Both the position numbers and the translations under genes were made by a program. Source: Candidatus Daviesbacteria bacterium (lineage in GTDB: Bacteria; Patescibacteriota; Microgenomatia; Daviesbacterales; UBA10151). From it: a stretch of DNA of 64,000 nt. Below the pieces are notes generated by a model. The model did not search any database. It was given only the letters and a program-made list of their open reading frames with translations, and had not been told where the DNA came from. The stretch lies in contig JACPKP010000009.1 in NCBI GenBank assembly GCA_016186955.1, positions 161,595 to 225,594 on the forward strand, in the 5' to 3' direction. Shown here piece after piece: positions 1 through 64,000 of this stretch. The first letter of the stretch is position 1. The number at the start of each line of letters is the position of its first letter.

Positions 1-83
1 AAAAAATCCGGACCAGGGAAGTCCTTCAGCTGATTGGCGTCCTGGGGATTATAGTTGCAACTGCAGCAATCCCTTCATTGCCC

Positions 84-548
84 ATGGCTTTGGGTGCTGT
101 GGTAAAAGTCTGGAAAAACGTTAATAGAAAAGATTTAGGAAAGATTATTAAAAGACTGGAAAAACAAGAGATGATTTCAATCAGAGAAAATGGAGAACAG
201 ATCACTATTGAAATCACCGATAGGGGCAAAAGACGTCTTCTGGAGTATGACTTTGAAAATATTCAATTGAAGTCCCAGAAAAGAGATGGGAAATGGAGAT
301 TAGTAATTTTTGATATCCCGGAAGATAAGAAAAGCGCGCGGGAGATCTTCAGAAAAAAACTTCTTCAGTTGGGTTTAATAAGATTGCAGGATAGCGTTTT
401 TGTTAGTGCATTTCCCTGTAAAAAGGAGGTTGATTTCCTGTGCCATTATTTGGGAATATCGGATTTTATTACTCTTTTATCTATTGATAGAATTGAAAGA
501 GGGGAAGAACTTATTTTTAAAAGATTTACCTTTGGAGACAATCAATAG
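84..548 (+). CDS. winged-helix DNA-binding protein with Cas2-like/PaaX-like C-terminal region; reading frame is open to window start, so the gene may begin upstream
   Basis: ORF 78-548 (TTG at 78, ATG at 84); in-frame with no stop back to position 3. N-terminal part looks like a wHTH (KIIKRLEKQEMISIRENGEQITIEITDRGKRRL). C-terminal 'WRLVIFDIPEDKK...REIFRKKLLQLGLIRLQDSVFV' resembles the Cas2/PaaX-C fold pattern. No CRISPR array adjacent. Confidence 0.35.
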   Translation: MALGAVVKVWKNVNRKDLGKIIKRLEKQEMISIRENGEQITIEITDRGKRRLLEYDFENIQLKSQKRDGKWRLVIFDIPEDKKSAREIFRKKLLQLGLIRLQDSVFVSAFPCKKEVDFLCHYLGISDFITLLSIDRIERGEELIFKRFTFGDNQ

Positions 549-657
549 CTATAGCAATTCATTGTACCCATTAATCAGCATAGACGAGGATATTGTATGA
601 GGATGATAGTTGTGCATGTTGGTTTGCCAGATTGACTGTAACTTTTTTGTAGCAGGT

Positions 658-1323
658 TCATTTTAAAGCTACAGCATGTTGGTTGGCATATCTGGGGTCT
701 GATTCTAAAGCAATTGCCTTAGCAAATAAGGGATGGTTTTTGGGATTTTGTTTGGGTAAGGTATTTAATTCCTGTTTCAGTTTGCCGACGCTGATTTGTT
801 CTTTTTCCTCAAGGAGGTTAATAAACTGAGCCTCTAAACTATCTGGTCCGTCTGAAAGCCAAATGTTTTTAGCTGTTTCTGCTGCAAACAACCCGAGACG
901 GAGATATTTTTGAATGGGTTTAGCGCTTAGATTAAGACACTCGTCTAAAAGCTCTGTAATTACATATTCCAGCCTTCCTCTGTACTCAAAATCAACCGGG
1001 TATTCAAATGACTCATACCGACTAAGGGTATTTTCATTGTTTTGTTTCATCCTCCCTAAACTGACATAGATATCTGCAAATAAGTTGTCGGGTGATCCAA
1101 CACTTTTGCCGTCGCTTCCGCCAAAACGGTTGGTATCGTAATACATTCCCCAAAAGGGCGCTGGCAGAAATTTGTAATTACGCTCTCCGCTAAAAACAGT
1201 GCGCACATATTTATTCAGTTGTTCCAGATCCATGTGGGTAATATCGTGAGCCATTGCAGCAGAGTCCCAGGTATCACCTGTGGGGTCTGTTTTCATTATC
1301 TCAGGTGTTAGTGTCATATGCAC
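658..1323 (-). CDS. hypothetical protein (221 aa), no recognisable motif
   Basis: Long ORF on minus strand, convergent with upstream + gene; no family recognised by eye. Confidence 0.45.
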   Translation of the reverse strand: MHMTLTPEIMKTDPTGDTWDSAAMAHDITHMDLEQLNKYVRTVFSGERNYKFLPAPFWGMYYDTNRFGGSDGKSVGSPDNLFADIYVSLGRMKQNNENTLSRYESFEYPVDFEYRGRLEYVITELLDECLNLSAKPIQKYLRLGLFAAETAKNIWLSDGPDSLEAQFINLLEEKEQISVGKLKQELNTLPKQNPKNHPLFAKAIALESDPRYANQHAVALK

Positions 1324-1385
1324 ACTATTATACTCATCAGTATTACCTTGTCAATACAGGATTTGATTATTCTTTCAAAAGAGGC

Positions 1386-2576
1386 TCATTCGTATCTTAA
1401 TGCCTGGATGGGGTCAAGGCGGGCGGCACGGATGGCAGGGGCGACCCCAAAAATTACTCCTACTATCATTGAAAATCCAAATGATAGCGCTACAGACCAG
1501 AAGGGGACTGTAGTTGTGATAAAATTTCCTGCGATAATAGAGAGTAAAAACCCTAAAATTATCCCGATTACCCCGCCTAAACAAGATAATGTTAAGGCTT
1601 CGATTAAGAACTGGTTTCTGATATCAATATTTCTTGCGCCAAGCGCTTTTCTCAAACCTATCTCCCTGGTTCTTTCTGTTACAGAGACAAGCATGATATT
1701 CATAATCCCTATCCCGCCTACGATTAGTGAAATAGCCGCAATTCCACCAAGGGCGATTGTCAGCACACCGGTGATTTGTGAGATAGTTGATAAGGTCTGT
1801 TCCTGGGTTTGTACAGTAAATTCATCCTCAGAGAGCTTCTTTTTTAAAATATTTTCAGTTTTTGACTGGATGGTTTTGACATCTTCAGATTTCATGGTGC
1901 TAATATAAATAGTGTTTAATTTGTCTATCCCAAATTGCCTTTGGGCGCTGGATAATGGAATAAAGACCGAATTATCCTGGTCAATCCCGAAAATTGAGCC
2001 TCTTTTATCAAACAGCCCGATGACCTCATATTTGCTTCCTGCAATATCAATTTTTTTCCCTTTTATACTTTGGCCCGGGAATAAAGTATTTTGTACGGAT
2101 ATCCCAATTACTGCTATTTTCCTGCCTGCACTATCTTCTGAAATACTAAAAAAACGCCCTTCCAACATCTTAATTGATATTAATTTTGGGTAATTAGCCT
2201 GTACCCCGAAAACTGAAGCGCCTTTGTCTGTTTTATTGGCGTATTTTAATGTGGAATTTCTTTGCACCACAGCAGAGACTTCAGCTTCTCCCGACAGTTT
2301 ATTTTTTAAGTTTGTTGCATCCTGAAGAGTCAGACGGTTAGCCTGGACGCCTCCGGGCGATCTGGCGCCGCCGATCCTTCCCGGAATTACAAATATTAAA
2401 TTTGACCCTAAACCCTGGATTTGGGATGTGATATAGCTTTTGAGCCCTGATACCAGTGAAATCAGAAGTATGACTGATGTTACACCAATGACTATGCCAA
2501 GGATGGTTAAAAAAGAACGCAGTCTGTTTGCCAATATTGTTGTAAAAGATAATTTGATAGTTTCGAAAAAATTCAT
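1386..2576 (-). CDS. ABC transporter permease, MacB/FtsX family
   Basis: 396 aa with N-terminal TM, large periplasmic domain and 3 C-terminal TMs (FtsX-like); typical MacB-type C-terminus; co-oriented with ATPase and HlyD genes. Confidence 0.8.
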   Translation of the reverse strand: MNFFETIKLSFTTILANRLRSFLTILGIVIGVTSVILLISLVSGLKSYITSQIQGLGSNLIFVIPGRIGGARSPGGVQANRLTLQDATNLKNKLSGEAEVSAVVQRNSTLKYANKTDKGASVFGVQANYPKLISIKMLEGRFFSISEDSAGRKIAVIGISVQNTLFPGQSIKGKKIDIAGSKYEVIGLFDKRGSIFGIDQDNSVFIPLSSAQRQFGIDKLNTIYISTMKSEDVKTIQSKTENILKKKLSEDEFTVQTQEQTLSTISQITGVLTIALGGIAAISLIVGGIGIMNIMLVSVTERTREIGLRKALGARNIDIRNQFLIEALTLSCLGGVIGIILGFLLSIIAGNFITTTVPFWSVALSFGFSMIVGVIFGVAPAIRAARLDPIQALRYE

Positions 2577-2682
2577 GTTAAATATTAAATCTCAAATGGC
2601 AAATCTACATCTAAAATTTTAAATCTTTTAAGATTTGATTTTTTCAATTGTAGTTTTGAATTTTGACATTTGAGTTTTGAGA

Positions 2683-3354
2683 TTATCTTACTATTTCCCC
2701 ATCTTTAATATGTATTATTTTTTTTGCATGTTTTGCGATATTATCTTCATGGGTAATCATAATAATTGTCTTACCTGTCTTATTCAATTTTTGAAAAAGT
2801 TCTACTATTTCACCTCCGCTTTTTGAGTCCAGGTTGCCGGTTGGTTCATCGGCTAAAATTATCTCAGGATTGGTGACTAATGCTCTGGCTATCGCAACCC
2901 GTTGCTGCTGTCCGCCTGAGAGTTGGTTGGGGTGGGAGTTTAGTTTTTCAGACAGTCCAACTTCAGCAATCATTTGTTGAGCTTTCTGTTCCCGTTCTTT
3001 TTTTGAAAATCCGCTGTATATAAGCGGTAAAGCAACATTTTGCAGAGTGCTTGTTCTCGGGAGTAGGTTAAAATTTTGGAAAACAAAACCGATTTTTTGA
3101 TTCCTTAGTTTGGCTAGGGTATCCTGATTTGAGTTTGTAGTATCTTGCCCTTCAAGATTATAGGAACCGGAAGTAGGCCTGTCTAAAAGCCCGATTATGT
3201 TTATAAGTGTTGATTTACCGGAACCTGATGCGCCGATTATTGCTAAAAATTCGCCTTTTTGGACTGATAAATTTATATTTTTTAAGGCCTGAAAACTAAC
3301 AGTTTCAGCTGCTTGATAAATCTTATTGACATTTATAAAGTGAATCAGGTTCAT
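2683..3354 (-). CDS. ABC transporter ATP-binding protein (MacB/LolD-type)
   Basis: Walker [13 protein letters not shown] signature [15 protein letters not shown], Walker [14 protein letters not shown]-loop ITHE. Confidence 0.9.
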
Positions 3355-4442
3355 CCACGTCTTGGGTTAAACACACCTCGGAATATCCTTAAAAACGGAT
3401 TTGATCCCTGGAAGTTATTTTTTGCCTGTGAGGGGTTTTCAACAACTTCCTCATTCTCATGTAAACCGCTTTTTATTTCAACTTCAATATCTGATTTTAC
3501 ACCGGTTACAACTTTGGTGGATCTGAAACCGTTTGGTGTTTTTATCAACACTATATTGTCATCCCTCAATGCATCCTGAGGGATGGTAAGTGCATGATTT
3601 TGTGCTGCAGTTGTTATGGCGGCCTGACCATTCAGCCCTGGAATGAATTTAATATTGGGGTTATCCAGTTTTATCCTGACGGTAATTGTGGTGGCATTTG
3701 AGGAGGAAGTTTTAGTTTGCGGGACTATCTCATCAACGGTGCCTTCAAAAATATCATCTTCGTAAGCATTCAAGGTGATTTGAGCATTTTGGTTTTGGGA
3801 AATTTTACTGATATCCGCTTCATCTACATCTGCATCAAAGAAAATTTCGGAATCATCAGATATATCAACAATAATATCCGATTGGGAAACGATTTGGCCC
3901 GGTACAAAATCGGTTTGGGTTACTAAACCGTTGATAGGAGAAAATATTTGTGCTTCCTGAATAGCCTGCTCAGCAGCTTTTAGGTTATCATAAGCATTAT
4001 CTCTGGCAGTTTGTGCTGCTACCCGGGTGTCTTTTTGGGCAAAAGTTTCATCACTGTCATGGTTTTTAACCTGGTCTTCTATATTTTTGGCTGTTGCATC
4101 TTTAGCAGTGTAGATATTTTGTGCCTGTCTTAAAGCTATGGAGAGCTCCTTGGTATCCAAGCCTGCAACCGGTTGCCCCGCACTTACCCTATCCCCCTGT
4201 TTAACATTGATATAGGCAAGCTTGCCGGATGACTTAAATTTTAAACGGGCGCTGTGTTTGCCGATTAAGGTCCCTGAAGCAGACACCTGGGATTTAATGT
4301 CAGCGGTTTTAACTTTTGTAAATTGGATCTGCGCCTGTTTTGGTTTCTGCACTGATGAATACCAGAAAATGGCAATAAAAACTACTAAGGGGATTACTAA
4401 AAGTTTTTTAGGCAGGTATTTCAAAATAGAGATAATTTTCAT
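3351..4442 (-). CDS. HlyD/MacA-like periplasmic adaptor (membrane fusion protein)
   Basis: N-terminal TM anchor, long coiled-coil-like middle region, beta-barrel-like C-terminus; 4-nt overlap with downstream ABC ATPase, giving a MacAB-like operon. Confidence 0.7.
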   Translation of the reverse strand: MKIISILKYLPKKLLVIPLVVFIAIFWYSSVQKPKQAQIQFTKVKTADIKSQVSASGTLIGKHSARLKFKSSGKLAYINVKQGDRVSAGQPVAGLDTKELSIALRQAQNIYTAKDATAKNIEDQVKNHDSDETFAQKDTRVAAQTARDNAYDNLKAAEQAIQEAQIFSPINGLVTQTDFVPGQIVSQSDIIVDISDDSEIFFDADVDEADISKISQNQNAQITLNAYEDDIFEGTVDEIVPQTKTSSSNATTITVRIKLDNPNIKFIPGLNGQAAITTAAQNHALTIPQDALRDDNIVLIKTPNGFRSTKVVTGVKSDIEVEIKSGLHENEEVVENPSQAKNNFQGSNPFLRIFRGVFNPRRG

Positions 4443-4481
4443 ATAATTACCAGCAGCTGCTAATTTTAATACTATAAGTAT

Positions 4482-4784
4482 ATGAAATCAACTTTGATGA
4501 TAAATACAACAAAACAGGGTGAAGTTGAAGTTTCGCTGAAAGAGACAAAATTAGTACTTTTTAGCAAGCAGCAACTCGGTTCTCAAACCTTACTTCCCCT
4601 TATTAAAAATGCGCTGAAAAAAGCAGGGATATCTTTACAAGATTTAACCGGGATTAGTGTGGCAACAGGCCCGGGTTCTTTTACCGGTATCAGGGTTGGG
4701 GTTTCAGTTGCCAATGCCTTAGGGTTTGCTTTAGGGATTCATGTTAATAGGAAAAAGATGGAGACAGAGTTATTATATGATTAA
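4482..4784 (+). CDS. tsaB: TsaB/YeaZ-like protein, N-terminal domain only (truncated or minimal)
   Basis: Contains GPGSFTGIRVGVSVANALG motif typical of TsaB/Kae1 family; only 100 aa versus ~200+ aa normally. Confidence 0.5.
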   Translation: MKSTLMINTTKQGEVEVSLKETKLVLFSKQQLGSQTLLPLIKNALKKAGISLQDLTGISVATGPGSFTGIRVGVSVANALGFALGIHVNRKKMETELLYD

Positions 4785-4799
4785 TGAGTTAATGGTAAA

Positions 4800-5099
4800 T
4801 TAAGAAGAAGCTGCATAAGCATCACCCGCTATTGCCCAGTCAATTGGTATTCCATCCAAACCTTTTTCCAGGGTACTTAACTGTCTTTGAGAAGGGTTTT
4901 TAGCTAAACCCATTTTTATGGTAAAAGTGACTTCATTATTATTCCTACGTATATGTACACCCATTGTTTTGATTTCAGGGTAGCCTATTATCCAATTTCT
5001 GATTTTATTTACAAAATTAAAGCACAATAGTTTGTCTTCATATTTTTCTTGGACTTCCCGAACTTCCTGTATTGTTTTCTTAGGTTCCAGTCTTTCCAC
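4800..5099 (-). CDS. hypothetical protein (99 aa)
   Basis: ORF only; no motif recognised. Confidence 0.3.
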   Translation of the reverse strand: MERLEPKKTIQEVREVQEKYEDKLLCFNFVNKIRNWIIGYPEIKTMGVHIRRNNNEVTFTIKMGLAKNPSQRQLSTLEKGLDGIPIDWAIAGDAYAASS

Positions 5100-5161
5100 A
5101 GTATTAAGTATACTTTAAAATTGGTTTTTGTCAAATCCTGAACTATTACATCAATTTGTAC

Positions 5162-5301
5162 TTATTCAGTTTTCTCCAGTAAATACGTCATTGCGATCAC
5201 GTTCAGTTTTATGAACGTGAGAAGCAATCTGATTAGATCGCCACGGTCCGGTGTACATCGGACCTCGCGATGACGTTTGTTTTGGTAAGGACTGAATAGT
5301 T
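5162..5301. repeat. ~140-nt highly structured palindromic intergenic element (candidate MITE-like repeat or structured ncRNA)
   Basis: Outer inverted repeat cttattcagt (5162-5171) / actgaatag (5292-5300). Inner inverted repeat acgtcattgcg (5185-5195) / cgcgatgacgt (5267-5277). Perfect 9-bp hairpin TCACGTTCA-gtttta-TGAACGTGA (5198-5221). Perfect 6-bp hairpin GGTCCG-gtgtacat-CGGACC (5246-5265). Core ~50 nt recurs at 17720-17765. Confidence 0.5.
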
Positions 5302-5367
5302 ACATCCATCTTCAATGATTTGTTAACAGATTTGCAATATTAATCCCATAGTGGTATAATTCTCTTC

Positions 5368-6126
5368 ATGAGTGAACAGGATAACAGACCTTATTGGGAA
5401 AAACCTGAATTTTTCAAAGCTAAAGCGAAAAAAGAAAAATGGGGTCAACTTGCATGGACTTTAGATGATTTTTTAGCTATAAGAGGTATTCCAACTGATG
5501 ATTTAAAAAATAACCCTTCAAAAACTGAAGATGAATTAATGACAGCTGAGGAAATTGCAAATTTTTTAAGAGAAAATCAGGATTTAATTAATGAATTTAC
5601 TACAATACAGGATAATGATTTTGTAAAAAGTGCTTTACTGGAACTTACACATGAGTTTGCTTCTGTTTTGAAATATTTGAAAGCAATAGGAAGACTCCCG
5701 GAAGAGTTTGACCCTGAACCAGAAAAGCAGATTAGTTTGGGAATGAAACTTTCTGATATAAATTTTGAGATCTTAAAAGAAATTGTTCAACTTTATGAGG
5801 AAGTTGTAGGTGGGGATTATGCAAAACGTTTTAGAAGCCATGATCCTGGAAAAGCAGTAAAATATGTTGTGGAGGGTCCCGGAGAATGGAGGTTTGGTTC
5901 CAGATTAATTGATTCAAACGGTAGGCAGGATGTAAATGGAAAGCTTTTTTTAAGACCTCATCTTGCCAGGGATGAAAACAGCAATCTATTAAACGCTATA
6001 AGAATTTACTTTGACCCAAATACTATTGAAGGAGAAGAGGCAGATAAATTAAGGAAAGAATTTCAATATGCAGTGAATAGATTCTTAATCAAAAAGGGAT
6101 TAGAAGTAGAGCTCCCAAGAAGGTGA
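5368..6126 (+). CDS. hypothetical acidic protein (252 aa)
   Basis: ORF with plausible start after divergent intergenic region; no family recognised. Confidence 0.5.
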   Translation: MSEQDNRPYWEKPEFFKAKAKKEKWGQLAWTLDDFLAIRGIPTDDLKNNPSKTEDELMTAEEIANFLRENQDLINEFTTIQDNDFVKSALLELTHEFASVLKYLKAIGRLPEEFDPEPEKQISLGMKLSDINFEILKEIVQLYEEVVGGDYAKRFRSHDPGKAVKYVVEGPGEWRFGSRLIDSNGRQDVNGKLFLRPHLARDENSNLLNAIRIYFDPNTIEGEEADKLRKEFQYAVNRFLIKKGLEVELPRR

Positions 6127-6198
6127 TATTATGTATGGGTCGGTTTCTTGTTTCTTGACCCTTACCTACTCACTGGATTGAAATGATATACTTTAGTT

Positions 6199-7113
6199 GT
6201 GAACTGGAAACATCTTTTTTTGCCCCATTCGCAGACTCATAAAAAAGCCCATCTTATTTCAGCCCCGGCTTTGGCTGTTTACATAGCTATTTTTATTGTG
6301 TTGCAGATGGGTTTGCATCTTGTCTCAACAGTAAAGCCGGGGATTTTGGGAATTGCCTCAAATATAAGCCAACAGGAGCTGATAAAGTTAACAAACGCCA
6401 AGAGAGAGGCCTTGGGTTTGCCGCCTGTAATTGAAGACCCCAGGCTTGATGCAGCAGCTTTGGCCAAAGCACAAAACATGTTTGCCGAAAATTATTGGGC
6501 GCATTATTCCCCTTCCGGTAAAGACCCCTGGGGTTTTATTTTAGGGGCAGGTTACAGGTTTACAAATGCCGGTGAAAACTTAGCCAGGAATTTTTATAAC
6601 TCAAATGAAGTGGTGGATGCATGGATGGCATCACCAACGCATAGAGATAATATAATAAATTCGAAATACAGAAATATCGGAATGGCGGTTTTAGAGGGTA
6701 CCTTAAACGGCCAGCCGACTGTTTTAGTTGTCCAGGAGTTTGGTACACCGGTTGAGGCTATAGCACAGATCCCCAAGCCGCAGGTCAACCAGCCAACAAG
6801 CGAACCAATTTTACTTGCTGAAGCCCCAAAAGAGTCTACCCCGGCTGGTGTTTTTTCAGCCTCACAAAATCAACCCACACCTTTGGTAGTTAACAAAAAA
6901 ATTGCAAGTGGTGTATTGGTTGACCCGTATCTGCTAACAAAAAATATCGGGTTGGGTTTGTTGTTTTTGGTCGGTATACTAATAATTACTGATTTTTTTG
7001 TGCTCAGAAAAAGAGCAGTGGCCAGAGTTTCCTCAAGCCATTTCCCCCATCTTGCATTTTTGGCAGTTTTGACAAGCACACTAATTAATTCAAATATAGG
7101 TTCAATACTATGA
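6199..7113 (+). CDS. membrane-anchored CAP/SCP (YkwD-like) domain protein
   Basis: N-terminal TM; motifs ENYWAHYSPSG, GENLARNF, VVDAWMASPTHRDNII, YRNIGMAV typical of CAP/SCP-PR1 domain; Pro/Thr-rich linker; C-terminal TM. Confidence 0.6.
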   Translation: MNWKHLFLPHSQTHKKAHLISAPALAVYIAIFIVLQMGLHLVSTVKPGILGIASNISQQELIKLTNAKREALGLPPVIEDPRLDAAALAKAQNMFAENYWAHYSPSGKDPWGFILGAGYRFTNAGENLARNFYNSNEVVDAWMASPTHRDNIINSKYRNIGMAVLEGTLNGQPTVLVVQEFGTPVEAIAQIPKPQVNQPTSEPILLAEAPKESTPAGVFSASQNQPTPLVVNKKIASGVLVDPYLLTKNIGLGLLFLVGILIITDFFVLRKRAVARVSSSHFPHLAFLAVLTSTLINSNIGSIL

Positions 7114-7373
7114 CCAAAAGTACAAGCAAAAAAATAAAAATGAATATTTTCTATCTTTTACTGCCTTTAAGTATTATTCTTATCGTGGCTAGTTTTATTT
7201 TCCGCCAGCATGCTAATATCCAGTTGGAACTTGCAATTTTGGCAATATTTATTTATATAAGTTTTGCACTTATCCATCACTTTTTTGATAAAAGCTTAAG
7301 TTTGGAAATCATTATAGATTATATTTTGATATCAATTTTAGCAACCGTAATTTTGCTAGGTGTGGTAATATAA
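7110..7373 (+). CDS. small hydrophobic membrane protein (87 aa)
   Basis: Two to three predicted TM helices; 4-nt overlap with upstream gene. Confidence 0.3.
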   Translation: MTKSTSKKIKMNIFYLLLPLSIILIVASFIFRQHANIQLELAILAIFIYISFALIHHFFDKSLSLEIIIDYILISILATVILLGVVI

Positions 7374-7385
7374 GTTGAAGTTAAT

Positions 7386-8102
7386 ATGAAAGGTGTCATT
7401 TTAGCAGGCGGGTTGGGGACCAGGCTTTATCCTCTAACTTATGTAACAAATAAACATCTTCTTCCGGTTTACGACAAACCGATGATTTTTTATCCTATAG
7501 ATACTCTTGTAAAAGCCGGTATTACAGAAATAATGGTTGTTGTGGGCGGGCCTCATGCCGGTCATTTTATTCAAATTCTTAGGAATGGGCGTGAATTGGG
7601 GTTAAAGCATCTTGAGTTTGCATACCAGGAAAAAGAAGGCGGCATTGCCGATGCACTGTCTTTGGCTGAAGATTTTCTTGACGGTGAAGATGCAACTGTG
7701 ATTTTGGGAGATAATACCACGGATGCGGATATATCAAAAGATGTGCAAGAATTTAGCGGCGGTGGAGTAATATTTTTGAAAGAGGTGCCGGACCCCCATC
7801 GTTTTGGTGTACCTACCTTTGACCCTAAAGACCATTCTAAGATTATGAAAATTACAGAAAAGCCGGTAAAACCGGACAGCGATTTTGCCGTGACCGGCCT
7901 TTATATATATGATAGCCGGGTTTTTAATTTTATAAAAGCAATTAAACCGTCAGCCAGGGGGGAGTTGGAAATTACGGACGTAAATAATTTTTATATCGAG
8001 AAGAAGCAGCTTAAATGGAGTATGTTAAATGGTTATTGGAGGGATGCAGGCACTTTTGATACCTTGCTTGAGGCGGGAAACTTTTGGGCTAAAAAAAGTT
8101 AG
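7386..8102 (+). CDS. rmlA: sugar-1-phosphate nucleotidyltransferase, short RmlA-like (glucose-1-phosphate thymidylyltransferase-like)
   Basis: MKGVILAGGLGTRLYPLT...NKHLLPVYDKPMI signature of NTP-sugar transferases; lies immediately upstream of rmlB/C/D. Confidence 0.6.
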   Translation: MKGVILAGGLGTRLYPLTYVTNKHLLPVYDKPMIFYPIDTLVKAGITEIMVVVGGPHAGHFIQILRNGRELGLKHLEFAYQEKEGGIADALSLAEDFLDGEDATVILGDNTTDADISKDVQEFSGGGVIFLKEVPDPHRFGVPTFDPKDHSKIMKITEKPVKPDSDFAVTGLYIYDSRVFNFIKAIKPSARGELEITDVNNFYIEKKQLKWSMLNGYWRDAGTFDTLLEAGNFWAKKS

Positions 8103-8143
8103 TGTGTCATCTTAAAGTTATGAAATTACTTGTAACAGGAGGC

Positions 8144-8177
8144 GCCGGTTTTAAAAGCGTAAGCTCGTAAAACCGGC
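8144..8177 (+). promoter_or_regulatory. perfect 10-bp stem hairpin in the rmlA-rmlB spacer; its right arm can alternatively pair with the rmlB codons 9-11
   Basis: GCCGGTTTTA (8144-8153) pairs with TAAAACCGGC (8168-8177), leaving a 14-nt loop. The left arm lies inside a 16-codon mini-ORF (8120-8170, MKLLVTGGAGFKSVSS) that mimics the rmlB N-terminus. The same GCCGGTTTT recurs at 8214-8222 inside the real rmlB. Confidence 0.4.
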
Positions 8178-8189
8178 AGAACAACTAAA

Positions 8190-9191
8190 ATGAAGGTGTT
8201 AATTACTGGAGGTGCCGGTTTTATAGGGTCAAATTTTATCAGGTACTGGTTGAAAAACTATCCAAAAGATTGGATTGTTAATTTAGATAAACTGACTTAT
8301 GCGGGACATATTGAAAGCTTAAAAGGCCTTCAGAGTAATCCAAACTATCAATTTATCAAAGGTGATATCTGTGATGAAAAAATAGTTGAAAAATCAATGA
8401 AAGGTGTGGATATTGTAGTTCACTTTGCCGCTGAAACCCATGTCGACAGGTCAATAATAGACCCGACTGTTTTTGTCAAAACCAATGTGTTGGGTACGAA
8501 TGTTTTATTGGACAGCGCTTTAAAAAACAAAGTTAAGAGGTTCCACCATATCTCAACTGATGAAGTATATGGCAGTTTGGGTTTGGATGATAGCCCATTT
8601 ACCGAAGAAACCAATTTTGCTCCCAGGTCTCCGTATGCTGCCTCAAAGAGTGGAGCAGAACAATTAGTCATTGCATATTTTATCACCTATGGACTGCCGG
8701 TAACTGTGACAAATTGTGCTGATAATTTCGGACCTTTCCATGACCCTGAAAAATTAATACCCAGATTTGTCACAAATTTACTGATGGGTAAAAAAGTACC
8801 ACTCATGGGCGAAGGTGAAAATATCAGGGAATGGTTATATGTAAAAGACCATTGCCGGGCAATTGATTTTGTTCTAAATAAAGGTACATTAGGTGAAAAA
8901 TACCTAATCTCTGGAACAGAGCTTACCAATATGGAGGTTACTAAAAAGATCCTTGCTCTTTTGGGAAAGGATAAATCTTGGATTGAGTTTGTGGAACATA
9001 GGTTAGGGCATGATTTTAGGTACGCTATAAATGATTCTAAATTAAGGGAGCTGGGGTGGATGCCACAGATGAATTTTGACAAAGGATTGGAACAAACAAT
9101 AGAATGGTACAAGAAAAATGGATGGTGGTGGAAACCATTAATAAATGGCAGACCAATTGTAGATAGGGTGGCTCAAAAATCATATGGATGA
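8190..9191 (+). CDS. rmlB: dTDP-glucose 4,6-dehydratase
   Basis: MKVLITGGAGFIGSNF Rossmann start; catalytic region ...ISTDEVYG... YAASKSGAE; 333 aa typical of RmlB. Confidence 0.85.
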   Translation: MKVLITGGAGFIGSNFIRYWLKNYPKDWIVNLDKLTYAGHIESLKGLQSNPNYQFIKGDICDEKIVEKSMKGVDIVVHFAAETHVDRSIIDPTVFVKTNVLGTNVLLDSALKNKVKRFHHISTDEVYGSLGLDDSPFTEETNFAPRSPYAASKSGAEQLVIAYFITYGLPVTVTNCADNFGPFHDPEKLIPRFVTNLLMGKKVPLMGEGENIREWLYVKDHCRAIDFVLNKGTLGEKYLISGTELTNMEVTKKILALLGKDKSWIEFVEHRLGHDFRYAINDSKLRELGWMPQMNFDKGLEQTIEWYKKNGWWWKPLINGRPIVDRVAQKSYG

Positions 9192-9720
9192 TAATTTTAT
9201 AAAAGAAACTGAGCTTAATGGGGTTTTTATAATTGCCAGGCCCACTTTTGAGGATGAGAGGGGGTTTTTTAGAGAAAGTTTTAGGAAAAGAGATTTAGAT
9301 AAAAGGTTAGGATATGAATTTAACCCGGTGCAGTCAAACCATTCCAGAAGTAAAAAAGGAGTCCTGCGGGGGATCCATGTTGCCCCATGGCATAAACTGG
9401 CGACTGTAATTTCTGGTGCAGTCCAGCAGGTGGTGGTGGATTTAAGGAAAAAGTCACCCACTTTTGGTCAGCATATCTCCATGTTAATAAACGAAGAAAA
9501 CAGGATCAGTTTGTGTATTCCAGCAGGATGCGGCAATGCATATCTGGTTTTGTCGGATGGGGTGGACTATACATATCTTACTACTGATTATTGGTCTGCC
9601 GGAAAAGAATTGGGAATAATTTATAATGACCCAAAATTAAATATTAAATGGGAGATAGATTCTCCAATACTTTCTGAAAAAGATTTGGAAAACCCTCCAG
9701 TATCAGAAATTTTTCCATGA
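9184..9720 (+). CDS. rmlC: dTDP-4-dehydrorhamnose 3,5-epimerase
   Basis: 178 aa cupin; conserved RGIHV and YxxxxxDY-type region; ATGA overlap with rmlB. Confidence 0.8.
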   Translation: MDDNFIKETELNGVFIIARPTFEDERGFFRESFRKRDLDKRLGYEFNPVQSNHSRSKKGVLRGIHVAPWHKLATVISGAVQQVVVDLRKKSPTFGQHISMLINEENRISLCIPAGCGNAYLVLSDGVDYTYLTTDYWSAGKELGIIYNDPKLNIKWEIDSPILSEKDLENPPVSEIFP

Positions 9721-10616
9721 AAAAAAAGATTTTAATATTTGGTGAGAACGGTTTAGTGGGTTCCAGATTTTCTGAGACTCATAACAGCACATTTGAAATT
9801 ATTGCACCAACTATGGAAGAGGTCAATATTTTGGATGAAGCCCAAATAAAACAATCTGTTGAAGAGAACAATCCTGATATCATCATAAACTTTGCAGCAT
9901 ACACAAATGTTGATGAGGCGGAAAAAGAAAAGGGTGATAAAAATGGGTTAATCTATAAATTAAACTCCCTAGCCCCAAAAACCCTAGCTGAAATTTGTAA
10001 AAAAAATAATAGATTTTTGGTCCATTTTTCAACAAGTTATGTATTCGACGGCACTCAAAAGGATAGGCCTTATAAAGAAGATGACCCGAAAAATCCGCTC
10101 GGGTGGTATGCTAAAACCAAACATTTTGCCGATGAGTTTATCGGGAGTAGCGGATGTGATTTTTTAATTATCAGGATTGAAATGCCTTACAGAAGCCATT
10201 ATCCCCAGAAAAAAGATTTGGCCAGGTTTTTTTTAGAACAATTACACATGGGTAAAGAAGTTGTGGCAGTGAAAAATCAGAAAATAACTCCGGGATTTAT
10301 AGATGATATTGCTCATGCTTTGGCGAAGATCATTATTGGAAAAACAAAAGGGATATTTCATCTTGGCTCAACGGATTTTACCACCCCGTATGATTTTGCC
10401 CGGCAAATAGCGCAGGAGTTTAATTTAGATAAAAAATTGATCAAAGAATGTTCTTTTGCAGAGTACCATAAAACCAGGATTGCACCAAGGTCCCAGTACA
10501 GCTGGTTGGATATAAATAAGTTCGTCAGCCAATTTGGTGATGGAATCCTTCATACAAACGCAGATAATATCAAGACTTTTAAAAAACAGATTGACACGTT
10601 TTTAAAATTAGCTTAA
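9717..10616 (+). CDS. rmlD: dTDP-4-dehydrorhamnose reductase
   Basis: MKKKILIFGENGLVGSRF; SDR fold ~300 aa; position after rmlC. Confidence 0.7.
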   Translation: MKKKILIFGENGLVGSRFSETHNSTFEIIAPTMEEVNILDEAQIKQSVEENNPDIIINFAAYTNVDEAEKEKGDKNGLIYKLNSLAPKTLAEICKKNNRFLVHFSTSYVFDGTQKDRPYKEDDPKNPLGWYAKTKHFADEFIGSSGCDFLIIRIEMPYRSHYPQKKDLARFFLEQLHMGKEVVAVKNQKITPGFIDDIAHALAKIIIGKTKGIFHLGSTDFTTPYDFARQIAQEFNLDKKLIKECSFAEYHKTRIAPRSQYSWLDINKFVSQFGDGILHTNADNIKTFKKQIDTFLKLA

Positions 10617-10628
10617 TATAACTACTTA

Positions 10629-11699
10629 ATGGTTAAGCAACATGATCTTACCGGTAAGAGTCAACTTTCTTTGAAAAAGAGGGCATTCATCACCGGGATA
10701 ACAGGACAAGACGGTTCATACTTGGCAGAGTTTTTGCTTGAAAAGGGTTATGAAGTTGGGGGATTCATCCGCAGCAGCAGTACAGGGCATTTAGGAAATG
10801 TTGACCATTTGCGGTCAGAGATACAGTTTTTTAGGGGAAGCTTAGATGATGAAAGGTCTATCGAAGCTGCTGTTTCAGAATTCAAGCCTGATGAAATTTA
10901 TAATTTGGGTGCGGAAGCATCGCCTGCAGATTCCTTCAAAAGAAGGGTTTATACCTCCGATATAAATGCTTTAGGCCCCTTGAGAATTTATGAATCTGCC
11001 TTAAGATTGAAGCGGTCAGGACGTAATGTTAAAGTATACCAGGCTTCAACTTCTGAATTATACGGAGCCCCTCCCGTTGCGCCCCAGGATGAAAATACTT
11101 TGATGAAACCCAATAACCCTTATGGCGCTGCGAAACTTTTGGCGCACCATAATGCCAGGATTTTGAGAGAGGGTAGCGAGAAGTTATTTGTAGTTTGCGG
11201 AATTTTATTTAACCATGAAAGTCCAAGGCGCGGTATGCAATACGTTACCAGAAAAGTTACAGTAGGAGTGGCTTGTATTGTTAATAAAGTTAAAAATCCT
11301 CCGCTGAACGAAGCCGGTAAACCGATTATCACTAAGGATTGGAAATTTGAAATGGGAGCCTTAAATACTAAAAGGGATTGGGGTTATGCTAAAGAATATA
11401 TTCAGGCCATGTGGTTGATGATGCAACAGGATGAGCCTGATGAGTTTGTGATAGCTACCGGTGAGACGCATAGTATCCAGGAGCTTTTAGAAGTTGCATT
11501 TAAGCATGTGGGTTTGGATTGGAGGGATCATGTTGTGCAAAATCCGGATTTTTTAAGACCGTTAGAAACAGGTCCCAGCCATGCCCCGCTTTGGGGGAAT
11601 CCTGCTAAGGCAAAAAAAGTTTTGGGATGGGAAGCAAAAGTGAAGTTTAAAGAGCTAATTGGTATCATGGTTGACAGCGATCTTGCGAAGTTCTCCTAA
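10629..11699 (+). CDS. gmd: GDP-mannose 4,6-dehydratase
   Basis: RAFITGITGQDGSYLAEFLLEKGYEV; ...ASTSELYG...; NPYGAAKLLAH; GILFNHESPRRG. These are hallmark GMD motifs. Confidence 0.85.
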   Translation: MVKQHDLTGKSQLSLKKRAFITGITGQDGSYLAEFLLEKGYEVGGFIRSSSTGHLGNVDHLRSEIQFFRGSLDDERSIEAAVSEFKPDEIYNLGAEASPADSFKRRVYTSDINALGPLRIYESALRLKRSGRNVKVYQASTSELYGAPPVAPQDENTLMKPNNPYGAAKLLAHHNARILREGSEKLFVVCGILFNHESPRRGMQYVTRKVTVGVACIVNKVKNPPLNEAGKPIITKDWKFEMGALNTKRDWGYAKEYIQAMWLMMQQDEPDEFVIATGETHSIQELLEVAFKHVGLDWRDHVVQNPDFLRPLETGPSHAPLWGNPAKAKKVLGWEAKVKFKELIGIMVDSDLAKFS

Positions 11700-11718
11700 A
11701 TTCACATACAATCAACCC

Positions 11719-12903
11719 ATGGCAAAAAAAATAGTAATTGTACTGCCTACCTATAATGAGAGAAATAGCCTTAAGAAATTCATTGATGAAGTTTTTGAGC
11801 AAGGAAGAAATCTACCCGGCTATAACATTGAAATTTTAATTTCTGACAGCAAATCCCCGGATGGTACAGGAGAACTTGCCGAAAGCTTGTCAAGAAAAGA
11901 CCCTAGGATTCATGTTATTAAGGTTGGGAGAGGTTTAGGTGTTGGCCTTATAGAAGGTCATAACTATTCCCTAAAAAAATTAAAGCCGGATATTATGGTC
12001 CAACTTGATGCAGATGGGCAGGTTCAGGCAGATGTTTTGCCAAGACTTATTAATACACTTGGAGAAGGTTATGATTTTGTATTCGGTTCAAGATTTGTTA
12101 AAGGGGGTAAAAATAAATTATCTTTTCAAAGGAGACTTTTTAGCGCAGGAGCTTCCCTTATCTGCAGACTAATAATGGGCCCTTTTAGTATCAAGGAATT
12201 TACCAATTCTGCAAGAGCTTTTACACCGGCTCTTTTTAAGAAAATTAACTTGGAAAGACTCCCATGGCGGGAACAGACATTTATTGTACAACCGGCCTTT
12301 TTAAATGAGGCCATTTTAGCAGGAGCAAAATATAAAGAGGTACCTTTGGTGTTTCGGAACAGGCATGAGGGTTATTCCAAAAACAAAGTTGTAAATTATA
12401 CTTATGATGTTATTACATACTCGCTTGATGCCAGGCTTCATAAATGGGGAATTGATTTTCCGCTTTTTTACTACTCAAGAAGGGCAAAAACAATAATAAA
12501 ATTTGCGATTGTGGGCTTTATCGGGGTAGCAGTAGATTTTATTTTTTATAATTTTTTTATCTCTTTTTTAGGGTTTAGGCCCGCTACAGCCAAGGGGTTT
12601 TCAACTGAAATAGCAATCCTAAACAATTTTTCTTTCAACAATATCTGGACTTTTAGGCATAGGAAAACAAAAAGCACTTTTTGGCAAAAATTGGGGATTT
12701 TTAACCTAGTCAGCCTTGGAGGGTTGGCGATAAGCGTTCTAATTATTAAATTTCTACACGTTGTTTATGGTGACGGGTTTGTTTTATTTTTAGGGATTAA
12801 AATAGCCTTTTATAACCTTTACTTTTTTGCAACACTACCGCCTGTTTTAATCTGGAATTTTACAGTAAACCATTTTATAACCTGGAAACACGAGCAAAAT
12901 TAG
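11719..12903 (+). CDS. GT2 polyprenol-phosphate sugar synthase (DPM1-like) fused to C-terminal GtrA-like 4-TM domain
   Basis: ATG at 11719 (MAKKIVIVLPTYNE...DSKSPDGT...QLDADGQ DXD). C-terminal 4 TM helices with GtrA-family character (IKFAIVGFIGVAVDF...NFTVNHFITW). Confidence 0.7.
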   Translation: MAKKIVIVLPTYNERNSLKKFIDEVFEQGRNLPGYNIEILISDSKSPDGTGELAESLSRKDPRIHVIKVGRGLGVGLIEGHNYSLKKLKPDIMVQLDADGQVQADVLPRLINTLGEGYDFVFGSRFVKGGKNKLSFQRRLFSAGASLICRLIMGPFSIKEFTNSARAFTPALFKKINLERLPWREQTFIVQPAFLNEAILAGAKYKEVPLVFRNRHEGYSKNKVVNYTYDVITYSLDARLHKWGIDFPLFYYSRRAKTIIKFAIVGFIGVAVDFIFYNFFISFLGFRPATAKGFSTEIAILNNFSFNNIWTFRHRKTKSTFWQKLGIFNLVSLGGLAISVLIIKFLHVVYGDGFVLFLGIKIAFYNLYFFATLPPVLIWNFTVNHFITWKHEQN

Positions 12904-12935
12904 ATGTTGGAGAGATAATTATTAGTAAAAAACAT

Positions 12936-15871
12936 ATGGATGGAGAACTGCCCCCATCATCAAGATTTAGTAGTTTGAAAAGAATGTTTGGTAAAGGAGA
13001 ACCTCCGCAACCACCCCCGGTTGAAAATGGTAGACAGATTGAAGGAGTAGCAACAGACCAAAAATTACTGCAATACTTTTATAGACTTAAAGGTGTTGAT
13101 GCCCATGCAATTGCAACGGATAGGTTTTTAGATAAATCCCGTGATGAATATAATGCAGCTTGGTTAACTCGAGAATTGGTGCAAAATTTTGTTGACCATA
13201 ACCCTCAACATCCTGGGACACTTAATGGTGTGAGATTTACTCAAGAACCCCTTCAAAATGGTGGCATGCGCGTTCGTATAGAAGGAGATTGGCCATTTAA
13301 GACCCTACAGGTGTTTTGAGTCCACATTCAGATAAACCAGAAGATATGAATACTGCTGGAGGAAATGGTATTGGACTGAAGCAAACTGCGATACGCTTTA
13401 TGAGAGATTTTGGCGTTCAAAGATTTGAAATTGATGGTGAAGGTTGGAGCACAAATTATCGTTTGGCTAAAGCAGAAGATGTAAATAGAGAATGGGAAAC
13501 AATACCAGGACAAGTACTTTTACATAAAGTTAAACATGATTGGCTTCTCGCAGATATAAATGAAGCTCCAAGAACAGGTAAAAATGCCTACATAATTGAG
13601 ACAAGCAATCCTGATGTGATGAAAGCACTTCAACAGCTCCCTACCCTTGGTGTATCTAGCGAAAATCCCTACCTACAAAATATGGATTATCAAAATAAAT
13701 TTGGAGCGATAAAGTGGTTGCCCAAAGGAGAGGGATTAGAACCAACAAGAGGTCGTTTATTCATAAACGGACAGGTTATGAACTATAAAGACAAAGGCTC
13801 TACTGCAGAAGATTATTGGGTAGGCCCTGAATCCGTCACAATTCAGCTTAACAATTTAAAGTATAAAATGAGTATTGATAGGCCTCCGGTAAATCCCCTT
13901 GAATTGGGTCGTTATATGGATGAGCTGGTTCAAGCTATGTCAAAAGATGAAATGATAGATCAATTAAGGCGCTCTGAACACCTGTGGGCTGGACACGTAG
14001 ATGCAGGATATGGAACAGATAGAGAAGGAGCTTTTGTAGTTGTTGAGAAATTAGCAAGAACACTTCCTTATAAAGGCTATGACCGCAGAGAATGGCAGCA
14101 GCATTTTGCTGGTAAAAATTACATAGCTTGGGATAGAGGTGTAAGTGAAAGTCAGGTTAGAGAGCTAGAGAAGCAGGGTTTTATTGTTTGTCCTGGTTAC
14201 ATGGAGCAGGTGGGTATGTCCAGTGCAAGCAGTAAATTGAGCACAGTAGAAGCTGCAAGCAATGAAGTTCCTCAAATTCCACAACATAAAAGAGAACAGT
14301 TTGCTCAAGAATATGGTATGGAAGTAGCCCGTGAGGAATTTTCAGATGTTAAAGACTCCTCAGAGTTCATAGGCTTAATAAGCAAAAAATTGTCTGGGGA
14401 AGTTATAGCCATAGAAGGCAATGAAGGAAATCCCAATATAATTCGTCTAATGCTAAGAGGAGATATACCAAAGGAGCTACTATTTCACATTTTACCAAGA
14501 CCAAAAAAAGATGACCAAAAGTTGGTATATTTATTGCGGGGAATGGCAGCTTATGGATTAGGAAATGGAATGTTTAAGAAAATCTTTACATCTCAGGGAG
14601 ATTTTGTAACAACTTTTGGACTTGACTACGATTTCTTAACAAAAGAAAGCACTCTACTTGCCCGCAATATCCCTCATAAAAGTGACAGAGGAGCATTTGT
14701 AGAACTTGAGCTAGAGGATAAATATTTACAGGAGTTTCAAGATGCATTCAGAAAAGCAACTGAGACAAGAGCTAGTGGACAATCAGAGGTTTTATCAGGT
14801 GGATTCTCAACCCCAACTGGAGAACTAACTGCATCTCCAGCTAAAGATAGTAGTAGACCTGCGATAGAGGTAGATATTAACAAAGCTATTGAAGTTCAAG
14901 CATGGACTGCCGAACAGGAACAACTCTATAAAGCAGTTATAAGAAAAAACCCTACCGAGTTATCAGACCAAGATAAACTTATTATCCAGCAAAGAGAACA
15001 GCTAAAACAAGCATTCGGTAGTGTTCCAGTGGCACAGCCAGCAGCTCCAGATATTGGAAGAAAAGGGAATGTTATCCAAAAAGAAGCAACAATGTCTGAA
15101 GCAGAAAAAGCAAGAGTCGCACAAATGGAATCCCAAATACCAGGCATTGTTGATGCTGTCAATAAATTAGATGGGTTAGTTCCTGAAGCCAAGCCAGCAG
15201 CGCCCGCAGGACAAAGTCCTATTGAAAAATATATGCAATGGAGGAAAACAGATCAGTTTTATGGTCAGTTGGGAGATAGTGCTGGATATCTTACCGGGAG
15301 ACATCTTGTTGAATTAGTACATGAACAAAATCAAGCAGAAATCTCATCTGTACAAGTAGTAAGAAATGAAACATCCCAAGATCAGATTTTGAGGACACTA
15401 AGAGGAAAATTAAAGAAGGTTGTTGACCGAATGAATCCATCCGAAGATAAGGTTGATGATTTTGAAATTGTCCTTGAGCCAACAGAGAAGCAACTGGCAC
15501 AACTTGGTTTATTAAGATTATATTCACAACTTACTTCAGGTGTTCCATTACCAAACGACCTTTTCATCTACGAAGGAACTGGTAGCAAAGGAATCAATTT
15601 AGGACAAAAGGCAATAGGTATGCACGAATCTCTTTTTACTGTGAAGTTTACTGAAGCAATGAGAACATTTACTCATGAAATAGCTCATAATTATCCTAAA
15701 GCCGAAGGCCATGGGAACATGTTTCGTCACGCAATGGAATCTTTGTTTGCGACAACAATTGATAGAGTCACAAATATTGCTAGAAAACTAGAGTCTGGTC
15801 AAACAGCAACACCAGAAGAGCGGATTATTTTAGATATGCAAACAGAATGGGATAATATCCTCGCTGCATAA
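12936..15871 (+). pseudogene. ~980-aa ORF with GHKL-ATPase-like motifs (N-terminal) and HExxH motif (C-terminal), interrupted by a frameshift at a T4 run (13314-13317)
   Basis: ORF 12936-13319 ends ...FKTLQVF*; ORF 13316-15871 continues in the -1 frame, which is open only from 13300, so one extra T fuses them. N-box-like ELVQNFVDHN sits ~40 aa before G1-like GGNGIGLKQ. HEIAHNYPKAEGHGNMFRH lies near the C-terminus; the middle is Pro/Ala/Gln-rich. Confidence 0.45.
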
Positions 15872-15882
15872 ATAAGTTATTT

Positions 15883-16482
15883 TTACTGAGATGTTTTGTA
15901 GGTAATAAAAGGAATAATTGCCAAGATGTTAATAACGCTGGCTAAAAGGAATAACGGTTTGAAACCATACTGGTTGGCGATAAAACCCCCTGCCATTGTT
16001 GAAAGCGCCATTAGGGCAAGATTGATGGAATCTGTAGCGCCCCATTCAACTGTTTCTTTGTGCCTGTCTAAATGTGTTGAGAAGAGTGAAAGTTTTGGCG
16101 GAGTGGCTATGCCAAATCCCCAGCCACAAATGATCCAGAAGATATAAAGCGGGAAGACAGTAGTTGTAAAGGCAAATCCGACATAGGAAATACTGACTAA
16201 AGAGATGCCTAAAATAACCAATGAGATTTTTTCACGGATGCCCAATTTTGACGAGAGTTTACTGGTTAAAAGTTCGGATATTATCCTTGCCACAAAATAG
16301 ACGCTGAATGTTGATGCGGCAACCTCGATATTTCCGCCGGAGATTTTATTGGTTGCAAAAATTGCAAAAATCGGTGTAAAAAGCGACCATGATGTCCAAA
16401 AAAAACTTTCAGAAATTATAAAACTTTTAACAAAAGGATTAACAGTGTTAAATAAATGACCATTTAAAATATCTTTAATCAT
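15883..16482 (-). CDS. 6-TM membrane protein (MFS-transporter-like half)
   Basis: 199 aa, ~6 predicted TM helices; no catalytic motif. Confidence 0.35.
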   Translation of the reverse strand: MIKDILNGHLFNTVNPFVKSFIISESFFWTSWSLFTPIFAIFATNKISGGNIEVAASTFSVYFVARIISELLTSKLSSKLGIREKISLVILGISLVSISYVGFAFTTTVFPLYIFWIICGWGFGIATPPKLSLFSTHLDRHKETVEWGATDSINLALMALSTMAGGFIANQYGFKPLFLLASVINILAIIPFITYKTSQ

Positions 16483-16487
16483 GTTTT

Positions 16488-17213
16488 CTATTCAGGGTTT
16501 TTAAGTGTTTTTACCATTGCAAGCATTCTTGTTGCTAGTTTTTCTTTTGAATCTGGAGATAAAAAATCTATTGCCGCCTTTTTAGAGATAATTTTTGTTT
16601 GTTGTTCTTGACCAAGCTTAACAAGAATGAGACCAAGCATATACGCCTCGCCCTTACTTTGACTAAATGTATATGCAGGAGTTTGAGTAAAATCATCGGA
16701 TGAAATCTGTTGATTAGATTCAGATTCTTGAATTTTTAATAATCTGTTTACATATCCAAACTCATCAAATAATTTTTTTATATCAGAAGGAGTAATAATA
16801 TCTTTAGGTTTTAAGCGGAGTTCTCCAATTTTTAAATCAATATTTCCTTCTAAAGCTTCTTCAATTTTTTCTACGACATCTGTTTCATTCCATTCAATTA
16901 AAATCCACTTTAATATTGCAGCTTGTCCAGATTGAAATCCAGCTAAGCGAGTAGCCCTTGGGGTGTTGTTTTTTATTCTAGAAGAAGCTTTCGTTAAATT
17001 GTAATATTGTTCAAGAAATTCATTATAATCATTTAAAGTTAATTGTTTGATTTGATTTGGTTGTATTTCTTGATCAAATAAAAGACCTCCTAAATTTCGT
17101 ATTGGATTTTCAGTCAGTAATCCCTCTTGTTGTAGTCGCTCTTTTTCTCGTCGAAAGATTTCCTCTGCTTGTCTTACAGCTTCTTCTTTTTCTGAATTGT
17201 TTTCATCAGCCAT
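16488..17213 (-). CDS. hypothetical protein (241 aa), N-terminal charged/coiled-coil-like
   Basis: ORF only; tight 5-nt spacing to the downstream minus-strand gene. Confidence 0.45.
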   Translation of the reverse strand: MADENNSEKEEAVRQAEEIFRREKERLQQEGLLTENPIRNLGGLLFDQEIQPNQIKQLTLNDYNEFLEQYYNLTKASSRIKNNTPRATRLAGFQSGQAAILKWILIEWNETDVVEKIEEALEGNIDLKIGELRLKPKDIITPSDIKKLFDEFGYVNRLLKIQESESNQQISSDDFTQTPAYTFSQSKGEAYMLGLILVKLGQEQQTKIISKKAAIDFLSPDSKEKLATRMLAMVKTLKNPE

Positions 17214-17222
17214 AAGGATATT

Positions 17223-18404
17223 CTAATTAAAAACTCCTAAATTTGGAATAGGGGCGACATTTTCTAAGATGAAGTTTTGGGCATAGAGATAAATCCCTAA
17301 AGCTACTATTACAAAAGCAATTTTAAATTCTTTGCTGGTTAAAATCCTCTCAAAAGCTATCAGTAAAAATGGGAAAATTGGTAATGTGTAGCGGCTGATA
17401 TCTCTATGCACAACCATAATTGAAGCGACTATATAAATGAGTACAAAAAATGCCATTGGGTACAATTTTTGTTTGAGTAAATAAATTCCTCCAAAAAAGC
17501 CAAGAATAAAAATATAGACTATATCTTCAAGCCAGATCTCGCCCACCCAAAATGCATGTTTATCAAAAACCTGAAAAGGAGGTAAGGTAAGGTGGATATT
17601 ATCACCTGAATGAAAATAAGCCCAAAAGTCGTGGTAAGAAATCCCAAACCAGTAAAAAACTGTAAAAAGGCCGAGAGGAATAAGAAGAAGAGGATAGTAA
17701 GGAAGCACTCTTTTGATATTAGATTGCCACGTCACGTTCAGTAAATGAACGTGACTCGCAATGACAGACCATAGGATATAAATACCTAATGCAATAAAAA
17801 GCAAAATACCCGGTGGTCTGGTAAGCTGGGCAAAAAGGCCTGACAATCCGGTAAGGTAGATCCATAGCCATTTCCGGGATTGTTCAAATTTCATAAAGCA
17901 ATAAATCGCGGTGATTATGAAAAATATAAACATAGGTTCTGAGGATCCGACACTATGCACAATCAGCCATCTGGCAGGTAAAACTAAAAACAAAAGAGTG
18001 AGCCAAAGCGGATGGCTTGATAGTTTGAAGTCTCTAACCAGAAAATAAAAGGCTTTGGCTGAAAATAAAGTAAAAATAAAAGGAATAAAAAGCATTGATT
18101 TTAAAAACCCCAAAAATTGTGCGGCGGCCAGTATGAAAATTGAATAGAGAGGAAAATGGGAGGCATAATAAGTGGCAGGCAATGATTGAGGTAAATTAGC
18201 AATTAAGTTTGGATTGTAGAAACTTTTGGCTATGATGACATATTCCAACCCGTCAAAATTCCTGTAGATTGTATTGAATCCGTTGCTAAAATCAAGGTTG
18301 AAAAAACTTTTTATTGCAAGTAAATGAGGTAACCATATGAGTAATGTAATAATAGTTACTGCTAAATCTATTATTAAAAAAACTTTAAATACTTCTTTGT
18401 TCAT
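17223..18404 (-). CDS. polytopic membrane protein (393 aa), possible GT-C-type glycosyltransferase or Wzy-like polymerase
   Basis: More than 10 TM helices; divergently oriented to the GT2/GT-C array; contains in-frame copy of the palindromic element (17720-17765, encoding VIASHVHLLNVTW). Confidence 0.5.
   Translation of the reverse strand: MNKEVFKVFLIIDLAVTIITLLIWLPHLLAIKSFFNLDFSNGFNTIYRNFDGLEYVIIAKSFYNPNLIANLPQSLPATYYASHFPLYSIFILAAAQFLGFLKSMLFIPFIFTLFSAKAFYFLVRDFKLSSHPLWLTLLFLVLPARWLIVHSVGSSEPMFIFFIITAIYCFMKFEQSRKWLWIYLTGLSGLFAQLTRPPGILLFIALGIYILWSVIASHVHLLNVTWQSNIKRVLPYYPLLLIPLGLFTVFYWFGISYHDFWAYFHSGDNIHLTLPPFQVFDKHAFWVGEIWLEDIVYIFILGFFGGIYLLKQKLYPMAFFVLIYIVASIMVVHRDISRYTLPIFPFLLIAFERILTSKEFKIAFVIVALGIYLYAQNFILENVAPIPNLGVFN
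17720..17765 (-). repeat. second copy (inverted orientation) of the ~50-nt palindromic core element, embedded in-frame in a CDS
   Basis: Reverse complement reads gtcattgcga-GTCACGTTCA-tttac-TGAACGTGAC-gtggcaatct. Copy 1 reads gtcattgcga-TCACGTTCA-gtttta-TGAACGTGA-gaagcaatct at 5188-5239. Shared flanks gtcattgcga and gcaatct plus the identical 9-bp stem. Confidence 0.5.
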
Positions 18405-18457
18405 ATCCGAAGAATCATCAAGATGACAGGGCTACATTTTGATGTTAGCATATTAGA

Positions 18458-19174
18458 ATGATTGTAAAAAGCCTTTCCGTATTTTTCCCGGCGTATAATG
18501 AAGGGGAAAATATTAAAAAAACTGTTCTAGATGTTAAAAAAGTCTTGGATGGGTTAAACCTTAAAGATTATGAAATTATAGTTGTAAATGATGGGTCAAA
18601 GGATAATACGGCAGAGGTAGTCACAAACCTTACAAAGCAGGATAAAAGGATCAGATTGGTTGGTCATAGTTCAAATAAAGGTTATGGTGACGCCTTAAAA
18701 ACAGGTTTTTCTTCATCAAAATACTCTTGGGTGGCATTTATGGATTCGGATGGGCAGTTTGATTTCTCAGAAATCACCAAATTTTTAGAAAAAGCCGACC
18801 AGGCCGACTTAATTTTAGGGTACAGGTTAACCAGGGCGGACACAATTTTGCGGAAAGTTTTTACATGGGGTTGGAAAACCTTGGCTGAGATTTTTTTAGG
18901 CCTGCAAGTCAGAGATTATTCATGCGGGTTTAAGATGATAAAAAGAGAGGTTTTTGATAGCATCCAGCCTTTGCATGCCAAGGAAAAAGTAACACAAATT
19001 GAAATGCTGGTAAAAGCCCAGCGGAAAGGATTCAAATTTGCTGAAGTTGGGGTGCATCATTATCCAAGAAAATTTGGCCTTGCTACAGGTGCAAATTTTT
19101 ATGTTGTCCTGAGAAGTTTTAGGGATTTTATGAAATTTTGGTTGGAGCTGAATTTTAATAAACAAAAAGCATGA
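18458..19174 (+). CDS. GT2 polyprenol-phosphate glycosyltransferase (DPM1/GtrB-like, soluble)
   Basis: FFPAYNEGENI...VNDGSKDNT...MDSDGQ DXD...CGFK motif set of the DPM1 family. Confidence 0.8.
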   Translation: MIVKSLSVFFPAYNEGENIKKTVLDVKKVLDGLNLKDYEIIVVNDGSKDNTAEVVTNLTKQDKRIRLVGHSSNKGYGDALKTGFSSSKYSWVAFMDSDGQFDFSEITKFLEKADQADLILGYRLTRADTILRKVFTWGWKTLAEIFLGLQVRDYSCGFKMIKREVFDSIQPLHAKEKVTQIEMLVKAQRKGFKFAEVGVHHYPRKFGLATGANFYVVLRSFRDFMKFWLELNFNKQKA

Positions 19175-20676
19175 AAAAAATTATTCGATGGGTTGGCAGC
19201 AATAAACAAGAGGCCTGCATATTCTTTATAATCCTTTTGGTCAGCGGATCTTTAAGATTTTACAAGATTGACCAATACATGTTTTTTCTGGGTGATGAAG
19301 GGAGGGATGCTTTAATAGTCAAAGAAATGCTTACAGAGCGCCATATCCCGCTTATTGGGCCACCTACCTCTATCGGAGATATGTATAACGGGCCACTATA
19401 CTATTACATGATGTCCGTACCAATGGCTATTTTTTGGCTTAACCCCGTTGCAGCAGCAGGTATGGTGGCTTTGGTTGGGACGCTTACAGTAGGATTAATT
19501 TATTATCTGGCGCGTGAATGGTTCGGGAAATCTGCAGCTGTAATTTCATCAGTCCTATATAGTTTATCGCCTGTAAATATCATCTATTCACATTCTTCGT
19601 GGAACCCAAACCCCGCACCCTTTTTTGCGCTGCTTGCAATAATTGGATTTTACCACATAAGAAAATATCAAGATTTTAGATGGTTACTTCTTTCGGGTTT
19701 GGCAGTTGCATTTGCCATCCAGATGCATTATTTATCCTTAATACTGTTACCCATTGCCGGAGCTTTATGGATTTATGAGTTAGCCAAAGCAAAAATAAAT
19801 AAAAAAAATTTGAAGAAATTCATTGTCTATACAATCCTTGCCGTGCTTCTGTTCGCAATACTCATGTCCCCCCCGGTTATATTTGATTTCCGGCATGGTT
19901 TTATGAATTTTCATGCTTTCTCAAAGTTCTTTTTTGGTGACAGGGAAACAACAGTCAACTTAAATATTTTCAATGCCCTAGGTAGGGTTTATCCTATTTA
20001 TACGCATAACCTTATTGAAAGATATATCAGTGGAGAAAATATTTTTACAAAAGGTTTTCTATCAATAGCCATCTTATTGCCTGTATTTTTTGCAGTTGGC
20101 AGAATATTTAAAAAGAAAATTTTAGAATGGCCAACACTTACCTTAGGAGTATGGCTGATCGGAGGTTTACTCGGATTATCTTTATACAAACAAACAATCT
20201 ATGATCATTATTTGGGATTTTTAAACCCGGCGCCATTTTTATTAATTGGCAGTTTAAGTAAAATATTGGCAGGAAAATATTTTAAATGGGGAATGATTAT
20301 TTTGGTAATAATTGTCAGTGCAATAAATATTGCCAGAAACCCGTTGTTTACCCCTCCCAATAATCAGCTTAAAAAGACGCAGGAGATTTCTAAAAATATT
20401 ATTGCTGAATCTGGGAATAAACCATTTAATTTTGCCCTGATTGCCGAACACAACTATGATGCTGCATACCAATATTACTTAGATTTATATGGGTATAAAC
20501 CCAAAAAAGTACCTTTTGAAATTACAGACCAGCTATTTGTTATTTGTGAAGATAAAATATGCAAACCCGTTGGTCATCCCAAATATGAAATAGCTGCTTT
20601 TGGTTGGAGTAAAATAGATTGGGAAAAAAATACAAATGGAGTTAAACTTTTTAAATTAAGCCATTTCCAGCTATGA
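19171..20676 (+). CDS. GT-C membrane glycosyltransferase, PMT/ArnT-like (GT39/GT83-type)
   Basis: LRFYKIDQYMFFLGDEGRDAL N-terminal motif; ~11 TM helices; C-terminal periplasmic domain; ATGA coupling to flanking GT2 genes. Confidence 0.75.
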   Translation: MKKIIRWVGSNKQEACIFFIILLVSGSLRFYKIDQYMFFLGDEGRDALIVKEMLTERHIPLIGPPTSIGDMYNGPLYYYMMSVPMAIFWLNPVAAAGMVALVGTLTVGLIYYLAREWFGKSAAVISSVLYSLSPVNIIYSHSSWNPNPAPFFALLAIIGFYHIRKYQDFRWLLLSGLAVAFAIQMHYLSLILLPIAGALWIYELAKAKINKKNLKKFIVYTILAVLLFAILMSPPVIFDFRHGFMNFHAFSKFFFGDRETTVNLNIFNALGRVYPIYTHNLIERYISGENIFTKGFLSIAILLPVFFAVGRIFKKKILEWPTLTLGVWLIGGLLGLSLYKQTIYDHYLGFLNPAPFLLIGSLSKILAGKYFKWGMIILVIIVSAINIARNPLFTPPNNQLKKTQEISKNIIAESGNKPFNFALIAEHNYDAAYQYYLDLYGYKPKKVPFEITDQLFVICEDKICKPVGHPKYEIAAFGWSKIDWEKNTNGVKLFKLSHFQL

Positions 20677-21422
20677 CACCAAAAGTATCTGTAATAGTAC
20701 CCTCATATAATGAAGCAGCTGATTTAAAAAGACAGGCGATTAATCAAATCGACGGATATCTGAAAATACAAAAATACCCGTATGAAGTGCTTATAGTAGA
20801 TGACGGGTCAACCAATAATACGGTTAGTGTAGTTGAAAAGGAGATAAAAAATAAAAAGAACTTTAAGCTGATTAAAAATCCACATGGGGGGAAGGCCATT
20901 ACGGTGATGATTGGGATGCTTGTGTCAAAAGGTGATATTGCACTGTTTACTGATATGGATCAGGCAACACCTATTTATGAAATTGAAAAATTACTGCCCA
21001 AATTTGACAGCGGTTTTGATATTGTAATCGGTTCAAGGCATGGCAGAAAAGGCGCATCGTTGAGCCGTAAACTTGCAGCATGGGGTTTTGCGTCACTTAG
21101 AAATATAATATTGAACCTGCCTTTATCGGATACACAGTGCGGATTTAAGTTATTTAACAGAAAATCTATCAATTTAATATTCCCTAAACTTTTAAATGAT
21201 TGGCAGGCCATGAAACAGGAGGGGGCAGCTGTCAACGCAGGGTTTGATGCTGAAGTTTTATTCATCGCCAAGAAGCAAAAATTAAAAATAGCAGAAGTAA
21301 ATGTTTTATGGCATCATGTCCAAAATGAGAAACAGGTGCAGATTATTAAGGATGGAATTGAAGCTATCAAAGATATGGTAAGGATTAGGTTAAGTGATGC
21401 TATGGGTAAATATGGAGGATGA
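20673..21422 (+). CDS. GT2 polyprenol-phosphate glycosyltransferase (DPM1-like)
   Basis: VSVIVPSYNEAADL...VDDGSTNNT...TDMDQ...QCGFK. Confidence 0.8.
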   Translation: MTPKVSVIVPSYNEAADLKRQAINQIDGYLKIQKYPYEVLIVDDGSTNNTVSVVEKEIKNKKNFKLIKNPHGGKAITVMIGMLVSKGDIALFTDMDQATPIYEIEKLLPKFDSGFDIVIGSRHGRKGASLSRKLAAWGFASLRNIILNLPLSDTQCGFKLFNRKSINLIFPKLLNDWQAMKQEGAAVNAGFDAEVLFIAKKQKLKIAEVNVLWHHVQNEKQVQIIKDGIEAIKDMVRIRLSDAMGKYGG

Positions 21423-22807
21423 AATTTTCAATTTTCAATTTTAAATTTTCAATTTTAAGTTATGATGTTTTGATTGTCGCGCTCCTCTGTCTGACTGTGC
21501 CGCTTTTTTTCTATAAACTGGGGCAGTCTTCACTGGTGTCATGGGATGAGGCATGGTACGCGGAGATCGCCGGGAATATTGTAAAAACCGGTGATTTTTT
21601 ACACCTTACTTTTAATGGCGGTTCCTATACAGATCACCCGCCTTTTGGTTTTTGGCTGATTGCCCTATCCTTTAAATTATTTGGCATAAATGAATTTTGG
21701 GCAAGGTTTGCCCCTGCCTTGATTGGTTTTTTGGGGGTTATTACTACTTATTTTTTAGGTCGGGAACTTTTTAGCAAAAGTGTGGGTTTTTTATCAGCTT
21801 TAGCATTAACTTCATCCCCCTGGTTTCTGTATAGATCAAGATCAGGAAACCTGGATTCTATATTAACAACATTTTTTATTTTAACTGTTTTATTCGCTTT
21901 GAAAGCCAGCAAAAATAAACATTTTTTAATGCCATTTTCCCTGAGCTTAGTTGCATTACTTCTGACAAAAACACTGGCGCCTTTAACCATTATCCCTGCG
22001 CTCATCATTATTTTTTGGAAAAATAAGCTAAAATTAAGAGACTTTAGAAATGCTCTGTTACTTATTTCCTCATTAATACTTGGATGGTTTTTCAGCCAAT
22101 ATTTTTATAAATCAGATTTTTTCAGTAGGTATTTTATGATTGGATTCCCCGGTGCGGAAGTAAAAACAGATTATTTGGATAACCTGAAACTTGCCAAGGA
22201 ATATTTACACAACGGGATAGGGAAGTGGTTTTGGCCGGGGATATTTGGGATTTTTGCAGGATTGTTTTTAAGGCAAAAAAGGTTTTATATCCTTTCAACT
22301 TTTTTCGTAATATTTATAACACCGTTCTTGTTTTCAAACAAAGGTCATATTTGGCACCTTATTCCGCTTCACCCTTTTATGATCCTTGCTTTTTTTGGTT
22401 TTTTTTATGTTGTTTTGGAAAAAATATGCAAGAAGAAAATAATTGTATCCCTGATAATTTTTGCAATCGGTTTATATTTCTCACTTTTACAAATGAGACA
22501 GATTTGGTATCAGTTTGTAGATATTCCTGCTTATGTTTCTGATGAAGCAATTTTATCAAGGGAAGCAGAAAAATATGCCCAGGATTTTTATATTGATGGT
22601 GGAGATTTCGGGCCCTCTGCAGTTTTTTATTCAGGTGGGAAACATGTCAGCAAAGTTTGGGAAGGGGGATTACCTGAGTTGTTTGAGACGCCAAAACCGT
22701 TTGTACTCATAACCCACCAGTGGAGATTGGATAAATACAAAATTGAAAAAAAAAGATATAAAGTGTTAAAATCCGACCGGGATAAAATTTTAGTTATAAA
22801 AATATGA
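21419..22807 (+). CDS. GT-C membrane glycosyltransferase, ArnT/PMT-like
   Basis: LVSWDEAWYAEIAGNIVKTGDFL...HPPFGFWLIALSFKLFG is the classic ArnT/PMT loop-1 motif (DE...). ATGA overlap with upstream GT2. 5' end contains heptanucleotide repeats. Confidence 0.8.
   Translation: MKFSIFNFKFSILSYDVLIVALLCLTVPLFFYKLGQSSLVSWDEAWYAEIAGNIVKTGDFLHLTFNGGSYTDHPPFGFWLIALSFKLFGINEFWARFAPALIGFLGVITTYFLGRELFSKSVGFLSALALTSSPWFLYRSRSGNLDSILTTFFILTVLFALKASKNKHFLMPFSLSLVALLLTKTLAPLTIIPALIIIFWKNKLKLRDFRNALLLISSLILGWFFSQYFYKSDFFSRYFMIGFPGAEVKTDYLDNLKLAKEYLHNGIGKWFWPGIFGIFAGLFLRQKRFYILSTFFVIFITPFLFSNKGHIWHLIPLHPFMILAFFGFFYVVLEKICKKKIIVSLIIFAIGLYFSLLQMRQIWYQFVDIPAYVSDEAILSREAEKYAQDFYIDGGDFGPSAVFYSGGKHVSKVWEGGLPELFETPKPFVLITHQWRLDKYKIEKKRYKVLKSDRDKILVIKI
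21423..21457 (+). repeat. 5 tandem copies of heptanucleotide AATTTTC/AATTTTA immediately after the start codon of GT-C gene
   Basis: aattttc aattttc aatttta aattttc aatttta at 21423-21457; encodes KFSIFNFKFSIL in frame; unit length 7 is not a multiple of 3. Confidence 0.9.
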
Positions 22808-23766
22808 TTAAAGAAGTTTTGGTTGCGGGAAACAGGGGGACATGCGGAGGGGTCAATATGGCATTGGAATCAGTCAACCAGGTTTTGGATATTGTTGACA
22901 GGAGGGAAACAGTTTATACAAACTGGGATATTGTCAACAATACACCGATTATGAAAAACCTTGGTGACCGGGGGCTGGTCTGTGTTAAAAATGATTGGGA
23001 TAAAGTGCCGGATGGGTCCATACTACTGTTCTCCGCCCATGGTGTACCGCCAAATTTCCATGAAATTGCCAGGGGAAAAAATTTAACTGTCATAGATGCT
23101 ACTTGCCAGCTCGTCAACAGGGTCCATTCCCTGGTAAAAAATGCAGTGGATCATGGCAAACATGTGGTGTATGTTGGGGTAAAAAACCACCCGGAAACTT
23201 TAGGGGTAATGGGTGAGGTAGACGGGCAGGATATTAGTTTGGTTGAGAATATGGCTGATATTGAAAACTTAAAAATACCCGGGAAAAGTGCAGTTGTTTA
23301 TTCACAGACTACACTCTCAACAGCAGAGATTAGACAAAAAATATTAAGGCTAAAAGAGAGGTTTCCCGATATTTGGATTCCCTCAAGATGGGATATTTGT
23401 TATGCAGCGGATAATAGACAGCAAGCGGTTGAAAAGTTGGTTAAACTAGTAGATCTTTTAATAATTGTCGGTTCAAAACACAGCCATAACAGCGAGGAGC
23501 TAAGAAGAATAGGGGAGATGGCAAAAATGCCTTCATTTCTGATTGATTCACCCCTGGAAATTGACAAAGGATGGTTTGGAGAAAATATCCAAAAAATTGG
23601 GCTTTCTTCAGGGGCATCTGTTTTGGAGTCAAACACAGAAAGTGTGTTGGACTGGTTCAGGGATAAAGATGTTTTGATAAAATATCTTCCGCAAGTTGTA
23701 TCTGAGAAAAGCATGATGTTTAAACTGCCCCAGGCAAGTATAAATCTACTAAAGGCAAGATATTAA
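22804..23766 (+). CDS. ispH: 4-hydroxy-3-methylbut-2-enyl diphosphate reductase (IspH/LytB)
   Basis: Three spaced Cys in conserved contexts: AGNRGTCGGVNMAL (N-terminal), SAHGV...DATCQLVNRVH (middle), DICYAADNRQQAV (C-terminal). Length 320 aa. Confidence 0.65.
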   Translation: MIKEVLVAGNRGTCGGVNMALESVNQVLDIVDRRETVYTNWDIVNNTPIMKNLGDRGLVCVKNDWDKVPDGSILLFSAHGVPPNFHEIARGKNLTVIDATCQLVNRVHSLVKNAVDHGKHVVYVGVKNHPETLGVMGEVDGQDISLVENMADIENLKIPGKSAVVYSQTTLSTAEIRQKILRLKERFPDIWIPSRWDICYAADNRQQAVEKLVKLVDLLIIVGSKHSHNSEELRRIGEMAKMPSFLIDSPLEIDKGWFGENIQKIGLSSGASVLESNTESVLDWFRDKDVLIKYLPQVVSEKSMMFKLPQASINLLKARY

Positions 23767-23776
23767 TTTGTGTTTT

Positions 23777-23801
23777 GGACAACGTACATATAAGATTGTC
23801 C
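23777..23801 (+). terminator. weak hairpin + T-run downstream of ispH
   Basis: GGACAA-13 nt-TTGTCC followed by taattatgttttttt; AT-rich 6-bp stem so weak. Confidence 0.2.
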
Positions 23802-23837
23802 TAATTATGTTTTTTTGATATTGTTGATACAGCTTTT

Positions 23838-25319
23838 ATGCAGTTTCTTCAAACCTATAAATTTTTTAGAAATTTGATTTTGTCTCTGGTGGCCTTAAGC
23901 GTAATAGGATTTTTCTTTTCTTACAAAATCTTAGAAATTCCAGGGGGTTTGACACCGGATGAAGCTTCTTTTGGGTATAATGCTGTGCTTTTAGCCGAAA
24001 CCTTACATGATCAAAATAAGAGATTTTTACCTTTTTTTGTATTATCTTCCGACGGAGTTGATTGGAGACAGCCTGTTACACAGTATTATTTAACAGCTAT
24101 TTTTAAAATTTTTGGGTCTTCGGTCTTTCTCCTTAGATTTAGCAGCGTAATTATTACCCTCATCAGCACTATCCTGGTTTTTTTCCTTGCTAAACTACTT
24201 TTAGGGAAATATGCAGCATTTTTGGCATCTTTCTTGTTTTTAACAACCCCATTAATAATGATTCAATCCCATATGGGACTTGATAATATTATGCCCATTC
24301 CTTTCGTACTTCTTTGGATGATTAGCCTCTTACAATTTCAAAAAAAACTGAATTTAAAATATCTACTTTTAGCTGGCGTCTTCTTGGGTATAGGATTTTA
24401 CAGTTATAAGGGTGCGCGGGCAATGGTACTTGTCTGGTTTCTTTTGACCGTTTTATATTTAAAATTTGCTTTTAATAATTCATTAAAAGATTTTTTAAAA
24501 AGAGTTGTCATATTTGTTTTTGGAATATTCCCTTTTTTTGCAATAGTTCCGATTTTGGAAATAAAATATGCAGGCGCTATTTTAGGGGGTACCCATCCTT
24601 CTTTTGACTCAGTGTATGCATTTTTATACCCCTATTTTTCCAGTTTTGATCCAACATTCTTATTCATTAAAGGCGATGATCTGCCCATTCATTCAACAGG
24701 AGTACATGGAATGATGCTTCTTGCATCATCCCCGCTATTTTTCATAGGTTGTTATCAAGCGATAAAGAAAAAAAATTTTTGGTTATTTATTTTAGCTGTT
24801 TTCTTTCTTGCACCGCTTCTTTACGGCTTAATTGGTTCAGTTCACCGCGCGAGTAGGCTAATGGCAATTGTTCCCTTATATGCATTACTGGCAACATTGG
24901 GAGGGGATTTTTTATGGAGGTCAAAAATTAAAAATTTTATAAAGGGTAAAATAATATTTCTTGTGATAATTATTTTGATATTTATAAATTATTTTGACTT
25001 TGTTAATTATTATTGGTTTACATATCCTAAATTTACTCACCAGAGTGAAAATACATTAAAAGTCTTCAAGGCCTATAGAGCTTTGGCTGAACAAGCCAAG
25101 TTGAAAGGACTCACACCGTATTTGGATACAGTAGTACAAGATGGTGACAGCGGGCTATTTTTCGAGGTGATTTATTTTGACCAGCCAATAGGTAGATGGA
25201 TGAGCAAAAAGGATGTGCTGCCAACAGGAAGCATTCTCCTTACTCCACGAAGAGAAATCCCAGGTTTAGAAAAAGCCAATATTGACATACCATTCCGCCA
25301 TTTACAAATTTACCAATAG
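23838..25319 (+). CDS. GT-C membrane glycosyltransferase, PMT/ArnT-like
   Basis: ...LTPDEASFGYNAVLLAETLHDQNKRFLPFF... motif and >10 TM helices. Confidence 0.75.
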   Translation: MQFLQTYKFFRNLILSLVALSVIGFFFSYKILEIPGGLTPDEASFGYNAVLLAETLHDQNKRFLPFFVLSSDGVDWRQPVTQYYLTAIFKIFGSSVFLLRFSSVIITLISTILVFFLAKLLLGKYAAFLASFLFLTTPLIMIQSHMGLDNIMPIPFVLLWMISLLQFQKKLNLKYLLLAGVFLGIGFYSYKGARAMVLVWFLLTVLYLKFAFNNSLKDFLKRVVIFVFGIFPFFAIVPILEIKYAGAILGGTHPSFDSVYAFLYPYFSSFDPTFLFIKGDDLPIHSTGVHGMMLLASSPLFFIGCYQAIKKKNFWLFILAVFFLAPLLYGLIGSVHRASRLMAIVPLYALLATLGGDFLWRSKIKNFIKGKIIFLVIIILIFINYFDFVNYYWFTYPKFTHQSENTLKVFKAYRALAEQAKLKGLTPYLDTVVQDGDSGLFFEVIYFDQPIGRWMSKKDVLPTGSILLTPRREIPGLEKANIDIPFRHLQIYQ

Positions 25320-25367
25320 CTTGTATGGTACGCCTTCCGAGTGATTTAGGTTGATACTTGGCTTATC

Positions 25368-26443
25368 TTGTGTTATACTTCAAACCCAATGAAGGAAGTT
25401 TTACTCGCATCAACCTTGCATGACCCAAAGGGCATATTTTTGGATGATTTGCCAAAGGCGGCTGAAGCAGTTTTGTCCAATTACAGCGCCTGGATAGTCA
25501 ATACAACTAGTACAACGGACCAAAAAGTTAATGAGGAACTTTTAAAAAGAGGAGTAAATTAACAGTTACTGATTTACGGATTGTTGATGATGTTGTAGAA
25601 AATGATCATTTAAATTTACTTACTAAAACTGCATCACTGGCTGAAAAATTAGACCTTAAAAAAATTCAGTATACCGATGGGGACAGGATAATTATGGCAG
25701 GTTATCACTATCCTGAGGATTTGGTGAAAATTTCCCAAACAGCGGCTTTAGTGCCAATTATAAGAGGTTACATGAACTTAAGGAGGAGCGATGTAGATTT
25801 TATGGCGCATCATCCCCCGCTTATACAAACAGAAAATATATTTTCATCTATTTATTCAGATGCGCTTGGTTTTAAAGTAGATGTCGGAAGTACGGCTCAT
25901 GCTTTTTCCTGGGATATATTAACAGGGATTATTGAGCAATCCCCAAAATTGGAGCCGGTGAGTTTTCCTCATCCCAAGTGGATGTTAATTGCACATAATT
26001 TAGGGGCGCAAATTAAGTCTATTGAAACCAATAATGTGTTGACTTTTGAAACACCGGCGCAGTTTAAAGATGAAGTTTTGGCAGCAATCCCGGAAAATTT
26101 GAAAGTATCAAAGGCTGATTTAAACCAAAATTATCCGTTACTGCAAGAATTATATATGTTAACACTTGGCCGGAATAATATGAGAAATCCAAAAGAGTGG
26201 GAATTAAGGTTCCGTACATTGGATCAGTATCTTAAGTTTTTACAAAATCATCTGGCAGAATTTGTATCTGACCCAATCCGTCAAAACCAGATTGACCAAA
26301 ACATTATGAATGCTTTACAAATCGCCCAATCCAAAAAGGTAAGGATACTGGAGGCAATCGCCCAAGGTGATTTAGCAAATGAGGAACTAAGTTATCTCGA
26401 TAAAACCCCGATTGTACAGTCGTGGGTAGATTCATCTGCCTGA
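25368..26443 (+). pseudogene. hypothetical protein gene split by a -1 frame change at T-TTA-AAA (25541-25547); 64-aa N-terminal ORF + 249-aa ORF
   Basis: The frame of ORF 25694-26443 is open upstream to 25535 with no start codon. It overlaps the end of ORF 25368-25562 exactly at the heptamer t tta aaa a (A5 run 25544-25548). Confidence 0.4.
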
Positions 26444-26477
26444 AGAAAGATAACCTGGGAGTTGATATAATGGGTGG

Positions 26478-28010
26478 GTGGGGATTTTTAAAAAATACCG
26501 CTTGGAAATTTTGCTTCTTTTGGGCATAGTTGTACTTTTTTTTGTTTTACGCCTTCCAAACCTGACTTTGCAGCCTATTTTTGCAGATGAGGCGATTTAT
26601 ATCAGATGGGCCCAGGTGATGAGGGCTGAACCTACATTGCGCTTTTTGCCATTGTCTGATGGCAAGACACCGCTTTTTATGTGGGTCATGATCCCCTTAC
26701 TTAAATTCTTCAACGATCCGCTTTTGGCAGGAAGGTTGTTATCGGGATTTGCAACTTTGGTTGGTGTAACAATTTTAGCTTGGAAATTTTTTGGTAAACG
26801 GGTAGCTCTGTGGTCGGCATTTTTTGTTGCAGTTACCCCATATATGGTTTTTTTTGACAGGATGGCATTGGTGGATTCTATGCTGGCAGCTTTTTCTGTC
26901 TGGGCGCTTTTTTTGGCGGTGACGCTTGTGCAAACTTACAGAACTGATATGGCTATGTTTTTAGGTTATGCAATAGGTGGGGGGATGCTTACTAAAACTC
27001 CGGGTTTATTTAATGTTTTAGTTGTCCCTGTAACGTTATTTCTTTTTGATTGGAAAAGCAGAAACAGGGAAAAGAGGCTTTTGAAGATATTAGGGCTTTG
27101 GGTTTTGGCATTTGCAGTTGCATTTTTAATTTATAATATTTTAAAACTGGGGCCTGAGTTCCAAAATTTAAATTCCAGAAACCAGGATTATATCCACTCC
27201 CCTGCTGATTTATTATTACGCCCTTGGGATCCGTTTTTGCCGCATGCTTCAAATGTTTTAGATTGGTTTTCGGCATTTTTGACACTGCCGACATTCCTCC
27301 TTGTAATTGTTGGAGGTATTTGGGCTCTGTTAAAAAAACAAAAATACGCTGTGACCGTTTTGTTTTGGAGTTTTGTACCGTTACTAGTCCAGATGGCGAT
27401 GCTTAAAACTTTTACTGCCAGGTACCTGCTTTTTACCATTCCCCCGCTGCTAATTTTGACAGCATGGTTTTTGGATGAGATTTTACTAAAAACGAAAAAA
27501 AGACTTATTTTAATGCTGGGATTGGTAGTTTTATTTTTAGCATTTTCTCTTAACTTCAGTGTATGGCTTCTAACTGATCCGCAAAAAGCTCCTTTACCGA
27601 CAGAAGAAAGAAGGGGATATCTGGAGGATTGGACAGCAGGATATGGTTTCCCGGAAATTGCTGAGTATTTAATTGACCAAACTAAAAATGGCTCAGTAGT
27701 TGTAGGGACTGAAGGATTTTTCGGGACACTTCCTGATGGATTACAAATTTATTTAGACAAACATTCCCACAGCGCACCAAAAGAAAACCGGATTTCAATT
27801 GTCCCTTCCAGGGCAACTGTTTCAGCAGAACTTCGGGTTGCAGCAGAGGACCATTTAACTTTTTTTGTTGCCAATAAATCCAGGTATGATAAACCACAGG
27901 AGAATTTGAGTTTAATTTGGGAGTTTCCTAAGCCTAAAGGGGACGGTTATCAGCAGGATGCAATACTTTTTTACCGGGTTTTTCCCCTGAAAGAGGATAA
28001 AAGTAAATGA
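26478..28010 (+). CDS. GT-C membrane glycosyltransferase, PMT/ArnT-like
   Basis: IFADEAIYIRWAQVM...GKTPLFMWVMIPLLKFF...LLSGFATLVGV pattern; polytopic. Confidence 0.75.
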   Translation: MGIFKKYRLEILLLLGIVVLFFVLRLPNLTLQPIFADEAIYIRWAQVMRAEPTLRFLPLSDGKTPLFMWVMIPLLKFFNDPLLAGRLLSGFATLVGVTILAWKFFGKRVALWSAFFVAVTPYMVFFDRMALVDSMLAAFSVWALFLAVTLVQTYRTDMAMFLGYAIGGGMLTKTPGLFNVLVVPVTLFLFDWKSRNREKRLLKILGLWVLAFAVAFLIYNILKLGPEFQNLNSRNQDYIHSPADLLLRPWDPFLPHASNVLDWFSAFLTLPTFLLVIVGGIWALLKKQKYAVTVLFWSFVPLLVQMAMLKTFTARYLLFTIPPLLILTAWFLDEILLKTKKRLILMLGLVVLFLAFSLNFSVWLLTDPQKAPLPTEERRGYLEDWTAGYGFPEIAEYLIDQTKNGSVVVGTEGFFGTLPDGLQIYLDKHSHSAPKENRISIVPSRATVSAELRVAAEDHLTFFVANKSRYDKPQENLSLIWEFPKPKGDGYQQDAILFYRVFPLKEDKSK

Positions 28011-29509
28011 GTGATTTGCACAAGACTGAACATTTTGACGAAACAGCAGAACTTTCACTGGAAGTGATAAAACAGCGGGCCGTAAAAGGCGTTTTGGCAT
28101 TGACAGGCAGGACTTTTTTCTTACAACTTGTTGCACTTTCGGCAACATTCGCCTTGACTGTTTTCCTTGACCCGAAAGAATATGGGGTTTTCTTTTTGGT
28201 TTCTGCAATTGTTAATATTTTTACCTATTTTTCAGACATTGGGTTTTCCGCGGCAGCTATCCAGAAAAAGGAGAAGCTCGATAATGATGAACTGACCACC
28301 ACATTTACCATACAGCAAGGATTGGTGATAGGTTTGGTGGTCATAATTTTTGCTGCCACCCCAATCATCAAAAATATTTATAATTTCTCCGATGAATCTG
28401 TTTATCTTTTGTGGGCTTTGTCCATTTCCCTAGTTTTTTCTTCTCTGAAAACTATACCGTCAGTCCTGCTAGAGAGAAGATTGGAATTTAATAAATTAAT
28501 AATCCCCCAGATAGTTGAGGTCATAGCTTTTTACGGTATAGCAGTTTTGTTGGCTTGGAAAGGTTTCGGGGTTGCCAGTTTTACTATTGCAGTTTTGGTA
28601 AGGTCAATTTTGGGTCTTTTTACCATCTATATAATCCAGCCCTGGATGCCAAAATACGGATTGTCTAAAAATGCTTTTAGAGGACTTATTAAATTCGGAC
28701 TTCCCTATCAGTTAAATATCTTTTTAGCAGTCTTGAAGGATGACGGAATGGTAGCAGTTTTGGGCTCTATCTTGGGACCCGGCGGAGTTGGGCTTTTGGG
28801 ATGGGCGCAAAAATGGGGGTTTGCCCCCTTAAGGTTTTTTATGGATCAGGTGATCAAAGTTACATTCCCGGCTTTTTCCAGATTACAGGATAACCCATTG
28901 GAGTTGTCGAAAGCAGTTTCAAGGTCGATATCTTTTATCAGTATTTTGGTGTTCCCCTCCCTTGTCGGCCTAATACTAACAGCCCCAATTTTGGTAAGGC
29001 TTATCCCCAAATATGGCAAATGGGAACCGGCTCTTTTTGCACTCTCGCTTATTTGTTTTAATGCTTTTTGGGCAGCAGTTACCACCCCATTAACAAATGT
29101 TTTAAATGCCATAGGAAAAATTGGGATCACTTTTAAATTAATGATTATGTGGACTGTTTTAACTTTAGTTTTTGTCCCCGGACTGGCCTTGTTGTATGGT
29201 TTGAATGGGGCAGTCCTGGGGTATTCAATAGTTGGTTTGAGCTCGGTTATTGCCATAATAATTGCAAACAAATTTATCAAAGTAAATTTTTATGAGAGTG
29301 TTTTTAAACCACTTTTTGCTTCTTTGGTAATGGGGGTAGTAATTTTTTTGACTCAAGTTTTTATGTATGAAAATGTTTTACTCATTGTTGTAATGATTTT
29401 ATTGGGATTGTTAACATATGTTACAACGCTTTTCATAATTGCCAAAGATACTTTGACAGAGGATGCAAAGAAAGTATTCACTATATTTAGATCAAAAAAA
29501 GTCATCTAA
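28007..29509 (+). CDS. Wzx-like polysaccharide flippase (MOP/polysaccharide biosynthesis protein family)
   Basis: 500 aa, ~14 TM helices, N-terminal amphipathic start typical of RfbX/Wzx. Confidence 0.65.
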   Translation: MSDLHKTEHFDETAELSLEVIKQRAVKGVLALTGRTFFLQLVALSATFALTVFLDPKEYGVFFLVSAIVNIFTYFSDIGFSAAAIQKKEKLDNDELTTTFTIQQGLVIGLVVIIFAATPIIKNIYNFSDESVYLLWALSISLVFSSLKTIPSVLLERRLEFNKLIIPQIVEVIAFYGIAVLLAWKGFGVASFTIAVLVRSILGLFTIYIIQPWMPKYGLSKNAFRGLIKFGLPYQLNIFLAVLKDDGMVAVLGSILGPGGVGLLGWAQKWGFAPLRFFMDQVIKVTFPAFSRLQDNPLELSKAVSRSISFISILVFPSLVGLILTAPILVRLIPKYGKWEPALFALSLICFNAFWAAVTTPLTNVLNAIGKIGITFKLMIMWTVLTLVFVPGLALLYGLNGAVLGYSIVGLSSVIAIIIANKFIKVNFYESVFKPLFASLVMGVVIFLTQVFMYENVLLIVVMILLGLLTYVTTLFIIAKDTLTEDAKKVFTIFRSKKVI

Positions 29510-29510
29510 C

Positions 29511-32500
29511 ATGACCAGAAAAATTTCATCTTTTATTTTTTTGTGTTTGCTGGTCCTTATTTTTGTAAACCCCCAACCTATAAAGGCAGAAAGTATCAAG
29601 CAAATAACAATTGTTAACCCCATCAGAGGTAATGATTTTTGGGGTTACAAACATCAATTTTTAGATACACCGAAAAAACAATATGAACTGATTGAAAAAA
29701 ACAATTTACCAGCAACATGGCTGGTGCGTTATGATGCCTTAAAAAATGAGGAAACAGACACATTCTTAAAATCTTTAAATAATAAGCAGGAGATTGGATT
29801 ATTTTTGGAAGTTACGCCAACTTTGGCAAAAGATGCGGGGGTCAAATACAACCAAAGCGAAAATTGGCACTATGCAAAATCGGTTTTTCTCATCGGATAT
29901 TCTCCGGAAGACAGAAAAAAATTAATTGACAGGGCAGTTAAATCCTACAGAGAAATTTTTAGCACGAATCCAAAATCAGTTGGCGCTTGGTGGATTGATG
30001 CTTATTCCCTCAATTATCTGCATGATAAATATGGTGTGGAGGCCAATCTTGACGTTGCTGACCAGTATTCTACAGACCAATACCAGGTTTGGGGGCAATA
30101 TTTTTCAACGCCTTTCTATCCTGCAAAAGTTAACGCTTTAATGCCTGCTTCAAGCAAGGAACAAAAAATAGGAGTTGTAACTATACAATGGGCAACAAGG
30201 GATCCTTTCAATTCCTACGGCAATGGCGCAGATGAGAGTACCTACAGTGTCCAGGCAAATGATTATTTGATTCACAAATTAGGTACTGGTTATTTTGAAA
30301 AACTGATTAACATTTATCCGCAAACTACAGTGGGGTTGGAAAACGACTTTTCTTGGGATAAGTACGGGGAGGAGTACCAAAAACAAATTGAAATTTTGGT
30401 AAAACAGCAAAAAATGGGATTGTTACAGGTAAAAACAATGTCTGAGTTTAGTAAATATTACAAAAATATTTATCCGAATATTTCGCCTGATGTTTTAATC
30501 CAGGCAGATGATCCTTTAGGAGGTGGATGGAAAGTAGTCTGGTTTTTTACACCTAAATACCGTGTAGGCTGGTTTTACGGCCCTTACGGTTCTGCGATAA
30601 GAGACCTGAGGCAGTTCAGTGACAGTGTTGAAGAGAGCTGTTTTAAAACATCATGTGACCAGCTAAATCTGGCTTTTACCCAAAACCAGGCTATAGATGA
30701 TGTTAATTTTTCAACCAGATGGTTGATAGACGAGGGTAAAATAAGCAATGTCCGGGTTGAAAGCATTGGTAATAGTGTTCAAATAAGTTATCAAAACCAG
30801 GCAGGGACTATCAGAAAAATAAAATTTTTACCAAATGATATTGAAGTAGACGGTAAAATTCAAACAATCTCGGTTGCCATACTAGCTAGTGTCCAAGATA
30901 CTGAAGGAGAGACCAAAATCAAGGAGAATATTGAAACGAGGTTTGATTTAGGAAAAAATCTTCCTTCAATTTTTGTAAGCCTAATAAAATTTTTATTGCT
31001 GACTGTATTATTTTTTTTAATTCCCGGATGGATACTTGGCAGGAATTTATTGTTATCTATCCCCATCGGTTGGTCGGTTTTTACACTGGCAGCTTTTTTT
31101 GCAGGCAGTTTGCATGATGATAGGGTGTTGTGGATAATCCCAATTTTAAGTTTGCCGGCCCTTTACAAATGGGGTTTGCCTAAAATCCCCAAAAGAAATA
31201 TCACCAAGGAGAACTTAATTGTAATGGCAGTTTGTGGATTGGGTTCAATCTCTTGGCTGCTGACCTCTGTTAAAAATGGTTTGGAGTACAGTTTTGGTTT
31301 AGGTTTCTGGGGGCCTAACGGCCATGATGGAATTTGGCACCTGTCTTTAATTTCAGAACTCCAAAAAAATTTTCCTCCTCAAAACCCTGTTTTTGCAGGG
31401 GAAAGACTTAATAACTATCATTATTTTTTTGATTTATTATTGGCAAAATCAGCAAATCTTTTATCGATTGATCCTCAGGAATTGTTATTCAGGCTTTTTC
31501 CCCTTTTTGTTTCTATTCTCGCAGGCTTATTAATGTTTCATACAACAAAAAAACTTTTTAAACACTTAAATGAAAAACTCGTCTTTAAAACAGCTATTTT
31601 GGCTACACTTTTTCTGTATTTTGGAGGCAGTTTCGGTTGGGTAGTATCTTTTTTTAAAAACGGCGGTTTTGGCGGAGAGTCAATTTTTTGGGCGCAACAG
31701 GCGATATCAACTCTGCTAAATCCTCCTTTTGCAATATCCATTGTAATTTTTTTGGCAGGGTTATATTTATTCACTGAGTTGAAAGAACAAAAAAACCATC
31801 CTCTTTTTTTAATAATTTCATTAACTTTACTTTGGGGCAGTCTAATAGAATTTAAAGCTTATGCAGGAATTTTAGTTTTGGGTGGATTAGGCTTTTTAAC
31901 GGTGGAGAGCGTAATATTTAAAAAGGATTTTTATCTGCTTAAAATTTTTATTCCCATTCTTGTGTTATCCCTTATAGTATTTTTGCCAAACAATTTAGGC
32001 AGTTCTTCCCTTTTGGTAATTAGCCCTTTCTGGCTGGTTCAATCTATGATTGATTTTCAAGACAGGTTGGGATGGGAAAGGTTTAGTTTGATCCTTCACT
32101 CGGAAGTTTTTTATAAAATAGTAGCCGGAAACCTAATAGGCCTTGTGATTTTTTTGACCGGAAATCTCGGGACGAGGATCATAGGTTTTGCCAGTTTTAA
32201 GGAAATTTTTAACCAGAAACTTCTTTTTTATATGGCTGTTTTGGGGCTTATTCTTCCTTTGATATTTGTCCAAAAGGGTAATAATTGGAATATCATTCAG
32301 TTTTTTTATTACACAATTTTTATCCTGAATTTTTATGCAGCTATAACTATTGTAAAAATCTGGCGCAGGTTAGGTAGTAAAAAAGGAGGGATTTTGGTGG
32401 TATTGATAGTGTTTTTAACCATTCCCACATCTATAAATGCACTGGACCAATATTTACCGCCAAGACCTCCTGCCAGGTTATCTGCAGCGGAAAAAGAAGC

Positions 32501-32879
32501 CTTAGACTTTTTAAAAAATGAACCGGAAGGTATAGTTTTAACCCTGCCTTATGATGATAAATTGAGAAAAAAATACTCCGAACCGGTACCGCTTGCAGCT
32601 TATACATCAACAGCATATGTTGCGGCATTTTCAAACCATTCTACGTTTCTGGAAGATACTATAAATTTAGAAATATTAGGAGTTGATTATAAAGGGAGAT
32701 TAAACCTGGAAAGGGATTTTATAAATATAAAGGAGCAGGATAAAGAGATTTTAAGGCAGAATAATATTTCGTATGTTTATGTTTTAAAAGCGCAAAATTT
32801 TAATGAAGATGAAGGGGTAATGGGTATCAAAAAAATCTTTGAAAATGAGGAGGTAAAGTTATTTAAAGTTATAAAATGA
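29511..32879 (+). CDS. 1123-aa membrane protein: signal peptide + ~480-aa extracytoplasmic domain + ~500-aa polytopic domain + C-terminal soluble domain; function unknown
   Basis: ATG at 29511 (MTRKISSFIFLCLLVLIFVNPQPIKA signal-like); dense TM region from roughly aa 500-1000. Confidence 0.6.
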   Translation: MTRKISSFIFLCLLVLIFVNPQPIKAESIKQITIVNPIRGNDFWGYKHQFLDTPKKQYELIEKNNLPATWLVRYDALKNEETDTFLKSLNNKQEIGLFLEVTPTLAKDAGVKYNQSENWHYAKSVFLIGYSPEDRKKLIDRAVKSYREIFSTNPKSVGAWWIDAYSLNYLHDKYGVEANLDVADQYSTDQYQVWGQYFSTPFYPAKVNALMPASSKEQKIGVVTIQWATRDPFNSYGNGADESTYSVQANDYLIHKLGTGYFEKLINIYPQTTVGLENDFSWDKYGEEYQKQIEILVKQQKMGLLQVKTMSEFSKYYKNIYPNISPDVLIQADDPLGGGWKVVWFFTPKYRVGWFYGPYGSAIRDLRQFSDSVEESCFKTSCDQLNLAFTQNQAIDDVNFSTRWLIDEGKISNVRVESIGNSVQISYQNQAGTIRKIKFLPNDIEVDGKIQTISVAILASVQDTEGETKIKENIETRFDLGKNLPSIFVSLIKFLLLTVLFFLIPGWILGRNLLLSIPIGWSVFTLAAFFAGSLHDDRVLWIIPILSLPALYKWGLPKIPKRNITKENLIVMAVCGLGSISWLLTSVKNGLEYSFGLGFWGPNGHDGIWHLSLISELQKNFPPQNPVFAGERLNNYHYFFDLLLAKSANLLSIDPQELLFRLFPLFVSILAGLLMFHTTKKLFKHLNEKLVFKTAILATLFLYFGGSFGWVVSFFKNGGFGGESIFWAQQAISTLLNPPFAISIVIFLAGLYLFTELKEQKNHPLFLIISLTLLWGSLIEFKAYAGILVLGGLGFLTVESVIFKKDFYLLKIFIPILVLSLIVFLPNNLGSSSLLVISPFWLVQSMIDFQDRLGWERFSLILHSEVFYKIVAGNLIGLVIFLTGNLGTRIIGFASFKEIFNQKLLFYMAVLGLILPLIFVQKGNNWNIIQFFYYTIFILNFYAAITIVKIWRRLGSKKGGILVVLIVFLTIPTSINALDQYLPPRPPARLSAAEKEALDFLKNEPEGIVLTLPYDDKLRKKYSEPVPLAAYTSTAYVAAFSNHSTFLEDTINLEILGVDYKGRLNLERDFINIKEQDKEILRQNNISYVYVLKAQNFNEDEGVMGIKKIFENEEVKLFKVIK

Positions 32880-32982
32880 TTAAAAAGATAAAACTTAACA
32901 GGAAATTTTTATTCTTGAACCAAAATACCGCGCAGCTTGCTGCGGGGATGAATGGTTCACAGAAGAACTTTCCCGAAGGGAT

Positions 32983-33004
32983 ACTCCGCAGTTTACTGCG
33001 GAGT
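32983..33004 (+). terminator. 9-bp GC-rich hairpin downstream of the 1138-aa gene
   Basis: ACTCCGCAG-ttta-CTGCGGAGT. A related CGCAG-cttg-CTGCG hairpin lies at 32931-32944. Downstream T content is modest, so this is not a canonical strong terminator. Confidence 0.35.
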
Positions 33005-33308
33005 AGTTCATTTGTTGTATCAATAATGCGTGGGAGTAGGAAGTTAGTTATTTTTGACCAATATGCTTGAGCGGTACCTGTTTGCCGGCGTTACTTCAGG
33101 TTTGTTCGTTACAATTTATTATCCACATTTATTTAAGTTTTGGGTAGTATTAAGCCTGATTTTTTGGGTAAATATGTACCGGGATTTTAAGTTCCCGCCC
33201 AATATAGGTTTTTTCAATGAGATATTAATTTGGAATGGAAGTATTGCTTTGCGGATTTTATCCTTAATCAATATTATTTTTTTTGTTAAGATAAGCTATA
33301 GTTTTTTG

Positions 33309-33318
33309 GGGGGGGGGA
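33309..33318. repeat. G10 homopolymer tract ~65 nt upstream of GT2 gene start (33383)
   Basis: ttttttGGGGGGGGGGagaatcc, a 10-G run in a low-GC genome; TATAGT -10-like hexamer lies ~7 nt upstream. Confidence 0.9.
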
Positions 33319-33382
33319 GAATCCGCAACTTGATACCGGGTTGGAACCATATTAAGATTAACTTAAAGAGGAAGACTGATAT

Positions 33383-34285
33383 ATGAATGGAAAAATCTCG
33401 GTAGTTATCAATACACTAAATGATCAAAGCAATATAGGGCGTGCGATAAATTCTGTGGCTTGGGCGGATGAAATTCTGATTTGTGATATGCACTCAGATG
33501 ATGACTGCGCGGTGATTGCCAAAAAAATGGGTGCAAAAATTATCCTTCATAAAAGGTTAAGGTTTGTTGAGCCGGCCAGGAATTTTGCCGTTTCCCATGC
33601 CTTAAATGAATGGATACTGATACTTGATCCTGATGAGGAGATACCTGCCGGTTTAGCGGCTAAATTGCAAGAATTAGCAAAAGATCCGGGAGTTACAACA
33701 AATCTGGAAATACCAAGGAAAAATATTATTTTTGGTAAATGGATGAAAGCCTCAATGTGGTGGCCTGATTACAATATCAGATTTTTTAAAAAAGGTTCTG
33801 TTTCTTGGAGTGACAGGATACACCGTCCCCCTAAAACAGCAGGTCAGGGGGTAAGGTTTCCGGATGAAGAAAGATGGGCTATAATTCATCACCACTACAG
33901 CAGTATTTCCCAGTTTTTAAACAGGATGGACCGTTACACCGGGATACAGGCCGAAGAGTTGATCAAGGATGGGTATGATTTTAAATGGATCGATTTAATT
34001 AACAAACCTGTAAGTGAATTCTTAGGCAGGTTTTTTGCAAACAAGGGATATGAAGACGGTTTGCATGGTTTAGCGCTTAGTGGCCTGCAAAGTTTTTCAT
34101 TTTTAATAGTTTATCTTAAAACCTGGGAGATGAGAGAATTTACAAAACAAGATCCAGGTTTTGATGAGGTTAAAGCCGTCTTTAAAGAGGCGGGGAAGGA
34201 AATTAGTTACTGGTTAAAATATGGTAACCTCTCCAAAAACCCTCTTAAATCTTTTATTGAACGGGCTAAAAACAAGCTAATTTAA
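33383..34285 (+). CDS. GT2-family glycosyltransferase (GT-A, DxD DPDEE)
   Basis: ISVVINTLNDQSNI...ICDMHSDDD...ILDPDEE; paralog of 35141-35944; RBS AGAGGAAG 9 nt upstream. Confidence 0.6.
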   Translation: MNGKISVVINTLNDQSNIGRAINSVAWADEILICDMHSDDDCAVIAKKMGAKIILHKRLRFVEPARNFAVSHALNEWILILDPDEEIPAGLAAKLQELAKDPGVTTNLEIPRKNIIFGKWMKASMWWPDYNIRFFKKGSVSWSDRIHRPPKTAGQGVRFPDEERWAIIHHHYSSISQFLNRMDRYTGIQAEELIKDGYDFKWIDLINKPVSEFLGRFFANKGYEDGLHGLALSGLQSFSFLIVYLKTWEMREFTKQDPGFDEVKAVFKEAGKEISYWLKYGNLSKNPLKSFIERAKNKLI

Positions 34286-35144
34286 TGAAAAAAGTTGCGG
34301 TTGTGATTTTAAATTTTAAGGTCAAAGAGCATGTTTTAAAATGTATAGATTCTGTTAAGAAATCAACCTATAGAAATATCAAAATAATCCTTGTTGATAA
34401 TAATTCAGGGGATGGGATAGAAGATGAAATTAAACAAAACGGAAACCTTGAATTTATCCAGACCAAAGATAACTTAGGATATACAGGAGGGAATAATATT
34501 GGTATTAAAAGAGCGCTTGAAGAGAAATCAGACCTTATCTTTCTTTTAAATCCGGATACAATTTTAAGCGAGAGAGCGATAGAAATTTTAGTAGGTAATA
34601 TGATTATTGAAGATGTGGGTATAGCCGGCCCAAAAATATATTTTTTCCCAACAGGGGAAACGAAAAAATATGGTATGCAGGAGGGATATTTGAAAGGGCT
34701 AATGTAATCGGTAAACACCGGGGAGTAGATGAAATAGATCAAGGTCAATATGACAAAGAAGAAGAAACAGATTTTGTCAGCGGAGCAGCAATAATGGTTA
34801 AAAAGGAAGTTTTTGATAAAATTGGTTTTCTGGATGAAAAATATTTTTTATATTATGAAGATAGTGATTTTTGTTTCAGGGCAAAAAAGGCAGGATTTAA
34901 AATTATGTATGCACCTAAGGCGATAGTTTACCATGAAAATGCCAAGTCAACCGGGTTAGGATCTTCCCTGCAGGATTATTTTATCACCCGCAACAGGCTG
35001 CTTTTTGCCTCAAAGTTTTTGCCATTTAGGACAAAGTTTGCACTTTTCCGGGAGGCTTTAAGGCATCTGGGAAACCCCATAAGAAGGCTTGCTTTTTTTG
35101 ATTTTTTGACAGGAAATTTTGGGAAAGGAAATTTTTTAAAATGA
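34285..35144 (+). pseudogene. GT2 rhamnosyltransferase-like (WbbL-type) gene split by a frameshift in an A6 run (34663-34668)
   Basis: ORFs 34285-34707 and 34794-35144. The +1 frame across 34650-34800 reads IWYAGGIFERANVIGKHRGVDEIDQGQYDKEEETDFVSGAAIMVKKEVF. That matches intact paralog 38250-39032 (…FDEKYFLYYED…). An A7 run would restore one ORF. Confidence 0.6.
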
Positions 35145-35944
35145 TCAGTGTTGTTGTTGTAACAAAAGATGAAGAAAATATGATTAAGGCTTGTTTGGAA
35201 TCTTTAAAATGGGCTGCTGAGATTATTGTTTATGATAACGGTTCCACAGATAAAACTTTGGAAATTGCAAAAAAATACACCAATAAAATATACAAATATG
35301 AAGGGCAAAATTATGCTGAGTTAAGAAATAAGGCGATGGAGAAAACATTAGGAGATTGGGTTTTGTATGTTGATGCAGATGAGAGAGTGTTGCAGCCCCT
35401 AAAAGAAGAGATTATTGATTTAACGGTAAATTCCGATAAATCCGCATTTGCCATCCCGCGGAGGAATATAATTTTCGGTTGTGAAAAAAAATACGGTCCT
35501 TTTTGGCCGGATTGGATAATACGTTTATATAAAAAAAATGAATTTAAAGGTTGGGTTGGCAAAATTCATGAACACGGTACCTTCAGGGGTAAATTAGGTT
35601 ACACAAAAAATCCTTTTATCCATTTAACACACAGAGGTGTTGACCAAATTGTGACCAAAAGCCTGAACTGGTCAAATTTTGATGCAAAATTAAGGTTGGA
35701 AGCAAACCACCCTAAAATGTCCGGGTTGAGATTTTTAAGGATCTTTGCAACGGAACTTTTTTATCAGGGTATTATAAGAAGAGGATTTTTTTCGGGTACA
35801 GTCGGGATTATGGACTCGCTGTTGCAGGTATTCAGTTTGTTTATTACCTATATTAGGTTATGGGAACTTCAGCAGCTAAAACCACTAAACCAAACCTATG
35901 ATGAAATTGACATAAAACTGATGGAAAATAATTTTAAATACTGA
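35141..35944 (+). CDS. GT2-family glycosyltransferase (paralog of 33383-34285)
   Basis: ISVVVVTKDEENMI...VYDNGSTDKT...YVDADER DxD. Confidence 0.6.
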   Translation: MISVVVVTKDEENMIKACLESLKWAAEIIVYDNGSTDKTLEIAKKYTNKIYKYEGQNYAELRNKAMEKTLGDWVLYVDADERVLQPLKEEIIDLTVNSDKSAFAIPRRNIIFGCEKKYGPFWPDWIIRLYKKNEFKGWVGKIHEHGTFRGKLGYTKNPFIHLTHRGVDQIVTKSLNWSNFDAKLRLEANHPKMSGLRFLRIFATELFYQGIIRRGFFSGTVGIMDSLLQVFSLFITYIRLWELQQLKPLNQTYDEIDIKLMENNFKY

Positions 35945-35946
35945 AA

Positions 35947-37029
35947 ATGAAAATTGCAATTTACAGCCCCTATCTTGATACTGCAGGCGGGGGGGAAAAA
36001 TATATCCTGACAGTGGCAGAGACCCTTTCTGAAAAAGCAAGGGTAGATATCCTATTGGACAAACACTTACAACTTGTTGGACCAGATTCGATAATTGAAA
36101 AAAATAAAATCTTACACAACATTGATTTTTCCGGAATAAATTTTATTAATGCGCCAATAGGTTCCTTATGGTCGTTTTTTGAAAGGATATTCTTTTTTAA
36201 AAAATATGACTTCTTATTTTATTTGACTGATGGCAGTATATTTTTTTCTACAGCAAAAAAAAATGTTATCCATTTCCAAGTTCCATTCGAGAACACAAAA
36301 GCTTTGGGGTTTTGGGGGGGTTTTAAATTAAAATCCTGGGATTTGGCAGTTTACAACTCTTATTTTACTAAAGAGCTTGTTGAGCACACTTGGCCAATCA
36401 AGGGTAAAGTTATATACCCGCCGGTCAACACAGAATTGTTTAAAACTTTGAAGAAAAAAAAGCAGATTGTTTCTGTAGGAAGATTTTTTGGGTTTGACAA
36501 AGGGAAAAAACAACTGCTGTTAATAAATATTTTTAAACAATTGGTGAAGGATAAAAAAATTACTGGATGGAGCCTGCATTTGGCCGGTGGAGCGCAAGAG
36601 AGTGATAAAAAATATATTGACCAGTTAAAAAGCAATGCTAAAGGATTTGAGATTTATTTTTATCCCAATATTCCGCTAGGTAAGCTTGTAAAATTATACG
36701 GAGAATCCCAAATCTACTGGCATGCAGCGGGTTTTGGTGAACAAGACCCGAAAAGGTTTGAGCATTTCGGCATCACTACTGTTGAGGCGATGGCCTCAGG
36801 CTGTGTCCCAATCGTAATAAACCTAGGAGGTCAAAAAGAGATAGTAGAAAACGGTCAATCTGGTTTTTTGTGGGATAATCCGGCAGAATTGAAAACCGTG
36901 ACATTAAAAGTAATCAAAGACAGTCAGCTTATGTTAAAGTTGTCAAAAGCAGCCCAGCAAAAATCCAAAACTTTTGCAAAGGAAAAATTTGATGAGCAAA
37001 TCAACAGCCTAGTATATGGAAATTCTTAA
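35947..37029 (+). CDS. GT4-family glycosyltransferase (GT-B)
   Basis: C-terminal EHFGITTVEAMASGCVPIV... E-x7-E-type GT4 motif; contains G7 tracts at 35989-35995 and 36314-36320. Confidence 0.8.
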   Translation: MKIAIYSPYLDTAGGGEKYILTVAETLSEKARVDILLDKHLQLVGPDSIIEKNKILHNIDFSGINFINAPIGSLWSFFERIFFFKKYDFLFYLTDGSIFFSTAKKNVIHFQVPFENTKALGFWGGFKLKSWDLAVYNSYFTKELVEHTWPIKGKVIYPPVNTELFKTLKKKKQIVSVGRFFGFDKGKKQLLLINIFKQLVKDKKITGWSLHLAGGAQESDKKYIDQLKSNAKGFEIYFYPNIPLGKLVKLYGESQIYWHAAGFGEQDPKRFEHFGITTVEAMASGCVPIVINLGGQKEIVENGQSGFLWDNPAELKTVTLKVIKDSQLMLKLSKAAQQKSKTFAKEKFDEQINSLVYGNS

Positions 37030-38260
37030 AAAATATAAGTGGATATTATTTTTGGGGTTAATTATTAGACTGGTAGTTGCATCATTTACTTTCCACCCCG
37101 ATGTTAGAAATAACAGCATTGTTTCTACAATAATTTTGAGAGAGCACAACTTAAATCCATACGATTTTGCAGATAATTTAAAAAACGATGACCCCCGGAA
37201 AAAAATTTATTCCAATGAAAAAGCTGATGATTTGCCCCTGGTTTACTGGATAAATATTCCGGTACAGTTTATAGTAAGGCCTTTAGTTGATGGAAATATA
37301 GAATATCAGTATCTTTCTCAAATAGAAAATATTTTTGGCAACCCCGCTCTATTTATTTATCTACTTATTATAAAAATACAGTTTATTTTATTTGATATTT
37401 TACTCGGGGTACTCTTAATTTTCCTTGTTGAGGATGCTTTAAAGAAAAAAATTTTATTTTTTTGGATGTTTAACCCGGTAACTATTTGGGCAACCGCAGC
37501 AATAGGGCAGTTCGATGTTATCCCAACATTCTTTTTAGTTCTATCTTTTTATTTCTTAGAACGGAAAAAAATACAATGGGCTTCTCTTTCATTAGGTTTG
37601 GCAGCAGCAATCAAAAGCTTTTCTTTTTTAATCTTCCCTTTCTTGGTTTTTCTGGCTAATTCTTGGAGAGAAAGGATTAAACTTACTTTAATTTTTCTAA
37701 TTCCGTGGATTTTTTCAGTTAGTCCTTATCTTGGTTCTTCCGGCTTCCGTCACAATGCTTTATTGGCGCCCCAACTTTCTAAAATTCTTTATTCCAAAAT
37801 TGCTTTATCGGGTGGTGAGGGTATTTTGATAGTACCGGCAATTTTGATAATTTTATATTTGGTCTATCTTCGCCAAAAAAGAGGCGCAGCTGATTTTATG
37901 AAGTTTTCTTTGAGCGCCCTTCTTTTAGTATTGGCATTTACCCATTTTCATATCCAATGGTTTCTTTGGGTAACGCCTTTTTTGGCAATTTTGTTAATAG
38001 AGGACTCGGGAAATTATCTAAAATGGAGTATCGGACTTTTAGGTTTTTCTTTGCTCTTAATGTTATTTTTATTTGAACCGTCACTTCAAATAAAGTTATT
38101 TGCCCCTATTTTACCCCTTCTAAGTAATGGCACAGGGCTGGCTGAAGTTTTAGGCCCGGATAGGGCAAATTCTTTAAGGGATATGGCAGCTACTATATTC
38201 GGAGGAGCTTCAATATTTTTAGTTTTTCACCAAATTTCACCAAAAATAAATGAAAAATAA
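37016..38260 (+). CDS. polytopic membrane protein (414 aa), possible GT-C/DUF2029-like glycosyltransferase or Wzy-like polymerase
   Basis: More than 10 TM helices; no soluble catalytic domain; embedded in GT operon. Confidence 0.45.
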   Translation: MEILKKYKWILFLGLIIRLVVASFTFHPDVRNNSIVSTIILREHNLNPYDFADNLKNDDPRKKIYSNEKADDLPLVYWINIPVQFIVRPLVDGNIEYQYLSQIENIFGNPALFIYLLIIKIQFILFDILLGVLLIFLVEDALKKKILFFWMFNPVTIWATAAIGQFDVIPTFFLVLSFYFLERKKIQWASLSLGLAAAIKSFSFLIFPFLVFLANSWRERIKLTLIFLIPWIFSVSPYLGSSGFRHNALLAPQLSKILYSKIALSGGEGILIVPAILIILYLVYLRQKRGAADFMKFSLSALLLVLAFTHFHIQWFLWVTPFLAILLIEDSGNYLKWSIGLLGFSLLLMLFLFEPSLQIKLFAPILPLLSNGTGLAEVLGPDRANSLRDMAATIFGGASIFLVFHQISPKINEK

Positions 38261-39032
38261 ATCACTTTCGGTAATTGTTGTCTCCTACAACAGTGAACAA
38301 TTTATAGAAAAATGTATAGCATCGGTTTTAAAATACTTACCTGATAATAGTGAGTTAATAGTCTTAGATAATAATTCTGTCGACAAAACAGTTGATATAT
38401 CAAAAAAGTTTTTACCGAAGATTAAATTAATCAGTATTGATAAAAACTTAGGGTTTGCCAAAGGCAATAACAAAGCTGCGAATGAAGCCTTGGGAGATTA
38501 TTTATTTTTTTTAAATCCCGATACATGGATTAGTAAACCTATTATGGAAGAATTAATTGAATTTTATGAGGCCGAAGATGCAGGCATTGTGGCGCCTAAA
38601 CTGATTATGCCAAACGGTCATACCCAATCTTCAGTAAAAAATTTACCGACTGTTTGGGGTGCGTTTAAAGAATTTATTTTAGGGGTTCAAAATTCTTATG
38701 GAGAGTTTGTGCCAAAAACTGAAAAACCTATTGCTGTACAAGTTGTTTATGGTGCGGCTTTATTAATTTCAAAAAAGTTATTTGACCAAATAGGTGGTTT
38801 TGATGAGAAATATTTTCTTTACTATGAAGATGTCGATCTATGCAGGAAGGTATTAAATAAAGACAAAAAGATCTACTATTATCCTGCAGCAGCAGTTAAC
38901 CATATTGTAGGTGGGACAAAATCAAGTCAGGATAAATATAGGTTAAACTTCAAATCTGCGATTTTATATCACGGTTATTTTAAATTCCTAATTCTGCAAA
39001 TCATTTTCCGATTGCGCACCCTGCTTAAGTAA
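38250..39032 (+). CDS. GT2 rhamnosyltransferase-like glycosyltransferase (WbbL-type)
   Basis: LSVIVVSYNSEQFI...LDNNSVDKT...GIVAPKL...YGAALLISKKLFDQIGGFDEKYFLYYEDVDLCRK. Confidence 0.75.
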   Translation: MKNKSLSVIVVSYNSEQFIEKCIASVLKYLPDNSELIVLDNNSVDKTVDISKKFLPKIKLISIDKNLGFAKGNNKAANEALGDYLFFLNPDTWISKPIMEELIEFYEAEDAGIVAPKLIMPNGHTQSSVKNLPTVWGAFKEFILGVQNSYGEFVPKTEKPIAVQVVYGAALLISKKLFDQIGGFDEKYFLYYEDVDLCRKVLNKDKKIYYYPAAAVNHIVGGTKSSQDKYRLNFKSAILYHGYFKFLILQIIFRLRTLLK

Positions 39033-39061
39033 TGTAGAATTTCAAAGGAATTTAATAAAAC

Positions 39062-40021
39062 ATGAAAAGTATTGGACTTTCTGTTGTGGTACCTTTTTTC
39101 AACGAAAATAGAAATCTGGAAAAGTTCCATAGAGAACTAACTTCTGTTTTAATCAAGATACCAATAGGTAGTGAAATAATTTATGTAGATGACGGCAGTA
39201 CTGATGAATCGGTAGCTACCTTAAAATCCCTTTTTCGTTCATCAAAAAAGACCAAAATTGAGACTAAACTTATTTTACTCAGACGAAACTTTGGTCAAAC
39301 TGCCGCTACCTCTGCCGGTATAGATCAATCAAAAGGAGAATTAGTATCTTTTATGGATGCGGATTTACAAAACGATCCCGAAGACTTGTTAAAATTTTTC
39401 CATGAAATTAATAAGGGTTTTGATGCTGTATTTGGTTGGAGAAAATGCAGAGAGGATTATTTCTTGCGTAATTTTGTTTCTAAGGTAGCAAATTTTATAA
39501 TACGAAAAATCTTTAATATTCCACTTCATGATGTTGGTTGTTCATTGAAAATAATTAAAAGGGAATTGCTAAATGACGTGCATCTTTATGGTGAATCGCA
39601 CAGGATAATGCCTGCTTTAGTTTACTGGAAAGGAGTCAAAATAAAAGAACTAACTGTCAGTCACAGAAAAAGAATTTATGAAAAATCAAAATATGGTTAT
39701 TCAAGAATTTTAAAATTAGTAATTGATTTAATTACCATTAAGTTTCTGAATTCGTATGGTACAAAACCGGCGTATGTATTTGGCACTCTTGGTATATGTA
39801 GTAATTTATTAGGAGTTGTTGCATTGATACTTACTCTGTATAAAAAAATATTCCTGGGTGTTTATGTCCATAAAAACCCATTGTTTTTGATTGCTATATT
39901 TTTTATATTGCTTGGTGTACAGTTCATTTTAATGGGGCTTTTGGCGGAACTGCTTGTCAGAATTTATTTTGAATCTCAAAGAAAAACAACCTATGAGATT
40001 AAAGATGCCCGGTTATACTAA
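39062..40021 (+). CDS. GtrB/ArnC-like membrane-anchored GT2 polyprenol-phosphate glycosyltransferase
   Basis: DPM1-like catalytic domain (VVVPFFNE...DDGSTDES...MDADLQND) plus two C-terminal TM helices, as in GtrB/ArnC. Confidence 0.8.
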   Translation: MKSIGLSVVVPFFNENRNLEKFHRELTSVLIKIPIGSEIIYVDDGSTDESVATLKSLFRSSKKTKIETKLILLRRNFGQTAATSAGIDQSKGELVSFMDADLQNDPEDLLKFFHEINKGFDAVFGWRKCREDYFLRNFVSKVANFIIRKIFNIPLHDVGCSLKIIKRELLNDVHLYGESHRIMPALVYWKGVKIKELTVSHRKRIYEKSKYGYSRILKLVIDLITIKFLNSYGTKPAYVFGTLGICSNLLGVVALILTLYKKIFLGVYVHKNPLFLIAIFFILLGVQFILMGLLAELLVRIYFESQRKTTYEIKDARLY

Positions 40022-41886
40022 TGTGTGGAATATCAGGGTTTGTGAATTTTTCTTCCCAGCCAAAAAGAGATATTTTTAAAAAAAGCCTTGACCGGATCTT
40101 CCATAGGGGCCCGGATTCATCGGGTATATATATTGACAAAAATGTAGCCTTAGGAGTAAGGCGACTTAGCATAATTGATCTTTCAACAGGCAACCAGCCA
40201 ATCAGCAATGAGAATAATACGGTAACAGTTGTTTTTAACGGGGAGATCTATAACTTCCAAAACTTGCGGGAAATATTAATTGCAGAAAATCACAAATTTA
40301 AGACCCAATCAGATACCGAGACGTTGGTGCATTTATATGAGAAATACGGGGAAAACATGACAAAATATTTAAACGGCATGTTTGCTTTTGCAATTTGGGA
40401 TAAATTAAACCAAAAATTATTTATGGCAAGGGATCCTGCCGGTGTTAAACCGCTGTATTTTTGGCAAAAAGAGGATAAATTGATTTTTGGATCCGAGCTA
40501 AAAACTATTTTGGGCAATCCATTAGTCAAAAGAGAGATTGATATAAAAAGCTTATCTTTATACACATATTTTGGTTATGTTCCCACAGAGAGATCAATCT
40601 TTACAAATATACATAAATTATTACCCGGTCATTCAATTACCTTTTCAAAGAGAGGTTTTAAGATGCGCCAATATTTTAAACTATCAAAAAAGAAAGATAT
40701 AGAAAATATTAACTTGGATAATTTATTTGCCGATGCAATAAAGTTACAATCTGTTGCAGATGTACCACTGGGAGTTTTTTTAAGCGGTGGCTTAGACTCA
40801 AGTTTAGTTACTTATTATTTGAGGAGAACCAATACAAAAGTTAAAACTTTCTCAATAGCATTTGATGAAAGAAGTTTTGACGAAGGTGGTTTAGCTTCAG
40901 AAGTAGCGGGTATTTTAGAAACCAAACACAGAAGCGATATTTTTTCTTATAAGGATATGATTTCGCTTTTTCCTAAGATAACGGAAAAATTAGACGAGCC
41001 TTTAGCCGACCCCTCCCTTTTTCCTACGTTTAAAGTATGTAAGTTTGCCAGAAAATATGTAAAAGTTGTTTTAAGCGGTGACGGTGGAGATGAACTATTT
41101 GGTGGATATCCCACATACCAGGGACATATACTTGCCAAGAAAACTTCTTTGGTACCTTCATTTTTAACCTCAAGTTTAAGCAGGTTGCTTAGTGTGTTAC
41201 CCAGATCCTTCGAAAATTACCCAAATGTTGAAATACTGGGCAGTTTTTTGAATGGGTTGCATAAACCGGAATTTGAAAGGCAACTATTTTGGATGAGTTT
41301 ATTTTCACAACATCCAGATAAATACCGTTTTCTTTTCAAAAATCCTTTTTTAGAGAAAGAATTGTTCAATTTTATGGGTACAGGTAAACATCATCAGGAT
41401 TGGGATGAAATAAGAAAAATGAAGGTTGATATAACCCGCAAAATGCAGCTTGTTGATTTTAATACATATTTAACGGATGACCTATTAACAAAGGTTGATA
41501 GGGCATCAATGTTTAATTCTTTAGAGGTTAGGGTTCCTTTTTTGGATCCTGAAATTATCAATTTTGCATTTTTCACTAGCCAAAACCATGTTGATTTTTT
41601 CAAAACTAAAAAAATTATAAGAAAACTATTAAAAAATAAATTGCCGGAAACAGTGATCAAAAGAAAAAAGAAAGGATTTGGTGTGCCAATCTCCAGATGG
41701 ATAGCGCATGATCTAAAAGAATTTACACAAGGTTTGCTGCAAAATAAAAAATTAGAGACCTATTTTAGCAGGGGAGAGATTTCAAAGTTATGGGTTAACC
41801 ATCAAAACCGAAAAGAAGATAATGGAAAAATAATTTGGATGTTGGTTATGTTTAGTGGGTGGTTAAATAATTGGGGTAAAGAGTGA
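40021..41886 (+). CDS. asnB: asparagine synthetase (glutamine-hydrolysing) family amidotransferase
   Basis: MCGISGF N-terminal nucleophile Cys2; SGGLDSS PP-loop; 621 aa. Confidence 0.85.
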   Translation: MCGISGFVNFSSQPKRDIFKKSLDRIFHRGPDSSGIYIDKNVALGVRRLSIIDLSTGNQPISNENNTVTVVFNGEIYNFQNLREILIAENHKFKTQSDTETLVHLYEKYGENMTKYLNGMFAFAIWDKLNQKLFMARDPAGVKPLYFWQKEDKLIFGSELKTILGNPLVKREIDIKSLSLYTYFGYVPTERSIFTNIHKLLPGHSITFSKRGFKMRQYFKLSKKKDIENINLDNLFADAIKLQSVADVPLGVFLSGGLDSSLVTYYLRRTNTKVKTFSIAFDERSFDEGGLASEVAGILETKHRSDIFSYKDMISLFPKITEKLDEPLADPSLFPTFKVCKFARKYVKVVLSGDGGDELFGGYPTYQGHILAKKTSLVPSFLTSSLSRLLSVLPRSFENYPNVEILGSFLNGLHKPEFERQLFWMSLFSQHPDKYRFLFKNPFLEKELFNFMGTGKHHQDWDEIRKMKVDITRKMQLVDFNTYLTDDLLTKVDRASMFNSLEVRVPFLDPEIINFAFFTSQNHVDFFKTKKIIRKLLKNKLPETVIKRKKKGFGVPISRWIAHDLKEFTQGLLQNKKLETYFSRGEISKLWVNHQNRKEDNGKIIWMLVMFSGWLNNWGKE

Positions 41887-41901
41887 TATACTCATTTTAA
41901 G

Positions 41902-43593
41902 TTGAAAAAAATTTACTGGATACTTTTTATTTTAATATTTTCTCTGAGTGTCTTTTTGAGGGTATGGCAGCTGAATAAGGCGCCTGTTGAGCTTTTTGGT
42001 GACGAGATAGATGTTGGTTTACAGGCATATTCTATTTCAAAAACAGGCAAGGATTATTTCGGTAATACGTTACCTATCATGTTTCATTCATTTAGCGAAT
42101 ACAGGCTACCCTTTTTTATATATTCTGCAGTTCCATTTATAAACATATTTGGTTTGAATGAATGGGGTGTGAGGCTAACAGGAGTGTTTTGGGGACTTTT
42201 AGGTATCATCGGAATTTTTCTTCTGGCAAAAGATATTTTCAATTTCAGAATAAGTATAATAGCATTTTTTTTATTAGCTATTACCCCATGGCATCTTCAG
42301 TATTCAAGGCAGGCAGGCATTGAATCCGGCATGTTACTTACCTTTATTATTTTTGCAGTCTGGTTTTTTATAAAAGGGCTTAAAAAATATACGTGGTTAT
42401 TAATATCGGTTCTGCTTTTTTCTTTGTCAATCTATGTTTATGCAACGGCCCTAATATTTGTAGTAATTTTGAGTATTTGCCTTTTAACTCTTTTTTGGAA
42501 AGATATTAAAAAACAGGGGGTTATGAAAATAACACTTCTGGTAATTTTATGTTTTGTAATATTAATTCCGTATACAAATTTATACTCTAGCGGTAAGGCC
42601 GGACAAAGATTTTCTACGATTTCAATTTTTGGCGATAAAGATATTAATGATGAGATATTTTCAAGAAGAAACCAGGAAGCAGTCCCTTTTTCGTCGATAT
42701 TCCATAACCGTTTTTTAACTTTTGGCCAGGAAATTGGAAAAAATTATTTGCGCTCTTTTTCGACAGAATTTTTATTTGTTAACGGTGACCCCAATCTTCG
42801 GCAATCAGTCGGAGGAGTGGGTGAGTTTTTTATTTTTGAACTGATTTTAATACTTTTGGGGTTTTATGTGTTTTTTAAGAAAGGTTATAAAAAAGAAGCC
42901 AAGATACTGCTTTTCTGGTTGTTGATTGCCCCTATACCTTCAAGCCTGACAAAAGATGGTGGTTATCATGCCTCAAGGCTGATGTTGATGTTAGCCCCCC
43001 TGGTTTTATTTGCAGCTTTGGGCTTAAATTATCTGACTGAACAGGTTGGTAACATCAAGAAAATACTGCTGATTTTGATCACTGGCTTAGCTGTTTTGAA
43101 TATAACAATTTATCTGCATAGATATTATACAGAATGGCCGAAGGATAGTTTCAGATTTTGGCAAGGCGGGTATAAGGAAGCGATAAGCTATATTAAAACT
43201 GAAGATTTAAAATATTCAAGAATTTATTTTAATAATACGTATGAACCTGCCCTACCAAGGTTTATGTTTTGGTATGCCTATGATCCTATAAAATTCCAGA
43301 AAGTATTTTATGGATCGGTTGCAGAAAAAGATATTGTGCCAGGATTTAATGGTTTTAAATTAGAAGATAAGTATTATTTTGGTATTCTCAATAATCTAAT
43401 TGAGGATAAGGGGTTTGCCCAGTTGATGAAAGATAAAGAGCTATATTTGGTGTCAGTAAGGGATGAGGTTGGCTCGGCTGATTGGGAATCTTCACCGCCG
43501 GTTCATTTAAATATATTAAAAAAAATATATAATCCGGTAAACAGAAAACCAATTCTTTTTGTTGTTACAAAAAAGGATGTCAAAAATGACTAA
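41902..43593 (+). CDS. GT-C membrane glycosyltransferase, PMT/ArnT-like
   Basis: LRVWQLNKAPVELFGDEIDVGLQAYSISKTGKDYFGN motif; polytopic plus C-terminal soluble domain. Confidence 0.75.
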   Translation: MKKIYWILFILIFSLSVFLRVWQLNKAPVELFGDEIDVGLQAYSISKTGKDYFGNTLPIMFHSFSEYRLPFFIYSAVPFINIFGLNEWGVRLTGVFWGLLGIIGIFLLAKDIFNFRISIIAFFLLAITPWHLQYSRQAGIESGMLLTFIIFAVWFFIKGLKKYTWLLISVLLFSLSIYVYATALIFVVILSICLLTLFWKDIKKQGVMKITLLVILCFVILIPYTNLYSSGKAGQRFSTISIFGDKDINDEIFSRRNQEAVPFSSIFHNRFLTFGQEIGKNYLRSFSTEFLFVNGDPNLRQSVGGVGEFFIFELILILLGFYVFFKKGYKKEAKILLFWLLIAPIPSSLTKDGGYHASRLMLMLAPLVLFAALGLNYLTEQVGNIKKILLILITGLAVLNITIYLHRYYTEWPKDSFRFWQGGYKEAISYIKTEDLKYSRIYFNNTYEPALPRFMFWYAYDPIKFQKVFYGSVAEKDIVPGFNGFKLEDKYYFGILNNLIEDKGFAQLMKDKELYLVSVRDEVGSADWESSPPVHLNILKKIYNPVNRKPILFVVTKKDVKND

Positions 43594-44281
43594 ACTTACC
43601 TCCTTGTCAATATTTTTTCCTGCTTTTAATGAAGAAAAAAATATACCAATTGTAATAGCGCAGGTTTTATCCGTGGCGCCGAATATAAGTAAAAAATTTG
43701 AAATCATCATTATAAACGACGGATCAGTGGATGGTACAAAAGAAGTAGTAGAGAGAACTACCAGAAAAAATAAAAATGTAAGACTGGTAAACCATAAAAA
43801 AAACTTAGGGTATGGGGCTGCTTTAAAGTCGGGTTTTTATAACAGTAAATATGACTATATTACCTATATGGACTCAGACGGTCAATTTAATTTTTCCCAA
43901 ATTGAAAAATTAATTTCCAAAATTGGCAAAACGGATATAGTTGTCGGATTTAGAATTAAAAGAGCGGATAGATTGATACGGGTTTTAAACGGAAAGCTTT
44001 GGAATTTAATGGTCAGTCTTTTACTGGGGATTAATTTAAAAGATATCGATTGTGGGTTTAAGTTGGTTAAAAAAGAGGTTATTGAAAAAATCCCAAGATT
44101 GGAATCAAATGGCGCAACTATTTCAGCTGAACTTTTAGTTAAAGCGAAAAAAATGGGGTTTAAAATAGAACAGGTTGGTCTTGTCCATGAGCCCCGAAGA
44201 TTCGGCAATGCTACAGGAGGCAATCCGCTGCATATTTTCAGGGCATTTTATGACCTTTTTAAGTTATTACCTAAACTATGA
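43586..44281 (+). CDS. GT2 polyprenol-phosphate glycosyltransferase (DPM1-like)
   Basis: SIFFPAFNEEKNI...INDGSVDGT...MDSDGQ...DCGFK; ATG 43586 overlaps upstream stop; alternative ATG 43577. Confidence 0.8.
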   Translation: MTKLTSLSIFFPAFNEEKNIPIVIAQVLSVAPNISKKFEIIIINDGSVDGTKEVVERTTRKNKNVRLVNHKKNLGYGAALKSGFYNSKYDYITYMDSDGQFNFSQIEKLISKIGKTDIVVGFRIKRADRLIRVLNGKLWNLMVSLLLGINLKDIDCGFKLVKKEVIEKIPRLESNGATISAELLVKAKKMGFKIEQVGLVHEPRRFGNATGGNPLHIFRAFYDLFKLLPKL

Positions 44282-45951
44282 AAATGCTACTTGCAGGAAT
44301 AATTGCATTAGGGTTTTTATTAAGAGTTATTTGGCTTGACCAGTTTCCGGTGGGTTTTACAGGTGATGAAGCACAGCAGGGATACAGCGCTTACTCTATT
44401 TTAAAAACAGGCAGGGATGAATGGGGGCAATTTTTGACACTCTTCCCAAGAGGTTTTGGCGATTATAAACCGCCACTTTACACATACCTTTCTATTCCTT
44501 CAGTTGCAATTTTTGGTCTTAATGACTTTGCCGTCAGATTCCTCACTGCATTACTTGGGACTTTGACAATACTTATAGCTTATTTTTTAGGAAAAGAATT
44601 ATTTAGTAGAAATGTAGGTATTTGGTCTGCACTGCTTTTGGCTATTTCTCCTTGGGGCATACAATTATCCAGAACCGCTTTTGAGGGAGGTATAGGGATA
44701 CCAATATTTGGTTTAGGTTTATTATTTTATCTGCGGAGTAAAAGACCTGACCGCCGCAGACCTAAAAGAAACCAACTTTTCTTAATTCTATCATTTCTAA
44801 TCTTCGGATTTAATCTTTATTCCTATCATTCATGGAGACTGTTTACGATAATATTTTTACCGGTAATTATAATAAATGAATATCTAGAAAACAAAAAATG
44901 GAAAACACTGCTTCTCCCGGTTTTAATATTTTCCTTATTTCTTTTACCATTAGTTTCTAATTCAGCAACGGTTTTAAAAAGATCGAGTGATGTAAGTATA
45001 TTTTCAGAAAAAAACATAAAAAATTATTTCGTTAATAAAGGCACTTCGGATTTACCGGAAAATATAGCGAGAATATTTGACAACAAAATAATATTTATAA
45101 CAGACCAATTTTTAACTAATTACCTGTCTTATTTTTCGCCGACATTTTTTTTCACCGGCTCCCGGCCGGATAATTCATACCTTAATTTTCCCGGCACACC
45201 TTTGATGTATTTTGTGGAAATAATATTTGTAGGCGTTGGCATCTTAGGCTTGATGAAAAATAAAGAGAAAAATGCAAAATTAATTTATACATGCCTTATT
45301 TTCGCCCCGATCCCAGCTGCATTAACTGATGGTTTTAATGCGCAGAGAGCCACTACATTTTTACCCCTGATGACAATTATATCTGCATATGGACTAAACT
45401 CAATTATCTCGAATACAGGTATTAAATTGTTTAAAAAATATCAAAGTTTAATACAACTTATTCCCATTTTTGTCCTTCTCGGTAGTACAACTCTATTTCT
45501 TTATAACTATGTCTATAAATTGCCCAAGCACCCCGCTAATAATTTACGGTATGGATATAGGGAAGCTTTTTTGAAAGCAATTAGTTTGGAGGATCAATTT
45601 GATTCTATTGTATTTTCAAAAGAATTTTCAATGCCGCAAATATTTATTGCCTTTTATAAAAGAACAGATCCTTGGTATTTTCAAAGTTCATCACAAGATT
45701 GGTTAAGGTATGAACAAGCAAAGAAAACTTACGTAGATCAATTGGAGAGCTACAATCTGGGAAAATATGAAATAAAGGATATAAATTGGGAAAAAGAACT
45801 TAAAAGCGGTAAACATGAATTGCTGGTGAGTTCTTATAGTAATTTTCCCGAGAAAGTTAAACCGGTTTTAGATATTAAATCTCCCAAAGGTGTTATTATT
45901 TATAGATTGGTTTCAACGAGTGAAAATCAACCTGTGGAAGTGCAGAAATGA
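44278..45951 (+). CDS. GT-C membrane glycosyltransferase, PMT/ArnT-like
   Basis: LRVIWLDQFPVGFTGDEAQQGYSAYSILKTGRDEWGQ motif. Confidence 0.75.
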   Translation: MKMLLAGIIALGFLLRVIWLDQFPVGFTGDEAQQGYSAYSILKTGRDEWGQFLTLFPRGFGDYKPPLYTYLSIPSVAIFGLNDFAVRFLTALLGTLTILIAYFLGKELFSRNVGIWSALLLAISPWGIQLSRTAFEGGIGIPIFGLGLLFYLRSKRPDRRRPKRNQLFLILSFLIFGFNLYSYHSWRLFTIIFLPVIIINEYLENKKWKTLLLPVLIFSLFLLPLVSNSATVLKRSSDVSIFSEKNIKNYFVNKGTSDLPENIARIFDNKIIFITDQFLTNYLSYFSPTFFFTGSRPDNSYLNFPGTPLMYFVEIIFVGVGILGLMKNKEKNAKLIYTCLIFAPIPAALTDGFNAQRATTFLPLMTIISAYGLNSIISNTGIKLFKKYQSLIQLIPIFVLLGSTTLFLYNYVYKLPKHPANNLRYGYREAFLKAISLEDQFDSIVFSKEFSMPQIFIAFYKRTDPWYFQSSSQDWLRYEQAKKTYVDQLESYNLGKYEIKDINWEKELKSGKHELLVSSYSNFPEKVKPVLDIKSPKGVIIYRLVSTSENQPVEVQK

Positions 45952-48398
45952 AACAAATAAAACTATCAGTTATTATTCCCGCCTATAACGAAGCAGAAAA
46001 TTTTAAAAGGGGGGTGCTAGAGGAGGTTAATAAATTCTTAAAAAAACAGAAATATTTATGGGAAGTAGTACTGGTGAACGATGGTTCTACAGATGCAACC
46101 TTTAAGTTATTAAAAACCTTCTCAACGAAAAATCCTGGATTTAGGGTTTTGGATATACCCCATGGGGGTAAGGTGGCAGCTGTTTCAGCGGGAATAAAAG
46201 ATGCAAAAGGAGAGATAGTTTTATTTACTGATTTTGACCAATCAACCCCGATTAGTGAGGTAGAAAAAGTTTTACGCGAGTTCAAAAGAGGGGTTGATGT
46301 AGTGGTTGGAGAGAGGCCGAGTAAAGATGTCAACAGGTCTTTCTTCCAGATGATAAGGAGTAAAGCTTTTAATTTAGCTGTTCAGGCAGTTGCTTTACCT
46401 GGTATTAAAGATACGCAATGTGGTTTTAAAGCATTCAAAAGTGAAATCGGCAAAAAATTGTTTAACGAGCTTAAAGTGACACACCGCACCCAAAAAGGCG
46501 GGTACATGGGAGCTTTTGATGTAGAAATTTTATTTTTAGCAAGGAAATATGGATATAAAATTATCTCGATACCGGTTTCCTGGAAATATTTTAAATCAGG
46601 CAGGTTGTCATCTTTAGAACCTCTTAAAATGCTCAGGGATGTTTTTTCCGTTTGGTTGTTCGGTTTGAGTGGTCAATACCAGATCCCACAAAGCGGTGCT
46701 GAGCAAACAGGCGGGTTTAGATACCATTTTGTTGCAATTGTTATTTTGCTTATTTTAACCATCCCGGCTGTGGTTGGTGTCATTAAACCCGGGTATTTTA
46801 GGATGCATGATGATTTGCAGGCTATGAGGCAGCTTGTTATGGATAAATGCTTTAATGATTTACAAATCCCCTGCCGTTGGTCGGAGGATTTGGGCTATGG
46901 GTATGGCTATCCCCTTTTTAATTTTTATCCCCCGCTTCCATACTATTTTGGGCAGGTCATACACTGGAGCGGTTTTTCTTTTACGAATACCTTTAAAGTT
47001 TTAGTTGTCCTCAACTTTATTGTTACCGGTCTGGCAATGTATCTTTTGGCCCAGGAATTTTGGGGAAGGTGGGGGGGGCTTATTTCAGCTTTATTTTATG
47101 TTTATGCCCCTTACCATGCTGTTGATGTTTATGTCAGGGCAGCGATAAATGAAGCTTGGGCGCTGGCCTGGTTTCCTATTATATTTTGGTCTTTATACAA
47201 ATTGATTACCACCAAAAAATGGTTTTATGTCCCAATACTTGCACTATCAAGCGCTTTTTTAATGTTATCACATAACCCGATGCTGATGATTTTTGTGCCA
47301 TTTGCAATAATTTGGGCAATTTATTGGTTAGTGGTGACAAGAGAATTTAGGGTTGTTCTTAAATTGGTTGTTGGGGGAATTTGGGCCTTAGGGTTGGCTG
47401 CTTTTTTTACCCTACCGGTTATATTTGAACAAAAATATGCCCATTTGGAGACACTTGTTAGCGGATACTTTAATTATTTAGCGCATTTTGCAACAGTCAA
47501 TGAATTATTTATTTCAATAAATTGGGGATATGGTGATTCCAGGTTTGGGCCCATTGACGATATGAGCTTTGCGGTAGGACATCTGCATTGGATATTATCA
47601 TTGTTGACGCTTTCAGTTGCGTTGTTGCTTATCAGAAAAAAATTAAGGATTTCTTTAATGATTATTTTAGTTTTTTTTACGACACTTTTTTTTACATTCT
47701 TGGCACATGAAAAGTCTTCATTTATTTGGAGTGCAATAAAAAGCTTGGAATTCCTGCAGTTTCCTTGGAGATTTTTAACCCTGTCAGTCTTCGGGACCTC
47801 TTTTTTAGCAGGCAGCATTGTGTTGTTTGATCAAAAATTTTTCATCAAAACCAGACCCTTTTTTATTATCTTGGCAATTGCCGGTGTAATCTATTTAAAC
47901 AAGAATTATTTTTACTTCAAAGATTATTGGCCTTGGGTTACAGATCAGGTAAAGTTTTCCGGTGAGTTATGGAGGCTTCAGATCACCTCCGGTATTTTTG
48001 ATTACCTGCCAATTTGGGCGCCGCTTCCTCCTGCTAAGCCTCCAAATGGAGATGCTGAAGTTCCTGAAGGAATAGGAGAGGCAAGACTCTTATTTAAAAA
48101 CAGTATTAGGCAGGAATATACAGTCAGAATGCAGGAAAGCGGGGTTTTGCGTCTGAATACATTTTATTTTCCGGGTTGGAAATATTTTGTAGATGGGGTA
48201 GAGGTAAATGTTGACCCATATGAAGATAAGGAGTTGGGCAGGCCCCGCATTAAACTGGCCCCCGGAAACTATAAAGTTAGCGCTAAATTTACTAATACGC
48301 CAGTAAGAGTAATCGGGGACACTTTTTCACTGATATCTTGGCTTGCGTTAATTGTTTTAGTAGGATACAAACCATTACGAAGATTAAAAAATGTTTAA
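45948..48398 (+). CDS. fusion protein: N-terminal DPM1-like GT2 + C-terminal YfhO-like polytopic GT-C domain
   Basis: aa 1-~240 LSVIIPAYNEAEN...VNDGSTDAT...TDFDQ...QCGFK. C-terminal ~570 aa polytopic with FRMHDDLQAMRQLVMDKCFNDLQIPCRW, homologous to standalone 60479-62158. Contains G8 tract 47071-47078. Confidence 0.65.
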   Translation: MKQIKLSVIIPAYNEAENFKRGVLEEVNKFLKKQKYLWEVVLVNDGSTDATFKLLKTFSTKNPGFRVLDIPHGGKVAAVSAGIKDAKGEIVLFTDFDQSTPISEVEKVLREFKRGVDVVVGERPSKDVNRSFFQMIRSKAFNLAVQAVALPGIKDTQCGFKAFKSEIGKKLFNELKVTHRTQKGGYMGAFDVEILFLARKYGYKIISIPVSWKYFKSGRLSSLEPLKMLRDVFSVWLFGLSGQYQIPQSGAEQTGGFRYHFVAIVILLILTIPAVVGVIKPGYFRMHDDLQAMRQLVMDKCFNDLQIPCRWSEDLGYGYGYPLFNFYPPLPYYFGQVIHWSGFSFTNTFKVLVVLNFIVTGLAMYLLAQEFWGRWGGLISALFYVYAPYHAVDVYVRAAINEAWALAWFPIIFWSLYKLITTKKWFYVPILALSSAFLMLSHNPMLMIFVPFAIIWAIYWLVVTREFRVVLKLVVGGIWALGLAAFFTLPVIFEQKYAHLETLVSGYFNYLAHFATVNELFISINWGYGDSRFGPIDDMSFAVGHLHWILSLLTLSVALLLIRKKLRISLMIILVFFTTLFFTFLAHEKSSFIWSAIKSLEFLQFPWRFLTLSVFGTSFLAGSIVLFDQKFFIKTRPFFIILAIAGVIYLNKNYFYFKDYWPWVTDQVKFSGELWRLQITSGIFDYLPIWAPLPPAKPPNGDAEVPEGIGEARLLFKNSIRQEYTVRMQESGVLRLNTFYFPGWKYFVDGVEVNVDPYEDKELGRPRIKLAPGNYKVSAKFTNTPVRVIGDTFSLISWLALIVLVGYKPLRRLKNV

Positions 48399-49551
48399 TC
48401 TGCTAAAAAAACCATACATAATTTTTCTTTCTATATTTTCTGTTTACATTCTGTTTTTAGCTCTTGTCACCAGAGTTATTTTTATCTATCATTTGAGCGC
48501 TCAGAACTTATTGCTCTTAGGGCTTTTAGGTATAGATTTTTCTTTACCCTTTTGGGGGATATACCTTTTTGCAATAGGAAGTTTTTTAGTATTCAGCCTA
48601 ATCTCTTTTAAACTTTTTCCCCGCCCATACAGTTACTATCCGTTGCTAATTTATGCAATTACACCTTGGTTTCATTACCTGACTGTCGCCAGATCCGTTT
48701 ACATATATTTACTTTTTTTAACATTGATCTCTTTTTTCGGATTGATACTTATAAAACAAAAAAAGGAAAAGTTAGGTTTGGCCTTATTTTTAGCAGGAAG
48801 TTCACTTTCAATTTACAGCTTTATAACGCCCCTTTTTATGTACGCAATACTGCTTTGTATCTTGAAGATAACAAAGCTACTTAGGCCGCAAATTACCAAG
48901 GTAATGGTAATAACTTTTATTGTAACTATTATTCCTTTAGGAGCTTTAATTAGGTTCCGCCCGCAAGCTTTTGAAAATATGTATCAAAATGAAGTAACAA
49001 TTTTCTCAAACCCCGGGTTACTTTCCGACAGTAACCGCCTCCAGGGGGACTCTAAAGCCATGGGTTTTTCATATTTAGCTAAGTTATCCGAGAATAAGTA
49101 TTTTTATGTTGGGAAATATTCATTAATGAAGCTTTTATATCAATTTACACCATCAACTTATTTTACACCTGAGGAAAAATTATTAAACTTTTCGTTTACT
49201 CCTCCGCTTTTTTTGGGTTTTTTAATCCCGTTTATTTATGGATTTTATAAAATCATTTATGAAAAAAATTTGAGAAAGTACCTCTTAATTTTGCCGGTTC
49301 TTGTTCTGCCATCGTTTTTATCGCAAAAAATTGTTAATTTAAACCATCTTGTAATAATCGGACCGGCAATAATTTTATTTTCAGGTTATGGATTAACACT
49401 TCTTTCAAAAAGAAAGATACTACTTTTAATGACAATAGTAATAGTTTTAACCCAAATTTTATTTACAACTCTGGATATAGTCCAAAGAGAGGATATCCGT
49501 TACCATAAAAATTTTGGAGTAAATATTTTAAATGATTTGGGAAGACAATGA
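48391..49551 (+). CDS. polytopic membrane protein (386 aa), unknown function
   Basis: ~9 TM helices; coupled by overlaps to flanking GT genes. Confidence 0.45.
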   Translation: MFNLLKKPYIIFLSIFSVYILFLALVTRVIFIYHLSAQNLLLLGLLGIDFSLPFWGIYLFAIGSFLVFSLISFKLFPRPYSYYPLLIYAITPWFHYLTVARSVYIYLLFLTLISFFGLILIKQKKEKLGLALFLAGSSLSIYSFITPLFMYAILLCILKITKLLRPQITKVMVITFIVTIIPLGALIRFRPQAFENMYQNEVTIFSNPGLLSDSNRLQGDSKAMGFSYLAKLSENKYFYVGKYSLMKLLYQFTPSTYFTPEEKLLNFSFTPPLFLGFLIPFIYGFYKIIYEKNLRKYLLILPVLVLPSFLSQKIVNLNHLVIIGPAIILFSGYGLTLLSKRKILLLMTIVIVLTQILFTTLDIVQREDIRYHKNFGVNILNDLGRQ

Positions 49552-51233
49552 ACAGTAAAAAATCAACCCTGATTATCTTATTCTTGTTGACCTTATTGGG
49601 TGGCTTACTAAGGTTTTATAAATTAACAGAAAATCCGGTAAGTTTAAACCCTGATGAAGTTTCCTTTGCGTATAGCGCTTACTCGGTACTGAAAACCGGA
49701 AAGGATGAGTATGGAAAATTTTTACCTATAACTTTTAAGTCAGTGGGAGATTATAAAAATCCCGTACCGGTTTATTCACTAGTTTTATCTGAAGCGGTGT
49801 TTGGACTGAATGATTTTGGTGAAAGGTTTCCGTTTGCTTTTTTTGGTACATTGGCTATACCGGTTTTGTTTTTTCTGGCTTTTCAGTTGACAAAAAATAA
49901 AAATATTGCATTTTTGGCAGCAGGAATGCTGGTTATTTCACCATGGCATGTTTTTTACAGCCGTTATGGTAATGACCCGCCAATGGGGATGGTTGTAGCC
50001 AGTTTAGGGTTGCTGTTTTTTTTGAAGATGATTGAGAAACGGGGTATCTACACTATCCTTGCAGCCTTCTTTCTGGTTTTATCGATGTATTCATACTATT
50101 CTGAGAGGGTTTTTATTCCCCTACTTTTCCTGCTGCTTATTACTCTTTTCTTTGGTAATTTGAAGAAACACTTGAAAAGCACGATTGTTTTTCTTACTGC
50201 ATCTGCAATTTTTGTCAGCCTGTTGGTGTTGAGAAGCTTTTTTGGGCCGGATTTGGCAAGAGGGAATATGGTTTTTATAGCTAAGGATGTTGATTACCTG
50301 AGGTATATTGCACTGGATCATGTCAGTCCGGGCTTAAATTTAGGCGGTATCCACATTGAAGAAACCTTCGCCCTGCTGACACTTGTGGTAGGACGTTATT
50401 TAAATTACCTTCAGCCTGATTTTTTATTTTTTACAGGGCTTAATATGACACATGAAGGAAGTTTGGGGCTTGGAGTATTATACTTATTTGACCTTCCGCT
50501 GTTGATTTTGGGTATATTGGAACTTATAAAAGGTAAATTTCCAAATAGGGGGTTAAATACGAAGTACCAAGTCCCGCTTATTTTCGGTTGGATAGCGCTT
50601 TCCTTTATACCCGCAGCCTTGACTAATAACGAACACAATGCCGGAAGGACAATTCAGGCTTTGCCGATGGTACTGTTAATAAGCGCCATAGGGTTTACTA
50701 AATTTATAGAATTTATCAGAAAAATGAAGCAGGTTTATATTAAAACAGCTGCCGTTTTATTTTGCGGATTGTTTGTCCTGATCAGTTTAATACACGCATT
50801 GATTACATATTCGGTACATTTTCCTGTAGATAGAAGTGAGTTTTCCATGAAAGGAAACAAGGAAGCGGTGGAATATATTCTGGCCAACAAAGAAAAATAC
50901 CAGGAAGTAGTCTTTGACCCTTTCAGGGGAGTTGATGCACCGGCTATATACAGTCTGCCGGGGTATTATATTTTGTTTTATGCAAAGTATGATCCGGCGC
51001 TGTACCAGAAGGAATTGATAGAGAATGAGAAAAAAGGGATTTCAGGTTTTGGCCAGTACAGGATAAGAAAAATTTACTGGCCCAATGACAGGTATGCTAA
51101 AGATACACTTTTTGTGGGCAGCCCCTGGAGCCTGCCGCTAAAAGACATAAAAGAGGAAGAAATTTTAAAAAGAATATATTTAAGCAACGGCCAACTGGCA
51201 CTGCTGGTTGTTAACCCCAAGCCTCCAAAATGA
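49548..51233 (+). CDS. GT-C membrane glycosyltransferase, PMT/ArnT-like
   Basis: LRFYKLTENPVSLNPDEVSFAYSAYSVLKTGKDEYGK motif. Confidence 0.75.
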   Translation: MNSKKSTLIILFLLTLLGGLLRFYKLTENPVSLNPDEVSFAYSAYSVLKTGKDEYGKFLPITFKSVGDYKNPVPVYSLVLSEAVFGLNDFGERFPFAFFGTLAIPVLFFLAFQLTKNKNIAFLAAGMLVISPWHVFYSRYGNDPPMGMVVASLGLLFFLKMIEKRGIYTILAAFFLVLSMYSYYSERVFIPLLFLLLITLFFGNLKKHLKSTIVFLTASAIFVSLLVLRSFFGPDLARGNMVFIAKDVDYLRYIALDHVSPGLNLGGIHIEETFALLTLVVGRYLNYLQPDFLFFTGLNMTHEGSLGLGVLYLFDLPLLILGILELIKGKFPNRGLNTKYQVPLIFGWIALSFIPAALTNNEHNAGRTIQALPMVLLISAIGFTKFIEFIRKMKQVYIKTAAVLFCGLFVLISLIHALITYSVHFPVDRSEFSMKGNKEAVEYILANKEKYQEVVFDPFRGVDAPAIYSLPGYYILFYAKYDPALYQKELIENEKKGISGFGQYRIRKIYWPNDRYAKDTLFVGSPWSLPLKDIKEEEILKRIYLSNGQLALLVVNPKPPK

Positions 51234-51258
51234 TCAGTGTTGGCAATAGTTAGAAATA

Positions 51259-52602
51259 TTGCATATAATATTGTATTCTGCCCCACAAAATATGATAAAT
51301 AGGGAATATTTAATTCAAAAACTTCTGCAGGTTAAAACAGCGGAAGAAAGAATACGGGATATTAGACCAATGCCTAAAAGTGCAATTATTTTAGGCGGAG
51401 GTGGAATTACCGCCAAAACTTATGGTCCAAAATTTGCAAAAGCAGACCTTCCAATTGTTGCGTTGCTGGATACAAAAACAAAAGATCAGGCAGTATCACT
51501 TGAGGTGTTGGATCAGGTGGATTATTATCAAATTCCCCAAAATTATAATATTTGTGATATTGAAAAAATTATCCATAATTATTCTGATTCAGCTTTGATT
51601 GTAATGACTCCTCAACAGACTCATACTAGCATACTGGAAAAACTGGCTCCCTTACTTGATAAAAGGCAAATACCTGTTTGGATTGATAAACCATTAGCAA
51701 TGTCAGTAGATGAAGTTGTTAGAATTAGTAAACTAATCGATAGATTTCCCAATTTAGCGCACCTTTTAGTTTCAGGAGGGTTTACTTTGGACAAAGCCAC
51801 TCCCGAACTTACATTACTTGAAGGAAGTCAAAAAGATTTTTTGGGGAAATTAAAAAATGTCCAGTTTCTTTTTATGGAAGGAAGCAGGCAATTTAGAGAG
51901 GTGATAGGGAGTTATGGGAGGCCTCATCTGGCTTTTTATCCCGGGGGAGGAATGTTGGGGGATTTATTGGAACATCTAACAGATAAATTAATCAGAATGA
52001 ATATTATTGATTTAAAGTCTGAATTTTTATCAGTTTATCTTGGATATACTCCCATGGGAGAAGCAAATACTTCGATTCCATGGCAAGTACCAGAAAAGAA
52101 AGGATTAGCTGAAACAGAAGCAGAGCTGGTGATTTATGGAAAAGATAAATTACCAATATTTTTAAATTTTGGCAAAAGGGGAGCACAGTTTCTGGGTGAT
52201 ATCAGAAGGTCAAAATTAGTTTTTGAGAATGCGGTTTTGGAAACTGATTATTCTGATTCTGGTAATGATTACACCTCATTTTTTTCAGTTACTACAAAAG
52301 ATTTCAAGACTACAACCGAGCTTAGTAAAGATCCTTACATATTAATGTTGGAGCGTTATAAAAAGCTTTGGTCTGGAGGAATCAATGGTCAGGGTGGAAT
52401 TTATGCACAACTTGTTAATGCAGTGATGATAGATGATATTTATAAAATCTGGAAAGGGGAAAAACCGTTGATTTTTCAACAATCTCCAAAATCAAAAGCA
52501 TTTCGGGATATATCAAATTACAAAAATTCAGATGAGTATTTTTTTAGACAACAAAGAGATTGGGAAGCGTTTCTAAGACTCCACCAGAGTATTATTTTAT
52601 GA
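51259..52602 (+). CDS. divergent Gfo/Idh/MocA-like NAD(P)-dependent oxidoreductase (IDKP in place of EKP motif)
   Basis: SAIILGGGGITAKTYGPKF Rossmann-like; LIVMTPQQTHTSIL...PVWIDKPLAMSVDEV matches MocA-family topology; paralog of 55312-56739. Confidence 0.5.
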   Translation: MHIILYSAPQNMINREYLIQKLLQVKTAEERIRDIRPMPKSAIILGGGGITAKTYGPKFAKADLPIVALLDTKTKDQAVSLEVLDQVDYYQIPQNYNICDIEKIIHNYSDSALIVMTPQQTHTSILEKLAPLLDKRQIPVWIDKPLAMSVDEVVRISKLIDRFPNLAHLLVSGGFTLDKATPELTLLEGSQKDFLGKLKNVQFLFMEGSRQFREVIGSYGRPHLAFYPGGGMLGDLLEHLTDKLIRMNIIDLKSEFLSVYLGYTPMGEANTSIPWQVPEKKGLAETEAELVIYGKDKLPIFLNFGKRGAQFLGDIRRSKLVFENAVLETDYSDSGNDYTSFFSVTTKDFKTTTELSKDPYILMLERYKKLWSGGINGQGGIYAQLVNAVMIDDIYKIWKGEKPLIFQQSPKSKAFRDISNYKNSDEYFFRQQRDWEAFLRLHQSIIL

Positions 52603-53294
52603 GAGAAGTTCATCGGTATGGGGTGGTTATTCCTTACAGCCTCAATATCAGGACAGATTCACTGCATTTGGGAGAAGAAAGACTAACTTTTTACTCCGCT
52701 TTTGTATTAAATGCTGTTATAGAATCTTTAAAGCATGGATTGATCAATCAGTGTATTTTTTTTGATGACCCTTCATTTGGGAGTTTTAAAAAATCAACCG
52801 GAGAATTAATGCTCGAAAGTTTATTAAGGACAAAAATTGCCAGCAATAAGGCAATTTTGATGTCCGGTAATTCAAATAATACTGTATCTCAAATAAAGGT
52901 TTTAGGAAAATTTCAAGAGGACTTTAATTTACAATCAGAAAAGTTTTTAATAATTGCCTGGGGATTCCATATAAAAAGGATTAAAAACTACATTAACAGT
53001 TTTAAGGTTAATGCAGATATAGTTAGTGCAGAATCCTTGCACAAGATTTATAGATGTAATTTTAATGAAGCGTATCTACAGAAAATATTGCCAGTTAAAA
53101 TTAGCCAACGAGAAAAAATCTCCGAACTCATATCAAGAATTGACAAACAAGGTCAATTCTTGCTTTTTCTGAAATTATTTACAGGACCAATGGTTACTGA
53201 TATCTACAAAGATGATTCTGGAAAACTACAAGACTTAATTACCCCAGGTAATAAAAGATTAAAGCAAGTTCAGGGTATACAAAAAAGATTTTAG
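52599..53294 (+). CDS. DUF218 (YdcF/ElyC/SanA-like) domain protein
   Basis: ATG 52599 overlaps upstream stop (ATGA); FLIIAWGFHIKRIKNY resembles DUF218 VTsxxHxxRA motif; weak. Confidence 0.35.
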   Translation: MREVHRYGVVIPYSLNIRTDSLHLGEERLTFYSAFVLNAVIESLKHGLINQCIFFDDPSFGSFKKSTGELMLESLLRTKIASNKAILMSGNSNNTVSQIKVLGKFQEDFNLQSEKFLIIAWGFHIKRIKNYINSFKVNADIVSAESLHKIYRCNFNEAYLQKILPVKISQREKISELISRIDKQGQFLLFLKLFTGPMVTDIYKDDSGKLQDLITPGNKRLKQVQGIQKRF

Positions 53295-53340
53295 TTAGTA
53301 GATTTTTTTATGGATATGTTATATTTGTATTGAATTTTAT

Positions 53341-54267
53341 ATGACAGAAGTTAAAGAATCTAAAAATTACCGTCCCAAAGTATCAGTGGTTGTTTTGGGT
53401 AGAGGTGTGGGTATACATGATAAAAAGTTGAGTTTAAGATATGGCGCTGGTAGTGAACAGGATAGACAATCGATATTGGAAGAAATCAAAAATAGTAAAG
53501 GAAGACAAATTAAGCCAACAAGGCTGATTGAAACTGCAGTTTTAAAAACACCGGAAAAGGGTATCTTTGGGCCAGAAGAACACCCAATATTTAATAAAGA
53601 GGCTGATCCTAATGCAATAGACTCCAGATATGCTGGGGCAAATGCCAATGTGATTGCTGCGGTTGATGTTGTGGGCGGGATTATCGATGAAAATAAAAAA
53701 GAATTAGTCGGGGTTTTATGGGCAGCCGGCCGGACACCGGATATGTTGTCATATGCTCCTGAAGGTTTAACACAGGGAGAAGTCCTGGCTAGAAAATTCA
53801 TCAATCATGTAGGAATAAAAGTCATGGGAAAAAATATTCAGATGGTTTTTGAGCCGGAAAATGTTAATACGTGGGATGACCTGATCTGTTCTTTAAAGTG
53901 GGCGGAAGCCCAAAATAGCGATGAAATAATAATAGTAACAGTAAAACCCCATATGAAACGCTCGAAAGATATGGCGGAAGAAGTACTAGGGGAGATGCGT
54001 GCAGAAGGTTTGAAGATTCCTAAAATGGATTATGTAATATCCGAAGAGAGGTTGATTCAACGCAACCCAAGGTATTTATCTTTAGTGGAAAAAGCCAGGG
54101 ATAGTTTGGCTTATCATGCTACCTCAGCCAGAGAACATTCAGGTATGGTGCAAAGAAAGATTGGGACTTATAGGTCACAATGGCAGGATGGCGGTAATAA
54201 AATCAGGGAATATTCAAAACTTGTATTAGTTATGACTCCTGAAGAAGTGCAGTTGAGGGCGATGTAA
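53341..54267 (+). CDS. DUF218 (YdcF/ElyC/SanA-like) domain protein
   Basis: EIIIVTVKPHMKRSKDMAEE matches DUF218 core motif; 308 aa. Confidence 0.35.
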   Translation: MTEVKESKNYRPKVSVVVLGRGVGIHDKKLSLRYGAGSEQDRQSILEEIKNSKGRQIKPTRLIETAVLKTPEKGIFGPEEHPIFNKEADPNAIDSRYAGANANVIAAVDVVGGIIDENKKELVGVLWAAGRTPDMLSYAPEGLTQGEVLARKFINHVGIKVMGKNIQMVFEPENVNTWDDLICSLKWAEAQNSDEIIIVTVKPHMKRSKDMAEEVLGEMRAEGLKIPKMDYVISEERLIQRNPRYLSLVEKARDSLAYHATSAREHSGMVQRKIGTYRSQWQDGGNKIREYSKLVLVMTPEEVQLRAM

Positions 54268-54280
54268 AATTTACATAAGA

Positions 54281-54309
54281 TTGACTTTTTGAGGGGTTTA
54301 ATTTAGTAT
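54281..54309 (+). promoter_or_regulatory. candidate sigma70-like promoter upstream of hddA-like kinase
   Basis: TTGACT (54281-54286), 17-nt spacer, TAGTAT (54304-54309), ~18 nt before ATG 54327. Confidence 0.3.
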
Positions 54310-54326
54310 CCAAAGCATCCAACCAG

Positions 54327-55304
54327 ATGATTATAACCCAGACCCCTTTAAGAATTAGTTTTGTGGGCGGAGGGACGGATCTGCCTGATTTTTATACAAA
54401 CTATGGCGGGGCTGTCATATCAACTGCAATCAATAAATATGTTTTTGTGATTGTTAAGGAAAGGTTTGATGATAAAATTTACTTAAACTGGATGAAAAAG
54501 GAAATTGTTGAAAGTGTTGACCAGATAGAGCATGAGCTAATCAGGGAAGCTATGAAAAAAACTCAAGTTTTAAAGGGGGTGGAGATCACAACCTTATCCG
54601 ATATACCTGCCGAGGGGTCAGGGTTGGGATCATCTTCCAGTATTACAGTGGGTTTGCTGCAGGCGATGTATTTGTATAAAGGGATGCCGGTTGATCCCGA
54701 GAGGTTGGCCAAAGAGGCATCGGAGATCGAAATTGATATTTTGGGAAAGCCGATCGGTAAACAGGACCAATATATAGCAAGCTACGGAGGTTTGAGACAT
54801 TTTACATTCCACCAGAATAATAATGTTTCCATTACCCAACCCAAGATTGAACAAGCGTTAATTGACAAACTTGGGGCAAATTTGTTACTTTTTTTTACAG
54901 GAAAGACCAGAAAATCTTCAGAGGTACTGACAGAACAAAAGCAGAAAATAGTTGATACGGCGGCAATTTTGAGGCAGATGAGGGATCAAAGCTATGAAGT
55001 GTTAAGCGCCTTAGAAAATGGTAATATTGATTTTCTAGGGGAAGCCTTAGACAGGGGTTGGGAATTGAAAAAACAGTTGGCAGGGAGGATTAGCAGTCCT
55101 GAGATAGACAATATGTACAAGTTAGCCAAAAAAGCAGGGGCGCTTGGCGGGAAGATTGCCGGCGCAGGAGGCGGGGGGTTTATGCTTTTATATGTGCCTT
55201 TAGAGGCACAAAATAATGTGCGCAAGGCGCTATCAGAATACAGGGAGATGCATTTTGGGTTTGAGAAAGACGGCAGCAAGTCAATTTTTAATATCAGAAG
55301 GTAA
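54327..55304 (+). CDS. hddA: GHMP-family sugar kinase, HddA-like (D-glycero-alpha-D-manno-heptose 7-phosphate kinase-like)
   Basis: PLRISFVGGGTDLPDFY N-terminus and PAEGSGLGSSSS GHMP motif II; 325 aa. Confidence 0.65.
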   Translation: MIITQTPLRISFVGGGTDLPDFYTNYGGAVISTAINKYVFVIVKERFDDKIYLNWMKKEIVESVDQIEHELIREAMKKTQVLKGVEITTLSDIPAEGSGLGSSSSITVGLLQAMYLYKGMPVDPERLAKEASEIEIDILGKPIGKQDQYIASYGGLRHFTFHQNNNVSITQPKIEQALIDKLGANLLLFFTGKTRKSSEVLTEQKQKIVDTAAILRQMRDQSYEVLSALENGNIDFLGEALDRGWELKKQLAGRISSPEIDNMYKLAKKAGALGGKIAGAGGGGFMLLYVPLEAQNNVRKALSEYREMHFGFEKDGSKSIFNIRR

Positions 55305-55311
55305 GAACTAT

Positions 55312-56739
55312 ATGAATACAGAAGCAGATACTAAAGGTTTTATCAGTCGAGCAAGTGTTGTCCAGAGTCTACAAACTCTTAAGCAACTAGAATTAAATCC
55401 CAGAGAAGTTACAAAAGCTCCCAAAAGTATTATTTTAATAGGAGGCGCTGGAGTTACAGCTCAAAGATATGCAGAGAGAATATCCAAAGCTGATTTAGTT
55501 GTAGAGGCAGTTGCAGATCTAAAACCTGCAGATCAAGTAGAGTTGCGTGGCCCGTTAGCTGGAGCTGAATACTTACAACTTACAGCTAACTACTCATCTA
55601 AGGATATCGAAAAACTGACAAAAAAGTATCCTGATGCTGCCTTGGTAGCAATGACTCCTCAGGATACACATACTGAAATTTTGCTGAAGCTAGCTGGTTT
55701 AATAGAAAGAGACAGTATACCAACTTGGATTGATAAACCACTAGCTATGAGCACAGCAGAATCAATAAAAGTTTTGAGGTTATTAATAACCCATCCTAGA
55801 CTGGCTCATTTAGTTGTTTCTGGCGGTTATACAATAGATAAAGCTACACCGGAGCTTATTTTTTATGGAGTCTTTGACCCTAATTACCCTTTTTCAGACC
55901 GGATAAAACCACTAGATTCTCAAACCCCTGATTTTCTAGAAGCTTACGGTAATACTGAAAGAAATAGACAAAAAATGGGCAGTCTCAAAAATGTCAAATT
56001 TTTGTTTGTTGAGGGACGACCAGCTACACGGGAAATAATTGGATGGGTTGGAAGGGCTCATCTGGCAGTTTTCCCCGGAGGCGGTATAACCGGAGACTTA
56101 CTTGAGCACCCTACAGATAAGTTATTTAAGATGGGTATATTAGATATTGATACAAAACTGCTTTCAGTTTACTTAGGTTATACTAGCCCTGGTACAGCTA
56201 ATACCTCAATACCCTGGGAAAAACCAGAAGGGAGAGGCCTAGCAGATATTGAAGGAGAAATTATAATGCAGAATAGAGATGGTGTACCCATTTTGCTCTC
56301 TTATGGTAAAAGAGGCCCTGAATTTTTAGGTGATATCCGTAGATCAAAGCTAACATTTGAACATGGAATTATTGAAACCCAATATAAAACCACCGATCAA
56401 GGTAGAGAGTTTAACCAATTTACTGTCTTTAATGCTGATGGGTCTCGTCATAACTACCTTCTTGACGGAGATTCATATGCAATGATGCTAGAAAGATACA
56501 AACTTTTGTGGAGCGGGCAGTTAACAGGCCAATCAACGTTATATAGTCAACTTTGTAATGCATTTTTTATTGAAGATATTTTCCGTTTATGGGATCAGCA
56601 AAATCCCTGCCTGTTTGAATGTTCGCCTAAAGCAGACAAATTTAGATCTAATAGAAATAAAGAGCTAACTCAGCATGATTTGGAAAAAACGGAACAAGAC
56701 TGGCAAGCTCTTCTAAATTTACATCCCGAATTGAAATAA
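55312..56739 (+). CDS. divergent Gfo/Idh/MocA-like oxidoreductase (paralog of 51259-52602)
   Basis: ATG 55312 after RBS-like agaagg; IILIGGAGVTAQRY...LVAMTPQDTHTEIL...PTWIDKPLAMSTAES...FPGGGITGDLLEHPTDKL shared with paralog. Confidence 0.5.
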   Translation: MNTEADTKGFISRASVVQSLQTLKQLELNPREVTKAPKSIILIGGAGVTAQRYAERISKADLVVEAVADLKPADQVELRGPLAGAEYLQLTANYSSKDIEKLTKKYPDAALVAMTPQDTHTEILLKLAGLIERDSIPTWIDKPLAMSTAESIKVLRLLITHPRLAHLVVSGGYTIDKATPELIFYGVFDPNYPFSDRIKPLDSQTPDFLEAYGNTERNRQKMGSLKNVKFLFVEGRPATREIIGWVGRAHLAVFPGGGITGDLLEHPTDKLFKMGILDIDTKLLSVYLGYTSPGTANTSIPWEKPEGRGLADIEGEIIMQNRDGVPILLSYGKRGPEFLGDIRRSKLTFEHGIIETQYKTTDQGREFNQFTVFNADGSRHNYLLDGDSYAMMLERYKLLWSGQLTGQSTLYSQLCNAFFIEDIFRLWDQQNPCLFECSPKADKFRSNRNKELTQHDLEKTEQDWQALLNLHPELK

Positions 56740-56762
56740 CTCAATATGATGAATAAGTTAAA

Positions 56763-57449
56763 ATGATTAATGTAAAAAATATTGCTCGAAACTATTTGAA
56801 TGATCTTAAAGATTCTTTAGGAAAAATTAAACTAGCAGATGTTCAAAAACTAGCAGATGTCTTATTAGAAGCTTACAAAAACGATAAAACCGTCTATATT
56901 TTAGGAAATGGCGGTGCAGCTTCAACCGCTTCTCATATGGCTTGTGATTTAGGGAAAGGGACTTTAAAAAATGTTTATAACCCCAGGGAGAAACGATTGA
57001 GGGTAGTATCGTTATCAGATAATGTTGCAACAATGACCGCTTTTGCTAATGACCTGTCGTTTGATGATATGTTTTTGCAACAACTTCATAATTTAGTACA
57101 AGAAGGGGATGTGGTGATAGGCATATCAGGGTCGGGTAATACACCAAATATTATCAAAGCATTAATGTATGCCAAAAACGAAGGAGCCAAAACAATAGGT
57201 CTTTTAGGGTATCACACCGGAGGTAAGGCAAAAGAGTTTGTTGATTTTGGTATCACAGTCCAAAGCAGCAGCTATGGAATTATTGAAGATGTCCATCTGG
57301 CGCTCAACCACCTGCTTACAAGCTGTCTTGCTTATATGAAAGAGCATATAGATAATGGTACGGATCCGGAAAAAGCTGTGGGTAAAAAAATTAATAAATC
57401 CCCAAAAGGGCAGGTTGCAGAATGGACGGAAAGGTCTGCCAGAAGATAA
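56763..57449 (+). CDS. gmhA: SIS-domain phosphoheptose isomerase (GmhA-like) with C-terminal extension
   Basis: VYILGNGGAASTASHMACDLGKG and GISGSGNTPNI SIS motifs. Confidence 0.7.
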   Translation: MINVKNIARNYLNDLKDSLGKIKLADVQKLADVLLEAYKNDKTVYILGNGGAASTASHMACDLGKGTLKNVYNPREKRLRVVSLSDNVATMTAFANDLSFDDMFLQQLHNLVQEGDVVIGISGSGNTPNIIKALMYAKNEGAKTIGLLGYHTGGKAKEFVDFGITVQSSSYGIIEDVHLALNHLLTSCLAYMKEHIDNGTDPEKAVGKKINKSPKGQVAEWTERSARR

Positions 57450-57458
57450 TATTAACCT

Positions 57459-58022
57459 TTAATACTCGGCTTCTATAAACTCAAAAACTATATGTATGAT
57501 TAAAGCATGCAGTTCCTGAATTCTGGCAGTTTTATCAGAATTAATAGATAAAGACTTATCCGCGATCTCCTTAGCCTTACTTTTTGTATTGCCGGTAAAA
57601 ATCCAGGTTTTTATTCCCAATGTTTTTGCAGTTTCCAAAGCCTTAATTACGTTGGGTGAATTTCCGGAGGTAGATATCCCGACTGCCAAATCCCTTCTGT
57701 AAGCGAATGCTTCAACTTCTCTTGAAAAAATCTCTTCGAACCCAAAGTCGTTGCTGATGCCCGTAATGTTTGAAAAGTTTGTACCAAGAGCAAGCGCCGG
57801 CAGCGGTTTTCTGCGTTTTACAAACCGGCCCACAAACTCTTCTGCCCAATGAGAGGCCTGCGTCGCAGAACCCCCGTTACCGAAAAACAGAATTTTTCCC
57901 CCCCTTTTTAACACCTGCAAAAAATCAGTTTTTAGTTCATCTATCTCTTGGAGATTTATATCCAGAACAACTTTGATATGCTCCAGAAGAATAGATTGGA
58001 TATAATTTTTATCTATCATCAA
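57459..58022 (-). CDS. gmhA: SIS-domain phosphoheptose isomerase (GmhA paralog); the only minus-strand gene in the 18.4-64 kb block
   Basis: ILFFGNGGSATQASHWAEEFVGRF and GISTSGNSPNVI. Confidence 0.7.
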   Translation of the reverse strand: MMIDKNYIQSILLEHIKVVLDINLQEIDELKTDFLQVLKRGGKILFFGNGGSATQASHWAEEFVGRFVKRRKPLPALALGTNFSNITGISNDFGFEEIFSREVEAFAYRRDLAVGISTSGNSPNVIKALETAKTLGIKTWIFTGNTKSKAKEIADKSLSINSDKTARIQELHALIIHIVFEFIEAEY

Positions 58023-58096
58023 TGGAGGTTCTTAGGTGATTATACACAAAACATATTGGTTTCCAAGATATTAAATTTTTGATAGAATAATCGACA

Positions 58097-58822
58097 ATGA
58101 AAGCATTAATTCTCGCAGCAGGACTTGGCGCCAGGTTGCGGCCTTTAACAGATAAAATTCCCAAGGTTATGGTGGATATTGGTGGTAAACCGCTACTTTG
58201 GTATCATGTCCAACTACTTAAAAAACATGGGATAAAAGACATCTGGATCAATCTGCATTGGCGTCCTGAAGTCATAAAAAGCTATTTTGGTAATGGTTCT
58301 AAGTTTGGTATAAAAATTAAATATTCTTTTGAAAAAAAACTTTTGGGTACATCCGGCGCTCTTAAAAACCCTGATAGCAATGTTGAAAAAGAATTAAGAA
58401 AGGCGCCTTTTTTGGTTTTTTATGGGGATAATTTAACAAATATTAATATTAGTAAAATGATAAGTTTTCACAAAATAAGAAAATCTTTCTTAACAGTAGC
58501 CCCTTATATTTATGAAAAGGCTTGGAAGAAAGGAGTTATTGAAATAGATACCAAACAACAGATCTTGCAATTTGTTGAAAAACCACTAAAAGGCGCTACT
58601 AAATCTAAACTGGTTAATTCAGGAGTATATATTTGTTCAAATAAAGTTTTTAATTTTGTCCCTGATGATTTTTCTGATTTTGGTTTTGATATCTTCCCGA
58701 AGCTTTTAGCAGCAAAAATGCCCCTTTACACCTTTAGTCCGGATTATTATTTTCAAGATATAGGAACTTTTGAGGGATTAAGGAAAGCAAAAAAGGATTT
58801 AAAAAAAATAGATTTATGGTAA
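58097..58822 (+). CDS. hddC: sugar-1-phosphate nucleotidyltransferase, HddC-like (D-glycero-D-manno-heptose 1-phosphate guanylyltransferase-like)
   Basis: MKALILAAGLGARLRPLTDKIPKVMV NTP-transferase start; 241 aa; adjacent to gmhB/gmhA/hddA. Confidence 0.6.
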   Translation: MKALILAAGLGARLRPLTDKIPKVMVDIGGKPLLWYHVQLLKKHGIKDIWINLHWRPEVIKSYFGNGSKFGIKIKYSFEKKLLGTSGALKNPDSNVEKELRKAPFLVFYGDNLTNINISKMISFHKIRKSFLTVAPYIYEKAWKKGVIEIDTKQQILQFVEKPLKGATKSKLVNSGVYICSNKVFNFVPDDFSDFGFDIFPKLLAAKMPLYTFSPDYYFQDIGTFEGLRKAKKDLKKIDLW

Positions 58823-59325
58823 AATCCCGTAAAGTGGAAAAAAAAGCCCTTTTTTTGGACAGGGATGGGGTGATTAATAAAAAACCTCCTGAACATGATT
58901 ATGTTAAATCCTGGGATGAATTTGAGTTGTTGCCGGATGTTATATCTGCAGTTTTACTGGCAAGAGACAAAGGATATTTTGTGATAGTAATTTCAAACCA
59001 GAGAGGAATTTCAAGAAAATTAATGAGAACAGAAGTTGTTGATGGTATACATAAAAACTTAAACGAAATACTAAAAAGAAATGGTACATATATTGATGCA
59101 TTTTACTTATGCCCTCATGACATTCCTGATAACTGCGAATGCAGAAAACCCAAACCTGGCTTGATTATGAAGGCTGCTTTAGATTTTGATATTGATCTTG
59201 GGAAGTCATTTTATATCGGAGACTCCCAAACTGATTATCAAGCAGGGGTTGCAGCTGGTGTTCGTACGGCGCTGATAGAAACAAACGGTTCTTTGCTGCA
59301 TGCCGTAAAAGGAATCTTAAATTAA
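58816..59325 (+). CDS. gmhB: D,D-heptose 1,7-bisphosphate phosphatase (HAD family, GmhB-like)
   Basis: ALFLDRDGVIN motif I; CPHDIPDNCECRKPKPG zinc-binding loop typical of GmhB; GDSQTD motif. Confidence 0.75.
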   Translation: MVKSRKVEKKALFLDRDGVINKKPPEHDYVKSWDEFELLPDVISAVLLARDKGYFVIVISNQRGISRKLMRTEVVDGIHKNLNEILKRNGTYIDAFYLCPHDIPDNCECRKPKPGLIMKAALDFDIDLGKSFYIGDSQTDYQAGVAAGVRTALIETNGSLLHAVKGILN

Positions 59326-60443
59326 TGAAAGGTAAAGTTTTGGTCATTGGAGGCGCTGGTTTTATCGGGTCGCATACTGCAGACGAACTTTTTAAAAGGG
59401 GATATAAAATCAGGATTTTGGATAATCTTTCTCCCAAAACCCACTTTGGCAGATGGCCCAAGTATTTAAGCCCTAAATTTGAAAAAATTAAAGGGAATGT
59501 GAAAGATAGGAAAATCCTGGAAAAATCCCTGGAAGGTGTAGATTTTGTAATCCATTTGGCAGCCATCATGGATTTAATGCCGGATTATTCAGTTTTCTTT
59601 GATACTAATGTTACTTCAACCGCTTTGCTTTATGAAATCATTGTTGCCAAAAAACTACCCATTAAAAAAATAGTTGTGGCATCATCTCAATTTGTTTATG
59701 GGGAGGGCAGATGGAGATGCAAAAAACACGGGGAAATCTTTCCAAAACAAAGAGTTAACGAGAGCTTAACTCAAAAAAGATGGGACCCTGTTTGCCCGTT
59801 GGGTGGAGAAAAAATCAAACCGTTGTTGTTGGAAGAAACCCATCAGGATCCGCCTAACCAGTATGCCATATCAAAATACACACAAGAGTTAATTGCCCTC
59901 AAATTGGGGCGTCTCAATAGTATTCCTTCAGTAGCTATGCGCTACTCAATTGTCCATGGCCCCAGGCAGTCTTTAAAAAATGCTTACTCCGGGGCTTTGA
60001 GGATTTTTACTCTTCAGCTTTTAAACAACAAGCCTTTATCAATCTATGAAGACGGGTTATCTCAACGGGATTATGTTTCGGTTTATGATGTGGCCCGGGC
60101 TAATGCAGATGTTTTAGAAAATCCCAGGGCGGACTTCGAAAATTTTAATGTAGGGTCCGGTAAAGCCTATACAGTTTTAGAACTTGCCCATATGGTGGCT
60201 CAAACTTTGGGGAAAGATTGGGGTTTTAAACCCACAGGGGAGTTTAGGGTGGGAGATATCAGGCATGCAGTTTCTTCTATTGCCAAACTTGAGAAGTTAG
60301 GGTGGAAAGTCAGAGATAAAGAAGAAGAGATTGTCAAAGAGTATGTAAATTGGGTCAAAGAACAAAAACTGGACCAAGATTATTTAAGTTTAGCTGAAGC
60401 GCAGATGAAAGCTTTGGGAGTGGTCAAAAAAGCTGCGCTGTAG
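59325..60443 (+). CDS. NAD-dependent nucleotide-sugar epimerase/dehydratase (extended SDR)
   Basis: MKGKVLVIGGAGFIGSHTADEL; YAISKYTQE catalytic YxxxK; 372 aa with an insertion (...CKKHGEIFPKQRV...). Confidence 0.7.
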   Translation: MKGKVLVIGGAGFIGSHTADELFKRGYKIRILDNLSPKTHFGRWPKYLSPKFEKIKGNVKDRKILEKSLEGVDFVIHLAAIMDLMPDYSVFFDTNVTSTALLYEIIVAKKLPIKKIVVASSQFVYGEGRWRCKKHGEIFPKQRVNESLTQKRWDPVCPLGGEKIKPLLLEETHQDPPNQYAISKYTQELIALKLGRLNSIPSVAMRYSIVHGPRQSLKNAYSGALRIFTLQLLNNKPLSIYEDGLSQRDYVSVYDVARANADVLENPRADFENFNVGSGKAYTVLELAHMVAQTLGKDWGFKPTGEFRVGDIRHAVSSIAKLEKLGWKVRDKEEEIVKEYVNWVKEQKLDQDYLSLAEAQMKALGVVKKAAL

Positions 60444-60478
60444 TTGTTTTAGCCTCAGTAAACTGGTACGATAGATTC

Positions 60479-62158
60479 ATGGGGTATCCTTTATGGTTTA
60501 AAAAACATGCTACAATTCCACTTCTTTTGTTGCTTTTAATTTTACTCGTCCCGACTTTTTGGAGATTGATTCGGCCCGGGATTTTCTCCATGCATGATTT
60601 CCATGTCTTTAGGCTGTATGAATATGATAAATGTGTTGCAGATCTGCAGATCCCCTGCAGATGGGCGCCTGATAGCGCTTATGAATATGGTGAACCGATG
60701 TTTAATTTTTATGCGCAGTTACCCTATGCTTTTGGTGAGTTTTTTAGGTTCTTGGGATTTTCTGTATTGGATTCAATAAAAGCCCTTTTTATCTCATCCC
60801 TGGTTTTGTCTGCTACAGCGATGTTTTTACTTGCCAAACAATTTTGGGGGAATAACTTGTCAGCGCTTATCTCCGCCCTGATTTATGTGTATGCGCCATA
60901 TCGGGCAGTTGATGTATGGGTTAGGGGAGCCTTACCGGAAGCTCTGGCATTTATTTTTTTCCCGTTGATAACCTATTTTTTTAATGATTATGTTTTCAAC
61001 AAAAATACCAGATCGCTATTTTTATTTGGCGTATCTTTAGCAGGATTAATTTTGACGCATAACCTTTCTGTTTTGATGTTTCTTGTTTTCTTTTCTTTTT
61101 GGGCGATTTATTTTTTTACGAAATACAAGGCTTGGAATTTATTGCCAAAATTTATACTTTTGGGGATATTGGTTTTTGGGTTAACAGCATTTTATACACT
61201 GCCGGTGGCTTTTGAAAGTAAATTAATAACACTCACAGAAACCACAAAAGGATATTATGATTTTAATCTTCATTTTGTAACCTTGAAACAGCTTTTAATC
61301 TCCAGGTATTGGGGTTATGGGGCCTCACAATGGGGGGAAGATGACAGGTTGAGCTTGTCGGTTGGCCAAATTCAATGGATTTTACCGGTTATAATTGCTG
61401 TTCTGGTTCTTATCAAAAAAAGGCAAAGACAATATCTTAGTTTTTTCTTTCTTTTAGGGCTTGGCTGGTTTATGCTGCTACTTACCCACAACAAGTCGGT
61501 CTTAATTTGGGATCTGGTTAAACCATTAAGTTTTGTCCAATTCCCATGGAGGTTTTTAGGGTCTGCAGTTTTTCTTTTCGCTTTTGCATCAGGAGCAATG
61601 TTTACATTATTTAAAAAAAGCTACCTTAATAAACTCCTTTTTTTGGTTGTTACAACATTGCTTATCAGCTTGAATACATCTTTTTTCTTTGAGGATTTAT
61701 GGTTTAAATTCGACGATAGAGAATTTTTCAGCGGTAAAAATTATGAGCAACAGGTTACCTCGGCAATACATGATTTTTGGCCAAAAACCGGCAGTAAAAT
61801 CCCCGCAAATTTTGCCCCCAAGGCAGGATTTTTCCTTGAAGGCATGGGCAGTGCAAAATTAATTGAAAAAAGGAGTAATAAACAAATTTATACTGTTGAT
61901 TCAAACCAAAATAGTGTGGTTCAATTCCCCCTGGTATATTTTCCCGGATGGGAAGGATTTTCGGATAATAAAAAAATTAACCTTAGCCCAAGCGGGGAAT
62001 ACGGTTTAGTTACTGTAAATACCAAACCTGCCGACAAAATTATAAATTTAAAATTTGTAGATACCCCGATTAGGGTGATAGGGAATTTTGTTTCAGCAGT
62101 ATCAGTGGGGGCGCTTGTTATATTCCTAATCTTTTTTAAACGCAAAAAAATTATATGA
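60479..62158 (+). CDS. YfhO-like polytopic GT-C membrane glycosyltransferase (standalone homolog of the C-terminal domain of 45948-48398)
   Basis: IFSMHDFHVFRLYEYDKCVADLQIPCRWAPDSAYEYGEPMFNFYAQLPY aligns with the fusion protein; ~13 TM helices plus C-terminal beta-rich domain. Confidence 0.6.
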   Translation: MGYPLWFKKHATIPLLLLLLILLVPTFWRLIRPGIFSMHDFHVFRLYEYDKCVADLQIPCRWAPDSAYEYGEPMFNFYAQLPYAFGEFFRFLGFSVLDSIKALFISSLVLSATAMFLLAKQFWGNNLSALISALIYVYAPYRAVDVWVRGALPEALAFIFFPLITYFFNDYVFNKNTRSLFLFGVSLAGLILTHNLSVLMFLVFFSFWAIYFFTKYKAWNLLPKFILLGILVFGLTAFYTLPVAFESKLITLTETTKGYYDFNLHFVTLKQLLISRYWGYGASQWGEDDRLSLSVGQIQWILPVIIAVLVLIKKRQRQYLSFFFLLGLGWFMLLLTHNKSVLIWDLVKPLSFVQFPWRFLGSAVFLFAFASGAMFTLFKKSYLNKLLFLVVTTLLISLNTSFFFEDLWFKFDDREFFSGKNYEQQVTSAIHDFWPKTGSKIPANFAPKAGFFLEGMGSAKLIEKRSNKQIYTVDSNQNSVVQFPLVYFPGWEGFSDNKKINLSPSGEYGLVTVNTKPADKIINLKFVDTPIRVIGNFVSAVSVGALVIFLIFFKRKKII

Positions 62159-63768
62159 AAAAATTGATTATATTTTTTTTAATTCTTGTATTGGCAGCTT
62201 TCTTAAGGTTTTATAAACTTAATGAATATCCGCCAAGTTTGAATTGGGATGAAGTAAGCATTGGATATAATGCGTATTCTATTTTAAAAACAGGCCGGGA
62301 TGAATGGGGACAGATATTGCCGCTTTCCTTTAGGGCATATGGGGATTATAAACTTCCCGGGTATATTTATCTGGATACAGTTTTTATCAGAAGCTTTGGA
62401 TTAAATGCATGGGGTGTCAGATTACCTTCGGCGGTCTTGGGGCTGGGGATTGTTGTGTTTATCTTTTTAACCGTTAAAAAATTAATAAATACTAATCTGG
62501 CGCTTTGGGCAATGTTTACCGCTGCAGTAACCCCCTGGCTTATTATCCTGTCAAGGATTGCACTGGAAGCAAACCTGGCGCTTTTTTTTACAACAGGCTC
62601 AATTTATTTTTTAATTTTAGGATTCAAAAGAAAATATTTTCTTCTTGCCTCTTCCTTTTTTTTAGGTTTATCACTTTTTTCTTATAACTCTTCAAGAGTG
62701 GTTGTGATCCCATTGGTGATAACAGCAGCGGTATTGTTCTGGAAAAAAATTAACAACATAAAAGTTGCACTATTTGCTCTGGGTATATTGGCAATTTTTT
62801 TTATCACAGCTTTTCCGCTGGCTTTACTTCAGGATTCTTCTGCACGGTATAAGTGGACTACTATATTGGATCAAGGTGCAGTTTTGAGAATCAATGAGTT
62901 ACGGGGGTCCGCTGCCCTGCCGCCTGTTTTAGATAAACTGATTTACAACAAAATTACTTATTTTATACCCCAGTCCTTGGGGAACTATTTTTCACATTTT
63001 AATCCCAACTTCTTATTTTTTAACGGGGGATCCAATTACCAATATTCTGTTCCCGGTTCCGGTCTTTTCCACTTAAGTTTATTGCCCTTTTTAATATTAG
63101 GGATATATCAGATTTTCCGGAAAAAAGAAAATTGGCAATTTTTTATCTTAGGATGGTTAATTATTGCCTTGGTTCCTGCTGCAATTACCAGGGATGCCCC
63201 CCATGCCCTTCGTGCGCTGCTGATGATCCCGCCTTTTTTAATTATTTCTGTACTCGGGGTGGGTTTTGTTACGAGTCATTTTAAACCTACTTACGTAAAA
63301 GCGCTGCTTGCAATTTTTACCATTGCGTTAGTCTTTCAGTCTGTACAGTTCTGGAAAAATTATACAGGGGATTATGTAAAAAATTATTCCTGGTCATGGC
63401 AATATGGTTACAGAGAGGCTGTTGACTTCGTCAACAAAGAAGCTAATCAATATGATCGGATTTACTTCACAAAAAAGTATGGGGAACCGCATGAATTTGT
63501 ATTGTTCTACCTTAAAATTGACCCCCAATTTTTTAGAGGCAGCGCTGTGCCGGTAAGATATAAAAAATCAGATTGGTACTGGGTGGATAGTTTTGATAAA
63601 TTTGAATTTATTAACGATTGGGAGATTAAAGGAAACGTAAAGTGTGAAACGAAAAGCGAAAAATGTTTAATGGTGACAAGTCCTGGGAATTATCCGGAAG
63701 GGTGGAAGTTTATTAAAAAAATTGATTTCCTTGATGGGAAACCTGCATTTGATATAGTAGAAATATGA
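62155..63768 (+). CDS. GT-C membrane glycosyltransferase, PMT/ArnT-like
   Basis: LRFYKLNEYPPSLNWDEVSIGYNAYSILKTGRDEWGQ motif. Confidence 0.75.
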   Translation: MKKLIIFFLILVLAAFLRFYKLNEYPPSLNWDEVSIGYNAYSILKTGRDEWGQILPLSFRAYGDYKLPGYIYLDTVFIRSFGLNAWGVRLPSAVLGLGIVVFIFLTVKKLINTNLALWAMFTAAVTPWLIILSRIALEANLALFFTTGSIYFLILGFKRKYFLLASSFFLGLSLFSYNSSRVVVIPLVITAAVLFWKKINNIKVALFALGILAIFFITAFPLALLQDSSARYKWTTILDQGAVLRINELRGSAALPPVLDKLIYNKITYFIPQSLGNYFSHFNPNFLFFNGGSNYQYSVPGSGLFHLSLLPFLILGIYQIFRKKENWQFFILGWLIIALVPAAITRDAPHALRALLMIPPFLIISVLGVGFVTSHFKPTYVKALLAIFTIALVFQSVQFWKNYTGDYVKNYSWSWQYGYREAVDFVNKEANQYDRIYFTKKYGEPHEFVLFYLKIDPQFFRGSAVPVRYKKSDWYWVDSFDKFEFINDWEIKGNVKCETKSEKCLMVTSPGNYPEGWKFIKKIDFLDGKPAFDIVEI

Positions 63769-64000
63769 TAAAAAAATTTCAAATTTCAAATTTCAAATTT
63801 CAAATTTTCTTGGTGGTTATAATTATTCTTGCGGCATCACTTCGCCTTTGGAACATAGCGTTAAACCCACCTGGGCTTACATGGGATGAGGCGGCAATTG
63901 GGTATAACGCTTATTCTTTGCTCAAAACCGGTAGGGATGAATATGGGCAGATCTTACCGCTAAATTTTAAATCTTTTGGTGATTATAAACCCGGAGTTTA
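63765..64000 (+). CDS. GT-C membrane glycosyltransferase, PMT/ArnT-like (5' partial, runs off window)
   Basis: ATG 63765 overlaps upstream stop (ATGA); ...LRLWNIALNPPGLTWDEAAIGYNAYSLLKTGRDEYGQ motif. Confidence 0.7.
   Translation, partial: MIKKFQISNFKFQIFLVVIIILAASLRLWNIALNPPGLTWDEAAIGYNAYSLLKTGRDEYGQILPLNFKSFGDYKPGV
63774..63809 (+). repeat. 4 tandem copies of heptanucleotide AAATTTC (+1 variant AAATTTTC) immediately after start codon of a GT-C gene
   Basis: aaatttc x4 then aaattttc at 63774-63809; encodes KFQISNFKFQIF in frame. Confidence 0.9.

Follow-up and report, generated by a model that had tools for sequence, protein, structure and literature searches.

What is the long palindrome that lies between two divergent genes in this Candidatus Daviesbacteria genome, and why does part of it recur, in frame, inside a membrane-protein gene? 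The window, i.e. the whole stretch of 64,000 nucleotides analysed here, had received a first-pass annotation in which an imperfect long inverted repeat holding two perfect hairpins was described in the intergenic region as a ~140-nt element, with a second copy of its core, in reverse orientation, in gene 17223-18404. A small REP/MITE-like palindromic repeat tolerated in a coding sequence, a structured RNA motif captured by that sequence, and a small ncRNA gene had been put forward as explanations.

The structures described were all present. Positions 5157-5304 form a long imperfect palindrome enclosing two perfect hairpins. Its 40-nt arms (5157-5196 and 5265-5304) make an imperfect inverted repeat with 73% complementarity, hairpin 1 (5197-5220) has a perfect 9-bp stem, TCACGTTCA/TGAACGTGA, and hairpin 2 (5245-5264) has the stem GGTCCG/CGGACC. 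For the pattern TCACGTTCA-N-TGAACGTGA, the window has two occurrences, compared to 0.00 expected, and the core does recur in reverse orientation and in frame in the membrane-protein gene, at 17721-17765 (minus strand). When the spacer was compared with the rest of the window by short-word BLAST, this coding copy was found to be similar to both halves of the palindrome. The ~140-nt palindrome is two related units in inverted orientation, with their tags outside (HH), rather than one element. The recurrence reported earlier is therefore real, but the element itself is a two-unit dimer, and one unit's worth of it lies in the coding sequence.

A covariance model, R1, built from 14 units of other organisms and phyla, was used to search the window with filters off. 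It found exactly three sites in the 64 kb, named L, R' and B, the next best hit having 10.6 bits (E 1.4), and a relaxed scan of the window gave no further convincing unit. The features are the following.

5157-5185: left outer arm, beyond the unit tags, pairing with 5276-5304
5186-5231, plus strand: unit L (R1 match 5183-5234 (+), 20.6 bits, E 0.003), with tag CGTC at 5186-5189, lower stem ATTGC 5190-5194 / GCAAT 5224-5228, apex TCACGTTCA-GTTTTA-TGAACGTGA at 5197-5220, and tail CTG
5235-5275, minus strand: unit R' (R1 match 5231-5278 (-), 40.2 bits, E 1.5e-8), also an exact match to the scan pattern given below
5276-5304: right outer arm, from the inverted repeat and the fold
17223-18404, minus strand: host gene of unit B, a GT39/PMT-family membrane glycosyltransferase (Pfam PF02366)
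17721-17765, minus strand: unit B (R1 match 17717-17769 (-), 37.8 bits, E 6.8e-8)

With the apical hairpin in square brackets, unit L reads CGTC-ATTGC-GA-[TCACGTTCA GTTTTA TGAACGTGA]-GAA-GCAAT-CT. Unit R' reads, on the minus strand, CGTC-ATCGC-GAG-[GTCCGATGTACACCGGAC]-C-GTG-GCGAT-CT, where the apex resolves into [GTCCGATG TACA CCGGAC]. Unit B reads (T)GTC-ATTGC-GAG-[TCACGTTCA-TTTAC-TGAACGTGA]-C-GTG-GCAAT-CT, its apical hairpin being at 17732-17754. The tag is CGTC in L and R', and TGTC in B. Units L and R' have conserved flanks around a wholly different central hairpin, and the lower stem ATTGC/GCAAT of L is matched in R' by a compensatory C-G variant, ATCGC/GCGAT. The flanks of L are a divergent variant, in which GA...GAA replaces GAG...CGTG; L and B have the same 9-bp apical stem within flanks of different sub-variants.

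Within the GT39 gene, unit B is on the sense strand; it has ~45 nt in common with the intergenic element. Its codons, GTC ATT GCG AGT CAC GTT CAT TTA CTG AAC GTG ACG TGG CAA TCT, are translated in frame as VIASHVHLLNVTWQS. The GT39 protein gave a 100% match to a Candidatus Daviesbacteria protein, and the unit was located in a hypervariable loop following the motif RPPGILLF...ILW. Over 60 homologues, the length of this loop at unit B differs by up to ~20 residues, so that the 13-aa insert proposed in the first-pass annotation is not seen as a clean insert. The comparison of orthologues gave a mixed answer. The orthologue of locus L001 (89% amino acid identity) has the unit with identical flanks and a decayed stem (R1 33.9 bits), that of L002 (83%) has identical flanks around another perfect hairpin, of 7 bp, CTCCGAT-AAAA-ATCGGAG (27.3 bits), and that of L003 (81%) is without recognisable unit at this site. 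The units found there, 45 and 39 nt long, keep the reading frame. Because the L001 and L002 orthologues carry a unit at the same position, we conclude that unit B is ancestral to a small clade, and not a private insertion. To judge from these sequences, the apex at the GT39 site is replaced, not gradually mutated.

The apical hairpin of L and B was also found inside unit flanks in ~18 low-GC metagenome contigs, never in a GT39 gene; in most of these cases the unit with this hairpin is paired, tags outside, with a different unit. Given this recurrence, it represents a recurrent sequence type of the family. The different perfect hairpin at the GT39 site of L002, the stem shared by L and B, and the apex recurring in the low-GC contigs are observations that lie in the direction of apex exchange.

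How widespread are such units? The unit is 35-55 nt long and consists of an unpaired YGTC tag, a 5-bp lower stem ATYGC/GCRAT, a purine-rich GAG/GTG internal loop, a hypervariable apex and an unpaired CT tail. Apical stems have 2-11 bp and loops 3 to more than 10 nt, the distance between the conserved half-sites is 12-30 nt and more, and the tail can be written C-T-(C). Genome contigs (one genome per species) and viral contigs were scanned with the exact pattern GTCATYGCGAG-N12-30-GTGGCRATCT. At least 119 stretches matched in genome contigs, compared to ~20 estimated by chance, and they belong to many phyla. The genome matches listed include Dehalococcoidia, Oscillospiraceae, several proteobacterial classes, Rickettsiales (exact matches at loci L033, L042 and L049), Bacteroidota, Armatimonadota and Atribacterota, and the CPR groups among them are Roizman-, Collier- and Daviesbacteria. 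In viral contigs, at least 120 stretches matched. The outcome that no further copies exist, which the first-pass annotation had named as contrary to its view, is refuted, and its suggestion of a small REP/MITE-like repeat tolerated in a coding sequence held good: the units form a large dispersed hairpin family with the hallmarks of CGTC REPs (see below).

Among the exact-scan matches listed, Y and R change together with almost no exception. In between lie short hairpins whose sequences are unrelated; GAGCGNAGCGAC is the most frequent of them. With R1, 209 sites were found in 100 fetched loci. GTC is invariant; of 139 flanks, 37% have C and 57% have T as the preceding base. Beyond the unit only two positions are conserved, with a pyrimidine at -1 in 94% and a C at +1, behind ATCT, in 66%; with conservation limited to these two, the unit is self-contained, and not part of a larger MITE. 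A plasmid BLAST gave six matches, all unannotated, and a literature search with the DNA words of the repeat and its peptide translations returned unrelated primers only.

Base pairing was quantified on the R1 alignment. Paired cells amount to 97.1%, compared to 80.5% in shuffles, changes on both sides were seen for 9 of the 11 pairs, and the pairing collapses in slid controls. As the alignment was fitted to R1, this count leans towards structure; the covariation of the lower stem is already apparent in the unfitted pattern matches. Of 146 rows, 144 have A-U as pair 1 and all have U-A as pair 2; the variable pair of the lower stem is U-A in 128 rows, C-G in 18 and unpaired in none. Other variants of the lower stem are ATTCC/GGAAT, ATTTC/GAAAT and ATCCT/AGGAT.

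About 70% of the units are not within an ORF of at least 100 aa. In genomes, 71 units have an upstream gene in the same orientation and 40 one in the opposite orientation, a ~2:1 preference, and intergenic units were found between convergent genes 28 times versus 9 times between divergent genes. Neighbouring units within 120 nt of each other are arranged tags-outside (HH) in 82 cases, tags-inside (TT) in 30 and in tandem (HT) in 27. Spacers of the tags-outside pairs are 6-50 nt long, and the dimer of the window has this commonest arrangement.

Repeats with similar traits have been described as CGTC-tagged REPs, with families CGTC-1 to CGTC-4 (Di Nocera, De Gregorio & Rocco 2013, BMC Genomics 14:522; PMC3733652). 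This superfamily is known in 5 phyla and includes Rickettsia RPE-4/RPE-6 and Neisseria dRS3 (PMC3733652). Its members have an unpaired CGTC tag (often TGTC, CCTC being allowed), A-T pairs at stem positions 1-2, a continuous 8-9-bp stem, a 4-5-nt loop and a 3-nt CCA tail (PMC3733652). HH dimers, often heterodimers, predominate, TT and HT dimers being rare, and the repeats lie mainly between convergent or same-direction ORFs, with in-frame intragenic copies and with no transposase linked to them (PMC3733652). The units analysed here have the tag, the A-T start of the stem, a short tail, the HH excess, the intergenic placement (convergent or same-direction) and an in-frame intragenic copy, and are without linked transposase. 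They differ in that the stem is bipartite and not continuous, the apex hypervariable and the tail CTC-like. [quoted passage not shown] As in the Rickettsia RPEs, a palindromic repeat is translated in frame within a functional gene, in an apparently tolerant surface or loop region; RPE-1 is a longer palindromic insertion, whereas the unit here is a single insert of 39-45 nt.

The genes next to the units were examined for a possible partner. An all-against-all BLASTP of neighbour genes around 148 units gave no recurrent neighbour family; Fur, RNase III, SerRS and ABC genes recur near units, at 3-5 loci each, which we judged to be chance. Small GIY-YIG genes were missed by this clustering and recovered by a motif search and tblastn. 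Such genes, of ~95 aa, adjoin units in nine loci, including the Daviesbacteria locus L367, in most cases with units on both sides (L015, L250, L340, L373, L367 and L375/L376, as well as L372, with variant units). Coordinates for four of the genes, within their loci, are given here.

L015, 6551-6826, minus strand: GIY-YIG gene, with units at 6440-6481 (+) and 6877-6917 (-)
L250, 6759-7034, plus strand: GIY-YIG gene, with units at 6708-6750 (+) and 7044-7086 (-)
L340, 6029-6307, minus strand: GIY-YIG gene, with units on both sides
L158 (viral contig), 507-776, minus strand: GIY-YIG gene near the start of the locus, with units on one side only

Three of the GIY-YIG proteins matched Pfam PF01541, with E about 1e-16. 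The L340 protein has 1,688 homologues, and among the best 120 of these the named sources are mostly Shapiro-, Levy-, Davies- and Uhrbacteria and Patescibacteria. All five of the homologues looked up have units alongside. In Daviesbacteria P0150, CGTCATTGCGAG...CGTGGCAATCT is placed 15 nt upstream of the gene and further units are found downstream; the P0165 gene lies between rplC and rpsJ, with units either side; P0213 and P0217 have one upstream unit and a downstream tandem array; and P0134 has variant units, with stems ATTCC/GGAAT and ATCCT/AGGAT. An Ssn-like GIY-YIG gene is encoded by other Daviesbacteria, and none was found in the 64-kb window by motif search and tblastn.

A nuclease of this size is known to act on a hairpin repeat in Neisseria. 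This repeat, the Neisseria Transformation Sequence (NTS), CGTCATTCCCGCGMAVGCGGGAATCYRG, contains dRS3. SsnA, with 94 aa and GIY-YIG as its single domain, binds NTS only as single-stranded DNA and only one of the two strands, and it cuts a few nt upstream of NTS (Chenal 2025, Nat Commun 16:2388; PMC11893778). Cleavage depends on the three nucleotides preceding the palindrome, which are GTC in NTS, and binding on the C that follows; SsnA does not need the loop and accepts a longer stem, and it loses activity when the palindrome sequence is changed (PMC11893778). Genes for ssnA, with products of the cd10448 type, are flanked by such Ssn-related motifs (SRM) in many phyla, and the NTS-ssnA-NTS layout was likened to an insertion sequence by Chenal et al., without demonstrated transposition (PMC11893778).

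The units described here, whose hosts include Patescibacteria/CPR, Chloroflexota, Bacillota and phage contigs, were compared with NTS from sequence alone. Both NTS/SRM and the units are oriented hairpins in which an unpaired (C)GTC tag stands at the 5' end and the palindrome is directly followed by a C, and their stem starts with A-T, T-A and ends with A-A-T. In both, any loop or stem extension is tolerated, copies are many, and the repeats lie on either side of GIY-YIG genes whose products have ~95 aa and a single domain. The stem of NTS is a continuous ATTCCCGCG, whereas the units have ATYGC, the GAG/GTG internal loop and a variable hairpin. The published SRM search sequence, HGTCWYN(0-2)YYVSBRHN(0-5)WNVSBRGN(0-2)RNCYNB, had 0 matches in the window and recognised none of the three units, although the model NTS does match it; the units agree with its tag, HGTCWY, and disagree with its pyrimidine-rich stem. 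GTC, the A-T foot of the stem and the C after the palindrome are invariant in the units and the apex is free, which is the pattern expected if, by analogy with SsnA, a similar enzyme were to read only the foot of the hairpin.

The best explanation, to which we give a probability of about 75%, is that the window contains a tags-outside dimer and a third, in-frame unit of a widespread hairpin family related to the CGTC REPs and the Ssn system, and that these are candidate targets of a single-strand DNA nuclease. By analogy, the family as a whole is probably the target of small GIY-YIG nucleases of the Ssn type, and we infer that the genome carrying these three units encodes an Ssn homologue, which would bind and cut them. 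When the GTCAT strand becomes single-stranded, during replication, DNA uptake or repair, the unit would fold. An Ssn-family nuclease, small and with GIY-YIG as its single domain, whose gene would lie in another part of the genome, would then recognise the folded unit by its stem base, its GTC tag and the C that follows the palindrome, and would nick the DNA a few nt to the 5' side of the tag. Since this proposed recognition would not involve the apical hairpin, the latter would be free to vary. As to the copies of the window, they are most likely passive, selfish or domesticated repeats without dedicated local function, which the spacer between two promoters and a variable protein loop can accommodate.

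It may also be that the ATYGC-GAG...GTG-GCRAT units are a distinct class of Ssn sites, present in many bacterial phyla and in phages, overlooked by the SRM search sequence and recognised by their foot only, and that the apex is a cassette actively exchanged between copies. We regard this proposal as speculative, and rather unlikely.

The candidate nuclease target has the same architecture as a strict REPIN, that is, a REP doublet mobilised on single-stranded DNA hairpins by a RAYT or an IS200-like Y1 (HUH) transposase. As in REP/REPIN-RAYT systems and BIMEs, short hairpin repeats are dispersed, mostly extragenic, and form inverted doublets folding into a long hairpin; recognition of single-stranded DNA by a small nuclease can be counted as a further likeness, if the units are indeed read in this way. 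A REPIN in the strict sense is nevertheless very improbable here. Searched for were a GT[AG]G tag (GTAG in REP/REPIN-RAYT) and a cognate Y1 gene flanked by REPs; the tag found is YGTC, and it is GIY-YIG genes, not genes for HUH Y1 transposases, that adjoin units in the nine loci. A tblastn with approximate IS200 TnpA and RAYT query sequences detected no Y1 transposase in the window, and one weak match, ~800 nt from a unit, in ~360 loci (L001-L366). CGTC repeats are likewise reported not to flank tyrosine-transposase genes (PMC3733652). Finally, RAYT/REPIN systems are lineage-specific and vertically inherited, whereas identical unit flanks are common to many phyla and phages.

Another reading starts from the local setting of the dimer, which could be a double-stranded DNA operator or a cruciform regulating the divergent ORFan genes 4800-5099 and 5368-6126. 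Two promoter-like sites are relevant to it.

5107-5134, minus strand: promoter-like site for ORF 4800-5099, TTGACA-16-TATACT, 11/12, by consensus match only
5331-5360, plus strand: promoter-like site for ORF 5368-6126, TTGCAA-17-TATAAT with TG, by consensus match only

The dimer occupies the spacer between the -35 boxes of these divergent sites, and nearly fills it. Complementarity of its outer flanks is 0.63, the highest among 93 tags-outside dimers, for which the median of 0.38 equals random. It is part of a block of ~1.4 kb (4788-6182) made of a 99-aa ORF, the dimer and a 252-aa ORF; this block is missing in the syntenic relative L001, where a TsaB fragment directly adjoins a CAP-domain gene, so that the dimer sits in a lineage-specific block. 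A homologue search with the 252-aa protein (ORF 5368-6126) returned only itself, as for an ORFan, and four other contigs are from the same population, with an identical spacer. The position between divergent genes is the rarest intergenic class for units, and together with the complementary outer flanks it leaves room for a local role of the dimer. We consider regulation through an operator or cruciform highly unlikely all the same: units are also found in a coding sequence and in hundreds of unrelated contexts, the half-site spacing of 12-30 nt or more is unsuited to a dimeric binder of double-stranded DNA, and no regulator gene adjoins the dimer.

A structured ncRNA is the least probable of these readings. 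It could be an intergenic sRNA, in which case the 45 nt in common with the GT39 mRNA might allow the two to pair, or a stabiliser or terminator acting in cis. The predicted fold of 5150-5310 as a single strand is very stable (plus strand -68.5 kcal/mol, z = -8.8 compared to shuffles; minus strand -60.8 kcal/mol, z = -7.8), covariation is strong, the ~2:1 preference of genomic units for a place downstream of co-oriented genes would fit a role at the RNA level, and an action as RNA was suggested for many REPs by Di Nocera et al. (PMC3733652). However, neither the small ncRNA gene nor the RNA motif captured by a coding sequence that the first-pass annotation had considered was supported by the results that follow. 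With a permissive E-value, the best Rfam match of the 5157-5304 region was RgsA, at 23.7 bits for a threshold of 88.4, no family thus being found at threshold, and in 20 other loci searched at gathering thresholds no family overlapped the units. A tRNA/tmRNA scan of the window found none. As the dimer is enclosed by the -35 boxes of the divergent promoter-like sites, it is probably not transcribed, and the one terminator-like site inside it is without full T tract. Apical stems are almost all perfect Watson-Crick, with no G-U excess, which is unlike a drifting RNA helix; because the stems are nearly perfect, the count of G-T versus A-C mismatches, 2 versus 2, is uninformative for RNA versus DNA.

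The loops are strand-asymmetric, GNA triloops closed by C-G making up 25 of 73 on the GTCAT strand, and TNC loops 0. The mini-hairpin d(GCGNAGC) is a classic ultra-stable structure of DNA. Viral copies have no orientation bias relative to ORFs. A GC-skew strand test was not significant in genomes and was significant in viral loci, which are non-independent. At one intergenic spot of phage contigs, L148 has the unit whereas L196 and L218 lack it, and homology between related phage contigs breaks at the unit edges. The contexts of the units are arbitrary, with no conserved neighbour, and SsnA does not bind RNA (PMC11893778). Taken together, the spacer position, the Watson-Crick stems, the loop asymmetry, the lack of viral bias and the presence or absence in phages favour a single-stranded DNA element over an RNA.

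Hammerhead, K-turn, attC, CRISPR-repeat, terminator and promoter readings were rejected by eye, their defining cores or fixed spacing being absent.

With a family of candidate Ssn targets as the preferred reading, a puzzling palindrome and its in-frame twin gain a concrete identity and a candidate partner enzyme, and the Ssn/NTS system and the catalogue of CGTC REPs are extended to Patescibacteria and phage contigs. The novelty is modest, as the repeat is of a known kind, although its hairpin variant escapes the published SRM search pattern and extends to CPR and phage contigs. For annotation, the units account for many spurious small ORFs and for length-variable loops in real proteins, and they should not be labelled as sRNA genes. 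If the apparently rapid replacement of the apex at the orthologous in-frame GT39 site reflects an active turnover of apical hairpins, it would be a new route to peptide insertions, and if a distinct class of Ssn sites with exchanged apices does exist, short peptide segments could be written into proteins, in frame, and rewritten by the system. CPR bacteria probably depend on DNA uptake, and such a class of sites could also gate incoming single-stranded DNA in these organisms, as SsnA does in Neisseria.

At the orthologous position of the GT39 glycosyltransferase gene in locus L002 (83% amino acid identity), the flanks of the hairpin repeat unit at L002 1042-1080 are identical to those of unit B, the in-frame copy at window 17721-17765 (−). 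The apex in L002 is an entirely different perfect palindrome, CTCCGAT-AAAA-ATCGGAG, and the reading frame is kept. The difference between the two apical hairpins is a replacement, and not point-mutational drift.

The syntenic relative L001 (GT39 orthologue with 89% amino acid identity) lacks a 1.4-kb block surrounding the hairpin dimer, the element made of two inverted units. At the corresponding position, its TsaB fragment immediately adjoins the CAP-domain gene. Two more window blocks are not found in L001, the positions being otherwise collinear, and one of them (16483-17226) directly adjoins the GT39 gene bearing unit B.

Window blocks missing in L001 and their contents
4788-6182: block containing the three features that follow
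4800-5099 (−): 99-aa ORF
5157-5304: hairpin dimer
5368-6126 (+): 252-aa ORF
12904-15882: block containing an 851-aa ORF, 13316-15871
16483-17226: block containing a 241-aa ORF, 16488-17213

Among 5.8 billion proteins, the sole match to the 252-aa protein was itself. The TsaB-like ORF at window 4482-4784 is just 100 aa long and matches the N-terminal part of PF00814 only; L001 has this same short form.

The 9-mer TTCAGTTTT occurs at 10 sites in the window, for 2.2 expected. Two of the 10 fall within the hairpin element (5165-5173 and 5202-5210), one lying in an outer arm, and the other overlapping the 3′ end of the 5′ stem arm and extending into the hairpin loop.

In the viral contig L148, around 9510-9620, a second, GTAG-tagged hairpin repeat, TTTAATCTTTCGTAGTCCGGGCCTTTAGGCCCG, adjoins a unit. 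Its copies number 2, 1 and 0 at the same intergenic spot of three related phage contigs (L148, L196 and L218).

Ssn-like GIY-YIG genes were found with units beside them in several settings. In L373, a CPR-like genome, such a gene (1445-1834) is placed within the S10 ribosomal-protein operon, between rplC and rpsJ and on the opposite strand, with one unit on either side. Elsewhere, directly downstream of other Ssn-like genes, there are tandem arrays of 5 to 6 units, all on one strand and repeating every 51 nt.

Tandem unit arrays
L375, 1898-2135
L376, 1902-2294

A copy from Daviesbacteria bears the annotation “excinuclease ABC subunit C”, which is probably a mislabel. Among the matches listed, most Ssn-like homologues are carried by very short contigs (0.5-3 kb), the pattern expected if flanking repeats break assemblies.

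Follow-up and report, generated by a model that had tools for sequence, protein, structure and literature searches.

The window analyzed here is a 64,000-nucleotide stretch of Candidatus Daviesbacteria contig JACPKP010000009.1. Two ORFs on its forward strand were verified: ORF1 at 12936-13319 (127 aa) and ORF2 at 13316-15871 (851 aa). Homologs that are single ORFs cover 100% of the joined protein at 82-85% identity, and the gene is uninterrupted at 27 of 28 genome loci. Thus, by alignment, the two ORFs are shown to be a single gene with a predicted product of about 978 aa, as a sequence-only reading of this DNA had proposed (about 980 aa). The same alignments make it very unlikely that the ORFs specify two independently translated, conserved products. 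tblastn places residues 1-122 at 12936-13301 in frame 3, and frame 2 is open already from 13301, where it encodes the conserved DPTGVLSPHSDK. Promoter and terminator scans returned fewer matches than shuffled controls and are uninformative. The features of the gene are collected in Table 1.

Table 1. Features of the interrupted gene and its predicted product (window coordinates; residue numbers refer to the joined protein)
Feature	Coordinates	Strand	Basis or remark
5' gene part, aa 1-121	12936..13298	+	ORF1 frame; final true codon TTT (F121); tblastn
3' gene part, aa 123-978 and stop codon	13301..15871	+	ORF2 frame; opens 15 nt upstream of listed TTG start
Lesion, one G absent	13298..13299	+	DNA of L001 and L004 against window; 24 homologs
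T4 run (13314-13317), then TGA ending ORF1	13314..13319	+	results from the frameshift upstream; not itself the lesion
Predicted GHKL (Bergerat) ATPase domain and first transducer-like β-rich segment, aa ~60-330	13113..13924	+	best-conserved part
GHKL motif I (N-box), ELVQNFVDHN	13173..13202	+	E80, N84, D87, N89 invariant in 94 sequences
GDWPF, positional equivalent of GHKL motif II (G1)	13284..13298	+	ends the strand after the N-box helix
GHKL motif III (G2/lid box), GGNGIGLKQ	13358..13384	+	GxxGxG; 92-94/94 conserved, including K149 and Q150
Middle, aa ~331-613: helical, then α/β sub-domain with invariant R535	13925..14773	+	confidently modelled
Variable, predicted-disordered linker, aa ~614-655	14774..14899	+	occupancy 0.37-0.78; pLDDT <50 at P0003 645-683
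Helical region, aa ~656-805, Pro/Ala/Gln-rich	14900..15349	+	model confidence and conservation both low to moderate
Wss1/WLM/SprT-like minimal zincin domain, aa ~806-978	15350..15868	+	C-terminal
Putative zinc site, HEIAHNYPKAEGH	15674..15712	+	aligns to S. pombe Wss1 HELTHNVHGEHDSSF

The interruption and the state of the gene

The lesion was placed by comparing the window with the DNA of two homologs, L001 and L004. Where the homologs have CCATTTGAAGACCC, the window has CCATTT-AAGACCC, with one G missing between 13298 and 13299. The absent base would open a GAA (Glu) codon, and its surroundings, TTT[G]AAGAC, are not a homopolymer. Across the junction, 24 homologs read WPF[E]DPTGVL. The break had earlier been assigned to the downstream T4 run, with one extra T said to restore the ORF. 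Neither assignment survives the comparison: frame 2 is open upstream of the run, and adding a T at 13314-13317 yields KTLQVFLS, a peptide that is wrong given that all homologs have EDPTGVLS. Because the break lies outside any homopolymer, phase variation and homopolymer read error, both of which had been offered, are not natural explanations.

The lesion interrupts the predicted ATPase domain after motif II and before the lid. ORF1 retains the N-box only, and ORF2, like the annotated 841-aa protein, lacks it. Thus, neither product of the interrupted allele can be a working ATPase. Substitutions particular to the window lineage, 49 synonymous and 18 non-synonymous, give a pN/pS of 0.10, compared with 0.06-0.08 in intact homologs, a pattern indicating that the lineage is still under purifying selection. 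Because that selection persists, the lesion must either have arisen very recently or be an artifact of assembly, and the reading as a long-standing pseudogene was rejected.

Quite possibly, the lost G reflects an error of assembly or consensus calling, or the assembler's choice of a minority variant, in which case the gene of the organism is intact and functional; this alternative bears on the state of the gene only and not on the encoded protein. Consistent with an error, the lesion is alone in 2.9 kb, both frames are otherwise open and match homologs end to end, the lineage substitutions are as constrained as those of intact homologs, and the source is a metagenome-assembled genome. Against it, the lost G stands alone, flanked by T3 and A2 and outside any homopolymer, and short-read assemblies rarely lose such a base. 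Moreover, a second Daviesbacteria genome carries an independent nonsense mutation, an in-frame TAG, in its own copy, so the gene has demonstrably been lost in this clade. The exact sequence occurs on one contig only and an exact-sequence look-up of the annotated product returned no gene on record; therefore, there is no second assembly of the genome to compare. A candidate third broken copy, P0020 (646 aa), proved merely to be ended by the contig end.

It is most improbable that the interruption itself has a function, whether through programmed -1 frameshifting, through phase variation, or through two polypeptides that each work on their own. If the ribosome shifted by -1 after AAG (13299-13301), the peptide would read W-P-F-K-D-P-T, and K occupies the junction position in one homolog, P0024. 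Nonetheless, the junction is in frame with GAA in all close homologs, A TTT AAG does not fit the slippery-heptamer pattern X XXY YYZ, the site has no repeat tract able to vary in length, and the split lies within the Bergerat fold, downstream of motif II and upstream of the lid. Programmed frameshifting and phase variation were rejected on these grounds, and comparison of homolog junctions and homolog DNA largely refutes the idea of a functional interruption.

Two predicted catalytic modules

Motif conservation was counted in 94 sequences using window-protein residue numbering, and structure was taken from an AlphaFold (AF2) model of P0003, an intact homolog 85% identical to the window protein (pLDDT 84.4). 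In the model, the head adopts the α/β sandwich of the Bergerat fold with a putative transducer-like domain, in keeping with the GHKL-like N-terminus proposed from sequence, and Foldseek matches it to the Hsp90 NTD-MD (E 1.8e-5, prob 1.0). Motif I, ExxxNxxD, is present as ELVQNFVD at aa 80-87, with E80, N84, and D87 in 94/94; the pattern also occurs in E. coli HtpG, MutL, and GyrB, and the earlier call of a Bergerat-like N-box stands. Motif III is present as GGNGIG at aa 142-147, at +62 from the N-box Glu, and is followed by a helix at 176-189 of the P0003 model; GxxGxG lies at +87 in E. coli HtpG and +72 in GyrB. By position, this glycine box is the G2/lid box and not the G1-like element it had been taken for, and the distance from E80 to G142 is 62 residues rather than about 40.

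Motif II is the exception. DxGxG, which lies at +46 from the N-box Glu in HtpG, +29 in MutL, and +31 in GyrB of E. coli, does not occur in the first 330 residues, and G-[D/N]-W-P-F is found instead. At this site, G117 is conserved in 91/94 and W119 in 94/94 sequences, and residue 118 is D in 32, N in 32, E in 9, G in 5, and H in 5. When it is D or N, residue 118, at +38 from the N-box Glu, may substitute for the adenine-contacting Asp. Other invariant elements are H-S-x-K in the lid, K-Q after the G2 box, and N278, Q280, D315, and R535; the last four are candidates in the search for the transducer residue (Lys/Arg in GHL proteins) that contacts the γ-phosphate. Alignments to two-domain heads span 207-234 residues and those to isolated GHKL domains 100-133, about 100 fewer. 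Sequence profiles gave little: no Pfam GHKL family matches the window protein at E ≤ 10, an hhalign comparison of the family profile with E. coli HtpG reaches a probability of 0.1, and a distant relative, P0195, has a sub-threshold HATPase_c_3 match (16.4 bits, where the cutoff is 25 bits; E 0.0096).

Conceivably, the head no longer hydrolyzes ATP and is a ligand-binding or structural regulatory domain, making the protein a regulated or zymogen-type metalloprotease. The replacement of DxGxG, the source of the adenine-contacting Asp in HtpG, MutL, and GyrB, by G-[D/N/E…]-W-P-F points this way, as does the distant clade described below, in which the N-box Glu is Asp (RD[IV]xQNFxD). We regard this alternative as distinctly unlikely: no member of the core family departs from the catalytic Glu, the Mg-binding Asn, the N-box Asp, or any part of the G2 lid, and conservation is highest in the head. 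Such a pattern is typical of an active site rather than a relic.

Foldseek alignments to the Hsp90 NTD-MD extend through the middle region. The long Pro/Ala/Gln-rich stretch noted from sequence is real as to composition (P+A+Q 0.21-0.29, against 0.12-0.18 elsewhere), and it is a poorly conserved linker with low pLDDT; it is not central, however, and occupies aa ~614-780, at 63-80% of the length.

The C-terminal module is modelled with a minimal zincin fold. HExxH, a third His, and a downstream aromatic residue are all present in the alignment (n=94): H914 and E915 in 94/94, H918 and H926 in 93/94, and F930 in 88/94. The HEIAH…H metal-binding motif recognized from sequence is thereby assigned to an HExxH zincin. 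Most members have the spacing HExxHx5H; x7 in the window protein reflects a 2-residue YP insert. Neither SprT-like (PF10263) nor WLM (PF08325) reaches its Pfam threshold, with SprT-like at 13.7 bits (E 0.057), short of its cutoff of 25.6. On record are a precomputed WLM match for homolog P0084 and a 'DUF45' name for P0087. The fold also matches proteases that do not act on DNA, namely the minigluzincin proabylysin, M48, and BepA.

Distribution, neighbors, and origin

Intact homologs of 900-1040 aa form 133 clusters among 1.84e9 proteins and come mostly from CPR bacteria and Vampirovibrionia. A distant clade matches the head only (E ~1e-27 to 1e-30). Because that clade shares the head motifs and has its own C-terminal HExxHx5D, the pairing of ATPase and zincin is ancient.

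The gene is found in 30 of 185,579 species genomes, scattered across CPR classes and Vampirovibrionia, and there is no synteny even between copies that are 82-85% identical. For these reasons, the gene is evidently mobile over evolutionary time. To this extent, the suspicion of horizontal acquisition is upheld, but nothing in composition signals a recent event. The GC content of 0.391 does exceed that of the GT-C neighbors (0.31-0.36), as had been judged by eye; nonetheless, it is less than 1 SD away from the mean for all ORFs of the window (0.368±0.031), and GC3 is 0.256, below the window ORF mean of 0.328±0.052. The GC excess is in first positions, that is, in amino-acid composition. No repeats or tRNA genes bound an insertion, and recent horizontal acquisition was rejected on the basis of these findings. 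An origin from phage or plasmid that is visible in sequence was likewise rejected: tblastn against 50,697 phage records and blastn against plasmids gave no match.

A census of 96 flanking ORFs revealed no conserved neighbor or operon partner. The commonest neighbor family accounts for 3/96, contexts vary, and the gene is stand-alone. The homologs' neighbors show no general link to glycan loci or to defense islands. At some loci, PIN/antitoxin, integrase, transposases, Fic, or RhuM adjoin the gene; nucleotide-metabolism and Fic neighbors, though recurrent, did not generalize into a rule.

Searches of Pfam, NCBIfam, and PADLOC, and phmmer/hmmsearch against the PDB, gave no match above threshold; PADLOC returned Cas4 only, at a chance-level E of 0.017. 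We found no account in the literature of a fusion between a GHL-type ATPase head and a Wss1/SprT-type protease. The initial judgment that this is not a standard kinase, MutL, Hsp90, or GyrB architecture is therefore sound.

A predicted ATP-gated protease and its relatives

With these folds, conserved motifs, and distribution in hand, we propose that the gene probably encodes a stand-alone cytoplasmic enzyme of about 978 aa, with two catalytic modules and a variable linker: a predicted ATP-gated protease of accessory or conflict type. Module 1 would be an N-terminal GHL-type ATPase head, comprising a Bergerat fold and a transducer-like domain. Such heads, in topo II/ParE, MutL, MORC, and Hsp90, form nucleotide-controlled dimerizing clamps. 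Module 2 would be a C-terminal Wss1/SprT-like zinc metalloprotease with HExxH…H. ATP binding and hydrolysis in the head could drive a clamp or conformational cycle; the cycle could capture a macromolecular substrate, and could either gate the C-terminal protease or present the substrate to it. ATP gating, substrate, and biological role are what we infer here. An accessory, conflict-type role, in phage defense or counter-defense, appears the most likely setting because the gene is rare and patchy, has neither synteny nor partner genes, and has phage relatives of its head.

The head's likenesses inform this proposal. GHL ATPases are described as nucleotide-controlled clamps (PMC1616964). Unlike the heads of topo II/ParE/GyrB, MutL, MORC, Topo VI-B, and Hsp90, that of the window family has no Pfam GHKL match, replaces DxGxG by G-[D/N]-W-P-F, and adds the invariant H-S-x-K and K-Q. 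The family also lacks the Toprim, endonuclease, CW, or client-binding C-terminal domains of GHL proteins and has instead the long helical and α/β middle, the disordered linker, and the protease. The closest structural matches of the head are phrog_6077 and related phage proteins (Pseudoalteromonas phage H101, Erwinia phage pEp_SNUABM_01), found by Foldseek against BFVD at E 5e-10 to 8e-9 with a TM-score over the target of ~0.5. At the sequence level, phrog_6077 is linked to the distant clade (E 1.7e-10 to 5.8e-6) and, weakly, to P0003 (E 0.0029). These relatives, of ~300-440 aa (307 aa in Edwardsiella phage IW-1; 366 positions in the phrog_6077 profile), consist of head and middle only and have no zincin.

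Next among the phage matches is rIIA, a protector from prophage-induced early lysis. Many rIIA proteins are alike in the GHKL head and the region following it (Foldseek E ~1e-6 to 1e-4), a likeness at the level of fold only: no rIIA PHROG matches at E ≤ 1 and no rIIB is adjacent. Unlike the window family, rIIA has no zincin domain; one published account gives it an N-terminal GHKL ATPase and a C-terminal domain that varies, and places it in a poorly understood counter-defense system (PMC7824862).

A parallel in design exists in VcSduA (Shedu type I-D), a single chain in which a GHKL head at the N-terminus is followed by a clamp-like middle and then by an effector at the C-terminus, and for which the authors propose ATPase control of a degradative effector; it is present in a small fraction of genomes (PMC12137116). 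The likeness of VcSduA to the window family is one of architecture, and it is likewise rare. In contrast, its effector is a PD-(D/E)xK nuclease rather than a protease, its GHKL motifs I-IV are canonical, and Pfam HATPase_c matches it. The logic of the window protein would be that of such 'GHKL + clamp + effector' single chains, with a protease as effector.

Several observations weigh against the proposal of an ATP-gated, conflict-type protease. The SprT-like and WLM HMM scores are sub-threshold, the head has no sequence-level link to any curated GHKL family, and the canonical DxGxG box is absent, with residue 118 being D/N in only 64/94 sequences, so ATP binding could be atypical or lost. In addition, many loci lie among housekeeping or nucleotide-metabolism genes and not in defense islands. 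A bacterial protease for DNA-protein crosslinks or DNA-bound proteins is an unlikely alternative: the GHL head would clamp DNA, in the manner of topo II, MutL, or MORC, and the Wss1/SPRTN-like domain would digest the adducted protein, making the protein the one-chain counterpart of the Cdc48/p97-Wss1/SPRTN partnership. Yet, all regions of the window protein are neutral to acidic (net charge -7 to +1) with no basic patch, it has no recognizable DNA-binding domain, and repair genes are not linked to it. A repair gene is expected to be widespread, whereas this one, as noted, occurs in few genomes and has been lost independently, and the zincin fold is shared with the non-DNA proteases named above. 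Compared with Wss1/WLM and SprT/SPRTN, the family lacks ubiquitin/SUMO-binding, SHP/VIM, and basic DNA-binding regions, and it carries a fused ATPase of its own in contrast to their recruited Cdc48/p97; the third ligand His of WLM is shared by the core family and is Asp in the distant clade. We think it more doubtful still that an Hsp90-like chaperone has here been joined to a protease for the quality control of proteins in organisms whose chaperone sets are reduced.

Tentatively, the family could represent an undescribed class of single-polypeptide ATP-gated metalloproteases ('GHL clamp-Wss1'), serving as a one-gene phage-defense or counter-defense module or as a prokaryotic one-chain equivalent of Cdc48/p97-Wss1/SPRTN that removes DNA-bound proteins; the head would be a new GHKL clade with a non-canonical G1 box, common to phrog_6077 and structurally near rIIA. 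Both building blocks are well known, but no curated family covers their fusion. The annotated HYW46_05640 (841 aa) is a fragment of the disrupted gene, and the family merits its own model. If the head gates the protease, a protease-effector member would join the growing set of 'GHKL + effector' single chains, and bacteria would supply an experimentally tractable case of a promiscuous Wss1/SPRTN-like protease that is licensed by an ATPase. Finally, the relationship of the head to phrog_6077 and its likeness to the rIIA fold could help explain long-enigmatic phage proteins.

One gene and the break within it

The sequence-only reading had joined two real ORFs, ORF1 and ORF2 (table), into a single protein, and homologs bear this out. 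Specifically, a search of 5.8 billion proteins returned 126 relatives, mostly of 900-1040 aa. The closest (82% identity, BLASTP) are single polypeptides with 100% coverage of the joined protein. Likewise, 27 of 28 homolog loci in species-representative genomes have a single uninterrupted ORF. Because relatives span the junction and loci are intact, ORF1 and ORF2 are parts of one gene, which encodes 978 aa after correct frame repair. The annotated NCBI product HYW46_05640 (Candidatus Daviesbacteria, 841 aa) is ORF2 from an internal Met.

Features of the gene and its surroundings in the window
Feature	Position	Strand	Remark
GDP-mannose-dehydratase-like gene	10629-11699		
GT2-GtrA fusion gene	11659-12903		listed TTG start overlaps the dehydratase-like gene by 41 nt
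ORF1	12936-13319	+	127 aa
N-box ELVQNFVDHN	13173-13202	+	
T4 run	13314-13317	+	15 nt downstream of the lesion; supplies the out-of-frame TGA
ORF2	13316-15871	+	851 aa
GGNGIGLKQ	13358-13384	+	
Zinc site HEIAHNYPKAEGH	15674-15712	+	
199-aa ORF	15883-16482	-	convergent with the gene, 11 nt from the gene's stop; covers MFS_1 positions 3-167 of 347 (N-terminal half only)
241-aa ORF	16488-17213	-	no hit in Pfam at E <= 1; charged, Gln/Glu-rich; lowest GC3 in the window (0.158 vs mean 0.328)
Array of hydrophobic ORFs	17223-32879, 37016-63768	almost all +	~400-560 aa, >=0.5 FILVWMA
PMT/GT-C-like ORF of the array	17223-18404		the array ORF scanned

The break had been placed in a T4 run. The run exists, but the break lies upstream. 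All 24 closest homologs read …IEGxWPF[E]DPTGVLSPHSDKPE… at the junction; the ORF1 frame of the window ends …GDWPFKTLQVF*, and the second frame, open already from 13301, encodes DPTGVLSPHSDKPE. In the DNA, two homologs have CCATTTGAAGACCC versus CCATTT-AAGACCC in the window. Comparison of peptides and DNA thus places the lesion between 13298 and 13299, where a GAA codon has lost its only G. The lost base lies outside any repeat or homopolymer, and the surrounding bases do not form an X XXY YYZ heptamer. Therefore, the phase variation and homopolymer sequencing error proposed earlier are poor explanations, as is programmed frameshifting.

For each of four close sequences, we counted the single-nucleotide codon changes that it alone carries: 49 synonymous and 18 non-synonymous in the window lineage (pN/pS 0.10), with pN/pS of 0.06-0.08 in the three intact homologs. 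No second lesion was found in the window copy. Given these similar ratios and the lone lesion, normal purifying selection acted on the gene until very recent times; the gap is either a new inactivating mutation or an error in the consensus. It splits the Bergerat fold between the lid and the equivalent of motif II. ORF1 has only the N-box, which ORF2 and the annotated protein lack, so that neither product, as written, can work as an ATPase. Independently, the homolog in a second genome of Candidatus Daviesbacteria (L016, JAUYKM010000009.1, 8380-8520) has an in-frame TAG (…GQSAI*KYIQW…) at a Glu position of the family, a substitution that cuts off the C-terminal protease domain. Thus, the Daviesbacteria clade does show real loss of the gene.

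Architecture and active-site motifs

The protein represents an undescribed family of fusions between a GHL ATPase and a Wss1-like protease, with a non-canonical G1 box. No curated model recognizes the repaired protein: Pfam gives only a sub-threshold SprT-like match over the HExxH site (13.7 bits vs a 25.6 cutoff), and PADLOC, NCBIfam, and PDB sequence searches return nothing significant. A structure model of P0003, an intact homolog 85% identical to the window protein, was built from a 93-sequence alignment (mean pLDDT 84.4; 612 residues at least 90), with disorder limited to the N-terminal ~60 residues and linker 645-683. Its N-terminal module matches the Hsp90 NTD and middle domain in Foldseek (E 1.8e-5, prob 1.0). 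The non-standard pairing of a GHKL-like head with a zincin holds up.

The N-box, GGNGIGL, and HEIAH…H motifs quoted from sequence are all present. In a 94-sequence alignment, E80, N84, D87, and N89 are invariant, as are H914 and E915 (94/94); G142-G147, K149, and Q150 are kept in 92-94, and H918 and H926 in 93. Most members have WLM-type HExxHx5H zinc-site spacing, and the window protein carries a two-residue YP insert there. Motif spacing was calibrated on authentic E. coli HtpG, MutL, and GyrB. Counted from the N-box Glu (E34, E29, and E42, respectively), DxGxG lies at +46, +29, and +31, and GxxGxG at +87 in HtpG and +72 in GyrB, with no strict match in MutL. In the window protein (E80), DxGxG is absent and GxxGxG lies at +62. 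By this calibration, GGNGIGL, formerly labeled G1-like, is the G2/lid box. In place of the canonical G1 box stands G117-[D/N/E]-W119-P-F, located where the strand that follows the N-box helix ends. The MutL N-box KELVENSLD is strikingly like RELVQNFVD here. Conservation is highest in the head, an argument for an active site over a relic, and the absence of DxGxG allows for an unusual way of handling nucleotides.

Relatives, distribution, and neighborhood

The family is small: when 1.84 billion representatives were searched exhaustively with a profile, 350 proteins passed E <= 1e-3, of which 133 reached E <= 1e-30. A distant clade at E ~1e-27 to 1e-30 matches the head and middle only; its members have about 530-770 aa, and some are larger. 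Its alignment shares RD[IV]xQNFxD, GTLDGV, RIEG, AAGxYGEGLK, LRD, GNYxEFET, and GQR, and its C-terminal end has its own zincin-like HELTHKxGGDxxxxFSYxLTD; one member, P0199, has a sub-threshold WLM match. Because this clade has both the head motifs and a zincin-like end, the ATPase–zincin pairing is older than the core family. Many distant-clade proteins have an N-terminal transmembrane anchor and a coiled coil. The clade (P0197-P0213; e.g., P0217, Candidatus Berkelbacteria, and P0195, Omnitrophota) differs from the core family in having Asp in place of the N-box Glu and an HExxHx5D motif. One source mislabels a member "cell division protein FtsB."

Phage family phrog_6077 (366 positions, function not assigned) matches the distant clade at E 1.7e-10 to 5.8e-6 and P0003 weakly (E 0.0029). 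In a viral structure library, the P0003 model finds its best matches in uncharacterized phage proteins (~300-440 aa; E 5e-10 to 8e-9); dozens of rIIA proteins come next (E 1e-6 to 1e-4). No direct sequence match was found in phage or plasmid records.

Among 185,579 species-representative genomes, 30 homolog loci occur, in Levy-, Davies-, Nomura-, Magasanik-, and Gracilibacteria, Paceibacterota, "Saccharibacteria," and Vampirovibrionia/Caenarcanales; the few remaining are in MAGs whose taxonomic labels look unreliable. Loci titled "uncultured Gammaproteobacteria" (L019, L020, L023, L024, L027, L035), "archaeon" (L028), and "Altiarchaeota" (L032) have CPR-like neighbors and carry a gene that otherwise occurs only in CPR and Vampirovibrionia; these contigs are probably mis-binned or wrongly labeled as to taxon.

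Neighborhoods vary from locus to locus. Single loci have PIN/antitoxin and integrase; SecA and Fic; carAB and purH; CTP synthase and IMPDH; glycogen genes; dUTPase and thymidylate synthase; or transposases, Fic, and RhuM. No Pfam family occurs more than 3 times among 96 flanking ORFs, and the window flanks have nothing in common with those of copies at 82-85% identity. At L004 (13261-14256), L047 (3055-3981), and L014 (12209-12799), the homolog is closely followed by a Fic-domain gene; two of these loci are close relatives, and the Fic gene is absent from both the window and the wider census, so the adjacency is probably local synteny and not a functional link. More distant homologs at L013 (6527-12828), L006 (3613-12579), and L008 (3271-6739) are embedded among nucleotide-metabolism genes, one set per locus (dCMP deaminase/dUTPase/thyA/DHFR/tmk; carAB and purH; CTP synthase and IMPDH), a linkage that did not generalize in the 96-ORF census.

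In the window, the gene does sit, as first described, between sugar-nucleotide genes (an rml/GDP-mannose-dehydratase/GT2-GtrA block) on one side and GT-C genes, with an MFS gene of half length, on the other; the placement is particular to this genome. The MFS-type ORF may be a truncated transporter gene, the second decayed gene at this spot. An ATG at 11719 is the likelier start of the GT2-GtrA gene because its 394-aa product keeps full GT2 and GtrA matches. GT2 genes are interspersed in the very long array, and cumulative GC skew rises monotonically over the whole window. The gene is indeed less AT-rich than its surroundings (GC 0.391 vs 0.368±0.031 for window ORFs), but recent horizontal acquisition does not follow: GC3 is 0.256 vs 0.328±0.052, and no bounding repeats or tRNA genes were found. 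The excess is first-position GC, which reflects an acidic, Gly/Ala-rich soluble protein beside membrane-protein genes; composition thus bears no trace of a recent transfer.

Proposed mechanism and role

GHL ATPases are described as nucleotide-controlled molecular clamps (PMC1616964). Wss1 and SPRTN are described as promiscuous zinc proteases that require licensing and are ATPase-assisted. In VcSduA, a nuclease at the C terminus follows a GHKL head and a clamp-like middle, and ATPase control of the effector is what its authors propose (PMC12137116); VcSduA offers a published precedent for a single-chain head-plus-effector design, with a nuclease as effector. By our model, ATP binding and hydrolysis in the head would drive dimerization or a clamp cycle. 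The cycle would capture a macromolecule and either gate the C-terminal protease or feed the macromolecule to it across the flexible linker. This two-step scheme is the simplest because one stand-alone chain carries both modules with both active sites conserved.

Several features point to an accessory role of the conflict type: the rare, patchy distribution, absent synteny, occasional mobile-element, TA, and Fic neighbors, repeated loss, and the relatives that the head has in phages. A DNA-protein-crosslink protease would fit the resemblance of both halves to DNA enzymes; however, every region of the protein is acidic or neutral, and a repair function would call for a different distribution. 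We rate the conflict-type role above this alternative and above an Hsp90-like chaperone-protease. The fusion architecture is both new and testable.

Follow-up and report, generated by a model that had tools for sequence, protein, structure and literature searches.

Heptanucleotide arrays behind the start codons of two GT-C glycosyltransferase genes in a Microgenomates genome: candidate coding microsatellites and a latent frameshift switch

The genomes of the CPR (Patescibacteria) are tiny, and these bacteria are believed to live in attachment to other cells. Repeats within coding sequences are familiar from other bacteria. In the opa genes of Neisseria, pentameric CTCTT/CTTCT repeats are located in the region coding for the leader peptide and are translated in its hydrophobic N-terminal segment, and Rickettsia palindromic elements (RPEs) are mobile palindromes of 100–150 bp that form in-frame insertions in genes, essential ones included. 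Phase variation of Neisseria pglE depends on 5–34 units of the heptamer CAAACAC within the gene (PMC5953494). Long heptamer SSRs of other bacteria comprise the cyanobacterial STRR, GGGAATC in Xanthomonas and Nostoc, and TAACTGA in Beggiatoaceae; this over-represented period occurs sporadically across phyla, the repeats often adjoin start codons and sometimes form inverted pairs, strains differ by 7-nt indels and assemblies often end inside the arrays (PMC4679880, PMC4692102). According to Mrazek 2007, as cited in these two papers, heptamers are in excess among bacterial SSRs. They constitute the commonest long SSR in bacteria.

The window, i.e., the whole 64-kb stretch of DNA analysed here, stems from an ultra-small groundwater bacterium and carries two such arrays, both on the forward strand, as are all features described below. 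Array 1 (21423–21457) was detected by Tandem Repeats Finder at 21423–21456 (period 7, 4.9 copies, 92% matches, score 61), and the sequence from 21419 to 21464 reads ATGA AATTTTC AATTTTC AATTTTA AATTTTC AATTTTA AGTTATG. A previous sequence-only reading had described this as AATTTTC repeated five times after the start codon. The five heptamers stand, but the third and fifth read AATTTTA and only the other three AATTTTC, which yields a 14-nt higher-order pattern, and the longest perfect run comprises only 2.9 units. The placement of the repeat in codons 2–13 of the GT-C reading frame 21419–22807, also proposed in that reading, was confirmed from the sequence, the ORF list and Pfam.

The array-bearing GT-C gene 1 (21419–22807) encodes a PMT_2/GT39-like glycosyltransferase of 462 aa with Pfam matches to PMT_2 (73.6 bits, cut-off 26.1), PMT (38.8) and STT3 (30.1), and its homologues carry the name glycosyltransferase family 39. 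Array 1 encodes KFSIFNFKFSIL, N-terminal to TM1 and to the conserved PLFFYKLGQSSLVSWDEAWY motif; a WDEAWY/WDEAA acidic motif, about 20 residues past the hydrophobic stretch, is invariant among GT-C homologues. The ATG at 21419 is the only canonical start; a TTG at 21471, downstream of the array, was rejected as start because the protein would then lose the conserved D along with half of TM1, which all orthologues possess. As noted earlier from the sequence, the gene is joined to an upstream GT2 glycosyltransferase gene (20673–21422; ORF list; Pfam Glycos_transf_2, 93 bits) by an ATGA overlap at 21419–21422, in which the ATG overlaps the TGA stop at 21420–21422. Pairing with GT2 genes via ATGA overlaps is the one observation that suggests a putative polyprenyl-phosphate-sugar donor for the GT-C genes. 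A further ATGA overlap links the end of GT-C gene 1 to an IspH/LytB gene (22804–23766; ORF list, Pfam), so an early stop in gene 1 could be polar on IspH/LytB. An exact look-up of the 462-aa protein returned no record, and the right-hand flank of array 1 had 0 matches when the JGI metagenome contig set was scanned; thus, the source organism is absent from that set.

Array 2 (63774–63807; Tandem Repeats Finder, sequence, simulations), which does not appear in the sequence-only reading, consists of 4.9 copies of AAATTTC, is 100% perfect and begins 9 nt into another GT-C gene. The 5′ part of this GT-C gene 2 (MIKKFQISNFKFQIF...LTWDEAAIGYNAYS; 63765–64000), defined by translation and 84 homologous N-termini, continues past the window end, and many of the 84 relatives carry PMT/PMT_2. 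Its ATG (63765) overlaps the TGA stop of the preceding gene as ATGA, just as at GT-C gene 1; the preceding gene (62155–63768) encodes another GT-C protein (Pfam PMT_2/PMT).

The two arrays are not a product of chance. In 300 first-order Markov simulations of the window, exact period-7 runs of at least 20 nt were expected at a mean of 0.007, compared with 2 in the window (20 and 34 nt), and a degenerate 3-unit pattern had 11 matches vs 0.95 expected. No other array with a period of 5–11 and at least 4 copies exists in the 64 kb. The window holds about 57 genes including a cluster of 11 GT-C genes, two of which bear arrays. Starts of the type M-K-K-F/I (ATGAAAAAATT...) are frequent in it, and such common starts would supply seeds for arrays. 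The sense strand of AAWTTTC contains no stop codon in any frame and, therefore, an array is simply translated. In alleles constructed in silico, the gain or loss of one unit shortened the product to 10–17 aa for array 1, in line with the frame shift and loss of the gene product foreseen in the earlier reading, and to 16–43 aa for array 2, while differences of three units left the frame open for both. Array 1 (5 units) and array 2 (4.9) lie above the PhasomeIt cut-off, which is 3 units for repeats of 6–9 nt (PMC5953494).

We aligned the N-termini of orthologues. All 120 orthologues of GT-C gene 1 possess a variable tail of about 5–45 aa before the conserved D..LLL..PLFFYKLGQSSLVSWDEAWY block, but an array-encoded tail was found in none of these 120 and in only 1 of the 84 gene 2 relatives. 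The array-encoded tail thus appears non-conserved and its sequence probably dispensable, since nearly all orthologues do without the array-encoded stretch of about 12 extra residues. Arrays directly after the start codon exist in nine other Microgenomates GT-C contigs (L127 and L130–L137), representing about seven independent loci. All nine are in frame. Both types of unit occur among them, and the repeat is read in three codon registers (MKKFQISNF, MKISNFKF, MSNFKFQ), so that the recurrence is one of DNA and not of peptide. Together, these features point to an origin at the DNA level combined with purifying selection on the frame. The array loci share only 42–86% identity in the conserved core and the arrays are nearly perfect nonetheless. 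None of the about nine independent array loci yielded an out-of-frame allele. Cluster look-ups brought up no variants in N-terminal length, and two N-terminally short homologues (P0320 and P0266) were dismissed as OFF alleles, as neither has an upstream array. The copy-number heterogeneity that the sequence-only reading had anticipated among related genomes did not show: L136 and L137 both have 4 units although 6 SNPs and one indel separate them over 1.28 kb, and the L134 protein has three strain variants (P0326, P0327, P0328) with identical N-terminus, a small sample of two loci of which neither is the window's own.

AAWTTTC arrays are not restricted to GT-C genes. In other CPR and groundwater genomes they are located in frame within genes for LeuRS, a GatA-like amidase, GATase_3, PfkB, TatD and radical-SAM proteins, and they were found across many phyla, mostly in intergenic regions. 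Near gene starts, a broad sample contained 41 sense and 36 antisense arrays, i.e., no orientation bias. In Microgenomates-like DNA (155 kb), period 7 leads among periods 5–11, in agreement with the reported heptamer excess. Searching proteins with the peptide that the repeat encodes was uninformative on GT-C genes, as the matches were confined to short ORFs, probably spurious, over long arrays from many phyla.

Assemblies of the population with short k gave an additional view. Logan contigs (k=31) that are 99.9–100% identical to the window stop inside the arrays in every sample, with ends at 21448 or 21451 and a start at 21428 for array 1 and an end at 63800 for array 2. Proteins neighbouring GT-C gene 1 were found only on contigs of this kind, and because these stop inside the arrays, no full-length alternative allele is retrievable from them. 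In De Bruijn simulations, the window allele alone produced a linear graph at k=31. The left ends are compatible with an allele one unit shorter (or three units longer): L006 ends exactly at the branch point for a loss of one unit, and L001 and L002 end in accordance with a 4-unit allele. No unit-number model, in contrast, reproduced the right end at 21428. Shared k-mers from other loci or SNPs fit the breaks as well as a one-unit-shorter allele does, and as a sign of copy-number heterogeneity, the only one at the window's own loci, the breaks are therefore suggestive but ambiguous.

As the best explanation, which we advance tentatively, the arrays would be slippage-born, in-frame coding microsatellites in a permissive N-terminal tail, forming a latent and not a proven switch. 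Replication slippage would generate each heptanucleotide array, and the array would be kept in frame in the tail before TM1, where nearly any sequence or length appears tolerated and which, from the known GT-C topology, probably lies in the cytoplasm. Owing to the ATGA overlaps between genes of the operon, an AT-rich repeat can spare the upstream protein no earlier than in the initial codons of the downstream gene. Mechanically, one unit gained or lost would end translation after 10–43 codons, which makes the array a latent frameshift switch. The comparative data suggest, however, that the ON frame is held, that the array is fairly stable and that the switching rate is low; switching would probably be a rare by-product rather than an evolved device for high-frequency phase variation. 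Several observations run against tolerated microsatellites. Both window arrays occur at the same type of site in the same gene family, for which random placement in permissive DNA gives only about 1–5%; near-perfect arrays recur at the orthologous site in diverged loci; and the Logan contigs end inside the arrays even though the graph of the window allele is linear. Near-perfect arrays across diverged loci require ongoing slippage and fit selection for a mutable tract. As expansion by single units passes through out-of-frame intermediates, the gene would be dispensable at times.

These points lead to the most serious competitor, a true contingency locus, as proposed in the sequence-only reading, in which slippage in unit number would reversibly toggle individual GT-C genes at a useful rate and create subpopulations with different surface glycans, which might serve, e.g., phage escape or varied host attachment. 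We regard it as possible but doubtful. Of the original proposal, the architecture and the surface-glycan-type GT-C enzyme hold, whereas copy-number change among relatives was not found and all loci are in frame. The unit is no multiple of 3 and sits in the first 13 codons, so that a one-unit change truncates the product, and the copy numbers exceed the PhasomeIt limit of 3 for 6–9-mers. The pglE precedent and the role of heptanucleotide SSRs as candidate mediators in H. influenzae (PMC2651432) count in its favour, as do two array-bearing loci in one glycan cluster, the near-perfect arrays at the same site in diverged Microgenomates, the 14-nt pattern of array 1 as a trace of past slippage, and the contig breaks inside both arrays with ends (L006, L001, L002) that fit one unit fewer. 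Against this, about nine independent loci, each with a random one-third chance of being ON, would all lack out-of-frame alleles with a probability of ~5e-5, the unit count is the same in near-identical strains at two loci, and with 3–5 units the arrays are short by the standard of validated tracts. Essential genes (e.g., LeuRS) tolerate the same arrays, and an OFF state may be costly given the translational coupling of IspH downstream of gene 1. For the contig ends, k-mers common to other AAAAAATTTC... loci, e.g., of the L130 type, are another explanation, and the right-hand break matches no copy-number model. The broader idea of a lineage-wide contingency system in Microgenomates, with heptamer tracts at start codons stochastically switching surface-glycan transferases, we consider unlikely.

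The remaining alternatives are weaker. As a cis-acting RNA element, the A/U-rich heptamers might leave the site of re-initiation free of structure or serve as binding sites for a protein of the S1 or cold-shock type (about one copy for each heptamer), and thereby set the translation of the SD-poor overlapping downstream gene. Start-adjacent direct heptamer repeats in Beggiatoaceae, cyanobacteria and Bacteroidetes have been proposed as sites for post-transcriptional regulators, with CspB reported as a heptamer-repeat binder (PMC4679880), most arrays are located at NTGA junctions, and their recurrence is at the level of nucleotides, not peptides. The fold energy of the initiation regions, however, does not differ from that of shuffles (z = 0.27 and 0.37), array-free junctions have similar values, Rfam had no match at the array regions, the broad sample lacks a sense bias near gene starts and most orthologues lack the array, all of which makes this function improbable. 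Programmed −1 frameshifting was rejected as well: AAATTTC is an X XXY YYZ heptamer, but the zero frame is open and the array 1 unit is off-motif. A function of the encoded peptide itself (KFSIFNFKFSIL / KFQISNFKFQIF), e.g., as a membrane-targeting or interaction motif, appears very improbable: the N-termini of gene 1 and L127 are similar (MKFSIFNFKFSIL vs MKFSIFHSQFSIL) despite different enzyme subfamilies, but all three registers are used across loci and yield different peptides, the peptide is missing from nearly all orthologues, and selection on a peptide would not keep a near-perfect nucleotide periodicity. Relatives in which synonymous, non-periodic codons preserve the peptide were not seen. 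Least probable of all is an assembly or sequencing artefact. Low-complexity repeats misassemble easily and the short-k contigs do break at the arrays, but the same array sequence is present on both flanks, at 99.9–100% identity to the window, in independent Logan contigs of four to five runs, homologous arrays occur in unrelated JGI assemblies, and the reading frame is intact.

CPR genomes contain many paralogous GT-C/GT2 pairs with no assigned role. If some of these pairs were toggled by 7-nt slippage, the expansion of paralogues could be explained as a combinatorial glycan wardrobe. Our literature search found no report of SSR phase variation in CPR, which agrees with the earlier supposition that this feature is undescribed in the lineage; a lineage-wide system, if true, would have no described precedent among SSR phase variation, either for CPR bacteria or for a GT-C enzyme, and would allow these episymbiont-like cells to hedge their bets in the face of phage or in attaching to hosts. 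Should the arrays be no more than tolerated microsatellites, they still constitute reproducible breakpoints of short-k assemblies and seeds of spurious small ORFs, and demonstrate that AAWTTTC arrays can sit in frame in essential CPR genes.

Among the known systems, pglE, which acts in pilin/protein glycosylation, is similar in that an in-ORF heptamer of a surface-decorating glycosyltransferase shifts the frame upon unit changes (PMC5953494). Its tracts are longer and variable between strains, whereas the arrays described here have 3–5 units with no variation seen and belong to codons 2–13 of GT-C-fold enzymes in CPR. With opa, the window arrays share a translated unit that is no multiple of 3 directly behind the start codon, but opa has 7–21 or more units (PMC5953494), documented high-frequency switching and, as product, an outer-membrane adhesin instead of an enzyme. 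Like the long heptanucleotide SSRs of bacteria as a class, the window arrays comprise three or more tandem heptamers, far above compositional expectation; most members of the class are intergenic and have other units, whereas the arrays described here lie in an ORF at an overlapping-gene junction and recur in one family. Repeats of the TAACTGA type are found in forward orientation just upstream of starts, where they replace the SD, while the window arrays are situated downstream of the ATG. Compared with the RPEs, the window arrays are tandem heptamers of only about 30 nt and show no sign of mobility; what both have in common is short repeated DNA tolerated in frame within coding genes.

From 21419 onwards, GT-C gene 1 (21419-22807, 462 aa) opens with ATGA followed by the heptamers AATTTTC, AATTTTC, AATTTTA, AATTTTC and AATTTTA, then AGTTATG. 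Tandem Repeats Finder describes this array 1 as a period of 7 with 4.9 copies and 92% matches at 21423-21456; three units are AATTTTC and two AATTTTA, and units 2-3 and 4-5 constitute a 14-nt repeat. The array lies on the forward strand and fills codons 2-13 of a gene whose product is a GT-C enzyme (Pfam: PMT_2 73.6 bits, also PMT and STT3), and the stop codon (TGA) of the GT2 gene upstream is overlapped by its ATG. The sequence-only reading had placed five AATTTTC units in codons 2-13 at an ATGA junction with this GT2 gene. The junction, the codons and the array itself were recovered; the purity of the units and the exact coordinates required correction.

A second, perfect array of AAATTTC (4.9 copies, Tandem Repeats Finder) was found at 63774-63807. 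This array 2 starts 9 nt past ATG 63765, which overlaps the TGA of the preceding gene; the ORF, termed GT-C gene 2, begins with MIKKFQISNFKFQIFLVVIIILAASLRLWNIALNPPGLTWDEAAIGYNAYS... in translation and continues past the window's end, and its relatives are PMT/PMT_2 proteins. Arrays 1 and 2 are the sole arrays of period 5-11 with at least four copies in the window, and exact period-7 runs of at least 20 nt were observed twice vs 0.007 expected per window in Markov simulations. The whole window makes up an extensive glycan locus, which encodes a Wzx-like flippase and nucleotide-sugar enzymes and has several GT2 genes and 11 of GT-C type; judged by the names of homologues, it belongs to the Microgenomates, near Ca. 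Daviesbacteria. The GT-C-type genes (PMT_2/PMT/GT87) are found within 17223-29509 and 37016-64000 of the 64 kb. ATGA overlaps link many of them to GT2 genes in a chain that also includes ispH, coupled to GT-C gene 1. Elsewhere, the spacer at 2577-2690 between the genes of a MacB/FtsX permease (1386-2576) and an ABC ATPase (2683-3354), both on the reverse strand, contains two degenerate heptamer arrays, one AAATCTC-like and the other AGTTTTG x4.3, that are inverted relative to each other and fold into an extended hairpin (z = -3.2 for the gene strand and -3.9 for the opposite one).

In all 120 closest orthologues of GT-C gene 1 (at most 77% identity), the protein begins with a variable tail (about 5-45 residues), after which come a conserved D, TM1 and the motif PLFFYKLGQSSLVSWDEAWY. 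In the window gene, no earlier start lies between the preceding stop and ATG 21419, and the next in-frame start, TTG 21471, was rejected as the true start because it would lose the conserved D and half of TM1; thus, judged from the sequence, array 1 is coding. It encodes KFSIFNFKFSIL, within the tail that unrelated sequence fills in the orthologues, and none of these 120 has a repeat-encoded tail. The claim that gain or loss of one unit shifts the frame held for both arrays: in-silico alleles with one unit more or fewer stop after 10-17 codons for array 1 and 16-43 for array 2, and a difference of three units leaves the frame open. In array 1, the A-type units introduce TAA stops into an alternative frame. 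Another ATGA joins the downstream ispH to GT-C gene 1, so that an OFF (out-of-frame) state might be polar on ispH.

Among 84 N-terminal relatives of GT-C gene 2, one protein (P0280) starts with MKFSIFHSQFSIL; its DNA, L127, reads ATGA, then AATTCTC, AATTTTC, CATTCTC, AATTTTC and AATTCTC, overlapping an upstream GT-C gene. This array-bearing gene (L127 2032-2391) stops after 119 aa near the end of its Logan contig (assembled from public read runs, k=31); possible causes are truncation of the gene and a chimeric contig end. Scanning JGI metagenome contigs for 2.4 AAWTTTC units located 70-100 nt upstream of TGGGAYGARGC (W-D-E-A) returned eight contigs, each with a GT-C gene of the gene-2 family and 3-4 copies of AAATTTC or AATTTTC directly past the start codon. 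The start overlaps the upstream stop (ATGA or GTGA) in six; another has a short spacer at this point, and the remaining contig has its first base within the array. These arrays are read in three registers (MKKFQISNF..., MKISNFKF..., MSNFKFQ...), and identity in the conserved TM1-WDE core is 42-86%. Therefore, it is the DNA, rather than the peptide, that recurs, and it does so across several species; a functional array-encoded peptide is unlikely.

The related array-bearing GT-C loci are all in frame. Two of them, L136 and L137, represent near-identical populations, with 6 SNPs and one indel between them over 1.28 kb, and each has four units; the L134 protein has identical N-termini in three strain variants from different samples; the unit-number heterogeneity sought among related genomes was thus absent from these comparisons. 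At about position 575 of the L136/L137 alignment, a 1-nt T-run deletion downstream truncates the array-bearing GT-C of L136 to 156 aa; this may be a genuine knock-out through homopolymer slippage, or else a fault of the assembly. A Microgenomates-type GT-C gene (L129 488-1100) is split over two frames in a stretch holding AATGGTC x2.9 and AGCTATT x2.4, and its frame stays broken with one unit more or fewer.

Exact look-up of the 462-aa protein returned no record. The neighbouring GT2 and IspH proteins were found on Logan contigs of SRR12113424, SRR12113420, SRR12113384 and SRR12113430, which are 99.9-100% identical to the window, and we consider it unlikely that the array is an artefact. Array 1 interrupts all these contigs (left pieces end at 21451 or 21448, right pieces begin at 21428), and a 20.7-kb Logan contig breaks off within array 2, at 63800. 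The window has no repeated 30-mers around these regions and the k=31 de Bruijn graph of its allele alone is linear; therefore, the branches come from something else in those samples. Among models of 0-9 units for array 2, only a mixture with a one-unit-shorter allele reproduces the contig end. However, an L130-type GT-C gene has an exact copy of the branching 30-mer (AAAAAATTTCAAATTTC...) at its start, so that a k-mer shared with another organism explains this break equally well. The left end at array 1 fits a 4-unit or 8-unit allele, and the right end is reproduced by no unit-number model. One Logan contig (L003 1-19) opens with the Nextera mosaic-end adapter (AGATGTGTATAAGAGACAG); these assemblies thus contain adapter read-through, which can introduce branches into the graph. 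As a sign of copy-number heterogeneity, the breaks are suggestive only. Two strain-level contigs of one JGI sample (L130 8127-8297 and the reverse strand of L135, at its contig end) overlap at an array-bearing GT-C start, and one of them starts inside the array, another assembly break at a heptamer array.

A scan for three AAWTTTC units (AAATTTC or AATTTTC), with one genome per species, yielded at least 120 loci from many phyla (Bacteroidales, Tidjanibacter, Thermoanaerobaculia, Saprospiraceae, Saccharibacteria, cyanobacteria and others). Among the matches listed, arrays are mostly intergenic, near gene starts and in either orientation (41 sense, 36 antisense); those within ORFs are sense every time, trivially, because the antisense strand has TGA in every frame. 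Perfect cores (127 arrays among the matches listed) are often flanked by degenerate heptamers and cluster at 28-34 nt, a size distribution more reminiscent of a discrete element than of a decaying microsatellite. Some listed arrays form inverted pairs in GC-rich genomes. In Thermoanaerobaculia MAGs (L088 495-579 and 1928-2008; L108 3411-3509; L086 2351-2628), such pairs are identical 30-31-nt AATTTTC arrays, 21-220 nt apart and just upstream of genes, with GC-rich flanks sharply bounding the AT-rich cores.

Other CPR and groundwater MAGs have in-frame AAATTTC arrays of 27-34 nt inside protein genes, encoding LeuRS (editing domain; L091 715-3192), a PfkB kinase (L047 7188-8000), TatD (L015 6200-6973) and a radical-SAM protein (L113 5287-7833) on the reverse strand, and a GatA-like amidase (L124 6810-8000) and a GATase_3 protein of a Daviesbacterium (L096 5896-6645) on the forward strand. 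Compared by eye, the arrays of LeuRS, amidase and PfkB seem to replace a variable loop, adding little length. Of the periods 5-11, period 7 is the predominant one in 155 kb of Microgenomates-like DNA. In most bacteria, heptamers are reported to outnumber all other long SSRs, perhaps because the polymerase contacts about 7 nt (PMC4679880, PMC4692102); start-codon-proximal heptamer arrays are described in a few lineages, where strains differ by 7-nt indels and contigs end within the repeats (PMC4679880, PMC4692102).

The most economical reading, which we favour tentatively, is a slippage-born microsatellite in a permissive tail, kept in frame and a latent, undemonstrated switch. Slippage would give rise to the heptamers, seeded by the ATGAAAAAATT... 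with which many genes here start; the microsatellite would become fixed in the AT-rich, K/F-coding N-terminal tail, and selection would hold it in frame. Genuine phase variation at a low to moderate rate is a serious, if somewhat improbable, alternative: nearly perfect arrays recur at one site in one enzyme family, 2 of the 11 GT-C genes of a single window have them and assemblies break at both, but the arrays are short, essential genes tolerate the same arrays too, and copy-number variation with OFF alleles was absent from our small sample of close relatives. The arrays might act in cis on coupled translation, but the analysis gave this no support: fold energies are indistinguishable from those of shuffled sequences, Rfam gave no match and the wider class, among the matches listed, has no orientation bias.

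The observation of the sequence-only reading is thus borne out and extended by a second array, and its contingency-locus interpretation stands for the architecture but not for the copy-number variation. At the sequence level, this architecture has every feature that would mark an SSR contingency gene. Our literature search found no report of an SSR contingency mechanism in CPR. The arrays belong to the known classes of heptanucleotide SSRs and candidate translational phase-variable glycosyltransferases, with the genic heptamer tract of the Neisseria glycosyltransferase gene pglE (PMC5953494) as the closest precedent, alongside the heptanucleotide SSRs of H. influenzae (PMC2651432).
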